Shown here: positions 1-64,000 of the stretch, in pieces | How the letters are laid out: every line of letters begins with the position of its first letter | Position numbering within the stretch: position 1 is the first letter of the stretch | Assembly: GCA_977018835.1 (NCBI GenBank) | Contig: OZ361259.1 | Coordinates: 930,001 to 994,000 of the forward strand | Direction of reading: 5' to 3' | Source: Minutocellus sp. GHC0000111 | Lineage: Eukaryota | Length of the DNA stretch: 64,000 nucleotides | Translations under genes and position numbers: made by a program | Notes under the pieces: generated by a model | The model's input: only the letters and a program-made list of their open reading frames with translations | Told to the model about the DNA's origin: nothing | The model's database searches: none

Positions 1-312
1 GACGGTGCAGGTGATTTGACAGGTCAGCATAAATCTTTTGTAAAACATGCACTTTGCATGAGAATGGTGCCTGGCAAAGGAACCAGATGGAGGGAGGATG
101 GGGGCCACACCGACCATAGCCATGCCCACACACAAGAGCTCTCCAAAATTGCTTTCCAGAAAAATGGTGGCGCCACAAAGATTGAATTATGAACCCTCAA
201 CACCAGAGAGTACCAACCACAATCTTGGGGGGAAAATACTGGTAGACCTAAGGTCAATTGGATGATGTGACTTTTCTTGGAAATAGAGATTACTATGAAC
301 AAACTAGCTAGT

Positions 313-1172
313 CTACCTACGAGTAGCAGTAGGAAATTCGGAGGGAATCGCCGAAGGACTGTCTGAAGGAAATTCGGAGGGAATCGCCGAAGGAGCATCG
401 GATGGCAACGTGGAAGGAATACTCAAAGATTCTGACGGAGATGTGGACGGAACATCGGAAGTCTTGGAGGGTGTAGCCGAGGGAGCCTTTGTCAGAGCCG
501 GAGTTGGAGGGACGGGGGTGAAAAAATTGGACTTGCTCTTGGATCTGCTGCTGCCACCGGACGTGCTCTTGGATCTGCTGCTGCCACCGGACGTGCTCTT
601 GGATCTGCTGCTGCCACCGGACGTGCTCTTGGATCTGCTGCTGCCACCGGACGTGCTCTTGGATCTGCTGCTGCCACCAGAAGACTTGCTACCTCCGGAC
701 TTGGGCTTGCTCCTGGGGACAACAATTAGGCTATTGGGTCCACGAGTAAGGCCCTTCGGAACAGCTTTGTCAAAAGCGGGATTGACGACAGGAAGGCCTG
801 TGCCTGGATCGAGGCTGAATGGAAGAACTCCCCGAGGATCAAGGAGTTCAGTGAATTCCTGCTCCACCGTGGCTGCAATATTACTTGGATTTTGAGTGTC
901 CAGGGAGGCAAGAACGCTATAGGTAGTGAAAATAAATCCAGGGGTGTAAGGAGAAGGTGCAAGGAAGTCTCCAATCTTCTGCATCAGTTTGCCAGTAAAA
1001 AAGTAGTTGAAGATTTCAGCTGGGCAGCGGCGATAACCGAGACCAAAGGGGCAGTACTTGGGCTTATCGAAAACGGGAATAAATTTCTTATGAGAAGAAG
1101 GAATGATCGTTTGACCGTCAAGATCAGATGGCTTGAGATTTCCGGCAGAAGCTGGACAATTCTTTGGAATGA
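313..1172 (-). pseudogene. Type B copy
   Basis: Junction B at 1172/1173. Confidence 0.85.
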
Positions 1173-1405
1173 CTAGTGCCACACCACATTCATGGCACTG
1201 AGAGACCAAGAGTTGCTGGGATGGCTGTTGGATGCCGGCTGTCTGCTCTGGCACTGCCTTCTGCTGTGTCACTTCAGGGGAGTGACAGATGGTTGCCATG
1301 CGATGAACACTGTGTGCTGACGGTGCAGGTGATTTGACAGGTCAGCATAAATCTTTTGTAAAACATGCACTTTGCATGAGAATGGTGCCTGGCAAAGGAA
1401 CCAGA
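1173..1405 (-). mobile_element. 233-bp non-autonomous Helitron-like element (array copy; further copies start at 3669, 6165, 8661, 12533, 13851, 17753, 21785, 28211; partial at 1-87)
   Basis: Minus strand begins A|TC and ends CTAG with a subterminal hairpin. The same segment occurs with different flanks at 43386-43618. Confidence 0.6.
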
Positions 1406-1630
1406 TGGAGGGAGGATGGGGGCCACACCGACCATAGCCATGCCCACACACAAGAGCTCTCCAAAATTGCTTTCCAGAAAAATGGTGGCGCCACAAAGAT
1501 TGAATTATGAACCCTCAACACCAGAGAGTACCAACCACAATCTTGGGGGGAAAATACTGGTAGACCTAAGGTCAATTGGATGATGTGACTTTTCTTGGAA
1601 ATAGAGATTACTATGAACAAACTAGCTAGT

Positions 1631-3668
1631 CTACCTACGAGTAGCAGTAGGAAATTCGGAGGGAATCGCCGAAGGACTGTCTGAAGGAAATTCGGAGGGA
1701 ATCGCCGAAGGAGCATCGGATGGCAACGTGGAAGGAATACTCAAAGATTCTGACGGAGATGTGGACGGAACATCGGAAGTCTTGGAGGGTGTAGCCGAGG
1801 GAGCCTTTGTCAGAGCCGGAGTTGGAGGGACGGGGGTGAAAAAATTGGACTTGCTCTTGGATCTGCTGCTGCCACCGGACGTGCTCTTGGATCTGCTGCT
1901 GCCACCGGACGTGCTCTTGGATCTGCTGCTGCCACCGGACGTGCTCTTGGATCTGCTGCTGCCACCGGACGTGCTCTTGGATCTGCTGCTGCCACCAGAA
2001 GACTTGCTACCTCCGGACTTGGGCTTGCTCCTGGGGACAACAATTAGGCTATTGGGTCCACGAGTAAGGCCCTTCGGAACAGCTTTGTCAAAAGCGGGAT
2101 TGACGACAGGAAGGCCTGTGCCTGGATCGAGGCTGAATGGAAGAACTCCCCGAGGATCAAGGAGTTCAGTGAATTCCTGCTCCACCGTGGCTGCAATATT
2201 ACTTGGATTTTGAGTGTCCAGGGAGGCAAGAACGCTATAGGTAGTGAAAATAAATCCAGGGGTGTAAGGAGAAGGTGCAAGGAAGTCTCCAATCTTCTGC
2301 ATCAGTTTGCCAGTAAAAAAGTAGTTGAAGATTTCAGCTGGGCAGCGGCGATAACCGAGACCAAAGGGGCAGTACTTGGGCTTATCGAAAACGGGAATAA
2401 ATTTCTTATGAGAAGAAGGAATGATCGTTTGACCGTCAAGATCAGATGGCTTGAGATTTCCGGCAGAAGCTGGACAATTCTTTGGAATGAAGTCAGCGTA
2501 GCGGATAGTGTTGTACTCGGCAGCTGAAGTTTCAAAGGTGGCTGGGTCAAAGTTGTCGTTCAGGGCTTGGATTACTAAGGGGATATGGTATGATGGCGAC
2601 GGGTCATAGCTTTCATCAGCTATTATTTTTTGACATAAGTCAGTGTGGTAGTAGCAGCACAGATGCATGTAGAATCATGGGGAAGAGGAATTAAATTAGA
2701 ATGAGCAGAAACATTTCACAAACAACAAGGGAAAAATCAAGGCCAAAAGACCAAGTGTAAAATGTTGTACATGCACTCACCTAGGGTAAGATTTTTGTTT
2801 GCCCCCTCGGCCTTTTGGGCGGTACTCAACCATATGTCATTTGGCAGCAGCAGACGGAACACCTCACGTACAACGTTTATGCGCTCGTCGTCGGAAGGAG
2901 CGGCCTCGTACTTTGAAAAGAAGTCGATTGGAGGGAACGGCTTGAGGAGGTCAGCGGCGGTGTTGCCAGTAAATTTCTCGACATTGAGATATCCTGGAGC
3001 TGGAATGTTCAGTCCAACAAGTTCTGTGGCAAACTTATCAAAGGCGAGCTTGTAGAGAGTATTGACAAATTGGCCGAAAGCAAGGGCATTGTGCGCAGCC
3101 TCAACGATGATGGACTCAGCAGGAATGCCAGCTTCGATAAAAACGAAAAGCAAAGGGGACCAAATAATGTGTGTTAGTTATGGATATGAATCTTGCTATA
3201 CGGTGGTGAATTGATGATATGAATCACCACGATCTTGAGATAATTTCATCAATGTGTAATGCATTACAATCGATGGTAAAATTGAAAACAAAAGCTTACC
3301 CAAGTTCCACCAGTACACAAAAGTACTTTTGTCCTCTGCGTCGACAACCATATTACGACGTTCTTCGTAATACCCCGTAACGAACGGCTCAAGGCACAGG
3401 GAGGCAAGAACGCTATAGGTAGTGAAAATAAATCCAGGGGTGTAAGGAGAAGGTGCAAGGAAGTCTCCAATCTTCTGCATCAGTTTGCCAGTAAAAAAGT
3501 AGTTGAAGATTTCAGCTGGGCAGCGGCGATAACCGAGACCAAAGGGGCAGTACTTGGGCTTATCGAAAACGGGAATAAATTTCTTATGAGAAGAAGGAAT
3601 GATCGTTTGACCATCAAGATCAGATGGCTTGAGATTTCCGGCAGAAGCTGGACAATTCTTTGGAATGA
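1631..3668 (-). pseudogene. Type C chimeric copy
   Basis: Fusion at 3396/3397. Confidence 0.8.
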
Positions 3669-4126
3669 CTAGTGCCACACCACATTCATGGCACTGAGAG
3701 ACCAAGAGTTGCTGGGATGGCTGTTGGATGCCGGCTGTCTGCTCTGGCACTGCCTTCTGCTGTGTCACTTCAGGGGAGTGACAGATGGTTGCCATGCGAT
3801 GAACACTGTGTGCTGACGGTGCAGGTGATTTGACAGGTCAGCATAAATCTTTTGTAAAACATGCACTTTGCATGAGAATGGTGCCTGGCAAAGGAACCAG
3901 ATGGAGGGAGGATGGGGGCCACACCGACCATAGCCATGCCCACACACAAGAGCTCTCCAAAATTGCTTTCCAGAAAAATGGTGGCGCCACAAAGATTGAA
4001 TTATGAACCCTCAACACCAGAGAGTACCAACCACAATCTTGGGGGGAAAATACTGGTAGACCTAAGGTCAATTGGATGATGTGACTTTTCTTGGAAATAG
4101 AGATTACTATGAACAAACTAGCTAGT

Positions 4127-6164
4127 CTACCTACGAGTAGCAGTAGGAAATTCGGAGGGAATCGCCGAAGGACTGTCTGAAGGAAATTCGGAGGGAATCG
4201 CCGAAGGAGCATCGGATGGCAACGTGGAAGGAATACTCAAAGATTCTGACGGAGATGTGGACGGAACATCGGAAGTCTTGGAGGGTGTAGCCGAGGGAGC
4301 CTTTGTCAGAGCCGGAGTTGGAGGGACGGGGGTGAAAAAATTGGACTTGCTCTTGGATCTGCTGCTGCCACCGGACGTGCTCTTGGATCTGCTGCTGCCA
4401 CCGGACGTGCTCTTGGATCTGCTGCTGCCACCGGACGTGCTCTTGGATCTGCTGCTGCCACCGGACGTGCTCTTGGATCTGCTGCTGCCACCAGAAGACT
4501 TGCTACCTCCGGACTTGGGCTTGCTCCTGGGGACAACAATTAGGCTATTGGGTCCACGAGTAAGGCCCTTCGGAACAGCTTTGTCAAAAGCGGGATTGAC
4601 GACAGGAAGGCCTGTGCCTGGATCGAGGCTGAATGGAAGAACTCCCCGAGGATCAAGGAGTTCAGTGAATTCCTGCTCCACCGTGGCTGCAATATTACTT
4701 GGATTTTGAGTGTCCAGGGAGGCAAGAACGCTATAGGTAGTGAAAATAAATCCAGGGGTGTAAGGAGAAGGTGCAAGGAAGTCTCCAATCTTCTGCATCA
4801 GTTTGCCAGTAAAAAAGTAGTTGAAGATTTCAGCTGGGCAGCGGCGATAACCGAGACCAAAGGGGCAGTACTTGGGCTTATCGAAAACGGGAATAAATTT
4901 CTTATGAGAAGAAGGAATGATCGTTTGACCGTCAAGATCAGATGGCTTGAGATTTCCGGCAGAAGCTGGACAATTCTTTGGAATGAAGTCAGCGTAGCGG
5001 ATAGTGTTGTACTCGGCAGCTGAAGTTTCAAAGGTGGCTGGGTCAAAGTTGTCGTTCAGGGCTTGGATTACTAAGGGGATATGGTATGATGGCGACGGGT
5101 CATAGCTTTCATCAGCTATTATTTTTTGACATAAGTCAGTGTGGTAGTAGCAGCACAGATGCATGTAGAATCATGGGGAAGAGGAATTAAATTAGAATGA
5201 GCAGAAACATTTCACAAACAACAAGGGAAAAATCAAGGCCAAAAGACCAAGTGTAAAATGTTGTACATGCACTCACCTAGGGTAAGATTTTTGTTTGCCC
5301 CCTCGGCCTTTTGGGCGGTACTCAACCATATGTCATTTGGCAGCAGCAGACGGAACACCTCACGTACAACGTTTATGCGCTCGTCGTCGGAAGGAGCGGC
5401 CTCGTACTTTGAAAAGAAGTCGATTGGAGGGAACGGCTTGAGGAGGTCAGCGGCGGTGTTGCCAGTAAATTTCTCGACATTGAGATATCCTGGAGCTGGA
5501 ATGTTCAGTCCAACAAGTTCTGTGGCAAACTTATCAAAGGCGAGCTTGTAGAGAGTATTGACAAATTGGCCGAAAGCAAGGGCATTGTGCGCAGCCTCAA
5601 CGATGATGGACTCAGCAGGAATGCCAGCTTCGATAAAAACGAAAAGCAAAGGGGACCAAATAATGTGTGTTAGTTATGGATATGAATCTTGCTATACGGT
5701 GGTGAATTGATGATATGAATCACCACGATCTTGAGATAATTTCATCAATGTGTAATGCATTACAATCGATGGTAAAATTGAAAACAAAAGCTTACCCAAG
5801 TTCCACCAGTACACAAAAGTACTTTTGTCCTCTGCGTCGACAACCATATTACGACGTTCTTCGTAATACCCCGTAACGAACGGCTCAAGGCACAGGGAGG
5901 CAAGAACGCTATAGGTAGTGAAAATAAATCCAGGGGTGTAAGGAGAAGGTGCAAGGAAGTCTCCAATCTTCTGCATCAGTTTGCCAGTAAAAAAGTAGTT
6001 GAAGATTTCAGCTGGGCAGCGGCGATAACCGAGACCAAAGGGGCAGTACTTGGGCTTATCGAAAACGGGAATAAATTTCTTATGAGAAGAAGGAATGATC
6101 GTTTGACCATCAAGATCAGATGGCTTGAGATTTCCGGCAGAAGCTGGACAATTCTTTGGAATGA
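4127..6164 (-). pseudogene. Type C chimeric copy
   Basis: Fusion at 5892/5893; 2496-bp period. Confidence 0.8.
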
Positions 6165-6622
6165 CTAGTGCCACACCACATTCATGGCACTGAGAGACCA
6201 AGAGTTGCTGGGATGGCTGTTGGATGCCGGCTGTCTGCTCTGGCACTGCCTTCTGCTGTGTCACTTCAGGGGAGTGACAGATGGTTGCCATGCGATGAAC
6301 ACTGTGTGCTGACGGTGCAGGTGATTTGACAGGTCAGCATAAATCTTTTGTAAAACATGCACTTTGCATGAGAATGGTGCCTGGCAAAGGAACCAGATGG
6401 AGGGAGGATGGGGGCCACACCGACCATAGCCATGCCCACACACAAGAGCTCTCCAAAATTGCTTTCCAGAAAAATGGTGGCGCCACAAAGATTGAATTAT
6501 GAACCCTCAACACCAGAGAGTACCAACCACAATCTTGGGGGGAAAATACTGGTAGACCTAAGGTCAATTGGATGATGTGACTTTTCTTGGAAATAGAGAT
6601 TACTATGAACAAACTAGCTAGT

Positions 6623-8660
6623 CTACCTACGAGTAGCAGTAGGAAATTCGGAGGGAATCGCCGAAGGACTGTCTGAAGGAAATTCGGAGGGAATCGCCGA
6701 AGGAGCATCGGATGGCAACGTGGAAGGAATACTCAAAGATTCTGACGGAGATGTGGACGGAACATCGGAAGTCTTGGAGGGTGTAGCCGAGGGAGCCTTT
6801 GTCAGAGCCGGAGTTGGAGGGACGGGGGTGAAAAAATTGGACTTGCTCTTGGATCTGCTGCTGCCACCGGACGTGCTCTTGGATCTGCTGCTGCCACCGG
6901 ACGTGCTCTTGGATCTGCTGCTGCCACCGGACGTGCTCTTGGATCTGCTGCTGCCACCGGACGTGCTCTTGGATCTGCTGCTGCCACCAGAAGACTTGCT
7001 ACCTCCGGACTTGGGCTTGCTCCTGGGGACAACAATTAGGCTATTGGGTCCACGAGTAAGGCCCTTCGGAACAGCTTTGTCAAAAGCGGGATTGACGACA
7101 GGAAGGCCTGTGCCTGGATCGAGGCTGAATGGAAGAACTCCCCGAGGATCAAGGAGTTCAGTGAATTCCTGCTCCACCGTGGCTGCAATATTACTTGGAT
7201 TTTGAGTGTCCAGGGAGGCAAGAACGCTATAGGTAGTGAAAATAAATCCAGGGGTGTAAGGAGAAGGTGCAAGGAAGTCTCCAATCTTCTGCATCAGTTT
7301 GCCAGTAAAAAAGTAGTTGAAGATTTCAGCTGGGCAGCGGCGATAACCGAGACCAAAGGGGCAGTACTTGGGCTTATCGAAAACGGGAATAAATTTCTTA
7401 TGAGAAGAAGGAATGATCGTTTGACCGTCAAGATCAGATGGCTTGAGATTTCCGGCAGAAGCTGGACAATTCTTTGGAATGAAGTCAGCGTAGCGGATAG
7501 TGTTGTACTCGGCAGCTGAAGTTTCAAAGGTGGCTGGGTCAAAGTTGTCGTTCAGGGCTTGGATTACTAAGGGGATATGGTATGATGGCGACGGGTCATA
7601 GCTTTCATCAGCTATTATTTTTTGACATAAGTCAGTGTGGTAGTAGCAGCACAGATGCATGTAGAATCATGGGGAAGAGGAATTAAATTAGAATGAGCAG
7701 AAACATTTCACAAACAACAAGGGAAAAATCAAGGCCAAAAGACCAAGTGTAAAATGTTGTACATGCACTCACCTAGGGTAAGATTTTTGTTTGCCCCCTC
7801 GGCCTTTTGGGCGGTACTCAACCATATGTCATTTGGCAGCAGCAGACGGAACACCTCACGTACAACGTTTATGCGCTCGTCGTCGGAAGGAGCGGCCTCG
7901 TACTTTGAAAAGAAGTCGATTGGAGGGAACGGCTTGAGGAGGTCAGCGGCGGTGTTGCCAGTAAATTTCTCGACATTGAGATATCCTGGAGCTGGAATGT
8001 TCAGTCCAACAAGTTCTGTGGCAAACTTATCAAAGGCGAGCTTGTAGAGAGTATTGACAAATTGGCCGAAAGCAAGGGCATTGTGCGCAGCCTCAACGAT
8101 GATGGACTCAGCAGGAATGCCAGCTTCGATAAAAACGAAAAGCAAAGGGGACCAAATAATGTGTGTTAGTTATGGATATGAATCTTGCTATACGGTGGTG
8201 AATTGATGATATGAATCACCACGATCTTGAGATAATTTCATCAATGTGTAATGCATTACAATCGATGGTAAAATTGAAAACAAAAGCTTACCCAAGTTCC
8301 ACCAGTACACAAAAGTACTTTTGTCCTCTGCGTCGACAACCATATTACGACGTTCTTCGTAATACCCCGTAACGAACGGCTCAAGGCACAGGGAGGCAAG
8401 AACGCTATAGGTAGTGAAAATAAATCCAGGGGTGTAAGGAGAAGGTGCAAGGAAGTCTCCAATCTTCTGCATCAGTTTGCCAGTAAAAAAGTAGTTGAAG
8501 ATTTCAGCTGGGCAGCGGCGATAACCGAGACCAAAGGGGCAGTACTTGGGCTTATCGAAAACGGGAATAAATTTCTTATGAGAAGAAGGAATGATCGTTT
8601 GACCATCAAGATCAGATGGCTTGAGATTTCCGGCAGAAGCTGGACAATTCTTTGGAATGA
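6623..8660 (-). pseudogene. Type C chimeric copy (exon-3 piece fused in frame to exon-1 end)
   Basis: Fusion aaggca|cagggagg at 8388/8389 (VLASL|CLEPF). Confidence 0.8.
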
Positions 8661-9118
8661 CTAGTGCCACACCACATTCATGGCACTGAGAGACCAAGAG
8701 TTGCTGGGATGGCTGTTGGATGCCGGCTGTCTGCTCTGGCACTGCCTTCTGCTGTGTCACTTCAGGGGAGTGACAGATGGTTGCCATGCGATGAACACTG
8801 TGTGCTGACGGTGCAGGTGATTTGACAGGTCAGCATAAATCTTTTGTAAAACATGCACTTTGCATGAGAATGGTGCCTGGCAAAGGAACCAGATGGAGGG
8901 AGGATGGGGGCCACACCGACCATAGCCATGCCCACACACAAGAGCTCTCCAAAATTGCTTTCCAGAAAAATGGTGGCGCCACAAAGATTGAATTATGAAC
9001 CCTCAACACCAGAGAGTACCAACCACAATCTTGGGGGGAAAATACTGGTAGACCTAAGGTCAATTGGATGATGTGACTTTTCTTGGAAATAGAGATTACT
9101 ATGAACAAACTAGCTAGT

Positions 9119-11453
9119 CTACCTACGAGTAGCAGTAGGAAATTCGGAGGGAATCGCCGAAGGACTGTCTGAAGGAAATTCGGAGGGAATCGCCGAAGGA
9201 GCATCGGATGGCAACGTGGAAGGAATACTCAAAGATTCTGACGGAGATGTGGACGGAACATCGGAAGTCTTGGAGGGTGTAGCCGAGGGAGCCTTTGTCA
9301 GAGCCGGAGTTGGAGGGACGGGGGTGAAAAAATTGGACTTGCTCTTGGATCTGCTGCTGCCACCGGACGTGCTCTTGGATCTGCTGCTGCCACCGGACGT
9401 GCTCTTGGATCTGCTGCTGCCACCGGACGTGCTCTTGGATCTGCTGCTGCCACCGGACGTGCTCTTGGATCTGCTGCTGCCACCAGAAGACTTGCTACCT
9501 CCGGACTTGGGCTTGCTCCTGGGGACAACAATTAGGCTATTGGGTCCACGAGTAAGGCCCTTCGGAACAGCTTTGTCAAAAGCGGGATTGACGACAGGAA
9601 GGCCTGTGCCTGGATCGAGGCTGAATGGAAGAACTCCCCGAGGATCAAGGAGTTCAGTGAATTCCTGCTCCACCGTGGCTGCAATATTACTTGGATTTTG
9701 AGTGTCCAGGGAGGCAAGAACGCTATAGGTAGTGAAAATAAATCCAGGGGTGTAAGGAGAAGGTGCAAGGAAGTCTCCAATCTTCTGCATCAGTTTGCCA
9801 GTAAAAAAGTAGTTGAAGATTTCAGCTGGGCAGCGGCGATAACCGAGACCAAAGGGGCAGTACTTGGGCTTATCGAAAACGGGAATAAATTTCTTATGAG
9901 AAGAAGGAATGATCGTTTGACCGTCAAGATCAGATGGCTTGAGATTTCCGGCAGAAGCTGGACAATTCTTTGGAATGAAGTCAGCGTAGCGGATAGTGTT
10001 GTACTCGGCAGCTGAAGTTTCAAAGGTGGCTGGGTCAAAGTTGTCGTTCAGGGCTTGGATTACTAAGGGGATATGGTATGATGGCGACGGGTCATAGCTT
10101 TCATCAGCTATTATTTTTTGACATAAGTCAGTGTGGTAGTAGCAGCACAGATGCATGTAGAATCATGGGGAAGAGGAATTAAATTAGAATGAGCAGAAAC
10201 ATTTCACAAACAACAAGGGAAAAATCAAGGCCAAAAGACCAAGTGTAAAATGTTGTACATGCACTCACCTAGGGTAAGATTTTTGTTTGCCCCCTCGGCC
10301 TTTTGGGCGGTACTCAACCATATGTCATTTGGCAGCAGCAGACGGAACACCTCACGTACAACGTTTATGCGCTCGTCGTCGGAAGGAGCGGCCTCGTACT
10401 TTGAAAAGAAGTCGATTGGAGGGAACGGCTTGAGGAGGTCAGCGGCGGTGTTGCCAGTAAATTTCTCGACATTGAGATATCCTGGAGCTGGAATGTTCAG
10501 TCCAACAAGTTCTGTGGCAAACTTATCAAAGGCGAGCTTGTAGAGAGTATTGACAAATTGGCCGAAAGCAAGGGCATTGTGCGCAGCCTCAACGATGATG
10601 GACTCAGCAGGAATGCCAGCTTCGATAAAAACGAAAAGCAAAGGGGACCAAATAATGTGTGTTAGTTATGGATATGAATCTTGCTATACGGTGGTGAATT
10701 GATGATATGAATCACCACGATCTTGAGATAATTTCATCAATGTGTAATGCATTACAATCGATGGTAAAATTGAAAACAAAAGCTTACCCAAGTTCCACCA
10801 GTACACAAAAGTACTTTTGTCCTCTGCGTCGACAACCATATTACGACGTTCTTCGTAATACCCCGTAACGAACGGCTCAAGGCATGTGAGGGTTGCCATT
10901 GTGTCATTTCGTAGACCAAGACTGCCTCGCCCGATATCAGACAATAGGTCTCGCTGCAAGACAAGATAGTCTTTGACAAAGCTAGGATGATCAGCTTCTC
11001 CGAAATGAATATCGAGAAGTAGCTGGAAAACAATGTCATCCCAAGCGCTGATAATGTTCGTTGCGACACCCTCGGACGCGAGCTGCTCGCTCATGAATTT
11101 AGTGAATCCATCGATGGCCTTATCAATCTTAGGTTCGTAGTACTGCAGCTTGTCACACGTCAAAGCTGACATGTACTGCTTCTTCAACTGGTTGTCTGGT
11201 CCGCGATCTTCAAGGTTGGTAAGAAAGACGGTATTTTTGCCATCTCCTGATTTCAAAGTAGTCGGATCTAAATTGACCAAACTGAGCAGGAAAAACGGCA
11301 CACCACCAAATTTTTGGTGGCCAACATCTTTGTACTGCGGGTCAAGGCCGGGAGTGTCGGGAATTCCTTCAACGCTCTGCCCAAAGGCAGATGGAATAGT
11401 GTTGGCGAACCAAGGGAGAGGAAAATCTTTGTTGATTGGCTCGGGGCCGATTC
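9119..11453 (-). pseudogene. Type A truncated P450 copy
   Basis: Junction A at 11453/11454. Confidence 0.85.
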
Positions 11454-11702
11454 ATGGTGCCTGGCAAAGGAACCAGATGGAGGGAGGATGGGGGCCACAC
11501 CGACCATAGCCATGCCCACACACAAGAGCTCTCCAAAATTGCTTTCCAGAAAAATGGTGGCGCCACAAAGATTGAATTATGAACCCTCAACACCAGAGAG
11601 TACCAACCACAATCTTGGGGGGAAAATACTGGTAGACCTAAGGTCAATTGGATGATGTGACTTTTCTTGGAAATAGAGATTACTATGAACAAACTAGCTA
11701 GT

Positions 11703-12532
11703 CTACCTACGAGTAGCAGTAGGAAATTCGGAGGGAATCGCCGAAGGACTGTCTGAAGGAAATTCGGAGGGAATCGCCGAAGGAGCATCGGATGGCAACG
11801 TGGAAGGAATACTCAAAGATTCTGACGGAGATGTGGACGGAACATCGGAAGTCTTGGAGGGTGTAGCCGAGGGAGCCTTTGTCAGAGCCGGAGTTGGAGG
11901 GACGGGGGTGAAAAAATTGGACTTGCTCTTGGATCTGCTGCTGCCACCGGACGTGCTCTTGGATCTGCTGCTGCCACCGGACGTGCTCTTGGATCTGCTG
12001 CTGCCACCGGACGTGCTCTTGGATCTGCTGCTGCCACCAGAAGACTTGCTACCTCCGGACTTGGGCTTGCTCCTGGGGACAACAATTAGGCTATTGGGTC
12101 CACGAGTAAGGCCCTTCGGAACAGCTTTGTCAAAAGCGGGATTGACGACAGGAAGGCCTGTGCCTGGATCGAGGCTGAATGGAAGAACTCCCCGAGGATC
12201 AAGGAGTTCAGTGAATTCCTGCTCCACCGTGGCTGCAATATTACTTGGATTTTGAGTGTCCAGGGAGGCAAGAACGCTATAGGTAGTGAAAATAAATCCA
12301 GGGGTGTAAGGAGAAGGTGCAAGGAAGTCTCCAATCTTCTGCATCAGTTTGCCAGTAAAAAAGTAGTTGAAGATTTCAGCTGGGCAGCGGCGATAACCGA
12401 GACCAAAGGGGCAGTACTTGGGCTTATCGAAAACGGGAATAAATTTCTTATGAGAAGAAGGAATGATCGTTTGACCGTCAAGATCAGATGGCTTGAGATT
12501 TCCGGCAGAAGCTGGACAATTCTTTGGAATGA
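11703..12532 (-). pseudogene. Type B copy
   Basis: Junction B at 12532/12533. Confidence 0.85.
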
Positions 12533-12990
12533 CTAGTGCCACACCACATTCATGGCACTGAGAGACCAAGAGTTGCTGGGATGGCTGTTGGATGCCGGCT
12601 GTCTGCTCTGGCACTGCCTTCTGCTGTGTCACTTCAGGGGAGTGACAGATGGTTGCCATGCGATGAACACTGTGTGCTGACGGTGCAGGTGATTTGACAG
12701 GTCAGCATAAATCTTTTGTAAAACATGCACTTTGCATGAGAATGGTGCCTGGCAAAGGAACCAGATGGAGGGAGGATGGGGGCCACACCGACCATAGCCA
12801 TGCCCACACACAAGAGCTCTCCAAAATTGCTTTCCAGAAAAATGGTGGCGCCACAAAGATTGAATTATGAACCCTCAACACCAGAGAGTACCAACCACAA
12901 TCTTGGGGGGAAAATACTGGTAGACCTAAGGTCAATTGGATGATGTGACTTTTCTTGGAAATAGAGATTACTATGAACAAACTAGCTAGT

Positions 12991-13850
12991 CTACCTACGA
13001 GTAGCAGTAGGAAATTCGGAGGGAATCGCCGAAGGACTGTCTGAAGGAAATTCGGAGGGAATCGCCGAAGGAGCATCGGATGGCAACGTGGAAGGAATAC
13101 TCAAAGATTCTGACGGAGATGTGGACGGAACATCGGAAGTCTTGGAGGGTGTAGCCGAGGGAGCCTTTGTCAGAGCCGGAGTTGGAGGGACGGGGGTGAA
13201 AAAATTGGACTTGCTCTTGGATCTGCTGCTGCCACCGGACGTGCTCTTGGATCTGCTGCTGCCACCGGACGTGCTCTTGGATCTGCTGCTGCCACCGGAC
13301 GTGCTCTTGGATCTGCTGCTGCCACCGGACGTGCTCTTGGATCTGCTGCTGCCACCAGAAGACTTGCTACCTCCGGACTTGGGCTTGCTCCTGGGGACAA
13401 CAATTAGGCTATTGGGTCCACGAGTAAGGCCCTTCGGAACAGCTTTGTCAAAAGCGGGATTGACGACAGGAAGGCCTGTGCCTGGATCGAGGCTGAATGG
13501 AAGAACTCCCCGAGGATCAAGGAGTTCAGTGAATTCCTGCTCCACCGTGGCTGCAATATTACTTGGATTTTGAGTGTCCAGGGAGGCAAGAACGCTATAG
13601 GTAGTGAAAATAAATCCAGGGGTGTAAGGAGAAGGTGCAAGGAAGTCTCCAATCTTCTGCATCAGTTTGCCAGTAAAAAAGTAGTTGAAGATTTCAGCTG
13701 GGCAGCGGCGATAACCGAGACCAAAGGGGCAGTACTTGGGCTTATCGAAAACGGGAATAAATTTCTTATGAGAAGAAGGAATGATCGTTTGACCGTCAAG
13801 ATCAGATGGCTTGAGATTTCCGGCAGAAGCTGGACAATTCTTTGGAATGA
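12991..13850 (-). pseudogene. Type B copy
   Basis: Junction B at 13850/13851. Confidence 0.85.
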
Positions 13851-14308
13851 CTAGTGCCACACCACATTCATGGCACTGAGAGACCAAGAGTTGCTGGGAT
13901 GGCTGTTGGATGCCGGCTGTCTGCTCTGGCACTGCCTTCTGCTGTGTCACTTCAGGGGAGTGACAGATGGTTGCCATGCGATGAACACTGTGTGCTGACG
14001 GTGCAGGTGATTTGACAGGTCAGCATAAATCTTTTGTAAAACATGCACTTTGCATGAGAATGGTGCCTGGCAAAGGAACCAGATGGAGGGAGGATGGGGG
14101 CCACACCGACCATAGCCATGCCCACACACAAGAGCTCTCCAAAATTGCTTTCCAGAAAAATGGTGGCGCCACAAAGATTGAATTATGAACCCTCAACACC
14201 AGAGAGTACCAACCACAATCTTGGGGGGAAAATACTGGTAGACCTAAGGTCAATTGGATGATGTGACTTTTCTTGGAAATAGAGATTACTATGAACAAAC
14301 TAGCTAGT

Positions 14309-16643
14309 CTACCTACGAGTAGCAGTAGGAAATTCGGAGGGAATCGCCGAAGGACTGTCTGAAGGAAATTCGGAGGGAATCGCCGAAGGAGCATCGGATG
14401 GCAACGTGGAAGGAATACTCAAAGATTCTGACGGAGATGTGGACGGAACATCGGAAGTCTTGGAGGGTGTAGCCGAGGGAGCCTTTGTCAGAGCCGGAGT
14501 TGGAGGGACGGGGGTGAAAAAATTGGACTTGCTCTTGGATCTGCTGCTGCCACCGGACGTGCTCTTGGATCTGCTGCTGCCACCGGACGTGCTCTTGGAT
14601 CTGCTGCTGCCACCGGACGTGCTCTTGGATCTGCTGCTGCCACCGGACGTGCTCTTGGATCTGCTGCTGCCACCAGAAGACTTGCTACCTCCGGACTTGG
14701 GCTTGCTCCTGGGGACAACAATTAGGCTATTGGGTCCACGAGTAAGGCCCTTCGGAACAGCTTTGTCAAAAGCGGGATTGACGACAGGAAGGCCTGTGCC
14801 TGGATCGAGGCTGAATGGAAGAACTCCCCGAGGATCAAGGAGTTCAGTGAATTCCTGCTCCACCGTGGCTGCAATATTACTTGGATTTTGAGTGTCCAGG
14901 GAGGCAAGAACGCTATAGGTAGTGAAAATAAATCCAGGGGTGTAAGGAGAAGGTGCAAGGAAGTCTCCAATCTTCTGCATCAGTTTGCCAGTAAAAAAGT
15001 AGTTGAAGATTTCAGCTGGGCAGCGGCGATAACCGAGACCAAAGGGGCAGTACTTGGGCTTATCGAAAACGGGAATAAATTTCTTATGAGAAGAAGGAAT
15101 GATCGTTTGACCGTCAAGATCAGATGGCTTGAGATTTCCGGCAGAAGCTGGACAATTCTTTGGAATGAAGTCAGCGTAGCGGATAGTGTTGTACTCGGCA
15201 GCTGAAGTTTCAAAGGTGGCTGGGTCAAAGTTGTCGTTCAGGGCTTGGATTACTAAGGGGATATGGTATGATGGCGACGGGTCATAGCTTTCATCAGCTA
15301 TTATTTTTTGACATAAGTCAGTGTGGTAGTAGCAGCACAGATGCATGTAGAATCATGGGGAAGAGGAATTAAATTAGAATGAGCAGAAACATTTCACAAA
15401 CAACAAGGGAAAAATCAAGGCCAAAAGACCAAGTGTAAAATGTTGTACATGCACTCACCTAGGGTAAGATTTTTGTTTGCCCCCTCGGCCTTTTGGGCGG
15501 TACTCAACCATATGTCATTTGGCAGCAGCAGACGGAACACCTCACGTACAACGTTTATGCGCTCGTCGTCGGAAGGTGCGGCCTCGTACTTTGAAAAGAA
15601 GTCGATTGGAGGGAACGGCTTGAGGAGGTCAGCGGCGGTGTTGCCAGTAAATTTCTCGACATTGAGATATCCTGGAGCTGGAATGTTCAGTCCAACAAGT
15701 TCTGTGGCAAACTTATCAAAGGCGAGCTTGTAGAGAGTATTGACAAATTGGCCGAAAGCAAGGGCATTGTGCGCAGCCTCAACGATGATGGACTCAGCAG
15801 GAATGCCAGCTTCGATAAAAACGAAAAGCAAAGGGGACCAAATAATGTGTGTTAGTTATGGATATGAATCTTGCTATACGGTGGTGAATTGATGATATGA
15901 ATCACCACGATCTTGAGATAATTTCATCAATGTGTAATGCATTACAATCGATGGTAAAATTGAAAACAAAAGCTTACCCAAGTTCCACCAGTACACAAAA
16001 GTACTTTTGTCCTCTGCGTCGACAACCATATTACGACGTTCTTCGTAATACCCCGTAACGAACGGCTCAAGGCATGTGAGGGTTGCCATTGTGTCATTTC
16101 GTAGACCAAGACTGCCTCGCCCGATATCAGACAATAGGTCTCGCTGCAAGACAAGATAGTCTTTGACAAAGCTAGGATGATCAGCTTCTCCGAAATGAAT
16201 ATCGAGAAGTAGCTGGAAAACAATGTCATCCCAAGCGCTGATAATGTTCGTTGCGACACCCTCGGACGCGAGCTGCTCGCTCATGAATTTAGTGAATCCA
16301 TCGATGGCCTTATCAATCTTAGGTTCGTAGTACTGCAGCTTGTCACACGTCAAAGCTGACATGTACTGCTTCTTCAACTGGTTGTCTGGTCCGCGATCTT
16401 CAAGGTTGGTAAGAAAGACGGTATTTTTGCCATCTCCTGATTTCAAAGTAGTCGGATCTAAATTGACCAAACTGAGCAGGAAAAACGGCACACCACCAAA
16501 TTTTTGGTGGCCAACATCTTTGTACTGCGGGTCAAGGCCGGGAGTGTCGGGAATTCCTTCAACGCTCTGCCCAAAGGCAGATGGAATAGTGTTGGCGAAC
16601 CAAGGGAGAGGAAAATCTTTGTTGATTGGCTCGGGGCCGATTC
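14309..16643 (-). pseudogene. Type A truncated P450 copy
   Basis: Junction A at 16643/16644. Confidence 0.85.
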
Positions 16644-16892
16644 ATGGTGCCTGGCAAAGGAACCAGATGGAGGGAGGATGGGGGCCACACCGACCATAGC
16701 CATGCCCACACACAAGAGCTCTCCAAAATTGCTTTCCAGAAAAATGGTGGCGCCACAAAGATTGAATTATGAACCCTCAACACCAGAGAGTACCAACCAC
16801 AATCTTGGGGGGAAAATACTGGTAGACCTAAGGTCAATTGGATGATGTGACTTTTCTTGGAAATAGAGATTACTATGAACAAACTAGCTAGT

Positions 16893-17752
16893 CTACCTAC
16901 GAGTAGCAGTAGGAAATTCGGAGGGAATCGCCGAAGGACTGTCTGAAGGAAATTCGGAGGGAATCGCCGAAGGAGCATCGGATGGCAACGTGGAAGGAAT
17001 ACTCAAAGATTCTGACGGAGATGTGGACGGAACATCGGAAGTCTTGGAGGGTGTAGCCGAGGGAGCCTTTGTCAGAGCCGGAGTTGGAGGGACGGGGGTG
17101 AAAAAATTGGACTTGCTCTTGGATCTGCTGCTGCCACCGGACGTGCTCTTGGATCTGCTGCTGCCACCGGACGTGCTCTTGGATCTGCTGCTGCCACCGG
17201 ACGTGCTCTTGGATCTGCTGCTGCCACCGGACGTGCTCTTGGATCTGCTGCTGCCACCAGAAGACTTGCTACCTCCGGACTTGGGCTTGCTCCTGGGGAC
17301 AACAATTAGGCTATTGGGTCCACGAGTAAGGCCCTTCGGAACAGCTTTGTCAAAAGCGGGATTGACGACAGGAAGGCCTGTGCCTGGATCGAGGCTGAAT
17401 GGAAGAACTCCCCGAGGATCAAGGAGTTCAGTGAATTCCTGCTCCACCGTGGCTGCAATATTACTTGGATTTTGAGTGTCCAGGGAGGCAAGAACGCTAT
17501 AGGTAGTGAAAATAAATCCAGGGGTGTAAGGAGAAGGTGCAAGGAAGTCTCCAATCTTCTGCATCAGTTTGCCAGTAAAAAAGTAGTTGAAGATTTCAGC
17601 TGGGCAGCGGCGATAACCGAGACCAAAGGGGCAGTACTTGGGCTTATCGAAAACGGGAATAAATTTCTTATGAGAAGAAGGAATGATCGTTTGACCGTCA
17701 AGATCAGATGGCTTGAGATTTCCGGCAGAAGCTGGACAATTCTTTGGAATGA
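16893..17752 (-). pseudogene. Type B copy
   Basis: Junction B at 17752/17753. Confidence 0.85.
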
Positions 17753-18210
17753 CTAGTGCCACACCACATTCATGGCACTGAGAGACCAAGAGTTGCTGGG
17801 ATGGCTGTTGGATGCCGGCTGTCTGCTCTGGCACTGCCTTCTGCTGTGTCACTTCAGGGGAGTGACAGATGGTTGCCATGCGATGAACACTGTGTGCTGA
17901 CGGTGCAGGTGATTTGACAGGTCAGCATAAATCTTTTGTAAAACATGCACTTTGCATGAGAATGGTGCCTGGCAAAGGAACCAGATGGAGGGAGGATGGG
18001 GGCCACACCGACCATAGCCATGCCCACACACAAGAGCTCTCCAAAATTGCTTTCCAGAAAAATGGTGGCGCCACAAAGATTGAATTATGAACCCTCAACA
18101 CCAGAGAGTACCAACCACAATCTTGGGGGGAAAATACTGGTAGACCTAAGGTCAATTGGATGATGTGACTTTTCTTGGAAATAGAGATTACTATGAACAA
18201 ACTAGCTAGT

Positions 18211-20549
18211 CTACCTACGAGTAGCAGTAGGAAATTCGGAGGGAATCGCCGAAGGACTGTCTGAAGGAAATTCGGAGGGAATCGCCGAAGGAGCATCGGA
18301 TGGCAACGTGGAAGGAATACTCAAAGATTCTGACGGAGATGTGGACGGAACATCGGAAGTCTTGGAGGGTGTAGCCGAGGGAGCCTTTGTCAGAGCCGGA
18401 GTTGGAGGGACGGGGGTGAAAAAATTGGACTTGCTCTTGGATCTGCTGCTGCCACCGGACGTGCTCTTGGATCTGCTGCTGCCACCCACCGGACGTGCTC
18501 TTGGATCTGCTGCTGCCACCGGACGTGCTCTTGGATCTGCTGCTGCCACCGGACGTGCTCTTGGATCTGCTGCTGCCACCAGAAGACTTGCTACCTCCGG
18601 ACTTGGGCTTGCTCCTGGGGACAACAATTAGGCTATTGGGTCCACGAGTAAGGCCCTTCGGAACAGCTTTGTCAAAAGCGGGATTGACGACAGGAAGGCC
18701 TGTGCCTGGATCGAGGCTGAATGGAAGAACTCCCCGAGGATCAAGGAGTTCAGTGAATTCCTGCTCCACCGTGGCTGCAATATTACTTGGATTTTGAGTG
18801 TCCAGGGAGGCAAGAACGCTATAGGTAGTGAAAATAAATCCAGGGGTGTAAGGAGAAGGTGCAAGGAAGTCTCCAATCTTCTGCATCAGTTTGCCAGTAA
18901 AAAAGTAGTTGAAGATTTCAGCTGGGCAGCGGCGATAACCGAGACCAAAGGGGCAGTACTTGGGCTTATCGAAAACGGGAATAAATTTCTTATGAGAAGA
19001 AGGAATGATCGTTTGACCGTCAAGATCAGATGGCTTGAGATTTCCGGCAGAAGCTGGACAATTCTTTGGAATGAAGTCAGCGTAGCGGATAGTGTTGTAC
19101 TCGGCAGCTGAAGTTTCAAAGGTGGCTGGGTCAAAGTTGTCGTTCAGGGCTTGGATTACTAAGGGGATATGGTATGATGGCGACGGGTCATAGCTTTCAT
19201 CAGCTATTATTTTTTGACATAAGTCAGTGTGGTAGTAGCAGCACAGATGCATGTAGAATCATGGGGAAGAGGAATTAAATTAGAATGAGCAGAAACATTT
19301 CACAAACAACAAGGGAAAAATCAAGGCCAAAAGACCAAGTGTAAAATGTTGTACATGCACTCACCTAGGGTAAGATTTTTGTTTGCCCCCTCGGCCTTTT
19401 GGGCGGTACTCAACCATATGTCATTTGGCAGCAGCAGACGGAACACCTCACGTACAACGTTTATGCGCTCGTCGTCGGAAGGAGCGGCCTCGTACTTTGA
19501 AAAGAAGTCGATTGGAGGGAACGGCTTGAGGAGGTCAGCGGCGGTGTTGCCAGTAAATTTCTCGACATTGAGATATCCTGGAGCTGGAATGTTCAGTCCA
19601 ACAAGTTCTGTGGCAAACTTATCAACGGCGAGCTTGTAGAGAGTATTGACAAATTGGCCGAAAGCAAGGGCATTGTGCGCAGCCTCAACGATGATGGACT
19701 CAGCAGGAATGCCAGCTTCGATAAAAACGAAAAGCAAAGGGGACCAAATAATGTGTGTTAGTTATGGATATGAATCTTGCTATACGGTGGTGAATTGATG
19801 ATATGAATCACCACGATCTTGAGATAATTTCATCAATGTGTAATGCATTACAATCGATGGTAAAATTGAAAACAAAAGCTTACCCAAGTTCCACCAGTAC
19901 ACAAAAGTACTTTTGTCCTCTGCGTCGACAACCATATTACGACGTTCTTCGTAATACCCCGTAACGAACGGCTCAAGGCATGTGAGGGTTGCCATTGTGT
20001 CATTTCGTAGACCAAGACTGCCTCGCCCGATATCAGACAATAGGTCTCGCTGCAAGACAAGATAGTCTTTGACAAAGCTAGGATGATCAGCTTCTCCGAA
20101 ATGAATATCGAGAAGTAGCTGGAAAACAATGTCATCCCAAGCGCTGATAATGTTCGTTGCGACACCCTCGGACGCGAGCTGCTCGCTCATGAATTTAGTG
20201 AATCCATCGATGGCCTTATCAATCTTAGGTTCGTAGTACTGCAGCTTGTCACACGTCAAAGCTGACATGTACTGCTTCTTCAACTGGTTGTCTGGTCCGC
20301 GATCTTCAAGGTTGGTAAGAAAGACGGTATTTTTGCCATCTCCTGATTTCAAAGTAGTCGGATCTAAATTGACCAAACTGAGCAGGAAAAACGGCACACC
20401 ACCAAATTTTTGGTGGCCAACATCTTTGTACTGCGGGTCAAGGCCGGGAGTGTCGGGAATTCCTTCAACGCTCTGCCCAAAGGCAGATGGAATAGTGTTG
20501 GCGAACCAAGGGAGAGGAAAATCTTTGTTGATTGGCTCGGGGCCGATTC
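18211..20549 (-). pseudogene. Type A copy with 4-bp frameshift in the VNTR
   Basis: gccacccaccgg at ~18481-18492; junction A at 20549/20550. Confidence 0.85.
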
Positions 20550-20798
20550 ATGGTGCCTGGCAAAGGAACCAGATGGAGGGAGGATGGGGGCCACACCGAC
20601 CATAGCCATGCCCACACACAAGAGCTCTCCAAAATTGCTTTCCAGAAAAATGGTGGCGCCACAAAGATTGAATTATGAACCCTCAACACCAGAGAGTACC
20701 AACCACAATCTTGGGGGGAAAATACTGGTAGACCTAAGGTCAATTGGATGATGTGACTTTTCTTGGAAATAGAGATTACTATGAACAAACTAGCTAGT

Positions 20799-21784
20799 CT
20801 ACCTACGAGTAGCAGTAGGAAATTCGGAGGGAATCGCCGAAGGACTGTCTGAAGGAAATTCGGAGGGCGTCTCCGAAGGACTGTCTGAAGGAAATTCGGA
20901 GGGAATCGCCGAAGGAGCATCGGATGGCAACGTGGAAGGAATACTCAAAGATTCTGACGGAGATGTGGACGGAACATCGGAAGTCTTGGAGGGTGTAGCC
21001 GAGGGAGCCTTTGTCAGAGCCGGAGTTGGAGGGACGGGGGTGAAAAAATTGGACTTGCTCTTGGATCTGCTGCTGCCACCGGACGTGCTCTTGGATCTGC
21101 TGCTGCCACCGGACGTGCTCTTGGATCTGCTGCTGCCACCGGACGTGCTCTTGGATCTGCTGCTGCCACCGGACGTGCTCTTGGATCTGCTGCTGCCACC
21201 GGACGTGCTCTTGGATCTGCTGCTGCCACCGGACGTGCTCTTGGATCTGCTGCTGCCACCGGACGTGCTCTTGGATCTGCTGCTGCCACCAGAAGACTTG
21301 CTACCTCCGGACTTGGGCTTGCTCCTGGGGACAACAATTAGGCTATTGGGTCCACGAGTAAGGCCCTTCGGAACAGCTTTGTCAAAAGCGGGATTGACGA
21401 CAGGAAGGCCTGTGCCTGGATCGAGGCTGAATGGAAGAACTCCCCGAGGATCAAGGAGTTCAGTGAATTCCTGCTCCACCGTGGCTGCAATATTACTTGG
21501 ATTTTGAGTGTCCAGGGAGGCAAGAACGCTATAGGTAGTGAAAATAAATCCAGGGGTGTAAGGAGAAGGTGCAAGGAAGTCTCCAATCTTCTGCATCAGT
21601 TTGCCAGTAAAAAAGTAGTTGAAGATTTCAGCTGGGCAGCGGCGATAACCGAGACCAAAGGGGCAGTACTTGGGCTTATCGAAAACGGGAATAAATTTCT
21701 TATGAGAAGAAGGAATGATCGTTTGACCGTCAAGATCAGATGGCTTGAGATTTCCGGCAGAAGCTGGACAATTCTTTGGAATGA
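20799..21784 (-). pseudogene. Type B copy (8 copies of 30-bp VNTR)
   Basis: Junction B at 21784/21785. Confidence 0.85.
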
Positions 21785-22242
21785 CTAGTGCCACACCACA
21801 TTCATGGCACTGAGAGACCAAGAGTTGCTGGGATGGCTGTTGGATGCCGGCTGTCTGCTCTGGCACTGCCTTCTGCTGTGTCACTTCAGGGGAGTGACAG
21901 ATGGTTGCCATGCGATGAACACTGTGTGCTGACGGTGCAGGTGATTTGACAGGTCAGCATAAATCTTTTGTAAAACATGCACTTTGCATGAGAATGGTGC
22001 CTGGCAAAGGAACCAGATGGAGGGAGGATGGGGGCCACACCGACCATAGCCATGCCCACACACAAGAGCTCTCCAAAATTGCTTTCCAGAAAAATGGTGG
22101 CGCCACAAAGATTGAATTATGAACCCTCAACACCAGAGAGTACCAACCACAATCTTGGGGGGAAAATACTGGTAGACCTAAGGTCAATTGGATGATGTGA
22201 CTTTTCTTGGAAATAGAGATTACTATGAACAAACTAGCTAGT

Positions 22243-24577
22243 CTACCTACGAGTAGCAGTAGGAAATTCGGAGGGAATCGCCGAAGGACTGTCTGAAGGA
22301 AATTCGGAGGGAATCGCCGAAGGAGCATCGGATGGCAACGTGGAAGGAATACTCAAAGATTCTGACGGAGATGTGGACGGAACATCGGAAGTCTTGGAGG
22401 GTGTAGCCGAGGGAGCCTTTGTCAGAGCCGGAGTTGGAGGGACGGGGGTGAAAAAATTGGACTTGCTCTTGGATCTGCTGCTGCCACCGGACGTGCTCTT
22501 GGATCTGCTGCTGCCACCGGACGTGCTCTTGGATCTGCTGCTGCCACCGGACGTGCTCTTGGATCTGCTGCTGCCACCGGACGTGCTCTTGGATCTGCTG
22601 CTGCCACCAGAAGACTTGCTACCTCCGGACTTGGGCTTGCTCCTGGGGACAACAATTAGGCTATTGGGTCCACGAGTAAGGCCCTTCGGAACAGCTTTGT
22701 CAAAAGCGGGATTGACGACAGGAAGGCCTGTGCCTGGATCGAGGCTGAATGGAAGAACTCCCCGAGGATCAAGGAGTTCAGTGAATTCCTGCTCCACCGT
22801 GGCTGCAATATTACTTGGATTTTGAGTGTCCAGGGAGGCAAGAACGCTATAGGTAGTGAAAATAAATCCAGGGGTGTAAGGAGAAGGTGCAAGGAAGTCT
22901 CCAATCTTCTGCATCAGTTTGCCAGTAAAAAAGTAGTTGAAGATTTCAGCTGGGCAGCGGCGATAACCGAGACCAAAGGGGCAGTACTTGGGCTTATCGA
23001 AAACGGGAATAAATTTCTTATGAGAAGAAGGAATGATCGTTTGACCGTCAAGATCAGATGGCTTGAGATTTCCGGCAGAAGCTGGACAATTCTTTGGAAT
23101 GAAGTCAGCGTAGCGGATAGTGTTGTACTCGGCAGCTGAAGTTTCAAAGGTGGCTGGGTCAAAGTTGTCGTTCAGGGCTTGGATTACTAAGGGGATATGG
23201 TATGATGGCGACGGGTCATAGCTTTCATCAGCTATTATTTTTTGACATAAGTCAGTGTGGTAGTAGCAGCACAGATGCATGTAGAATCATGGGGAAGAGG
23301 AATTAAATTAGAATGAGCAGAAACATTTCACAAACAACAAGGGAAAAATCAAGGCCAAAAGACCAAGTGTAAAATGTTGTACATGCACTCACCTAGGGTA
23401 AGATTTTTGTTTGCCCCCTCGGCCTTTTGGGCGGTACTCAACCATATGTCATTTGGCAGCAGCAGACGGAACACCTCACGTACAACGTTTATGCGCTCGT
23501 CGTCGGAAGGAGCGGCCTCGTACTTTGAAAAGAAGTCGATTGGAGGGAACGGCTTGAGGAGGTCAGCGGCGGTGTTGCCAGTAAATTTCTCGACATTGAG
23601 ATATCCTGGAGCTGGAATGTTCAGTCCAACAAGTTCTGTGGCAAACTTATCAAAGGCGAGCTTGTAGAGAGTATTGACAAATTGGCCGAAAGCAAGGGCA
23701 TTGTGCGCAGCCTCAACGATGATGGACTCAGCAGGAATGCCAGCTTCGATAAAAACGAAAAGCAAAGGGGACCAAATAATGTGTGTTAGTTATGGATATG
23801 AATCTTGCTATACGGTGGTGAATTGATGATATGAATCACCACGATCTTGAGATAATTTCATCAATGTGTAATGCATTACAATCGATGGTAAAATTGAAAA
23901 CAAAAGCTTACCCAAGTTCCACCAGTACACAAAAGTACTTTTGTCCTCTGCGTCGACAACCATATTACGACGTTCTTCGTAATACCCCGTAACGAACGGC
24001 TCAAGGCATGTGAGGGTTGCCATTGTGTCATTTCGTAGACCAAGACTGCCTCGCCCGATATCAGACAATAGGTCTCGCTGCAAGACAAGATAGTCTTTGA
24101 CAAAGCTAGGATGATCAGCTTCTCCGAAATGAATATCGAGAAGTAGCTGGAAAACAATGTCATCCCAAGCGCTGATAATGTTCGTTGCGACACCCTCGGA
24201 CGCGAGCTGCTCGCTCATGAATTTAGTGAATCCATCGATGGCCTTATCAATCTTAGGTTCGTAGTACTGCAGCTTGTCACACGTCAAAGCTGACATGTAC
24301 TGCTTCTTCAACTGGTTGTCTGGTCCGCGATCTTCAAGGTTGGTAAGAAAGACGGTATTTTTGCCATCTCCTGATTTCAAAGTAGTCGGATCTAAATTGA
24401 CCAAACTGAGCAGGAAAAACGGCACACCACCAAATTTTTGGTGGCCAACATCTTTGTACTGCGGGTCAAGGCCGGGAGTGTCGGGAATTCCTTCAACGCT
24501 CTGCCCAAAGGCAGATGGAATAGTGTTGGCGAACCAAGGGAGAGGAAAATCTTTGTTGATTGGCTCGGGGCCGATTC
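22243..24577 (-). pseudogene. Type A truncated P450 copy
   Basis: Junction A at 24577/24578. Confidence 0.85.
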
Positions 24578-24826
24578 ATGGTGCCTGGCAAAGGAACCAG
24601 ATGGAGGGAGGATGGGGGCCACACCGACCATAGCCATGCCCACACACAAGAGCTCTCCAAAATTGCTTTCCAGAAAAATGGTGGCGCCACAAAGATTGAA
24701 TTATGAACCCTCAACACCAGAGAGTACCAACCACAATCTTGGGGGGAAAATACTGGTAGACCTAAGGTCAATTGGATGATGTGACTTTTCTTGGAAATAG
24801 AGATTACTATGAACAAACTAGCTAGT

Positions 24827-27131
24827 CTACCTACGAGTAGCAGTAGGAAATTCGGAGGGAATCGCCGAAGGACTGTCTGAAGGAAATTCGGAGGGAATCG
24901 CCGAAGGAGCATCGGATGGCAACGTGGAAGGAATACTCAAAGATTCTGACGGAGATGTGGACGGAACATCGGAAGTCTTGGAGGGTGTAGCCGAGGGAGC
25001 CTTTGTCAGAGCCGGAGTTGGAGGGACGGGGGTGAAAAAATTGGACTTGCTCTTGGATCTGCTGCTGCCACCGGACGTGCTCTTGGATCTGCTGCTGCCA
25101 CCGGACGTGCTCTTGGATCTGCTGCTGCCACCGGACGTGCTCTTGGATCTGCTGCTGCCACCAGAAGACTTGCTACCTCCGGACTTGGGCTTGCTCCTGG
25201 GGACAACAATTAGGCTATTGGGTCCACGAGTAAGGCCCTTCGGAACAGCTTTGTCAAAAGCGGGATTGACGACAGGAAGGCCTGTGCCTGGATCGAGGCT
25301 GAATGGAAGAACTCCCCGAGGATCAAGGAGTTCAGTGAATTCCTGCTCCACCGTGGCTGCAATATTACTTGGATTTTGAGTGTCCAGGGAGGCAAGAACG
25401 CTATAGGTAGTGAAAATAAATCCAGGGGTGTAAGGAGAAGGTGCAAGGAAGTCTCCAATCTTCTGCATCAGTTTGCCAGTAAAAAAGTAGTTGAAGATTT
25501 CAGCTGGGCAGCGGCGATAACCGAGACCAAAGGGGCAGTACTTGGGCTTATCGAAAACGGGAATAAATTTCTTATGAGAAGAAGGAATGATCGTTTGACC
25601 GTCAAGATCAGATGGCTTGAGATTTCCGGCAGAAGCTGGACAATTCTTTGGAATGAAGTCAGCGTAGCGGATAGTGTTGTACTCGGCAGCTGAAGTTTCA
25701 AAGGTGGCTGGGTCAAAGTTGTCGTTCAGGGCTTGGATTACTAAGGGGATATGGTATGATGGCGACGGGTCATAGCTTTCATCAGCTATTATTTTTTGAC
25801 ATAAGTCAGTGTGGTAGTAGCAGCACAGATGCATGTAGAATCATGGGGAAGAGGAATTAAATTAGAATGAGCAGAAACATTTCACAAACAACAAGGGAAA
25901 AATCAAGGCCAAAAGACCAAGTGTAAAATGTTGTACATGCACTCACCTAGGGTAAGATTTTTGTTTGCCCCCTCGGCCTTTTGGGCGGTACTCAACCATA
26001 TGTCATTTGGCAGCAGCAGACGGAACACCTCACGTACAACGTTTATGCGCTCGTCGTCGGAAGGAGCGGCCTCGTACTTTGAAAAGAAGTCGATTGGAGG
26101 GAACGGCTTGAGGAGGTCAGCGGCGGTGTTGCCAGTAAATTTCTCGACATTGAGATATCCTGGAGCTGGAATGTTCAGTCCAACAAGTTCTGTGGCAAAC
26201 TTATCAAAGGCGAGCTTGTAGAGAGTATTGACAAATTGGCCGAAAGCAAGGGCATTGTGCGCAGCCTCAACGATGATGGACTCAGCAGGAATGCCAGCTT
26301 CGATAAAAACGAAAAGCAAAGGGGACCAAATAATGTGTGTTAGTTATGGATATGAATCTTGCTATACGGTGGTGAATTGATGATATGAATCACCACGATC
26401 TTGAGATAATTTCATCAATGTGTAATGCATTACAATCGATGGTAAAATTGAAAACAAAAGCTTACCCAAGTTCCACCAGTACACAAAAGTACTTTTGTCC
26501 TCTGCGTCGACAACCATATTACGACGTTCTTCGTAATACCCCGTAACGAACGGCTCAAGGCATGTGAGGGTTGCCATTGTGTCATTTCGTAGACCAAGAC
26601 TGCCTCGCCCGATATCAGACAATAGGTCTCGCTGCAAGACAAGATAGTCTTTGACAAAGCTAGGATGATCAGCTTCTCCGAAATGAATATCGAGAAGTAG
26701 CTGGAAAACAATGTCATCCCAAGCGCTGATAATGTTCGTTGCGACACCCTCGGACGCGAGCTGCTCGCTCATGAATTTAGTGAATCCATCGATGGCCTTA
26801 TCAATCTTAGGTTCGTAGTACTGCAGCTTGTCACACGTCAAAGCTGACATGTACTGCTTCTTCAACTGGTTGTCTGGTCCGCGATCTTCAAGGTTGGTAA
26901 GAAAGACGGTATTTTTGCCATCTCCTGATTTCAAAGTAGTCGGATCTAAATTGACCAAACTGAGCAGGAAAAACGGCACACCACCAAATTTTTGGTGGCC
27001 AACATCTTTGTACTGCGGGTCAAGGCCGGGAGTGTCGGGAATTCCTTCAACGCTCTGCCCAAAGGCAGATGGAATAGTGTTGGCGAACCAAGGGAGAGGA
27101 AAATCTTTGTTGATTGGCTCGGGGCCGATTC
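24827..27131 (-). pseudogene. Type A truncated P450 copy
   Basis: Junction A at 27131/27132. Confidence 0.85.
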
Positions 27132-27380
27132 ATGGTGCCTGGCAAAGGAACCAGATGGAGGGAGGATGGGGGCCACACCGACCATAGCCATGCCCACACA
27201 CAAGAGCTCTCCAAAATTGCTTTCCAGAAAAATGGTGGCGCCACAAAGATTGAATTATGAACCCTCAACACCAGAGAGTACCAACCACAATCTTGGGGGG
27301 AAAATACTGGTAGACCTAAGGTCAATTGGATGATGTGACTTTTCTTGGAAATAGAGATTACTATGAACAAACTAGCTAGT

Positions 27381-28210
27381 CTACCTACGAGTAGCAGTAG
27401 GAAATTCGGAGGGAATCGCCGAAGGACTGTCTGAAGGAAATTCGGAGGGAATCGCCGAAGGAGCATCGGATGGCAACGTGGAAGGAATACTCAAAGATTC
27501 TGACGGAGATGTGGACGGAACATCGGAAGTCTTGGAGGGTGTAGCCGAGGGAGCCTTTGTCAGAGCCGGAGTTGGAGGGACGGGGGTGAAAAAATTGGAC
27601 TTGCTCTTGGATCTGCTGCTGCCACCGGACGTGCTCTTGGATCTGCTGCTGCCACCGGACGTGCTCTTGGATCTGCTGCTGCCACCGGACGTGCTCTTGG
27701 ATCTGCTGCTGCCACCAGAAGACTTGCTACCTCCGGACTTGGGCTTGCTCCTGGGGACAACAATTAGGCTATTGGGTCCACGAGTAAGGCCCTTCGGAAC
27801 AGCTTTGTCAAAAGCGGGATTGACGACAGGAAGGCCTGTGCCTGGATCGAGGCTGAATGGAAGAACTCCCCGAGGATCAAGGAGTTCAGTGAATTCCTGC
27901 TCCACCGTGGCTGCAATATTACTTGGATTTTGAGTGTCCAGGGAGGCAAGAACGCTATAGGTAGTGAAAATAAATCCAGGGGTGTAAGGAGAAGGTGCAA
28001 GGAAGTCTCCAATCTTCTGCATCAGTTTGCCAGTAAAAAAGTAGTTGAAGATTTCAGCTGGGCAGCGGCGATAACCGAGACCAAAGGGGCAGTACTTGGG
28101 CTTATCGAAAACGGGAATAAATTTCTTATGAGAAGAAGGAATGATCGTTTGACCGTCAAGATCAGATGGCTTGAGATTTCCGGCAGAAGCTGGACAATTC
28201 TTTGGAATGA
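27381..28210 (-). pseudogene. Type B copy (3' part of exon 3 only)
   Basis: Exon 3 joined at ggaatga|ctag to the 233-bp element. Confidence 0.85.
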
Positions 28211-28664
28211 CTAGTGCCACACCACATTCATGGCACTGAGAGACCAAGAGTTGCTGGGATGGCTGTTGGATGCCGGCTGTCTGCTCTGGCACTGCCTTCT
28301 GCTGTGTCACTTCAGGGGAGTGACAGATGGTTGCCATGCGATGAACACTGTGTGCTGACGGTGCAGGTGATTTGACAGGTCAGCATAAATCTTTTGTAAA
28401 ACATGCACTTTGCATGAGAATGGTGCCTGGCAAAGGAACCAGATGGAGGGAGGATGGGGGCCACACCGACCATAGCCATGCCCACACACAAGAGCTCTCC
28501 AAAATTGCTTTCCAGAAAAATGGTGGCGCCACAAAGATTGAATTATGAACCCTCAACACCAGAGAGTACCACAATCTTGGGGGGAAAATACTGGTAGACC
28601 TAAGGTCAATTGGATGATGTGACTTTTCTTGGAAATAGAGATTACTATGAACAAACTAGCTAGT

Positions 28665-30945
28665 CTACCTACGAGTAGCAGTAGGAAATTCGGAGGGAAT
28701 CGCCGAAGGACTGTCTGAAGGAAATTCGGAGGGAATCTCCGAAGGACTGTCTGAAGGAAATTCGGAGGGAATCGCCGAAGGAGCATCGGATGGCAACGTG
28801 GAAGGAATACTCAAAGATTCTGACGGAGATGTGGACGGAACATCGGAAGTCTTGGAGGGTGTAGCCGAGGGAGCCTTTGTCAGAGCCGGAGTTGGAGGGA
28901 CGGGGGTGAAAAAATTGGACTTGCTCTTGGATCTGCTGCTGCCACCGGACGTGCTCTTGGATCTGCTGCTGCCACCAGAAGACTTGCTACCTCCGGACTT
29001 GGGCTTGCTCCTGGGGACAACAATTAGGCTATTGGGTCCACGAGTAAGGCCCTTCGGAACAGCTTTGTCAAAAGCGGGATTGACGACAGGAAGGCCTGTG
29101 CCTGGATCGAGGCTGAATGGAAGAACTCCCCGAGGATCAAGGAGTTCAGTGAATTCCTGCTCCACCGTGGCTGCAATATTACTTGGATTTTGAGTGTCCA
29201 GGGAGGCAAGAACGCTATAGGTAGTGAAAATAAATCCAGGGGTGTAAGGAGAAGGTGCAAGGAAGTCTCCAATCTTCTGCATCAGTTTGCCAGTAAAAAA
29301 GTAGTTGAAGATTTCAGCTGGGCAGCGGCGATAACCGAGACCAAAGGGGCAGTACTTGGGCTTATCGAAAACGGGAATAAATTTCTTATGAGAAGAAGGA
29401 ATGATCGTTTGACCGTCAAGATCAGATGGCTTGAGATTTCCGGCAGAAGCTGGACAATTCTTTGGAATGAAGTCAGCGTAGCGGATAGTGTTGTACTCGG
29501 CAGCTGAAGTTTCAAAGGTGGCTGGGTCAAAGTTGTCGTTCAGGGCTTGGATTACTAAGGGGATATGGTATGATGGCGACGGGTCATAGCTTTCATCAGC
29601 TATTATTTTTTGACATAAGTCAGTGTGGTAGTAGCAGCACAGATGCATGTAGAATCATGGGGAAGAGGAATTAAATTAGAATGAGCAGAAACATTTCACA
29701 AACAACAAGGGAAAAATCAAGGCCAAAAGACCAAGTGTAAAATGTTGTACATGCACTCACCTAGGGTAAGATTTTTGTTTGCCCCCTCGGCCTTTTGGGC
29801 GGTACTCAACCATATGTCATTTGGCAGCAGCAGACGGAACACCTCACGTACAACGTTTATGCGCTCGTCGTCGGAAGGAGCGGCCTCGTACTTTGAAAAG
29901 AAGTCGATTGGAGGGAACGGCTTGAGGAGGTCAGCGGCGGTGTTGCCAGTAAATTTCTCGACATTGAGATATCCTGGAGCTGGAATGTTCAGTCCAACAA
30001 GTTCTGTGGCAAACTTATCAACGGCGAGCTTGTAGAGAGTATTGACAAATTGGCCGAAAGCAAGGGCATTGTGCGCAGCCTCAACGATGATGGACTCAGC
30101 AGGAATGCCAGCTTCGATAAAAACGAAAAGCAAAGGGGACCAAATAATGTGTGTTAGTTATGGATATGAATCTTGCTATACGGTGGTGAATTGATGATAT
30201 GAATCACCACGATCTTGAGATAATTTCATCAATGTGTAATGCATTACAATCGATGGTAAAATTGAAAACAAAAGCTTACCCAAGTTCCACCAGTACACAA
30301 AAGTACTTTTGTCCTCTGCGTCGACAACCATATTACGACGTTCTTCGTAATACCCCGTAACGAACGGCTCAAGGCATGTGAGGGTTGCCATTGTGTCATT
30401 TCGTAGACCAAGACTGCCTCGCCCGATATCAGACAATAGGTCTCGCTGCAAGACAAGATAGTCTTTGACAAAGCTAGGATGATCAGCTTCTCCGAAATGA
30501 ATATCGAGAAGTAGCTGGAAAACAATGTCATCCCAAGCGCTGATAATGTTCGTTGCGACACCCTCGGACGCGAGCTGCTCGCTCATGAATTTAGTGAATC
30601 CATCGATGGCCTTATCAATCTTAGGTTCGTAGTACTGCAGCTTGTCACACGTCAAAGCTGACATGTACTGCTTCTTCAACTGGTTGTCTGGTCCGCGATC
30701 TTCAAGGTTGGTAAGAAAGACGGTATTTTTGCCATCTCCTGATTTCAAAGTAGTCGGATCTAAATTGACCAAACTGAGCAGGAAAAACGGCACACCACCA
30801 AATTTTTGGTGGCCAACATCTTTGTACTGCGGGTCAAGGCCGGGAGTGTCGGGAATTCCTTCAACGCTCTGCCCAAAGGCAGATGGAATAGTGTTGGCGA
30901 ACCAAGGGAGAGGAAAATCTTTGTTGATTGGCTCGGGGCCGATTC
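28665..30945 (-). pseudogene. Type A truncated P450 copy (2 copies of 30-bp VNTR)
   Basis: Junction A at 30945/30946. Confidence 0.85.
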
Positions 30946-31194
30946 ATGGTGCCTGGCAAAGGAACCAGATGGAGGGAGGATGGGGGCCACACCGACCATA
31001 GCCATGCCCACACACAAGAGCTCTCCAAAATTGCTTTCCAGAAAAATGGTGGCGCCACAAAGATTGAATTATGAACCCTCAACACCAGAGAGTACCAACC
31101 ACAATCTTGGGGGGAAAATACTGGTAGACCTAAGGTCAATTGGATGATGTGACTTTTCTTGGAAATAGAGATTACTATGAACAAACTAGCTAGT

Positions 31195-33625
31195 CTACCT
31201 ACGAGTAGCAGTAGGAAATTCGGAGGGAATCGCCGAAGGACTGTCTGAAGGAAATTCGGAGGGCGTCTCCGAAGGACTGTCTGAAGGAAATTCGGAGGGA
31301 ATCGCCGAAGGAGCATCGGATGGCAACGTGGAAGGAATACTCAAAGATTCTGACGGAGATGTGGACGGAACATCGGAAGTCTTGGAGGGTGTAGCCGAGG
31401 GAGCCTTTGTCAGAGCCGGAGTTGGAGGGACGGGGGTGAAAAAATTGGACTTGCTCTTGGATCTGCTGCTGCCACCGGACGTGCTCTTGGATCTGCTGCT
31501 GCCACCGGACGTGCTCTTGGATCTGCTGCTGCCACCGGACGTGCTCTTGGATCTGCTGCTGCCACCGGACGTGCTCTTGGATCTGCTGCTGCCACCGGAC
31601 GTGCTCTTGGATCTGCTGCTGCCACCGGACGTGCTCTTGGATCTGCTGCTGCCACCAGAAGACTTGCTACCTCCGGACTTGGGCTTGCTCCTGGGGACAA
31701 CAATTAGGCTATTGGGTCCACGAGTAAGGCCCTTCGGAACAGCTTTGTCAAAAGCGGGATTGACGACAGGAAGGCCTGTGCCTGGATCGAGGCTGAATGG
31801 AAGAACTCCCCGAGGATCAAGGAGTTCAGTGAATTCCTGCTCCACCGTGGCTGCAATATTACTTGGATTTTGAGTGTCCAGGGAGGCAAGAACGCTATAG
31901 GTAGTGAAAATAAATCCAGGGGTGTAAGGAGAAGGTGCAAGGAAGTCTCCAATCTTCTGCATCAGTTTGCCAGTAAAAAAGTAGTTGAAGATTTCAGCTG
32001 GGCAGCGGCGATAACCGAGACCAAAGGGGCAGTACTTGGGCTTATCGAAAACGGGAATAAATTTCTTATGAGAAGAAGGAATGATCGTTTGACCGTCAAG
32101 ATCAGATGGCTTGAGATTTCCGGCAGAAGCTGGACAATTCTTTGGAATGAAGTCAGCGTAGCGGATAGTGTTGTACTCGGCAGCTGAAGTTTCAAAGGTG
32201 GCTGGGTCAAAGTTGTCGTTCAGGGCTTGGATTACTAAGGGGATATGGTATGATGGCGACGGGTCATAGCTTTCATCAGCTATTATTTTTTGACATAAGT
32301 CAGTGTGGTAGTAGCAGCACAGATGCATGTAGAATCATGGGGAAGAGGAATTAAATTAGAATGAGCAGAAACATTTCACAAACAACAAGGGAAAAATCAA
32401 GGCCAAAAGACCAAGTGTAAAATGTTGTACATGCACTCACCTAGGGTAAGATTTTTGTTTGCCCCCTCGGCCTTTTGGGCGGTACTCAACCATATGTCAT
32501 TTGGCAGCAGCAGACGGAACACCTCACGTACAACGTTTATGCGCTCGTCGTCGGAAGGAGCGGCCTCGTACTTTGAAAAGAAGTCGATTGGAGGGAACGG
32601 CTTGAGGAGGTCAGCGGCGGTGTTGCCAGTAAATTTCTCGACATTGAGATATCCTGGAGCTGGAATGTTCAGTCCAACAAGTTCTGTGGCAAACTTATCA
32701 ACGGCGAGCTTGTAGAGAGTATTGACAAATTGGCCGAAAGCAAGGGCATTGTGCGCAGCCTCAACGATGATGGACTCAGCAGGAATGCCAGCTTCGATAA
32801 AAACGAAAAGCAAAGGGGACCAAATAATGTGTGTTAGTTATGGATATGAATCTTGCTATACGGTGGTGAATTGATGATATGAATCACCACGATCTTGAGA
32901 TAATTTCATCAATGTGTAATGCATTACAATCGATGGTAAAATTGAAAACAAAAGCTTACCCAAGTTCCACCAGTACACAAAAGTACTTTTGTCCTCTGCG
33001 TCGACAACCATATTACGACGTTCTTCGTAATACCCCGTAACGAACGGCTCAAGGCATGTGAGGGTTGCCATTGTGTCATTTCGTAGACCAAGACTGCCTC
33101 GCCCGATATCAGACAATAGGTCTCGCTGCAAGACAAGATAGTCTTTGACAAAGCTAGGATGATCAGCTTCTCCGAAATGAATATCGAGAAGTAGCTGGAA
33201 AACAATGTCATCCCAAGCGCTGATAATGTTCGTTGCGACACCCTCGGACGCGAGCTGCTCGCTCATGAATTTAGTGAATCCATCGATGGCCTTATCAATC
33301 TTAGGTTCGTAGTACTGCAGCTTGTCACACGTCAAAGCTGACATGTACTGCTTCTTCAACTGGTTGTCTGGTCCGCGATCTTCAAGGTTGGTAAGAAAGA
33401 CGGTATTTTTGCCATCTCCTGATTTCAAAGTAGTCGGATCTAAATTGACCAAACTGAGCAGGAAAAACGGCACACCACCAAATTTTTGGTGGCCAACATC
33501 TTTGTACTGCGGGTCAAGGCCGGGAGTGTCGGGAATTCCTTCAACGCTCTGCCCAAAGGCAGATGGAATAGTGTTGGCGAACCAAGGGAGAGGAAAATCT
33601 TTGTTGATTGGCTCGGGGCCGATTC
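31195..33625 (-). pseudogene. Type A 5'-truncated P450 copy (lacks first ~147 codons)
   Basis: Matches the intact gene up to the equivalent of 36305, then joins 24 nt of the element (gattc|atggtgcc); both introns retained. Confidence 0.85.
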
Positions 33626-33874
33626 ATGGTGCCTGGCAAAGGAACCAGATGGAGGGAGGATGGGGGCCACACCGACCATAGCCATGCCCACACACAAGAG
33701 CTCTCCAAAATTGCTTTCCAGAAAAATGGTGGCGCCACAAAGATTGAATTATGAACCCTCAACACCAGAGAGTACCAACCACAATCTTGGGGGGAAAATA
33801 CTGGTAGACCTAAGGTCAATTGGATGATGTGACTTTTCTTGGAAATAGAGATTACTATGAACAAACTAGCTAGT

Positions 33875-36747
33875 CTACCTACGAGTAGCAGTAGGAAATT
33901 CGGAGGGAATCGCCGAAGGACTGTCTGAAGGAAATTCGGAGGGCGTCTCCGAAGGACTGTCTGAAGGAAATTCGGAGGGAATCGCCGAAGGAGCATCGGA
34001 TGGCAACGTGGAAGGAATACTCAAAGATTCTGACGGAGATGTGGACGGAACATCGGAAGTCTTGGAGGGTGTAGCCGAGGGAGCCTTTGTCAGAGCCGGA
34101 GTTGGAGGGACGGGGGTGAAAAAATTGGACTTGCTCTTGGATCTGCTGCTGCCACCGGACGTGCTCTTGGATCTGCTGCTGCCACCGGACGTGCTCTTGG
34201 ATCTGCTGCTGCCACCGGACGTGCTCTTGGATCTGCTGCTGCCACCGGACGTGCTCTTGGATCTGCTGCTGCCACCGGACGTGCTCTTGGATCTGCTGCT
34301 GCCACCGGACGTGCTCTTGGATCTGCTGCTGCCACCAGAAGACTTGCTACCTCCGGACTTGGGCTTGCTCCTGGGGACAACAATTAGGCTATTGGGTCCA
34401 CGAGTAAGGCCCTTCGGAACAGCTTTGTCAAAAGCGGGATTGACGACAGGAAGGCCTGTGCCTGGATCGAGGCTGAATGGAAGAACTCCCCGAGGATCAA
34501 GGAGTTCAGTGAATTCCTGCTCCACCGTGGCTGCAATATTACTTGGATTTTGAGTGTCCAGGGAGGCAAGAACGCTATAGGTAGTGAAAATAAATCCAGG
34601 GGTGTAAGGAGAAGGTGCAAGGAAGTCTCCAATCTTCTGCATCAGTTTGCCAGTAAAAAAGTAGTTGAAGATTTCAGCTGGGCAGCGGCGATAACCGAGA
34701 CCAAAGGGGCAGTACTTGGGCTTATCGAAAACGGGAATAAATTTCTTATGAGAAGAAGGAATGATCGTTTGACCGTCAAGATCAGATGGCTTGAGATTTC
34801 CGGCAGAAGCTGGACAATTCTTTGGAATGAAGTCAGCGTAGCGGATAGTGTTGTACTCGGCAGCTGAAGTTTCAAAGGTGGCTGGGTCAAAGTTGTCGTT
34901 CAGGGCTTGGATTACTAAGGGGATATGGTATGATGGCGACGGGTCATAGCTTTCATCAGCTATTATTTTTTGACATAAGTCAGTGTGGTAGTAGCAGCAC
35001 AGATGCATGTAGAATCATGGGGAAGAGGAATTAAATTAGAATGAGCAGAAACATTTCACAAACAACAAGGGAAAAATCAAGGCCAAAAGACCAAGTGTAA
35101 AATGTTGTACATGCACTCACCTAGGGTAAGATTTTTGTTTGCCCCCTCGGCCTTTTGGGCGGTACTCAACCATATGTCATTTGGCAGCAGCAGACGGAAC
35201 ACCTCACGTACAACGTTTATGCGCTCGTCGTCGGAAGGAGCGGCCTCGTACTTTGAAAAGAAGTCGATTGGAGGGAACGGCTTGAGGAGGTCAGCGGCGG
35301 TGTTGCCAGTAAATTTCTCGACATTGAGATATCCTGGAGCTGGAATGTTCAGTCCAACAAGTTCTGTGGCAAACTTATCAACGGCGAGCTTGTAGAGAGT
35401 ATTGACAAATTGGCCGAAAGCAAGGGCATTGTGCGCAGCCTCAACGATGATGGACTCAGCAGGAATGCCAGCTTCGATAAAAACGAAAAGCAAAGGGGAC
35501 CAAATAATGTGTGTTAGTTATGGATATGAATCTTGCTATACGGTGGTGAATTGATGATATGAATCACCACGATCTTGAGATAATTTCATCAATGTGTAAT
35601 GCATTACAATCGATGGTAAAATTGAAAACAAAAGCTTACCCAAGTTCCACCAGTACACAAAAGTACTTTTGTCCTCTGCGTCGACAACCATATTACGACG
35701 TTCTTCGTAATACCCCGTAACGAACGGCTCAAGGCATGTGAGGGTTGCCATTGTGTCATTTCGTAGACCAAGACTGCCTCGCCCGATATCAGACAATAGG
35801 TCTCGCTGCAAGACAAGATAGTCTTTGACAAAGCTAGGATGATCAGCTTCTCCGAAATGAATATCGAGAAGTAGCTGGAAAACAATGTCATCCCAAGCGC
35901 TGATAATGTTCGTTGCGACACCCTCGGACGCGAGCTGCTCGCTCATGAATTTAGTGAATCCATCGATGGCCTTATCAATCTTAGGTTCGTAGTACTGCAG
36001 CTTGTCACACGTCAAAGCTGACATGTACTGCTTCTTCAACTGGTTGTCTGGTCCGCGATCTTCAAGGTTGGTAAGAAAGACGGTATTTTTGCCATCTCCT
36101 GATTTCAAAGTAGTCGGATCTAAATTGACCAAACTGAGCAGGAAAAACGGCACACCACCAAATTTTTGGTGGCCAACATCTTTGTACTGCGGGTCAAGGC
36201 CGGGAGTGTCGGGAATTCCTTCAACGCTCTGCCCAAAGGCAGATGGAATAGTGTTGGCGAACCAAGGGAGAGGAAAATCTTTGTTGATTGGCTCGGGGCC
36301 GATTCCACGGAATATTGGTGAACTGTATCCAATCCCGGGGGCAACTCGCTTTGCCTCGAGTTCAAATAGCAGGCGAATGTAATCAGCCGTTTCAGCTGAG
36401 TTGACACATGCATCGAGATCGGCAGTAGAGAACGACGAGGCGGAAGATTCACTTGAAGAATCTCCCCCCCAATTGAAGTTAGACTTGCTCCTACTCTTGG
36501 ACTTGCTTCCACTTCCAGAGACAGCAGTTGGAGTCACCATCATAGTTGGAGCAACATTTGAACCTCCGCTGCTCTTCGAGCCTCCGCTGCTCTTGTGGCT
36601 CTTCATGCTGCTGCCACTTTGCAAGTCTCTTTTCTTGCCGCCCTTCAGCCTGTCGGGGAGAATGCTTGGCACATTCCCCCACTCATTGTCCGCAAAAACG
36701 CTGGAATCAAAGAGGACTGCGGTCAAAAACACGAAAAAAGCCTTCAT
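33875..36747 (-). CDS. Cytochrome P450-fold protein with signal peptide, RXL propeptide, silaffin-like Lys/Ser/Gly repeats and Ser/Pro-rich tail; exons 36747-35640, 35471-35121, 34959-33875; 847 aa
   Basis: ATG at 36747 (MKAFFVFLTAVLFDSSVFA). Two phase-1 GT-AG introns (35639-35472 gtaagc..gaag; 35120-34960 gtgagt..atag) join the three ORFs in frame (1108+351+1085=2544 nt). P450 motifs appear in the correct order: I-helix EAAHNALAFGQF, K-helix EVFR, PERF-like FDPATF, heme loop PFGLGYRRCPAE. Confidence 0.88.
34127..34337 (-). repeat. Coding 30-bp VNTR (GGSSRSKSTS)n; 7 units in the intact gene, 2-8 in copies
   Basis: Exact repeat ggacgtgctcttggatctgctgctgccacc. Confidence 0.95.
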
Positions 36748-36815
36748 TTTGTGTGGTGTCCGATCAGATAACGGCAGCTCCCGTGTTAATACTAGTACAT
36801 ATTGCACCTTTTCTG

Positions 36816-36901
36816 ATCAAATTAAAGTGTTTCCCTTTATGAATTTAATGAATTTAAGAGAAAGAATCAAATTAAAGTGTTTCCCTTTATGAATTTAATG
36901 A
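36816..36901. repeat. 36-bp exact direct repeat upstream of the P450 ATG
   Basis: atcaaattaaagtgtttccctttatgaatttaatga at 36816 and 36866. Confidence 0.9.
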
Positions 36902-36992
36902 TTTTGGAGAAGAATTATGAGTGGAGCGAGTCTTCAACTGATGAGTCGAGTGAGTCCGAGCTGCTGGTGCAAAACAAGCGTCCATCAGAGTT

Positions 36993-37799
36993 TTGCCGTC
37001 GTCCAAATTACATGTTTCCAAAGCTACGCAGGATGGCAAAGCTACACATGATAGAAAGATTCACCACGCAGCAATCATAGCAGTCAATCCAGATAGCAAA
37101 GAAAGATTCCTTGCCTTGTGGAGTCAGTTGGAATGTTTTTTCGGTAACAACGACAAGTTTGGTGAAGTGATGATTTCAGCACCGTCGTGGGCAAAGAGGG
37201 AAGGATTAATTGAGCCATTCCTCAAAAATGCCAAGGAAACCCTGCCGCACTTCAAGGATGGGTCCATTTCTTTATCATTGCAGTATTACACGAATGATCG
37301 CTATGATGTCGGGCTGTGGTGTGATGCGTTGTTGAACGAAGGTGATGAGAACTTGGACGGCATTAAATCGCAGTTTATCTTAGATCGAACTTCAGGCTCT
37401 TTTGTTGGTCATTAATGACTCCATCATGGCAGTAGAAAGAGATTGGACTCAAGTATTGGATGTACTGAATGAAAAACAGTTGAACATGACTTCACTGAGC
37501 TATTCTCTTCAGGGAGGTTATTGGTTGGAAAGTGTTTTCCTTGGTTTCAGCAAAAAAGGATGATGAAATTTACAGAATATGCTTGCAAAGAAAAAAACAT
37601 TTCAGAAAGGTGTCCCATGGCAGGGACAAATATTCATGAATACAAGAGATGTGTTGTGGAGAAGTATGAAATATACATTGGGCAGGAGCTCTTTCAAAGG
37701 CATGAAGTTTGGGGCATTTATCCGTCAGATTCGCCACGAGGAATTTTGGCGAAAGCCAAAAACCTCGACACAAACGCTATTGGAAGATCTACTTGGTGA
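36993..37799 (+). pseudogene. Frameshifted remnant, possibly rhamnan-synthesis-F (RgpF)-like glycan-active protein
   Basis: Motifs NDRYDVGLW, LLVINDS, YWLESVFLGF and KRCVVEKYEI fall in three reading segments separated by frameshifts near 37390 and 37555. Confidence 0.45.
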
Positions 37800-38865
37800 G
37801 TGATTGTATTCACGAAGGCAGAACAGTTGGAAGTATTTGTCGATGAAAATCTGACCTTGTGTTTGCTTCTACCTCCAATTGTTTTTTTGTCCGTTGTCAA
37901 GGGTAATGAATCCAGCATATTACAAATACTTGCGCGAGAAGCTAAAATTTCCTGTCCTGAAAGTAAGTTAATGAAATAAATTGACTTCTTCACCCATTTT
38001 ACCAGCAAACTTTGTTCATACTTAACGATAATGTGTCTGACTTTCAATCTATTTTCTCTGACCAATGAACTACACACCTAAATGAAAACAAACAAAGGTA
38101 TCGAATCCATCTTATTTCTTTCCTAAATTTTACTACAACAAAAAATGGAAAGGCATTCTGGGAACATGCACGACACTACTTGATAAAAAACTGCTGAATC
38201 CGATGGGTGAACGAATACACAAGAGCGGTAAGCGAAGTCCAAAATATGAGAAATGGAAGTATTTAGATTTTCTCCAAGAAGAAGATTTCAAGAATAGAGA
38301 TCTCAAGAAGAAATGGAAGAATTGAACGAAGTCTTGCATGTTATAGCCGGTGATCATCCGCATCCACCGGACATGCCCAAAATATCATAGGAGATGCTGT
38401 TAGCCGGCCAAAGTACTATTGTATCTCATAATGAACATCAAATATTACCCCGCGGAAGCGATCGGTGGAATAGGTTGACGGACATTCGAAGGCATCACGA
38501 GCAGATTGGAATTCCTCTCAATAAGGTAACCCACATTGCATGACAGCTGACTGTATTGGAATTGCTATGATTCGATGCTACGTGTGCCGCCAATGTCACA
38601 ATTAAAAGTCAGCAATAAATAAGTAGGAATCAATGCTTTTTACTGTGGCACCAGTAAATTAAATCAATTAAATAAAATAGTTGAAGGTGCATCTATAGAT
38701 GGGCATTTGTTTCAGTAGCATAGCATGGCATGACACAGCTGATGCATGCTGGTCATCTATTTGTACATGTATACTTTAAGCTGCATATTCTTGCCGCCGC
38801 TCTCGTCCCCTCGGGCATCGTCTGTGCGTCGTTTATGCTCGCCTCGGGCCCGCGCTCTTTCTTCA

Positions 38866-39150
38866 GCACATGTTTTCGAGGGTGAGAAATATTATTTCTT
38901 CAAGTCCTACTACGTCGACGACGCCACATTCACATTGTTGAACCGTGAAGACGCCATTAGAGCTACAAAACTTATCGTCTCCCATTTCAAGCGATTCAGC
39001 CTGACAGTACACACCGATAGTAGATCCCTCGAAGAAGGTTCCAAGACAGAAGCCCTGTACATCCCGCCACCTAGGAAGGAACCGTGCACTGAGGAGGAGC
39101 TACTGGCAGCAACTGCTGACATTGTCATCGACGATGATCCTAATTGCCAC
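38866..39150 (+). mobile_element. Non-LTR retrotransposon reverse transcriptase fragment
   Basis: YYVDD catalytic motif followed by HFKRFSLTVH...SKTEALYIP, typical of LINE RT domains 5-7. Confidence 0.7.
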
Positions 39151-39710
39151 AAGAAGCAGTGACTTGTGCAAGAACACTCTAAAAACCCTCAAAGCCTGCA
39201 CAAGGCCCAGCACAGAACCACTGCTGGAAGGCACAAGAAGAGATACTGAGATAGAACAGGTGGTGGCTGCAATGGCAACCTTTCCTGGGGAAGACAGAGC
39301 AGGGCGGTGGTCCCTGGGCAGCAGACAGCGCTTCATTCATGCCGCCTGGGGGTGGAAGAGGAGCTGTAGGAGGGGCAGAGGGGAATGCATCAGCTGGGAA
39401 TGCATCAGCTGGACTGATGGCGCAAGAACTCCTTGCTGCGCTGATGTTTTCTCTGTAGTGCATCTAGCTTGTGTGGCCACCGTAGTTGCACAATTGTTCT
39501 TACTTTAGTTGCATGTTCAACTTGAAAAAGGAATGAAGGAGAGAAGTAAAGATTCGCCTCATCAACCTCTGTGCCAGGCAGGTGACTCTCTCTGTGGTGT
39601 TCGCTTCGCCAAATTTGGGAACAGTAGACATCAGATTGTTTAAGGGATGAAAGTGGTGCGTCATAGATCTGTCTTTCAGTTCGTTCTATTAAGTGAGTCT
39701 GGTGCTAGTA

Positions 39711-40025
39711 GGTTAGGGTTAGGGTTAGGCAATTGGAGAAGCTTTGCCTTTGCTATGTTATGGTTCAACAGCATTTTCGTGTATCTTTGTGCTATGTATT
39801 CAATTTCAAAGAGCAATGCCATTTCACTCTTTGTGGAACTTGAGACCATGATAGCTAGTAGGCAATTGGCAATTGGAGAAGCTTTGCCTTTGCTATGTTA
39901 TGGTTCAACAGCATTTTCGTGTATCTTTGTGCTATGTATTCAATTTCTCAAAGAGCAATTCCTTTGCATTGCCATTTCACTCTTTGTGGAACTTGATGAC
40001 CATGATATTGGGGTTAGGGTTAGGG
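39711..40025. repeat. Segment bounded by short (TTAGGG)n tracts, containing a ~120-bp imperfect direct duplication
   Basis: ggttagggttagggttagg at 39711; gggttagggttaggg at 40011; caattggagaagctttgcc... at ~39730 and ~39870. Confidence 0.8.
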
Positions 40026-42455
40026 AAGGCCACAACCACCATCTATTTGAAACAGAATGTAGGCATCATTAAAAGCGCAGAAGTTCCCCACGTCTTCAGC
40101 AGCGTCAATGAGGATGGACACTGTGCCATTGCCTTCTTCGTGAAATGCATTGTATGTTTCGACAGGAATGACAAAAGACTCCTCCAAGTATTCTATCCTG
40201 CACTGCGTCATCGGTGGGCCCATGAATCTGCCGATGAGAGGAAAAGCTGTTCCAGAGGTATTATTTAAAAAAAAGATATTGGCATGTTCTTCTTCACCTC
40301 CTCCATCGTAATCACCCCTGATAAAAATCCGCAGTTCAACACTGAGAGTAGCTCTTGGCAATCCTAACAGGGTAAATACAAAATCTCCTCCGGCAGAATC
40401 AAGCATTTCTAGTGATGAAAGGCAAAGGCTTGACGTCGGGGCAAATGATGTACTTGGGGCAAACGATGTACTTGGGGCAAATGATATACTTGGTGACTCG
40501 GACGGAATTGAAGACGGGACATCGGACGGAATTAAAGACGGGGCATTGGATTGAGAAGGCAATGAAGACGGGACATGGGAAGGAGATTGAGAAGGCAATG
40601 AAGACGGGACTGAAGACGGGACATGGGAAGGAGATTGAGAAGGCAATGAAGACGGGACATGGGAAGGAGATTGAGAAGGCAATGAAGACGGGACATGGGA
40701 AGGAGATTGAGAAGGCAATGAAGACGGGACATCGGAAGGAGATTGAGAAGGCAATGAAGACGGGGCTTTGGTAGGGGCTTTGGTAGGTGGATTTGTACTG
40801 GGGACCGGGGGGACGGGGGTGGTGACGGGAGGAGGATTAGTCGGCGGGGCCATTGTAGGAGGTGGATTTGTACTGGGGGCCGGGGGGACGGGGGTGGTGA
40901 CGGGAGGAGGATTAGTCGGCGGGGCCATTGTAGGAGGTGGATTTGTACTGGGGGCCGGGGGGACGGGGGTGGTGACGGGAGGAGGATTAGTCGGCGGTGC
41001 CAATGTAGGAGGTGGATTTGTACTGGGGGCCGGGGGGACGGGGGTGGTGACGGGAGGAGGATTAGTCGGCGGTGCCAATGTAGGAGGTGGATTTGTACTG
41101 GGGGCCGGGGGGACGGGGGTGGTGACGGGAGGAGGATTAGTCGGCGGTGCCAATGTAGGAGGTGGATTTGTACTGGGGGCCGGGGGGACGGGGGTGGTGA
41201 CAGGAGGAGGATTAGTTGGCGGGGCCATTGTAGGAGGTGGATTTGTACTGGGGACCGGGGGGACGGGGGTGGTGACGGGAGGAGGATTAGTCGGCGGGGC
41301 CATTGTAGGAAGTGGATTTGTACTGGGGACCGGGGGGACGGGGGTGGTGACAGGAGTGGGGATGGTGACAGGAGGAGGATTAGTTGGCGGGGCCATTGTA
41401 GGAGGTGGATTTGTACTGGGGACCGGGGGGACGGGGGTGGTGACGGGAGGAGGATTAGTCGGCGGGGCCATCGTAGGAGGTGGATTTGTACCCAGTGGCT
41501 GAAGGTCTACCACCGAGCCTCCGATCAGATTCCCGAATGAGTCGGAGTTGATTGCATCCTCGAATGAACCTTGACATGTATCTCCGTCTTCACAGCTTGT
41601 TCCTTCGTATACTATGCTTGTGCTGAATTCAACAGTACTTGTAGTATTTGAGGTGTTTGTACTGTTGGCCCGGAGGTGCCGTCTGCTTGTTTCAATGAGC
41701 ACAGCAGAAGTACAGCAGCTCACAATGGAAGTCAGTAGGTCTATCTCCTCCAGCACAGCGCAGATTGAAACCTGAAACACATCTAGGTCAACTGAACCAA
41801 GGGCATTGATGTCGGTCTGGAAAGATCCAAAATTGTAGAAGTTAAATACAATTTGATCGAAATCGTCGTAGTCACGGCATTCTGCATTGGGGGTGACAGG
41901 AGTGGGAGCCGGGGGGACAGGAGTGGGAGCCGGGGGGACAGGAGTGGGAGCCGGGGGGACAGGAGTGGGAGCCGGGGGGACAGGAGTGGGAGCCGGGGGG
42001 ACAGGTTTGGGAGCCGGGGGGACAGGTTTGGGAGCCGGGGGGACAGGAGTCGAGCCAGACTTGCTCTTGGACTTGGATCCTCCAGTGGACTTGCTCTTGG
42101 ACTTGGATCCTCCAGTGGACTTGCTCTTGGACTTGGATCGTCCAGTGGACTTGCTCTTGGACTTGGATCGTCCAGTGGACTTGCTCTTGGACTTGGATCC
42201 TCCAGTGGACTTGCTCTTGGACTCGGATCCTCCAGTGGACTTGCTCTTGGACTCGGATCCTCCAGTGGACTTGCTCTTGGATCCTCCAGTGGAGCTGTAG
42301 CTGTAGCCGGTGCTCCACAAGTCACGGGCGCCACCTTTGAGTCCGTTCTTCTTTCCAAAGAGATTCAAAGATCCCCACTGATTCTCATTTCCATGTGCGA
42401 CGTCGGCAAACAACAAAATTCCAACAGCGAACAGAAGTGCCACCTCAACCTTCAT
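40020..42455 (-). CDS. Secreted mucin/silaffin-like cell-wall or extracellular protein, 811 aa
   Basis: Signal peptide MKVEVALLFAVGILLFADVAHG, then LKGGARDL propeptide, (GGSKSKSKST)n, (PVPPAPT)n, a Cys-containing acidic domain with RRHLR, 75-bp (TNPPPTMAPPTNPPPVTTPVPPAPS)n, (PSSLPSQSPSHV)n and a globular C-terminus; single open frame. Confidence 0.85.
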   Translation of the reverse strand: MKVEVALLFAVGILLFADVAHGNENQWGSLNLFGKKNGLKGGARDLWSTGYSYSSTGGSKSKSTGGSESKSKSTGGSESKSKSTGGSKSKSKSTGRSKSKSKSTGRSKSKSKSTGGSKSKSKSTGGSKSKSKSGSTPVPPAPKPVPPAPKPVPPAPTPVPPAPTPVPPAPTPVPPAPTPVPPAPTPVTPNAECRDYDDFDQIVFNFYNFGSFQTDINALGSVDLDVFQVSICAVLEEIDLLTSIVSCCTSAVLIETSRRHLRANSTNTSNTTSTVEFSTSIVYEGTSCEDGDTCQGSFEDAINSDSFGNLIGGSVVDLQPLGTNPPPTMAPPTNPPPVTTPVPPVPSTNPPPTMAPPTNPPPVTIPTPVTTPVPPVPSTNPLPTMAPPTNPPPVTTPVPPVPSTNPPPTMAPPTNPPPVTTPVPPAPSTNPPPTLAPPTNPPPVTTPVPPAPSTNPPPTLAPPTNPPPVTTPVPPAPSTNPPPTLAPPTNPPPVTTPVPPAPSTNPPPTMAPPTNPPPVTTPVPPAPSTNPPPTMAPPTNPPPVTTPVPPVPSTNPPTKAPTKAPSSLPSQSPSDVPSSLPSQSPSHVPSSLPSQSPSHVPSSLPSQSPSHVPSSVPSSLPSQSPSHVPSSLPSQSNAPSLIPSDVPSSIPSESPSISFAPSTSFAPSTSFAPTSSLCLSSLEMLDSAGGDFVFTLLGLPRATLSVELRIFIRGDYDGGGEEEHANIFFLNNTSGTAFPLIGRFMGPPMTQCRIEYLEESFVIPVETYNAFHEEGNGTVSILIDAAEDVGNFCAFNDAYILFQIDGGCGLP

Positions 42456-43176
42456 CTTTATAATTGTGATTATGTCGAGTCTGTGGTGTTTGAAATGGAA
42501 ATAAAAAGTCTTTTCATGAACCTTCAATAAAAGTTTAAAAAATTGTACATTCGGGTCTTTATGTCGTGTGGTGTTTGTGAAATGGAAATAAAAAGTCTTT
42601 TCAAGAATCTTTATTAAAATTTTAAACCCATGCACATCCGGGGGTGGGGGAACGGGTGGACGGACAGACCACTTGGAATGGAAAAATGAGAGTTGAGGTC
42701 GCATTCAAACGGCCGTGCAGCATTTGTGCACATGAAGTTCTTCCACTTGGCCTGGCTGGGCTTGGCCGGCTTTTTCTTTGAGGGTTAGGGTTCGAGTCAT
42801 TCCACCCTGCCGGCAGGGGATGGGAGGCAAGAAGCGGCCGTTGGCTGAGACGACACTGATGGCTCACTCGAAGGAGCACTGACTGGTCAGGAACGAGCTT
42901 GGTGAGAAGACGGCAAAGAGGTTGGGCTGCTCGACGGCGACGCGCTTGGGGAGCTGGCAGGTGAAGCAGAAGTGCGACCAATGCATTGTCAAAACCGGAA
43001 GTGCAAACCCGAAAGGCCTCCTTGAACCTTGTTCAGCCAGTTCTGAATGTTGCGGAAATGACCGTGGTGGCTGCAATTGCATTGCCAAAGACGTTCTGCA
43101 ACTTTTTGGAATTTCTATCCCTTGCCCTGTGGCTTGCTGCAACATTGCAAGTGTCGTCCCACAAATGACGAGCAAC

Positions 43177-43346
43177 ACCTATGAAGGCCCTGTGATGTTG
43201 AATCCTCCCCCAATTAGATTTTTTAGAAGACAACTCATTTCCTCCTGTCCAAAATAATCCCTAACCTGTGAAGGCCCTGTGATGTTGAATCCTCCCCCAA
43301 TTAGATTTTTTAGAAGACAACTCATTTCCTCCTGTCCAAAATAATC
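43177..43346. repeat. ~83-bp direct duplication
   Basis: acct(a/g)tgaaggccctgtgatgttg...ccaaaataatc occurs twice, 87-bp period. Confidence 0.9.
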
Positions 43347-43385
43347 ACTGCCTTAACCCTAGCACTAGGATCAACCAACTTCAAG

Positions 43386-43618
43386 CTAGTGCCACACCAC
43401 ATTCATGGCACTGAGAGACCAAGAGTTGCTGGGATGGCTGTTGGATGCCGGCTGTCTGCTCTGGCACTGCCTTCTGCTGTGTCACTTCAGGGGAGTGACA
43501 GATGGTTGCCATGCGATGAACACTGTGTGCTGACGGTGCAGGTGATTTGACAGGTCAGCATAAATCTTTTGTAAAACATGCACTTTGCATGAGAATGGTG
43601 CCTGGCAAAGGAACCAGA
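43386..43618 (-). mobile_element. Solo copy of the 233-bp Helitron-like element
   Basis: Matches 1173-1405; identity stops at the CTAG end and one base past the TC end (shared flanking A). Confidence 0.65.
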
Positions 43619-44034
43619 TCGCACGATCTCTTGCGTTCATAATTCATTACCTCTGCTAAAAGTAAAAGCAATTGCAAATTATCAGTACTAGTACAACTAT
43701 TCGCTATCCTCTTTTGTTTGGCCACAATACGTCGATACCGAAACACCCTCAACCTGGCCTGAGCTGACCACGATTGAGAATCTGAAATTGGTTTATCAAA
43801 TATTGATAAAATAATAAGCGCGTGCCGTGAAGCTGACCAATGGTTACTATTGAGAATTTAAAAGCAATTTTAAGTGTTGTTGAGTGCACTTCATTTCTGT
43901 CATCACTTTTCCTGGTCAGGCTGCAATTCAGAGATGACACAAAAACTGGGAAAAAATAGGCTTCATTAATTACTTTGTGTAGAAGAGCTTATGAAGTTAT
44001 TTCCCCTTGATTCTAGATTTTTAAGTTTACATCA

Positions 44035-44481
44035 TTAGAAAAGTAACTTGATAAGTTGACAATGCGGCTCGTTTGCCATTGTAACAAGGGAGGAACAGAG
44101 CCCTCCCATTTTGAGGCTATCTGGTGTTTTTCCATGCAGATTTTGCACGACGCCCTCCAATTCTGGCGAGAAGTGTTGAATAGAAACCTGGTCAAACACT
44201 GTCCACAATCCTTTATTGACATTGTACATGTCAAGTTCATTCTTCCCTCGTATTTGAAACAACTCCCGTGAATTTTGTGCCATGCATTTCCACTTTTTCC
44301 CAATGAACCGCGTTTTGTTGGCAACCTGTCGATGTTCAGCTTTTACAAATGAAGAACTACCTAAATACAACTTTCGTGCATTTTCTCTATCTCTTACTCG
44401 CTTGCTTTCGCTCTGATAGAAAATGTTGTAGCCGCTCGGTGGCTTTGTAGGTTTTTTCGGTGCTCCTTTAGTGCTGGTCAT
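44035..44481 (-). CDS. HMG-box protein
   Basis: PKKPTKPPSGYNIFYQSE..R....IGKKWKCM....RELF....KNELDMY matches the HMG-box consensus. Confidence 0.75.
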   Translation of the reverse strand: MTSTKGAPKKPTKPPSGYNIFYQSESKRVRDRENARKLYLGSSSFVKAEHRQVANKTRFIGKKWKCMAQNSRELFQIRGKNELDMYNVNKGLWTVFDQVSIQHFSPELEGVVQNLHGKTPDSLKMGGLCSSLVTMANEPHCQLIKLLF

Positions 44482-46082
44482 TGTTCCCTTGTATTTATTT
44501 GTGTGAGGAATTCGATGTTAGTCCCCCTAGATCTACCCCGTAGCTACTAGGCCTACATAGGAAATAGCGTACTACGCAGCAGCTACGTACGTAGCTAGAG
44601 CTAGCTACGGACAAAACACGCCTGAGCTTTTTCCCACTTCCACGACGATGAACACACCTGAGCTTTTTCCCACTTCCACGACGATTGCACAAGAAAACTC
44701 TCCATGTGAGACTTATTGAAAATTCCAAGAGGAATCGAATGAACGTCGGACCAAAAGCGAATTCACTCGAGAAGTTGGTCAAATCGACGAAAAACTGAAG
44801 ATGCGGGTGAGTTTCTGAGGCAGATTCGGCATGTTCCCGTTGAAGTGACCAATCTGCTGTCCTCACGACTATTTTTTGTCCTCGGCCTTCGCCCGACTCC
44901 TCGTCGCTCGCTCTACCGCATTGGAGTTGTCCCCCACATTATTGTTACCACCATGTTAGACGAGCCTGAGCTTGCTTATGGAGTGGCCATACTTGAAATG
45001 CATGTGGCGGCCATGAGTCTGAAGAAGATTGGCAGGGGCGTGATGATGAGAGGTGGAAGGAAATGGTGTTTCTAGGTCTGTCAACGTGCTTCTTCGGCTG
45101 GTGCGGCACGCTCTGCTGAGCCACAGCTGCAGCAAGGCTATTTTAATAAGTGGAGCCATGACCAAGCCCTTCAGCACTTGCAGAGAGCAATTTATGACTA
45201 CAAGGACAGCAGCGCCCTTGCCGCTATTTGCACTCGCTTCCGCTCCGGTCGAGCCATTGAGGCAAATGCAAGAAAGGTGCTAAAAAAGGCGGCAGATTCT
45301 CAGACCGGTGAGACTGTTATCAATGGGACATCTATTAGGCAGTCTCAATTTAGAAATTTTATACCCTGAGCAAATGCGGAGGTTGATGAGGCTCTCAAAA
45401 TATTGATTCCATCAGAGAATCACAGAAATCTCTTTTGTAATGTGCGCAATCCCAACAAACACTTCTGTGATTTACAAGAATGACAGCGGCGCAGAGGAAA
45501 GACTGTATTTGAAGGATGTTGCTATTTCTTATGATGATCCGGATGCCGGTAAGTGAAATTTCATCATTTATTTTACATTTTGTAAATGAAGTCTAACAGT
45601 GTTTTTCCTTTCTTTCATTTTCATCGCAGAAGCATTCAGCTCTGCCTTGCATCGAGGGACGCCTCCATCGAATCCATTGATTGTTGCATTCTAGCCGCTG
45701 TCTATTTCTACCAAGTTGAGCTCTAACCTGAACTGGCTGGTCGAATGTTTATTTTCCCTTTGAAGCCTAGTCTAAACGATTTTTGACCATGTCATTTTTT
45801 TGTTTTCGTTTCTCGATTTCTTCGGAATAGCAGACGTGTTAATTAAGGCACAGCAGATAATTAGGACTCGACTCTCTCTCCCTCCCTCTTTATGCCAAAA
45901 TTCATTATGAGTGGGGTAGATAGAATCAAACAACTGTTCGGCATGTGCGTTTTGAATTTGTTTCTGCGTTAAGTTTTTATAATGCGACTGGCAATCACAT
46001 GCATCTCTACCTCAATGGGCACTGTGAAGAACACTCTCAATAAAATTCTATGAGGCCAAACTGTTGTGAGGATTTGGACCAG

Positions 46083-48187
46083 TCACGAACCAACATGAAT
46101 CCATCCACTTGTCACCGCCTGCAGTGCCACAAGACATGAGCAGCAAACTCTGTGAGCACAAGCAGCAGAGCGCACTGGCAGGTGTGATTCATGCCTTTGT
46201 GAGAAACTTGACAAGCAAGCATCAAAATGCTCATAGCAGACAGGACAAAGAGTGTCATTTTCATCAGCGCTGCTTTCCAATGATCTAACTACAGAATCAG
46301 TGCCCAAACTGGCAACAAGTTTGGAAGTCTTCTTTTCTTGATCTGTGATGCCAAGAAAGCACAATTGGATGCTGTGTCAAGAGCTGCTTTGGCCTTCCTC
46401 TTTCTACGACGCTCCTGCCTGCTTCTGTGCAGTTCTTGATGCCTCACTTCACGCTGATGATGAAAGTCACTGTGGTCACAGTCAGTGCATTGACTCATGG
46501 CTTCACCTGTGGTGTTGTTCTCATCTTGTCCTCCTGCAGCAGCAGAGCTTCTAGGGGCTGGCTGTTGCTGAGTGTTGTTTAACAATCAATGAAAGCAGGT
46601 GACTGTAGAGGTGCTTCAGGTGCAAAGAGAAGAGAGCACCACTTTCACCTTTGCTGTTTCTGTTTGTCACTCTGCACAGCTCCCTCTTCTCAACAACTGG
46701 ACTGCTAGCAAATGAAAGGGCACCATCAATGTTGTCAAGTCCTTTCACATTGTTGCCTGGTTGTGTCATGTGGTTGCCTGCTGCATGTTCAACAGCATCT
46801 TGATGAGAAAGAAAGATCGCTCCAGAGCTGAGAGTGCAACTTGTGCCAAAGCTTCTCACAGCAAAAAACTTAGCATCACTGCATTCACCAGGGTCTGTTT
46901 GTGGTGCTTCTCTCTTGGTGGCGTCACCTGCTTCTTCGTTGTCACTGCTCAAGTTGGCACTGTCACCACCCCTTACACCACCTGTGCTCTCCTCAATGTA
47001 AACAACACTGTTTGCCCACTGGCACCTCTTGCTCCTGCTTGACAAACCTGATCTCTTAAGACAAGATGCTAGTGTGTGTGGGTCATCTTCTTTCAAGCTC
47101 TTTTCAGGTTCAAGTGTAGAAGTGCCATCTTTCCATTTGACTTCAATTTCATCACTTTTGGACAAATTTTGAGCAGATGCAGCTTCTGTGACACCATGAC
47201 ATTGATCAATGCTTTTCCAAACAGCTGTGTCAAGTGATGAGACCAAGGCCTCAGTTTCTGTAACAATGGCATTTGGGGGGTGCTCCCAATAGCCACGAGA
47301 ACAATTCCACACCATCCCTTCCTCCCAATTAGGGTGCCTGTTGGTGGGTTCCTTGAAAACTTTATTGAGATGATCCCATCTCAGACTTGCTCTGTCAATT
47401 GATGGCACACAGTCCCAAGGTGTCACTCCATCTGGCTGATAACCAACACCACAAGCATGAGCCCAGTCTTTTATTTTTAGAAATGCTGTAGCAAGGGTAC
47501 AATTTTTGTAACGATTCCTTCCCTCAATGGCATTCAAGAGGAACTCATCACCTTTCTTGGATTTGAGCTGAGATGAGAAAGATTTGCGATTGAAAGATGA
47601 GATGTTGCAACCAGCCTCAGGTGCAGGTCGTTCCTCAATTTCTTGCATGGTGGCACCAAGAATTGTCAATCAAGGCACTCTGCTACTGAGGAAAACTCTC
47701 ATGCCAGGAGTAAGCCGTTCTCATCTTTGGCATCTCTGGCCATCAGTTGCCTCTTCAGCTGCTGCATTTCATAAGCCGCAAGCCCCTTGATGCACTCATT
47801 GAGGCTAAAATCACACACATCATTGTCATGAAAAATGATTCGAAAGTTTCCAGGTAGGAGTGGATGGTCAGTCATGAATGGTGATGCCCTTGCAGCTTCT
47901 TGAGCTGTCACACCAGCAGCAAACACAGGAGTGCCATCCAGGAAGCAATGGATGCCGTTGCACACACCAGTGCATGTACATGTAGCCCTACTTTCTTTCC
48001 CCAAATTTGCTGCTACTACGGCACCTACGTAGTATTTTGTCCCAAACTTTGCCAGCAGGTGCTTCCCCAGAGCCTCTATTTCATAAAATGCAGCAACAGC
48101 GGAGTTAGCTGAAGCAGAAAAATGTTTGTTAGCACCTTCTTCATCTGGTGGAAGAGATTCTAGTGAATTTGGTGTTTCTCTGATCAT
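46083..48187 (-). pseudogene. CpG-decayed, probably TE-associated coding remnants (chromo-like, RNase H1 N-terminal-like and RING segments)
   Basis: IEVKWKDGTSTLEPEKSLKEDDP; KFFAVR..GAIFLSH.DA...VKGLDNIDGALSF; CPVC...CAHRVCCSCL. Frames are broken and CpG is very scarce. Confidence 0.5.
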
Positions 48188-50698
48188 CTTTCTTTTGGCT
48201 GGCTGAAAATGAGAAAATGAAAAAAAATCGTTTGAAATAAATTATGCCACACACTACGTGCTTGCTAATGCGTAGTGAGTAGGGCCTAGTCTAGCTAGAG
48301 GCACATTCTGATCCAAAACGAAATGTTAGCAAATGATTATCGCATTTATCATGCGTCATTGAGCACTAATGGTTTGCCATTTTCGACCTCAACGAGTAAA
48401 AAATGTCCTTCCAAGTTTCCGAGCAGACTTGAAAAACGAAAGAGGGAGCAGCAGCGCTTGGCGTTGCGTCGCACCAAATAATTTGCACCGACAAAGACAT
48501 GTTTTTCAAATCAATGCCCGGGTCTTGCCTCTTGGATTTGTGCTGGGTTGATTTTCCTTTTGAGTGTGATTGTTAGGAAACAAAGACAGCTCCAAAAAAT
48601 CGGCTTGCTCGAAATTGTCTTTGTGTTGTTAGAAGGACCACTTGATCTTGACGCCTTCCGGTGACAATGATGCAAATTTGAAAATTCCTCAAATTTGCAG
48701 ACCAAAAAGACAAAAAATAAGGCAAGGTAATTTGGTGGTTGGGCTCTAACAGGCTCTAACATGCAACATAGTCGATCGATCGATTTTGATGTCGCCCCGC
48801 AACGGGGTTGCAATTGGGCTTCAGTTGGCCAGAAGGTGGAGTGGAACAAAACTTAAGAGATTCCTGGGTAGAGCCATCGATTGGCTTCAGCTGTCTTTAG
48901 GGTTGAATGGCGCAGCTGAAATGTTCAGGTCACATGCATCTCAGCGTCAAGGCAAATTATCTTAAAATTCAAAATCCTTCTTGAGTTTGAATCAAGGTCA
49001 ATCAGGTCTCAACAGTCTCAATGTGTGTCCAAGAGGATTCTTTAAATTTGGACAAAATTGAGAGGCATGTGAAAAGGCTGGGGGGCCTTCGCAGCTGCTA
49101 GCAGGTGTCGCCAAGGCAGCTCCTCTGAAGACTTTCCCATGGAAACTGAACCAAAGCCCCGCATGCTGTGTGTGGTGTCGACACACATGCAGTTGCAAGT
49201 GCTGAGCATTGCATGTGTCAAAGTGATTACTGGTGAAGGCAAGGCACTCATAGCCATTAAGGCTCAAGACTGCCAGCCGTCTGTGCAAAAGAGCTAATCA
49301 TGTCAAAAGTGTGCAATCTAATAACATCCTAAATCGTCCTGCACAGTGCTGAGATCTTTCAGCATCAATCAGTTTTCTCTTGCGATTGTCTTCTGCATGT
49401 CGCTCCTCGTTTTTATTTTTGTGAGTTCTAATCATAACGAGCGAGCCGCAAGTTGCACGTAGGCCGCACACGAAACACTGCACGCACATTCCATTCTATT
49501 AGACTACATGTGTGCCAAAGTTTGTGTCGTTCGGAGAGGGCGGGACCAAAAAATCACCGTTCAACGGTGACTTTTTTCAACAAAGAAACATGCAATTAAA
49601 ACAAAGAGCATCACTGCTTTCGATGACGCCATCGGAGTCGCCTTGATCTTAGCTTTTGTTTGGTCAAGGGTGGAGCACAAACGGACTCACAGTTGGTGAG
49701 CCATGCCATTTTGAATTTCACCAATGACGTTCTGTTCAAAGGTGATTTTTCTACGCTTGTGTCACTTCCGCATTTGTCGGCATTTGTTGGCCACCACCAA
49801 CACAACCACCATGCCGAACGCTGCAGTCCCTCCGTCTCGATAGCGATAACGGCTTGCGAACCACCAGCAACAACATTTTGTGGATATGAAAAGACATTTC
49901 ATGAGGAAACGAACGACATTGGCTGTGTAAGGAAAACGCACCGATGACCCCATGAAGTGCCACTCGCTCGCGCAGCGAAGAAATTTTGGCTGCTTTGATT
50001 GTGTAACAGTAATTTCAATGAAGTTTTATTTATAATAACATGTATCTATCTGAAAACTACATCTAACTTTCCGTCACTTGCTGCTATGCACTTTGTACCG
50101 GTGGTGCATCCAAAGAGCCTAACAATGTAGTAGAAACGACATTGATTCGGCTACAAATAACCTATCAAAGTATTTTGTATTCGGTATTGGGAAGAGGTGT
50201 ATCACTCTTGACTTGCTTTATTGGTGGAGATCTACTATCTACTAGTAGATCTACCGGTACATGCACTACAAGAGTTCAAGCCAGAGAGAGTTGTGTCTTT
50301 GTAGTTATCTTTTTTATAGCCAACGATCAGGTGCCAATTGCCTGTTACCGGTCTCGCGCAGCGAGTGAAAATTTACGAATGGATGGCACAAATATCACTG
50401 TTGCTTTTATTCATATTTTTATCATTCGGGTTCGATAGCGATAACGGCTTGCGAACCACCAGCAACAACTTTTTGTGGATATGAAAAGACATTTGTGTCT
50501 ACGTTTTTCGCCGTCGTCAGAAACTTGAGTTGGTCAATCCCTTGCATCATTTCGGAAAATTGGGAGCCCGTTAAGAGGGCGCTGTCCATAATTTTCCCCG
50601 TTTTTAATCCCCTTTATTCTTATTTCTTATGACGAGCGAAGCATGACAAAAACTCGACCCCACCATGAGAATCGCCGCTCTGCCCCCTCTTCATTACG

Positions 50699-51890
50699 AT
50701 GAAGCGCAGCGCTGATAATAGTGCCGGCCCGGCCCACAACGCAGATACGCGGTTGCGGAAACTCAAGACAGACAACTCCGGTCGCCCGATTTTGCCTGTT
50801 GACAAGAAGAAAGAGAAGGCGGAGGACAAAGCGAAAGACGCCTTTGCCGAGACACTGGAGGGCCTCGCCGTCACGTTGGAGAACGACCCGAACGGACAAG
50901 GACGAGAATTATGGAACAATCCCGGCGTCGGCCATGCACTTCAACATCTTGTCAAAGCAGTCGAGGCTTGCGCTGACAAGCATCATGTTCGGGATGATGT
51001 TGATGTCGCTGCTGAGCGGCCCAGCCTCGTAGTTGCCAACCTGTCCGTGGCTGATGTGAAGTTGAGGCTGACGGTCGGCATCGTCGATCAATTGCAAGAT
51101 CCCATGTTTGACGCCGGACCTGAATTCTTCCCTATATTTCAACTTCATGGGAAACGGATTCAACACCACATCGCTTGCTTTGCTTGATGGAAGCGGAAAG
51201 CTTGTCGTCGCTCGTGTTGCCCTGACAATTACCGAAAAGGCCCGAAGTCTACAACAGGGCCATGTGATCAAATTGACAAAGTTCCACCGATGGCATGTGG
51301 CTCCACATGATGACATGCACTCTGCTGCTGGGATTGGACTAGTTGATTTTGATGTTGTTGGAATGGGCCAACTTCTGCAGGTAGATGGTGGGCCATCAGC
51401 AGCGATCAGATCGGACACGGATGCTCTTGTTGCGGCCGTTTGTGAGGAAGCCGACGATGATCCGACGGCAGCGCCGGAGGCAGACACATTCGGTAATTGG
51501 GACGAGACCAGAGAGAGGCCGCCAATGCCCCCTGCTTGCTGCACTGCCGCCAACCGAAGCTGCTCAATGCACGGCACACTCTTCTTTCAGAAATGCGTCT
51601 GCGAAGAAATGCTGGTGCCGACGGAGGAGGACCTGGAGGATATCGCTGACAAATGCTACGCAACCACCATGCCAGTCGAAGCCATGGCAAATAATTTGAA
51701 GAGGAACATGCTGCATTGGCACTATGCAACTGAGGTGTGTCATGTGAGAGGTTGGCTTGATCGGAAGCCCTTGCCAACCTGTCTAGTCTTTTGCATTAGG
51801 TTCATTTGTCCAAATGACAAAGGTGAACGACATGTTGGATTCATCCCTGGTCATCAAGATGAAGAGGAAGAAGAAGAGGAAAATGCATAA
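50699..51890 (+). pseudogene. KolX-like accessory gene (P2X7 ballast-like Cys domain), frameshift near 51145
   Basis: C-terminal R.PLPTCLVFCIRFICP...G.RHVGF plus Cys clusters; two overlapping ORFs 50699-51187 and 51108-51890. Confidence 0.6.
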
Positions 51891-51994
51891 TCATTACCTC
51901 AACACATGTAGATAACAAGAATGTGCGTAGCACGTGAGCAACAGCACACAATAAATCCATTTTCATTTACAGTGATAAAATATTTTACACGTGT

Positions 51995-53588
51995 TTACAA
52001 GCTGCCATTTTCTCTCAGTGTCGCCGGCATCCAAGAGCTAACATCATTTGCCGATGCACCGAAGTTTGTCTTAGCTTTCTTATCATTTCTTGCAGATTTC
52101 TTGTTGCTGCCTGGGCTTCTGCGCTTCTTTCCGGCGTAAACGACAACGTCGTCAGCATCGTCGCATTGACATTCAGCCCGAGTGTGGCCAAGCTGCTTGC
52201 ATTTCTGACACTGCTGGTCAATCTTCTTCTTGCGGCCAGGCTTTGCTGGTTTCGCCTTACCAGCAGCTAGGGCCCTGTTCTTCTTGCACACACAGTCCTT
52301 GTCGTCTTTCTCGCTTCTGTTTCGCAAGGCTGCTCGAAGGCGCTTGCTGTCGCTCTTGCTCTTTTTGCACTCATCGGTGCGCTTGCGCGCAAGGTCGCCC
52401 TCGAGCTTCCGGTCAATTGCATCGAATCCATCTTTTCGGGTAGGAGAGTCCCTCGATCCCAACTTTCCAAGAACTCGCTCATTGAACTCCGTGCCCAGTG
52501 ACTTGTGGCCAGCGGCTCTGCTTGTTGCATTTGGGTAGGCGTCTGAAGCAGTCAAATTCGGCCTTTTCCCCATCGTGAACTTCGTCACCATCCCGTTGAG
52601 CTGTTCGACGCCGGTGGCAGATTCCTTCTTGCAGTTGGAGTCGGCAGCATTCTTGTTGATTCTCTTGGTTGTTTCAAGCGTCATCTTGCGAGTCGTGTCG
52701 TCACTAATCTCCAATGTGTCGCCATCGAATTGATTCCCCGAGCTCCATTCCTCATCGAGCTTCCCATCACTCCAAGGCATTCTTTTCGGTCGGATGGACG
52801 ATGTCGGCCTTCGTGCAGAAATTCATGAAGCGACTTGCGTGCATGGCCTCATCTTCCGCTGCCTCCATCAGCTCCAAGTTCATTCCAGCCTGACTTCTAG
52901 AATGCTTTCTGCCGGGGCACACAACTTCTGACCTCTGGCCGATCCAAGTGCAAAAAGAAAAAGGTTGGTTGCATCTGTCGCATCGCCATTCAAATGCAAC
53001 GCCGAATCCACGCCGAACTGGCTCGGCCGAGAGACACAGATTGCCGCACGATCGGTGGAGACTCTGTGCGAAATCACACAGCTGCTTCATCTCAACCACA
53101 ACTCTTTTGCCGTTGAGCTGCACGCCGGTGATGTTGGGACGATCGGCAGCGTTGGCGGTGGGAGTGGATGACCGACCGCCCGAAGAGCTCTTGTCGGAGT
53201 GATGTTTCAGTGTCGCGTTGAGATGGGGCCCATGCTTTTCATCGTCCTGGAAGTGATTTTCAGGCATGGTCGGCAGTGATCGCTTGCCATTGCGTTGAGA
53301 GCGTGGGCTGGCGTTGTCGGCTATTCTGGAGAAGCGGTAGAAGGGCTTTGCAACGTCAAGGCCTGACATTTTCTCTGGACGTCGTCGTTGGATGTTGACC
53401 TCGTGTTGTGTTGGGACGTGTTGAAGAGATGATCGAACAAGAGAGATCTCTAAGCTCGGCGATGCGCCACCGCGCATCAAGATGCGGACAAGCTCATCAA
53501 CGGTGTAGTAAGCACATCTGACGTCGTCTGGGAATGAGAGCAAGAGTGAGAGGATTGCCTCCTTGGCGTTAGCACGTGATGTTTCCAT
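51995..53588 (-). pseudogene. Internally deleted/frameshifted transposase
   Basis: N-terminal CGNLC..GFGVAFEWRCDRC...MNLELM zinc-binding region and C-terminal CQKCKQLGHTRAEC knuckle; no recognisable DDE core between them. Confidence 0.55.
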
Positions 53589-54363
53589 GGTTGTTTTTTT
53601 GTTTTGTGTCGGTTCTGGCGCAAGACGTGCTTTTCGATGAGAACCTTACAAAAAGAACCCCAAATGAGGGAGACGTGCAAAAACACCCCAAACAAATATC
53701 CCCTTACCTCCCAACAGCAAAACTTCAAGATATCTTCCCACCAGCACCACCAATGCTGGTTGTGCGTCGGCCGAGACTAATTTCGGTCGATCCGACGATG
53801 ATGTGTGCGTCGACTGCTGTGTTTCTGAGGGAGAGTTGATTCATCGAAGTTCCTCTGAACCAAGTGTTCCTGGAGGGATTTCCGACTTAATGCTGAAAGG
53901 AACGTCGATGACTCTTCGCCACTGTGGAGAGCGGCGGCCTTCGATGAGGAGCCCATTGTCACGTTGGAGTGCTAACTTTGGCGATGGTGCGAAGAAAAAA
54001 CGGCACAAAACACGCATTTTGGGGGCTTCCTAAAAGTTATGGACAGCGCCCTCTTAAGCTGAATTAAGGCCTTAACAGCAAAACACAAGTAAAAACACAA
54101 GTAAAAAGCATCTTCTTCCTCCTTCCCCCCCCCTTCCCCCCTTCTCACTGTCCACCCCCCCTCCATCACCAAAAAATCGCCGCCAATTTTTACTTTTTGA
54201 TCAATTTGCAAATTCGACAATAATAATGCAGGACACTCCTCAATAGAAAGTTTCATTCGTATTCATGCAGCGAACCATCCAACACATGATTGTGTTGTTC
54301 GAGTCAAACCTCTTGCACCACATAGCTTCTAACCTCTAATTCAGACAAAAGAGAATATTCAAG

Positions 54364-55451
54364 ATGAAGATTAGTCAGCTTATCTTCCTCGGTGCCGTCT
54401 CGGTTCAAGGCGGCATCATACATGTATACGATGACGAATACTACACTGGAACTTGTCTCCAGCACTATTCCGGTGGTGTATCCTTAGAGTCCGATGGATC
54501 CTATCCCACCCTGCAAATGTTTGAGGGAATCTCTTGCCTTTCCTTGGCGAAGAAGATTTTGACCTTCAATGCTCAGAGCTTGTTGGTGATGATGGTATGC
54601 CCTTGGTGGACTTGACTTTGCTTGCTCAGTCCACCGAGGACTGCTTCAGTGGCAAGCCTCGTTATTATCGTAAGATCCGAAATGGGGGTGCAAAGGGTGG
54701 TAAGAACCGAACTCGTGCACATGGTCCATCCGACGGTGGTAAGAACCGAACTCGTGCACATGGTCCATCCGACGGTGGTAAAAACCGGACCCGCGCAACA
54801 AAATACGGACCAGTGTCGACAACCTTCGTTCCGAATTTTGCGAACCAGCACTGGAATCTTTTCCTCTCTCAATGGGAATGCTGCAAAATTTGGTGGAATT
54901 TTTTCCTTCAGTGTTGATCAGAACACTATGCAGACATCTGTGTAAGTATGCTCTACTTTCCCACCACGCCAGTTTCTTGCCTTTGCTTGTTTGCATTGCT
55001 GGTTCATGTTTCTCTACAGACATTTCTTTCCCGACTAGGCCCTGACCTGGCCTGTGCCTATTTATTTTACTTCGTTTCCCTTTTCCTCAGGACTATCGAG
55101 TTTCCTCGCTTCAACTCAGAAGAAGGCAGAACCGTTCTCTTCCTGAAGGGACAACAGTATCCAGATGGAAGCGGTGATACGTGTTCCTCCCTATCCATCG
55201 TTGGAGGAACCGGCTGCTTTCGAGGTGTTCCCAATAGTCAAGTAATCCTTCGCAGTGGTACCAAATTCCTCTTTGATGACCTGTACCAGCCCTCAGATGA
55301 TTTGGCCACAAAATTTGTACTCAACTTGTTTCCTCGTGAGATTCCCGAGCATTGTGACTGCATCGATGATGAAGATTCCGATTATGATTATTATGGTGGT
55401 GACTATTATGATTATTATGACTATTATGACTACCATGATTATTATCTATAA
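54364..55451 (+). pseudogene. Secreted dirigent/allene-oxide-cyclase-like barrel protein with Asp/Tyr tail; 5' part disrupted or splicing unresolved
   Basis: Signal peptide MKISQLIFLGAVSVQG; clean phase-2 intron 54942-55090; LSIVGGTGCFRG motif; stop or frame changes between 54535 and 54850. Confidence 0.5.
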
Positions 55452-57039
55452 GAGAGCAATCTTCTTAGTTACTGTTCCTCACTCTTTGTGAAAGTTGATT
55501 GCCATGATCACCCAATTAAAAATTGAGACATCTTGCATTGCCTACATCCTTATGCTAAAACTAGAACGACCGGAGATCATGCAACCCCAGAGCGAAGCTC
55601 CAAATGCAGGTGTTCGAGCCTTCTATGTCGTCCCTGCTCATGAAGGACCGTTAAGGCTGTTTTTGCATCCACCGATCCTCTTCCCCCGGCGCCCTGGCAG
55701 TGTTAAGTTTGAGCTAGTTCAAAAGCCCTGTGTTGACCGATATTTTTGTAGTTAGCCGGTTGGCCTCGCGCCGAGAGACTTGAGTCCTTAACTGTCCACC
55801 AATCAGTGACATCCCAGCTTCAAGGAAATGTGACTCCAGTCGCATAGATGGAGACACCACTCACAAAAGTAACCACATGCATGTCCACTTCACCACACAT
55901 GTGTTCACCTTCGTGTTTGGGCGTCCAGCCTGTAATCAACATCTCCCACAGGTTCATCCTACCTAGCCGGGTGGCTTTCCTTTCCGGTTCCGAGGTGGCT
56001 TCGTGGCCTCCCAGAGGCGGTGCACCATGCACTACATGGCAGGTCTTCCACTGTAGCCTACTGATCCCCTCTGCGACGCACTAAGCAAAGGGACAAGTGC
56101 AAGCTGACGAGGGTCAATGGAATAGCAACCCACCTTCCTACCTCCCCGTTGCGTTCAATAGCCAGCCGATGTGTCCTTGCTTCAACAGGTTTGCTAGGAG
56201 GCGGCTAAAGCTTGTCAGGCTAAATCAACAGAGACGATGGATGTGTCCAAAAAAAGGACTGCAACCCCGCCATTTTGGTCGGGAAAAAGCTCGGAAGGTT
56301 AGCTTCGCAGGAACCTCCTCGTAGTTGGGGCAGAGCCATAACCTGCGTGTCCGCAGAGGAATTTCAACCTCACGTCGTCGAGGAGTTTCAACCTCGTGTC
56401 TCAAAAAAAGAAAAAAAGGACTCGGGGCGCCATTTTGGCTGGCCATTTTGGCCGATGCAGGCAGGACCGGGTCGGTGTTGAAAGCTTGATGCCGTGATGA
56501 TCGATGTGCAGTGATGAAATCTTGCTCTCCTCTTTGGTGGGTGGGTGGAATTCCACACCACGAGCGGAACATTGAGCAGAACGTTGCGGTGATTCGCTTG
56601 TCCACTTCCTTGCGCCACAAGCTCGCTGTGATGCACCACAATGGAAAAGTTGACTCTGCTTTTCCATTGCAGTTTGAGAATGCAGGAGCATCTCTTGCAC
56701 ACGCAAATACGCAGCGTGCACCACAAATGAGGTTTGGTTAGACTTTCATTCGGTCATTGGATTGGGCATGGAAACTTCCGGACGAGTTGTTAGTTCGCCG
56801 AAAGTGGAGTTCGGTTCAGAAATTAATTTTGCTAGAGAAAGCTAGTGGCAAATGTTCTGACGCACCCCCTTTCAAGTGTTCGAAAGTGAGGTCACCAACA
56901 TTTCTGTCTCACTCCTTCAAACATGATTTTTAGTACATTTTTGAGCGCTTCTCGGCGTGTTCTTTCAATTTTTCTGCAGCACCTAACCCCAAGTGTCAAA
57001 CAGATCGATCCATGTTTTACCAAAGAAACCCCGTTCAAT

Positions 57040-57307
57040 TTCTGTCATTTCCACTAAAAGAATTGCTCGAATTAGCTCATTGCGGGCTCAGGACAAGACA
57101 AAACCCGGCACTATCAGTAGTAATGAAATGGACACACATGCTGATACTTGCGTTGCCGGTAAAAATTGGGCTGTTGTCTGAGAATCAGTTGCAGCTAAGA
57201 TTGTGGTGGTTGGAAAGGAAGACAGTCAGACGAATCTAGCTGATTTGCTTGCCAAGGTTTTGACAGCTGAAAGGAGAAATTATTTGTGTGGTTTCATTTT
57301 TCGTTAA
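57040..57307 (+). mobile_element. Internally deleted Ty1/copia (CoDi-type) remnant: protease motif fused to RNase H end
   Basis: EMDTHADTCVAGKN followed in frame by V*ESVAAKIVVVGKEDSQTNLADLLAKVL (TGA probably from CGA). Confidence 0.8.
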
Positions 57308-58259
57308 ATATTTTACATGTGGATGTCCCGACAAGCAGCTGTCAGTTTTCTGGTTGCGTGACACTGGTTTTAACCAGGCTCTGTACAAAGTCACTCCTAG
57401 TTCATCTAGGTCCGTGCAGGACACACTGTTGGATGAGTCGAATCAATCCATGTTGTTGATGGAATCAATTCGCGGGGACCGAGTAAATCCTGTCGACGTA
57501 TTCCCATCAGTAAGAACGAACATCAATAACATAAACAGAATCCGCAATTGTGAACATTGTATTTGGTTCTAACTTTTCATTATGATAGATAGATTTAAGC
57601 TGACTACATTTAGCAGGACGACACCACCACCACCACCACCACCACTGTCGACGTATGTGTGTACGTAGCAGACCGTAGTACGTAGTCCGAAGAGTAGTGA
57701 GTTATAATTTGATGTTTCAAGTCTTTCCAACTGGTTTAGTCCTTATCGAGTTACGAAGGTCAATTCCACTATCGTCGGAATTGACTCGCACAGAGTGGAC
57801 AAGAAACTGGAATGCCGTCTCCAAGAATTGGCCAGTGGTTGGAAGCTAGATGGCACGGGCCTGGGCAGAAACGACATGGGATAACGGGATAACAAAAAGT
57901 AGGAGATAGAAGGATGCCGTGAAAATTAATCGGTGAACCACGATGAAGTCAGAACACTGTTGAGTGAGTGAAATTGAGCACGAACACGACAGAAAAAAGT
58001 GCTAGGTTCCCCTTTTGATCGACATACCCGTCGAGTTCACTTGTGGTTAGCTGGGCGAGCACTTGTTGCTCCTTCCTGCAGACAATTATCCGTAGGACCT
58101 CGGAAACGGCCCGGCGGCACCCGAATGCTCGATAGAATGCCAAAAGGATAGAATGCTATAAGGACAAAGTGTTGCAAGTATTCCATTACCTTGCCAATTA
58201 CGCTCAATCGTAACATCTTTTTTAGGTGACTATCGAGCTATGGAAAAATGCTGTGTCCT

Positions 58260-58679
58260 AATATTCCCCTCAAGTCCCTTTATCCATCTTGGAGGTGATG
58301 AGATGAAGTTGAAAAATGCTGTGTCCTAATTTTTGCTTGGTTTTGAAGCACGAGGTGGCCAATCAGCTGCATGCTCAGCAGCCTGGCCTCATAACCCCAA
58401 TATTCCCCTCAAGTCCCTTTATCCATCTTGGAGGTGATGAGATGAAGTTGAAAAATGCTGTGTCCTAATTTTTGCTTGGTTTTGAAGCACGAGGTGGCCA
58501 ATCAGCTGCATGCTCAGCAGCCTGGCCTCATAACCCCAATATTCCCCTCAAGTCCCTTTATCCATCTTGGAGGTGATGAGATGAAGTTGAAAAATGCTGT
58601 GTCCTAATTTTCGCTTGGTATTGAAGCACGAGGTGGCCAATCAGCTGCATGCTCAGCAGCCTGGCCTCATAACCCCAAT
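58260..58679. repeat. 139-bp tandem repeat x3
   Basis: atattcccctcaagtccc at 58261, 58400 and 58539. Confidence 0.95.
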
Positions 58680-59645
58680 GTGGTTTCAAGTCGCCAACAA
58701 TTCGATTCAAACCATGAGAGCGTGAAGACACTGCTGCACCAAAGTTGGCGAGTCCCATGTGTTGCGGAGCAGTTGAAGCAAACCATCTTTCTGCTGTCTG
58801 GATCAAACTCAGTGTTTTCTGTCGCATGTCCAGATTGGACTGTTCGTGTGCGGTAAGGCCATGTGTCTTCCACACAATGAAAAGAGTGACGGGTTTGAAA
58901 TCTCATTCAATGCATGCAAGAGTTCAATCAAATACTTTTCTGGGGTCTCCGACGTGTCTGATGAACGACAGTCTCTGGGCCTCACAACTTCCCATATCCT
59001 CCAAGATAAAATCAAAACGCTGTACTCTTCTTCTAACGTGCGGGTCAAATTGAAAAGCAGAGGAGAAATCCCCCTCAAACAGGGCAGGTCATTGAAGAGG
59101 TCGAACTTTCCCCTAACGTTTGGTGAAGCGGTGCAATTGGATCCAAAGACTTGACCGGAATCAACTAAAATATCACACCAATTTCGCAACGGACAGTACC
59201 TCTCATGGCATGGTGTTCGACTTCCCTTGCCTTTATTAATGTGTTGTTCAAGCTGAATAACATCAACATTAATACTGTTACTGGATAGTATTGCATACAT
59301 GGTGTGGTAATCTTGTCAAGCAGTTGAGTCTCCCCACCAAACTGTATTTTCTTTCAAAAAAATAGGTTGCAACCTTTCTAGTGACAATTGTTCAATGCCG
59401 GAAGGAGGAAACCAGAAATTCCAATCCAGGTGTACTTCCATGAAGTCGTAGTCGTGGGAAGCGGTTTCCTCCTTTGATTTGTTTCGACACTCAGCATGAA
59501 ATACTTTTCTCTTGCGTGTGACATGGCATGAAAACAACGAAAAAATATGATTGACCAGAACACAGCCCGATGTCCAAAAAAGGGGTTTGTGAGGTAACTC
59601 ATTCTTCAGCAAATGCGAATGGGTGGTTGAGAGCAAAGATTCCAT
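58558..59645 (-). pseudogene. Degraded SGNH/PC-esterase-like gene
   Basis: ENTVWWGDSTA*QDYHTMYAIL: GDS motif with an in-frame TGA (likely from CGA); further frame breaks downstream. Confidence 0.45.
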
Positions 59646-60423
59646 TAGATCAGATGAAGTTAGTCTTCCTCAATAGTTCTGGATGAGCACACACAAGATC
59701 TACCGGAAGAGGTACAGATCCTGAGTTGCGATTCAAATTCGACTACAACGGAAACAACATTGCACGAAGCTGTGAATTTGTAGGTCGCATCGAAAACAAG
59801 GTAAGCGGTCGATCCCGGCACAAAAAAGAGAAAATGATGCGGTCATGTTGCAACATCAAGAACACCGGTTTCCGCTGCGTCAACGCTCAACCAACCGATG
59901 AAATACCTCCTTATGTATCCAGAGCGAGATGGCAATGCACCAGGGATGATGATGGTCATCGCATTGAATGAATAGTGGGACATCGTCTTCTTTGTGTGCA
60001 AAACATTGGTGAAATTAAGAACCTCTTTCATCTTTGATGCAACACAGTGTCAAGAAGGACTATATGTGAGATAAACCCCATTTAGTATTATGATATAACG
60101 GTGTGACATGCTGCTCTTGGTGGCCTGAATTTTGTAAACTATTGCAAGAAGTTTGCCATCATCGGGAACCACATGGAGTTTGGAGGTCATCCAAGTGTGG
60201 AAATCCTCCGCAATGCTGTCTGCTTTGTAGTCAATAGGTGGTCTGATAGCTTAAATCATTTGATTTGGTCTAACTATAAAATCTGCCCTTCAAAACGATG
60301 TGCTTGGACAGGCCGGAAAATTTGCATGAATTTCTTCTGAATGACGCCCACAAAGAAATAAGCTACGTATTTGCGGAATGTCTCCATCCACTCTATGACC
60401 CCTGGGGACGGCCGATATCTCAG

Positions 60424-60516
60424 CTCCGGCTGTTGTACTGTCTGGCGTTAGGGTTAGGGTTAGGTAGGGCCCGGCTGTTGTACTGTCTGGCGTTAGGGTT
60501 AGGGTTAGGTAGGGCC
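60424..60516. repeat. 46-bp duplication, each copy carrying a short TTAGGG tract
   Basis: ccggctgttgtactgtctggcgttagggttagggttaggtagggc occurs twice. Confidence 0.9.
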
Positions 60517-60682
60517 CAGAACCGGTTTCGGCCCCAATTTTGGCCTCCTGAAAATAGCTGCTCAGGAATGGCTGACGAAAAGTAGATCGTAGACAAATTC
60601 ATGTAAGCTATCTATCCAACCTCAAAACCTTCTCTTTAGATGTTGGCGATTCCGTACAAGTAGAACCGGTCGTATATGTATC

Positions 60683-61969
60683 ATGGCATTTTTAAAGGGA
60701 AAAATCAAGTATGTGTTCATCCTCACTGCGAACGTTGTTTGCTTTTTCATCATTCGGAATTCCTTCTTTATTCTTTCCCAATCGAGTATTGATGATCTGT
60801 ACACAAGCGTCACGAGGAACAATGAGAAGGAATCGGGACGTTCTTGTACTAGTATGTCATACAAGACAAATGAAACAGCTAAGCCCTTCTCTTCGTCAAA
60901 AGAGGAATCAAAACTGCTGCTGGCAGATCCAGAATACTACAACACCGTCGAGCATCGTGGTGGTTGGAAATCTGTAATATCGTTCCTAAAGTCTTCGAAG
61001 GTCATTGCGGTAGAAGCCAAGGAAGTTTTTAACGAAACAAGTATTTTGCTGGTTGATGTCATTGAAAGATGGTTTATATGGAAAAAGAAAGGAACAATAA
61101 CTCATCCCTGGATTGGAATTTGTCATTTCCCTTTGGACATACCAGAAGACTTAGAGAAAAAGCTACCAGATTGGCTTAAACTCGATCACCTCAGATTCAC
61201 AATTGAAGATCCGTCCTTCCTTTCAAGCCTTCCATACTGTGTCGGAATAGTAGTCCTGTCTGATGACCTGGCTGACGGCAGGCTTCAGAAAATAATCCAT
61301 CAGAAAGGATATACAAACCATATCAACATTTGTTCCTTGTACCATCCCATTGGAGTGGAGCAAACGGCTCGCTTGTACAATTCCAGCACGGACACAGAAC
61401 ATCAAATTTCGAGCTCCGGCAAGATCGTCTTCCTTGGACAACAACTCCGCCGCCTTTCAACTAGTCATCGTCTCAAGACAACAAGGGAAAAAATTTGGCT
61501 TCCTGGCACACAGAGTGAAGGAAATCTAAAGAGGCTCAACAGTGTTCTTGAAATTGAATTAACGTTAGGGCCGTGGGCACATGACGAATCTGTCAAGGTT
61601 GCTTACACCAATTCCTTTGAAGAGTATGACAGTCTTGTGAAGACCAACATTGTAGTTATTGATTTATGGGCCGCTACAGCAAACAATGCAGTGCTAGAAG
61701 CAATTGCACTAAATGCCCCATTCTTTGTTAGAAAGCTGCCAAGTACTATTCAATACATCGGAGAGAATTATCCTTTACTCTTTTCGAGTTTTGAAGAGTT
61801 ACAACAAATGATCAAAAATGAACATCAGTTGAAGAGTCTCCTTCTTTCTGGGCATATTTACTTGAAACACATGGATAAATCAAAGCTTTCTTTGGAATAT
61901 TTTGGGAGCACACTGAAGCAATGTGCGGCAAATGGCATCAACGAGAGACAGGTGAAATTGCACCATTGA
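60683..61969 (+). CDS. Type II membrane glycosyltransferase-like protein (GT-B-like C-terminus), 428 aa, intronless
   Basis: N-terminal TM anchor and stem, then EHRGGW, WIGICH, IVFLGQQLRR and NIVVIDLWAATANNAVLEAIALNAPFFV...QYIGENYPL. Confidence 0.7.
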   Translation: MAFLKGKIKYVFILTANVVCFFIIRNSFFILSQSSIDDLYTSVTRNNEKESGRSCTSMSYKTNETAKPFSSSKEESKLLLADPEYYNTVEHRGGWKSVISFLKSSKVIAVEAKEVFNETSILLVDVIERWFIWKKKGTITHPWIGICHFPLDIPEDLEKKLPDWLKLDHLRFTIEDPSFLSSLPYCVGIVVLSDDLADGRLQKIIHQKGYTNHINICSLYHPIGVEQTARLYNSSTDTEHQISSSGKIVFLGQQLRRLSTSHRLKTTREKIWLPGTQSEGNLKRLNSVLEIELTLGPWAHDESVKVAYTNSFEEYDSLVKTNIVVIDLWAATANNAVLEAIALNAPFFVRKLPSTIQYIGENYPLLFSSFEELQQMIKNEHQLKSLLLSGHIYLKHMDKSKLSLEYFGSTLKQCAANGINERQVKLHH

Positions 61970-64000
61970 TGCCTACCTGAGCAAATGGCTTTAATGTTGG
62001 GCTTTGAAGCAAAGCAGTTTGAGCATTTCTATTTCTCTGCTCAGAATTCCATCAGGTTGCTTTGCTCAAATCGGTTGAGCACAAAATCCGGTTGAAATTA
62101 GCATGGTTTTGCAACGAAGTGGTGGTGGTGGTGTCGTCCCGCTAAGTATAGCTTAAGTCTATCTAATAGAACCCTATTTGAAAATAGGTAGCCGCACTTG
62201 CATTAGCAAGAGCACACATCATAATTTCATATAAACATAAAAAGATTGTAAATCACATGGCATCAATAGGACCAACTCACAAGTCTCGATCTCTCCAAGC
62301 ATCATCAGGATTGTTGGCTGGAACAAATCCTTCGAAAGTAGCTGCCAGATTAAGTCTGGCTGACCTGCTCCTCGTAGTTCTTCTCAGTATGGGTACTTGT
62401 GTGTCTTCGTCGACGGATGCTATTACTGCAGCTACTGTAGCATTAGTAAGAGCATTTATCATCGGAGACATGGTGGCACGCTCAATGCTCTGAGTCGAAC
62501 AGGGAGACAGTTCGTTGACAGCTACTTCAACATCTTCAGCAGTAAACGGGTCTGTGATGATGTTATTGTTGTCGGTGAGGAGGGAGCATTGGACATAGGT
62601 AGGTCCATGACGAAAGTTGCAGCTATCACAAAAGGGCGGTTGGCTCAACGGTGATAGGCACGGTGGGCCAACACAATCTGCACATTGACAGTTGCCGCAA
62701 ACTGTAGAGGGCCTAGAGCGCTGCCGCCGACTCTTTTCACGGAAAAATGAGGTGTGTGCAACAGATTGCACTAGATAACAAGGAATAGGCATATGCTTAT
62801 CATGAGTTTGTGCATTGTGATAGCTTGATGTGCATTGACTAGGTGGCGGAGCTCCCTGGTCCCTCTCATGCCTCCCACCCTTCGCCTGAGGACATCTCAG
62901 GCAAAGGGAGATCTCTTTTTTTGTTCTTTTCTTTCTCCTTTTCCCTTTTCGTTATCAAATTACAGGCAGTCCGAGATTATCTTCCAAATGACAATAAAAA
63001 GAAACTGTCTTTCCGTTGCAAGAACGTCGGCGCTCCCAGCCTCACATTTTTGGGAGAAAGATGGCGGCAAGAGCGACGACCATAAGTAGACCGAAGGGAT
63101 GACCCGAGCGACAACAGCCCTCGACAAATCAAGAAGCGAGGGCATAAAAGTGGATTCTAGTTGTTGTGCAGGATTGCGGAGATCAATCGGAACGAAGGGG
63201 ATGCACGAATGAAAACTGCACAGCCGCAGAGCTGTTTGTGACAGGATGGTGCATGACAAACGAACAAATTCCTCGAAAGAGAAACCACAAAAAGAGCTGA
63301 CTTAGTTCCCATCGACCCAGGCCTGAATGCGACGGTGCACTTCTACGGCGACACCAATGTCAAACAAAGATGGCTCTGCCTCCGTCCTCTCCGACAAGAC
63401 TGCCTGCCACGTTGCTTCAATCGCTCCTGCCAAACGGCGCCTCTGGACCAAGGACATCATCGAGCCATGCCAGTTCGAGCTGCCAACTGGAAACGTGACC
63501 TTCGAACCAGAAGAAGAGTGGAAGCAACACGCTTCTCTCACCCGCCCGGCCTGCGCAGGATGACCGGTCCACCTCCCCCACACAACCGCAACCACGCAAC
63601 CCCATCCTGCTGTCATCACTCCTTGTAACCCAAAATCTCAGCAATTGCCTCAGTCTCAGACATTTTGCATCCTTTCACTTTGCCCTGTCGAGCCTCCTTC
63701 TTTTCCACTTGCTCCTTCGCTCGTTTGTTTCGAGAGATTTTCGCATTGATGATCTCCCCGTCCTGAACTCGAAAGACCCCCTGCGACGCAAATTCAACTT
63801 GAGCGGCAGTTTTCTCATCCATCTTCATCACGTGCTTTGCCACGTGCCTCGCAGTAGCACGTGGAAATCATTGGCCCTCTCAATTAAAAAAATACCAATG
63901 ACCCCCAAAAAAGTTTGCATGGCTGCACCATGTCAAACGAGCACATCACGTGTCGGCACAGATGCGTCGATTCTCGCTTGCCTCAAAATGAAACATGTCG

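Follow-up and report, generated by a model that had tools for sequence, protein, structure and literature searches.

Partial copies of an expressed P450-like gene in a head-to-tail array, and a segment with Helitron-like ends at its junctions

A satellite can be born from a gene fragment when break repair leaves a tandem duplication or a templated insertion, which is then expanded by unequal crossing-over. Helitrons provide other precedents. In the accessible text on Helraiser, the integration joints are A|TC and CTAG|T, the left end is essential, and capture runs in the 3' direction (PMC4778049). Circles with CTAG|TC joints are known intermediates (PMC5876387, PMC4778049), and head-to-tail Helitron joints are also on record (PMC5876387). 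Helitron2 copies of Chlamydomonas are described with flanking duplications of up to 443 bp and with upstream capture (PMC3627910; also PMC10288648). In plants, tandem arrays of truncated Helitrons have been ascribed to a rolling-circle process by Xiong et al. 2016, as described in the review PMC12628747. Diatom genome papers, in the sections accessible, list Helitrons as a minor class (PMC7466962, PMC11842555, PMC10421102), at 0.8% of one genome (PMC11842555), and the accessible text of PMC10288648 reports no Replitrons in diatoms.

Here we describe a 64,000-nucleotide stretch of Minutocellus sp. GHC0000111 (the window), in which an expressed P450-like gene, itself intact, adjoins 19 near-identical partial copies of its sequence arranged head-to-tail. 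The array contains a 233-bp segment, of which a solo copy lies elsewhere in the window. As in canonical Helitron1 elements and Helraiser, this segment has a 5' TC after A, a 3' CTAG, an apparent, decayed subterminal palindrome and, in the array, a CTAG|T joint. Unlike in those elements, the A and the T belong here to sites that stand in reverse order and are separated by 1,085 bp, the solo copy reads CTAG|C, and neither dispersed copies with varied flanks nor an empty site appeared among the flanks and joints listed, nor a RepHel among the window frames scanned. The Chlamydomonas Helitron2 elements CRe-1/2/3, which make variable target-site duplications, share with this locus a fixed hairpin end, a doubtful 5' end and a long flanking direct repeat; this locus differs in its TC/CTAG ends, a 5' hairpin not above shuffles, the 1,085-bp length of the repeat and the lack of a T-run target. 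The plant arrays, as described in PMC12628747, are alike in their tandem units, their excess of 5' over 3' ends and a partly decayed element, whereas the units here are mostly host exon and intron beside an intact gene, and unit types alternate. Satellite birth by break repair is matched by junctions that are blunt or have 1 nt of microhomology, by the fold-back insertion of one run, by a nearby donor and by mosaic higher-order units, but not by the one junction that falls exactly at CTAG and a hairpin. A literature search, to which subscription journals and supplements were closed, found no host-gene-fragment array seeded by a Helitron.

The intact gene and its array

The gene, the array and the junctions are as follows.

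33875..36747, minus strand: intact P450-like gene, 847 aa; exons 36747-35640, 35471-35121 and 34959-33875; signal-peptide-like start
1..36305, minus strand: tandem array of partial gene copies, running off the left window edge; 19 junctions of three types
1172..1173, minus strand: junction J1, between CTAG and the T(C) of codon 530, in exon 3; blunt (0 nt microhomology); 9 copies
33625..33626, minus strand: junction J3, from a point 24 nt into the segment from its TC end to codon 148 in exon 1; 0-1 nt microhomology; 7 copies
3396..3397, minus strand: junction J2, exon 3 after codon 620 joined to exon 1 at codon 338; blunt; 3 copies
1405..1406, minus strand: junction J0, from the 3' flank of the gene, through A|TC, into the 233-bp segment; 17 copies
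1406..2490, minus strand: 1,085-bp stretch with the rest of exon 3, including the heme-type motif and repeats, the stop and the 3' flank; a direct repeat on both sides of the segment

The reading frame of the intact gene runs through 847 aa with no internal stop, and its expression is seen directly, both introns being spliced in 2/2 RNA runs (in run X8 within a single contig of 2,197 nt). Its naming as a P450 gene in the original prediction holds in part. The FxxGxRxC heme motif expected near the C-terminus of a P450 is found at residue 572 of 847 and is conserved in homologues, of which six match at 35-46%, and the language-model atlas features of one of these, P0002, stand at 0.95-0.96 to P450 clusters. 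The three exon frames and the six homologues gave no match in a Pfam search; the best PDB matches were weak (E of 0.088 and 0.4) and covered only the heme motif, and a single-sequence structure prediction of a homologue reached a pLDDT of 32. We thus call the gene P450-like, on the heme-type motif and the features of the homologue. A neighboring minus-strand gene at 40023-42455 shares the N-terminal design of this gene (33875-36747), namely a signal-peptide-like start, a similar W-G...LKGG..RDL, Ser/Lys/Gly repeats and related 30-nt units, while the bodies of the two differ.

Read directly from the window, the array at 1-36305 is one native stretch rearranged by three back-jumps, J1, J3 and J2. 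The seed order on the minus strand runs from exon 3 to the 3' flank, through A|TC into the segment, and through CTAG|T into the identical 1,085 bp again. The original prediction had placed the CTAG joint at a TC inside exon 3, and this is borne out: the joint is at codon 530 of the 847-aa frame, whose introns are spliced in RNA. It had also stated that the junctions now called J3 all break 24 nt inside the 5' (TC) end, which is true of 7/7, and its counts of nine and seven junctions are right as numbers. They do not count separate events, as J1, J3, J2 and J0 each arose once and were then copied, so that copy numbers are not independent. Its inventory of J1 and J3 was correct but passed over the third, gene-to-gene type, present in three copies. 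J3 is not Helitron-like, and J2 could be interpreted as a deletion within an array of J1 and J3 units. At 3396/3397, 5892/5893 and 8388/8389, J2 makes an in-frame fusion of exon 3 to exon 1 at codon boundaries; the units that carry it lack a promoter and a start codon within the window and make up a higher-order repeat of 2,496 bp.

The array was originally taken as the rolling-circle product of a 1318-bp circle. A rolling-circle concatemer should be a uniform head-to-tail run of one unit. Among the 18 neighboring junction pairs, J3-J1 occurs five times, J1-J3 four, J1-J2 and J2-J1 three each, J3-J3 twice and J1-J1 once. Unit types thus alternate along the array, and CTAG-CTAG neighbors make up 1/18 pairs; the array is therefore not a single rolling-circle concatemer. 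The mixture of three junction types, together with variants that change along the array, speaks against the claim. The unit adjoining the intact gene matches it exactly, while those farther away have their own shared variants and repeat numbers. The array also holds more 5' ends of the segment than 3' ends (17 vs 9). We infer that this pattern is what unequal recombination yields. The copies are gene fragments with no promoter and no start codon, and the array is probably a young satellite rather than a set of functional genes.

The 233-bp segment and its ends

The segment and related features are as follows.

1173..1405, minus strand: 233-bp CpG-depleted segment, A|TC to CTAG; one of 9 complete array copies
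43386..43618, minus strand: solo segment copy, 100% identical; A before, C after; 6.6 kb upstream of the gene start
1175..1199, minus strand: present-day hairpin with an 8-bp stem, -6.2 kcal/mol; ends 2 nt before J1 and overlaps CTAG
1181..1198, minus strand: subterminal palindrome which, with CpG decay reversed, has an 8-bp stem and a 2-nt loop; ends 8 nt before the end
39250..39339, plus strand: putative inverted, diverged relative of the longer segment form; one loose end of run X6 matches 39250-39271 exactly

Exact 233-nt array copies start at 1173, 3669, 6165, 8661, 12533, 13851, 17753, 21785 and 28211, and the solo copy at 43386; a tenth copy in the array, at 1-87, is truncated by the start of the window. 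The identity of solo and array is directly observed, all 10 complete copies being 100% identical over 234 nt including the shared A, and the solo copy is likely the donor of the array segment. The extent given by the original prediction, from A|TC to CTAG on the minus strand, is correct. The A|TC start occurs in array and solo alike and the CTAG end in 10/10 complete copies; 9/9 complete array copies continue with TCATTCC after CTAG, and the solo copy continues with C instead of the usual T, as had been noted.

Since the termini are known only from the comparison of solo and array, each is also an array breakpoint. The CpG observed/expected ratio is 0.19 in the segment, and the depletion extends beyond both termini, beyond TC in the array (0.17) and beyond CTAG at the solo copy. 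This counts against a real 5' terminus, and the 5' end is doubtful. The public runs, moreover, reveal variation in the repeat to which the segment belongs: other copies have at least 255 nt of extra sequence within the segment, at 28335-28337, and a branch leaves 27 nt before the TC. The feature at 39250..39339 appears to be an older inverted relative, in that the 70 nt following the 39250-39271 match resemble the segment (8/1000 shuffles were as good). A shared CTAGCTTG in this inverted relative, at 39464, was considered as proof of a family extending beyond CTAG and rejected, as 444 and 648 of 1000 shuffles did as well. Degenerate patterns of the segment gave 0 and 0 matches in two metagenome-contig scans.

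How unusual are these ends? In the native locus, the chance per junction and strand is 0.0004 for CTAG|T, 0.003 for CTRR|T, 0.0001 for CTAG|TC and 0.019 for ATC. The present-day hairpin was equalled by 1/200 and 10/1000 shuffles. The original prediction described a perfect hairpin on reversal of CpG decay; it exists and is in fact longer, at 8 bp, a stem reached by 57/3000 shuffles and at 5/378 positions in the segment. A decay-reversed stem of 6 bp would be weak by itself, with 175/378 positions passing under loose spacing and 63-144/2000 shuffles under tight spacing, and in the unreversed sequence no perfect 5- or 6-bp stem was found 5-20 nt from the segment end. As the present-day hairpin and the decay-reversed stem share an arm, they were counted once. 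Multiplied over two orientations, the chance of CTAG|T, A|TC and a subterminal stem is ~3e-7 (exact motifs) to 4e-5 (lenient), a figure that ignores the after-the-fact choice of motifs and hairpin-prone breakage. These tests support a resemblance of the CTAG end to a decayed Helitron 3' end beyond chance expectation. That a Rep enzyme made J1 is in our judgment only slightly favored over the contrary, because the motifs were picked afterwards, hairpins attract breaks, and such events are rare beforehand.

Of the hallmarks of Helitron1, the segment has the 5' TC and the 3' CTRR (CTAG in 10/10 complete copies). It does not lie between the A and T of one site without duplication: the solo copy is flanked by A and C, and the array copies by an A and a T from sites 1,085 bp apart. 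The first 40 nt fold at -5.8 kcal/mol, with 25/200 shuffles as good, and so do not form a 5' hairpin of the Helitron2/Helentron kind; no asymmetric terminal inverted repeats (8-15 bp) of that group were obvious by eye, and the ends, read directly, have no short direct repeats at both termini as in Replitrons. The segment cannot be filed as a member of Helitron1, because the single A|T target is absent and neither a RepHel partner, among the window frames scanned, nor dispersed copies, among the flanks listed, came to light. At the solo copy, another CTAG lies 21 nt past the first and precedes a T; it was considered as the true end and dropped, having no empty-site match.

Several other features lie around and beyond the solo copy. 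A Cys-rich frame to its left had no Pfam or atlas match. A strongly CpG-depleted repeat remnant at 45900-48200 holds frames of 372 aa and 180 aa with no Pfam match. At 50571-54057, 25-nt inverted repeats surround frames with weak Mutator-like transposase and zinc-knuckle matches, likely a MULE-type element by these features. A pair of 33-nt inverted repeats bounds the stretch 57604-62151, which contains a 139-nt tandem repeat and an intronless frame of 457 aa; PF18922 is common among the relatives of this frame, one of which is labelled viral metagenome. Short internal telomere-like TTAGGG runs occur at 39713, 40014, 42785, 60448 and 60493, several of them beside repeat remnants.

The array in public sequencing runs

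Twenty public runs contain the window stretch or part of it. Four DNA-like runs, from three samples and two studies, were compared with the solo copy, and one of them may be the source of the window itself. In 4/4 of these, loose ends carry the sequences of J1 and J0, and the depth of the segment far exceeds that of the solo flanks, so the array is real and directly visible outside the window; the loose end at J1 was seen in X1, X3, X4 and X5. An assembly artefact, which the near identity of the units might suggest, is highly improbable: for the array and J1 it is refuted by these junction sequences and by a depth at least 12-fold in 4/4 runs, and stable variants distinguish the units.

The number of J1-type units is 12-17 when measured against the solo left flank and 47-74 against the contig at 43722-44282. 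The former is preferred because in X5 the unique 5' part of the gene matches the solo flanks (0.93), although X4 fits less well (0.51). In X5, the depth of that unique part is 29.2 and that of the solo flanks 27.9-31.3; the reference at 43722-44282 is probably a minor haplotype. A reading with 3-5 copies of the solo flanks, which takes 43722-44282 as the reference and would be at odds with the termini as element ends, was dropped. With the solo left flank as the reference, depth gives no sign of several loci running past CTAG. The stretch 43752-44282, probably a minor haplotype, has 18-36% of the depth of its neighbors in 4/4 runs, with other contigs leaving at 43751; a frame with a weak HMG-box match lies partly within it.

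Among the loose ends listed (24 of 54; 14 of 28), there were two flanks per segment end, a listing from which a rare flank overlapping by 30 nt could escape, and among the joints listed for the 4/4 DNA-like runs none skipped the segment as an empty solo site would. A contig crosses the solo CTAG into the left flank in X3 and X4. Taken together, the crossing contig and the lack of a skipping joint indicate that the solo site is occupied and not a fresh insertion. The dispersed family with fixed ends implied by the original prediction found no support in the flanks and joints listed. The left and right flanks of the solo copy have similar depth in 4/4 runs (ratios 0.75-0.97). The right flank is also joined to other sequence, in full-depth contigs of X1 and X4 and a loose end of X5, with 5 nt in common with the segment end.

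Long units differ between samples, and J1 is common to them. X4 has another exon-1 junction (window 30863, native 36223), with a 6-nt fold-back insertion followed by segment-like sequence, and diverged intron sequence. Most long units in X4 and X5 seem to leave at this 30863 junction rather than at the J3 of the window. Neither J2 nor the J3 of the window is among the joints listed in the four runs, and both are read from the window alone. In the RNA run X6, one contig runs through J0, and the length of another suggests that it continues beyond CTAG into sequence outside the gene; together they hint, weakly, at a unit that has J0 and lacks J1. RNA contigs had no J1, J2 or J3 joints, an absence that was not used as evidence. 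Three other loose-end motifs are absent from the window, and one further motif matches at chance level only.

Possible origins of the array

Our tentative preference is that a local copy of the solo segment was made with Helitron-type joints, and that the resulting flanking duplication of 1,085 bp was expanded by unequal recombination. The segment would be a decayed non-autonomous Helitron-like element, with the solo copy as donor. The TC at its 5' end would have been joined to an A in the 3' flank of the gene, and the CTAG at its other end to a T lying 1,085 bp upstream of that A; the element would thereby sit between two direct repeats, as in a very long target-site duplication; in a variant of this seed, 3' read-through from the solo copy would have been followed by deletions. 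The direct repeats would permit unequal crossing-over or sister exchange, ordinary break repair would add J3, J2 and further junctions, and recombination would shuffle the unit types. In favor of the local copy, both array joints, A|TC and CTAG|T, follow the Helraiser integration rule, and no cryptic start has to be assumed. The identity of solo and array despite strong CpG depletion fits recent copying from one old resident 7-10 kb away. To this extent the original description of a Helitron-like element stands, with its CTAG end above chance. Several observations count against the local copy. At the solo, CTAG is followed by C and not T; an active family should give more than the two flanks per end found among those listed; the enzyme would have to act on ends already decayed; and the J0 site has 37% AT, whereas Helraiser prefers AT-rich sites. 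At least three other junctions are repair-like (J2, J3 and that of X4 with its 6-nt fold-back insertion), and repair is therefore demonstrably active at the locus. The X6 hint of a unit with J0 alone also counts against it, and the longest duplication in the accessible text of the Helitron literature examined is 443 bp (PMC3627910), none being as long as 1,085 bp. No Helitron Pfam family was found in 150/163 frames of at least 62 aa right of 36800, a scan of the frames outside 40000-42750, with the long frame inside that interval covered separately.

Nearly as likely as the local Helitron-type copy is that no transposase was involved, ordinary break repair having made every junction and unequal recombination having amplified short units. 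One version has a 9,969-bp tandem duplication (43618 to 33650, giving J0) shortened by deletions of 8,555 bp (J1) and 7,289 bp (J3); in another, the 233 bp are a templated insertion at the duplication joint. The segment would then be a piece of an old repeat, its "ends" mere breakpoints, and J1 would lie at the base of a hairpin. Breaks and template switches are known to occur at hairpins. A single geometry would account for where all the junctions lie and for the identity of solo and array, J2 and J3 lack Helitron marks and are blunt, the X4 junction has its fold-back insertion, and longer and diverged segment forms exist. Among the flanks listed there is no third one and no empty site, and no RepHel was found among the window frames scanned. 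Under repair alone, however, the occurrence of CTAG|T, A|TC and the subterminal stem together on a single strand would be a coincidence, with the multiplied chance given above, and the similar depth of the two solo flanks in 4/4 runs shows no surplus of full 10-kb units. The route of the original prediction, in which an element already in the 3' flank was used by Rep with the exon 3 TC as its other end, so that a 1318-bp circle or a one-ended copy from the hairpin end seeded the array, is quite unlikely. It would account for the C after the T at J1, otherwise a 1 in 4 chance, and circles with precise CTAG|TC joints are described for Helraiser (PMC5876387, PMC4778049). According to the accessible text of PMC3627910, Chlamydomonas Helitron2 keeps its 3' end, varies at its 5' end and can carry upstream sequence; its long duplications and upstream capture are a precedent for both the local copy and this route. 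The CpG depletion of the 3' flank and the X6 contigs would fit a long-resident repeat there. The cryptic upstream TC that the route requires sits poorly with Helraiser, in which deletion of the left end abolishes transposition and capture is in the 3' direction (PMC4778049). The route also needs two old, decayed residents that are still 100% identical, predicts a run of like units where 1/18 pairs are J1-J1, and leaves J2 and J3 unexplained.

Returning to the local Helitron-type copy, a more specific proposal, which we regard as possible but unlikely, is that the two ends of a decayed element were joined in a single step to targets >1 kb apart in an expressed gene, making the repeats that seeded a satellite. 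The 5' region of the element would then have stayed especially prone to breakage, at points 24 nt and 112 nt inside it, and would keep generating new unit types between strains.

If repair alone was at work, the array is an ordinary young satellite born from the 3' end of a gene. If a Helitron-type strand transfer seeded it, one transposition event would have led to local amplification of a host gene without gene capture, with a duplication longer than those of Chlamydomonas Helitrons, in a lineage (probably diatom, judging by protein style) where Helitrons are listed as minor.

Follow-up and report, generated by a model that had tools for sequence, protein, structure and literature searches.

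A spliced three-exon gene beside a tandem array of its truncated copies

The window, a stretch of 64,000 nucleotides from Minutocellus sp. GHC0000111, carries on its minus strand a gene with exons at 36747-35640, 35471-35121, and 34959-33875, whose product has 847 residues. A preliminary description of this DNA had reported a noncanonical P450 I-helix at 35121-35471; on the minus strand, this interval is exactly exon 2 of the three-exon gene, which spans 36747-33875. The features of the gene and of the array downstream of it are as follows.

35640..36747, minus strand: exon 1, residues 1-370 (gene model and RNA contigs of runs X1 and X5)
36691..36747, minus strand: predicted cleavable signal peptide, residues 1-19, followed by an R-D-L motif at residues 40-42 (sequence hydropathy)
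35472..35639, minus strand: intron 1, 168 nt, GT-AG (gene model and RNA contigs)
35121..35471, minus strand: exon 2, I-helix to K-helix (gene model and RNA contigs)
35359..35460, minus strand: I-helix, residues 374-407, with E380, H383, N384, A387, Q390 (acid position), and F391 (Thr position) (alignment and model)
35164..35205, minus strand: K-helix E459-x-x-R462, then conserved P466, N467, and S472 (alignment)
34960..35120, minus strand: intron 2, 161 nt, GT-AG (gene model and RNA contigs)
33875..34959, minus strand: exon 3, residues 488-847 (gene model and RNA contigs)
34676..34705, minus strand: haem-binding loop, with Cys579 at 34684-34682, ending C-P-A (alignment)
33878..34372, minus strand: low-complexity tail of seven 30-bp Ser/Gly/Lys repeats, then Pro/Ser/Thr repeats (sequence)
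64..33625, minus strand: tandem array of 5′-truncated gene copies (sequence comparison and stepped contig depth in run X12)

Splicing follows the predicted three-exon structure: RNA contigs of two studies (runs X1 and X5) lack exactly the two introns, and in one X5 contig the 5′ portion of exon 1, which is single-copy, runs directly into exon 2. These contigs are evidence of presence and splicing, not of expression level. Beyond 36805, RNA contigs of X1, X5, and X6 run on into several hundred letters absent from the window. Read by eye, the frame of this extension is open, with an ATG 21 codons upstream; a strain difference or a contig join may account for it.

In the product, a short hydrophobic N terminus and the R-D-L motif precede a Ser/Lys-rich linker, which leads into a domain of about 575 residues and then a repeat tail. 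Exon 1 encodes the signal peptide, the linker, and the N-terminal half of the P450 domain, and its 3′ end encodes FVYWW. The meander, a family-specific insertion of about 40 residues, the haem loop, and a Ser/Lys and Pro/Ser/Thr tail are encoded by exon 3.

The array covers at least 33 kb, reaches the window edge, and is made of near-identical truncated copies of three unit types. In seven units the copy opens at codon 149, preceded by an in-frame stop; nine others begin inside exon 3, three of the latter being chimeric. With the full gene counted, the window holds 11 copies of exon 2 (99.4-100% identity), of which only the one at 35121-35471 belongs to a complete gene, and 20 copies of the haem loop. 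The 30-bp repeat is present in 2 to 8 copies per array unit. The array looks recent, and its copies, which have no signal peptide, are likely nonfunctional; the first Met of the long units corresponds to residue 242. A polyprotein of repeated P450 domains was ruled out by the in-frame stop ahead of the long units, by their late first Met, and by the exon-3 starts of the other units. An assembly artefact is unlikely, since run X12 contains matching junction ends and its depth steps through 240, 1321, and 4976; this run may be the assembly's own source, and contig depth is not copy number. A 234-bp stretch at 43386-43619, 7 kb from the array, matches the junction of the exon-3-type units at 100% identity and may be its donor.

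Several other features lie in the window. Just upstream of the gene, 36954-38620 (plus strand) contains broken reading frames partly covered by RNA contigs and with no Pfam match, which end in a motif that we take to be that of Crypton-type recombinases; RNA contigs from X3 and X6 leave out the segment 37895-39364. On the minus strand, 40020-42455 encodes a large secreted-looking protein with Lys-rich STGG-type repeats and Pro/Thr repeats, RNA contig cover, and no Pfam match. Its N terminus resembles that of the P450 gene product, and we presume it to be silaffin-like. At 51995-53645 (minus strand), weak, below-cutoff matches to a zinc knuckle and a Mutator-like transposase point to a likely decayed transposon. 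A 458-residue ORF at 60593-61969 (plus strand) has an N-terminal membrane-like segment and no Pfam match.

A modelled P450 fold with a remodelled I-helix groove

Pfam returned no p450 match for the three exons or for seven homologues and only weak ones for bacterial family members, and PDB sequence searches with exon 1 and with A1 found no match. We therefore rely on structure prediction for the fold. The closest complete homologue, P0035 (49% identity to the window protein), was folded with 123 sequences, which gave a model with a pLDDT of 90.2 and a pTM of 0.91; it contains no haem and represents the homologue's fold, not that of the window protein. All of its top 50 structure matches are P450s (best Z 20.4, rmsd 4.0, 350 aligned residues), with no single structure standing out. 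A bacterial homologue modelled with a pLDDT of 93.2 likewise gave P450s as top matches, and an atlas search agreed with the assignment. On the basis of these models, the window gene encodes a P450-fold protein.

The signature motifs are consistent with this assignment. Both Glu and Arg of ExxR are kept in 115/119 family rows (E459 and R462 in the window protein), and the Cys of the haem loop FxxGxRxC is kept in 113/117 (C579), suggesting that the window protein binds haem. The C-P-A end of the loop, noted in the preliminary description, is present, in exon 3 (34705-34676); the FVYWW that it mentioned lies at the end of exon 1 (35661), and neither is part of exon 2. The spacing from ExxR to the Cys is 119-129 residues in the family versus 72-83 in canonical P450s, which by alignment corresponds to an insertion of about 40 residues on the proximal side.

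Translation of 35121-35471 yields the I-helix motif quoted in the preliminary description, with E380 (codon at 35442), H383, N384, A387, Q390, and F391. It had been claimed to lack the acid-Thr pair of AGx(D/E)T, and we aligned family alignments with a profile of 28 canonical P450s using HHalign. In two family alignments, A387 falls on the Ala of AGHET (probability 96.9 and 98.3), and F388, G389, Q390, and F391 occupy the G, x, acid, and Thr places. Because of this register and because the homologue model has one unbroken helix through the motif region, we place AFGQF where AGx(D/E)T is expected. In alignment A2 (123 rows, three of them fragments of the window gene), a [DE][TS] pair between the groove Ala and position +8 occurs in 0/121 rows. 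A Gln occupies the acid site and F, Y, or W the Thr site in 108/121 rows each, and Thr is found at the Thr site in no row of the family alignment. The search for a Thr and an acid at the oxygen groove thus ended in a Gln and an aromatic residue, and the alignments indicate that the acid-alcohol pair of O2 activation has been lost in the family.

One turn upstream of the groove, E-x-x-H-N is near-invariant across the diatom-like, virus-like, and bacterial groups (E380 in 118/122 rows, H383 in 116/122, N384 in 115/122, and the groove A387 in 119/122). Its conservation in all three groups points to retained catalysis. This motif may resemble the EA.HN motif of plant CYP74s.

Relatives in giant viruses and bacteria

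A profile search gathered 245 family representatives at E 0.001. Two trees were built without CYP74 sequences, one with 138 rows after removal of 14 incomplete ones and a second with 47 rows. The diatom-like clade has a support of 98 and 95 in the two trees; 2 of its 20 rows are named, and the only named close relatives are proteins of Epithemia clementina (37% identity). Bacterial members form a monophyletic clade on a long branch (support 99 and 100), outside the diatom-like clade. A third, large group consists of unnamed members, five of which are found on IMG/VR contigs, four of these labelled GVMAG. The metagenome contigs inspected are densely packed with intronless genes, and one carries a minor capsid gene; because six of them show no viral hallmark, the label "virus-like" is partly an interpretation. 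Phage records yielded no family match. The preliminary description had set the protein beside CYP74 and CYP152. It appears to belong instead to a separate, deep P450 lineage that includes neither, and its family shares 8-15% sequence identity with the matched solved P450s.

A resemblance to uncharacterised bacterial P450s and a possible horizontal origin had also been proposed. Bacterial relatives do exist, but the nearest relatives outside diatoms appear to be giant-virus-like, as the window protein is 32-37% identical to its best virus-like and 25-27% to its best bacterial relatives. A direct bacterial donor is not demonstrated, the bacteria forming one outside clade and the AU test being neutral: a clade uniting diatoms and bacteria is absent from the best tree, yet compatible with the data (p-AU 0.71, constrained tree 13.85 log units better). 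Horizontal exchange of the family among groups is likely from the trees. The virus-like protein P0043 falls inside the diatom-like clade, suggesting a possible exchange between virus and eukaryote. Its gene (L134:632-2875, L135:7209-9452) sits on a gene-dense, intronless contig and adjoins an ERCC4/MUS81-type nuclease gene. A bacterial member, P0169, is fused to an N-terminal Ferritin-like domain (PF12902).

The family itself is not described in the literature that our search returned; surveys of viral or stramenopile P450s or an existing CYP name may cover some members. Such a family could be overlooked because Pfam does not detect its diatom-like members.

Export signals in part of the family

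P450s are usually regarded as cytosol-facing enzymes tied to a reductase. The window protein is predicted to be secreted: its N terminus has a hydropathy of 2.74 over 11 residues, with a best 19-mer of only 1.67, and the signal-peptide call is based on hydropathy and the cleavage motif. The RNA sequence that extends beyond 36805, with its open frame and upstream ATG, counts against this call. Most diatom-like members have a signal-like stretch at their start. One cysteine is specific to the clade, being present in 23/24 diatom-like rows versus 0/12 bacterial and 1/85 other rows; clade-specific cysteines fit disulfides in a secreted protein.

Among 432 matched bacterial stretches, a twin-arginine motif is present in 76 of the best 80, a set biased to one clade; in a second bacterial set, it is present in 13/43 scorable loci (26/69 were not scorable). 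Tat export of two plasmid copies is backed by RefSeq names and by the Pfam TAT_signal family. In the virus-like group, 15/66 members have a membrane or signal segment, and 51/66 have none. The earlier proposal of an extracellular enzyme would fit the window protein, with its predicted signal peptide, and the Tat-exported bacterial clade, but not the many members without an export signal; judging from their sequences, export is not family-wide. Many bacterial and virus-like members have no targeting signal and could therefore meet a reductase. A literature search, consisting mostly of listings and the starts of abstracts, found no natively exported P450.

Genes next to the bacterial members

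No conserved operon was found in 80 bacterial loci. A patatin gene lies near 11/80 of them, and the six checked all agree in Pfam. A gene for a Phenol_MetA_deg outer-membrane channel is found downstream in 3/3 plasmid loci, versus 2/148 others. These three plasmid loci (L205, L206, and L207) carry a two-gene module of the P450-like gene and the channel gene, with insertion sequences around two of the three. The 88 adjacent bacterial genes include three enoyl-CoA hydratases, three acyl-CoA dehydrogenases, two Pyr_redox proteins, and one flavodoxin-reductase, and no lipoxygenase. A ferredoxin motif within 1.5 kb occurs in 0/95 family loci versus 3/30 canonical loci, a small contrast (p 0.013, for loci that are related and not independent). 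The bacterial neighbours hint at lipids and go no further, and the missing lipoxygenase and the three flavin reductase-type genes count against a reductase-free conversion of hydroperoxides.

A peroxide-driven reaction as the preferred function

As exported members cannot reach NAD(P)H, their oxidant would have to arrive with the substrate or as H2O2. Export and the remodelled groove together favour reductase independence, and we consider it probable that the enzymes of this family use a peroxide of one kind or the other without a reductase. In the excerpted text of one study, the residue that lies over the haem in self-sufficient isomerases of hydroperoxides and endoperoxides is either an amide or nonpolar (PMC13049297). 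Because the groove has no acid and such isomerases tolerate a nonpolar residue there, hydroperoxide rearrangement is favoured. Our preferred reading, held tentatively and at a little less than an even chance, is that of a secreted enzyme that cleaves and rearranges a fatty-acid hydroperoxide without a reductase. The hydroperoxide would be cleaved at the ferric haem and then rearranged by chemistry of the epoxyalcohol synthase or lyase type. The amide of N384 or Q390 may guide the peroxide in the way that Asn321 of plant AOS does, the 40-residue proximal insertion may hinder docking of a redox partner, and the substrate would be a lipid.

Diatoms form epoxy alcohols, and part of a published account gives the epoxyalcohol-forming enzyme as not demonstrated and CYP74-like enzymes as lost in diatoms (PMC10864609). 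The broadest version of our proposal, which we regard as unlikely in its entirety, is an exported P450-fold family with a Glu-His-Asn set that was exchanged among bacteria, giant viruses, and diatoms and whose diatom members are the missing extracellular epoxyalcohol synthase or hydroperoxide lyase. A family that combines secreted diatom members, Tat-exported bacterial members, and a new groove motif would mean that P450s had come to peroxide-driven chemistry by one more independent path, and it would offer a soluble, partner-free biocatalyst; it also makes the open question of the diatom epoxy-alcohol enzyme testable. With members in giant viruses, one may also ask how viruses deal with the lipid peroxides of their hosts.

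Somewhat unlikely, and the strongest of the alternatives, is an H2O2-driven peroxygenase in which the Glu380-His383 dyad would act as a peroxidase-like acid-base catalyst for the extracellular hydroxylation or decarboxylation of fatty acids or aromatics. The two residues are near-invariant and one turn apart, although His383 precedes the groove Ala by four positions and may lie too far away to reach the iron. In the alignment, N384 falls on the Asn of the CYP152 motif ELINxxRP, and two bacterial members have CYP152 models as their best, if weak, NCBIfam matches (E 0.005 and 0.009), but Ala-Phe replaces the Arg-Pro of that motif, and CYP152 structures do not stand out among the fold matches (Z 18.0-18.2). 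Fatty acids would be provided by the patatin and the channel encoded nearby in bacteria. A Gln at the acid site is also described, in part of one source, for CYP255 peroxygenases (PMC11842817), whose Glu is replaced here by an aromatic residue.

An improbable alternative is a redox-neutral or noncatalytic haem protein, such as a dehydratase, an isomerase, a peroxide scavenger, or a carrier of haem or lipid. The distal pocket may have little free space, given the aromatic residue at the Thr site and the Phe in the Gly position, and the genes stand alone, outside any conserved pathway. However, polar pocket residues strictly conserved across three domains of sequence space fit a specific chemistry, and there is no positive evidence for another reaction.

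It is quite improbable that the protein is an unusual, ER-anchored, reductase-dependent monooxygenase that obtains its protons through the substrate or the Glu-His-Asn set. In its favour, many members from bacteria and from the virus-like group appear to be cytosolic, ExxR and the Phe and Cys of the haem loop are canonical, and GcoA is described in the excerpted text of one report as a monooxygenase without the acid-alcohol pair (PMC11842817). The Tat export of a large bacterial clade, the short hydrophobic stretch, cleavage motif, and clade-specific cysteines of the diatom-like group, and the proximal insertion all argue against it.

Very improbable is a matrix cross-linker whose silaffin-like scaffold would take the domain into the diatom wall or mucilage for peroxide-driven coupling of matrix polymers: the Ser/Lys- and Pro/Ser/Thr-rich extensions of the window protein, the Lys- or Ser-rich ends of several diatom-like homologues, the 71-80% likeness of the 30-bp repeats in the P450 gene and the neighbouring repeat-protein gene, and the likeness of the two N termini (30/5000 shuffles were as good) speak for it, but BLASTP between these N termini is not significant, no 14-residue window of the P450-like protein contains 5 Lys, many homologues lack the tails, and a buried P450 pocket suits small substrates.

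Comparison with known P450 systems

The best BFVD match is a giant-virus P450, ChoanoV1 A0A5B8IHG5 (E 3.6e-11, 20% identity). The family members on giant-virus contigs (GVMAG loci L082-L085) have the same motifs; unlike the window gene, viral members are intronless and mostly devoid of a signal peptide, and they are uncharacterised. The same family and motifs are found in bacterial P450-like proteins named "twin-arginine translocation signal domain-containing" (WP_084585529.1 and WP_218520482.1), which have Tat signals. Also uncharacterised, these belong to the long-branch clade and are only 25-27% identical to the window protein.

CYP255 enzymes (SyoA and GcoA) have Gln-Glu at the groove according to part of one source (PMC11842817). 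The Gln at the acid site is common to both families, but the next residue here is F, Y, W, or L, never Glu, and no sequence relationship was shown.

The hallmark of CYP152 is an Arg-Pro in the I-helix, as stated in excerpts of PMC5818669. CYP152 enzymes (BSbeta, SPalpha, and OleT) share with the family an aligned Glu and Asn at the start of the I-helix and the Lys of the C-helix motif. Against seven CYP152-like sequences, N384 falls on the Asn and A387 on the Arg of ELINxxRP; as this position is Ala in 119/122 rows and is followed by Phe, the Arg-Pro is absent from the family. The two also differ in ExxR-to-Cys spacing (82 versus 121 here), they are separated in the tree by a long branch, and the CYP152 NCBIfam score of bacterial members is 15 bits against a cutoff of 600. 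BLASTP of the window protein against three CYP152-like sequences gave no match at E 10.

Neither the matches listed in the fold searches with the P0035 and bacterial models nor the listed PDB sequence matches include a CYP74, and scanning 146, 401, and 146 genomes for sequence patterns of bacterial CYP74-like genes yielded no matches or chance-like ones. The hallmark of the CYP74 clan is described, in part of one source, as a nine-residue insertion in the haem-binding loop (PMC8124189). As the preliminary description had stated, it is absent here: the loop aligns without gaps to canonical P450s, with no insertion between FxxG and the Cys. The groove reads AFxQF in the family versus FN321TwGGMKI in plant AOS, whose I-helix is given as FATcFN321TwGGMKI in the excerpted text of PMC13049297. 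With N384 at Ala-3 and Q390 at Ala+3, either may be the counterpart of Asn321, depending on the register. CYP74 and CYP5164 enzymes (AOS, HPL, and EAS) resemble the family in their P450 fold, groove amides, absence of the acid-alcohol pair, and likely reductase independence, whereas the 40-residue insertion before the haem loop and the predicted export set the family apart from CYP74.
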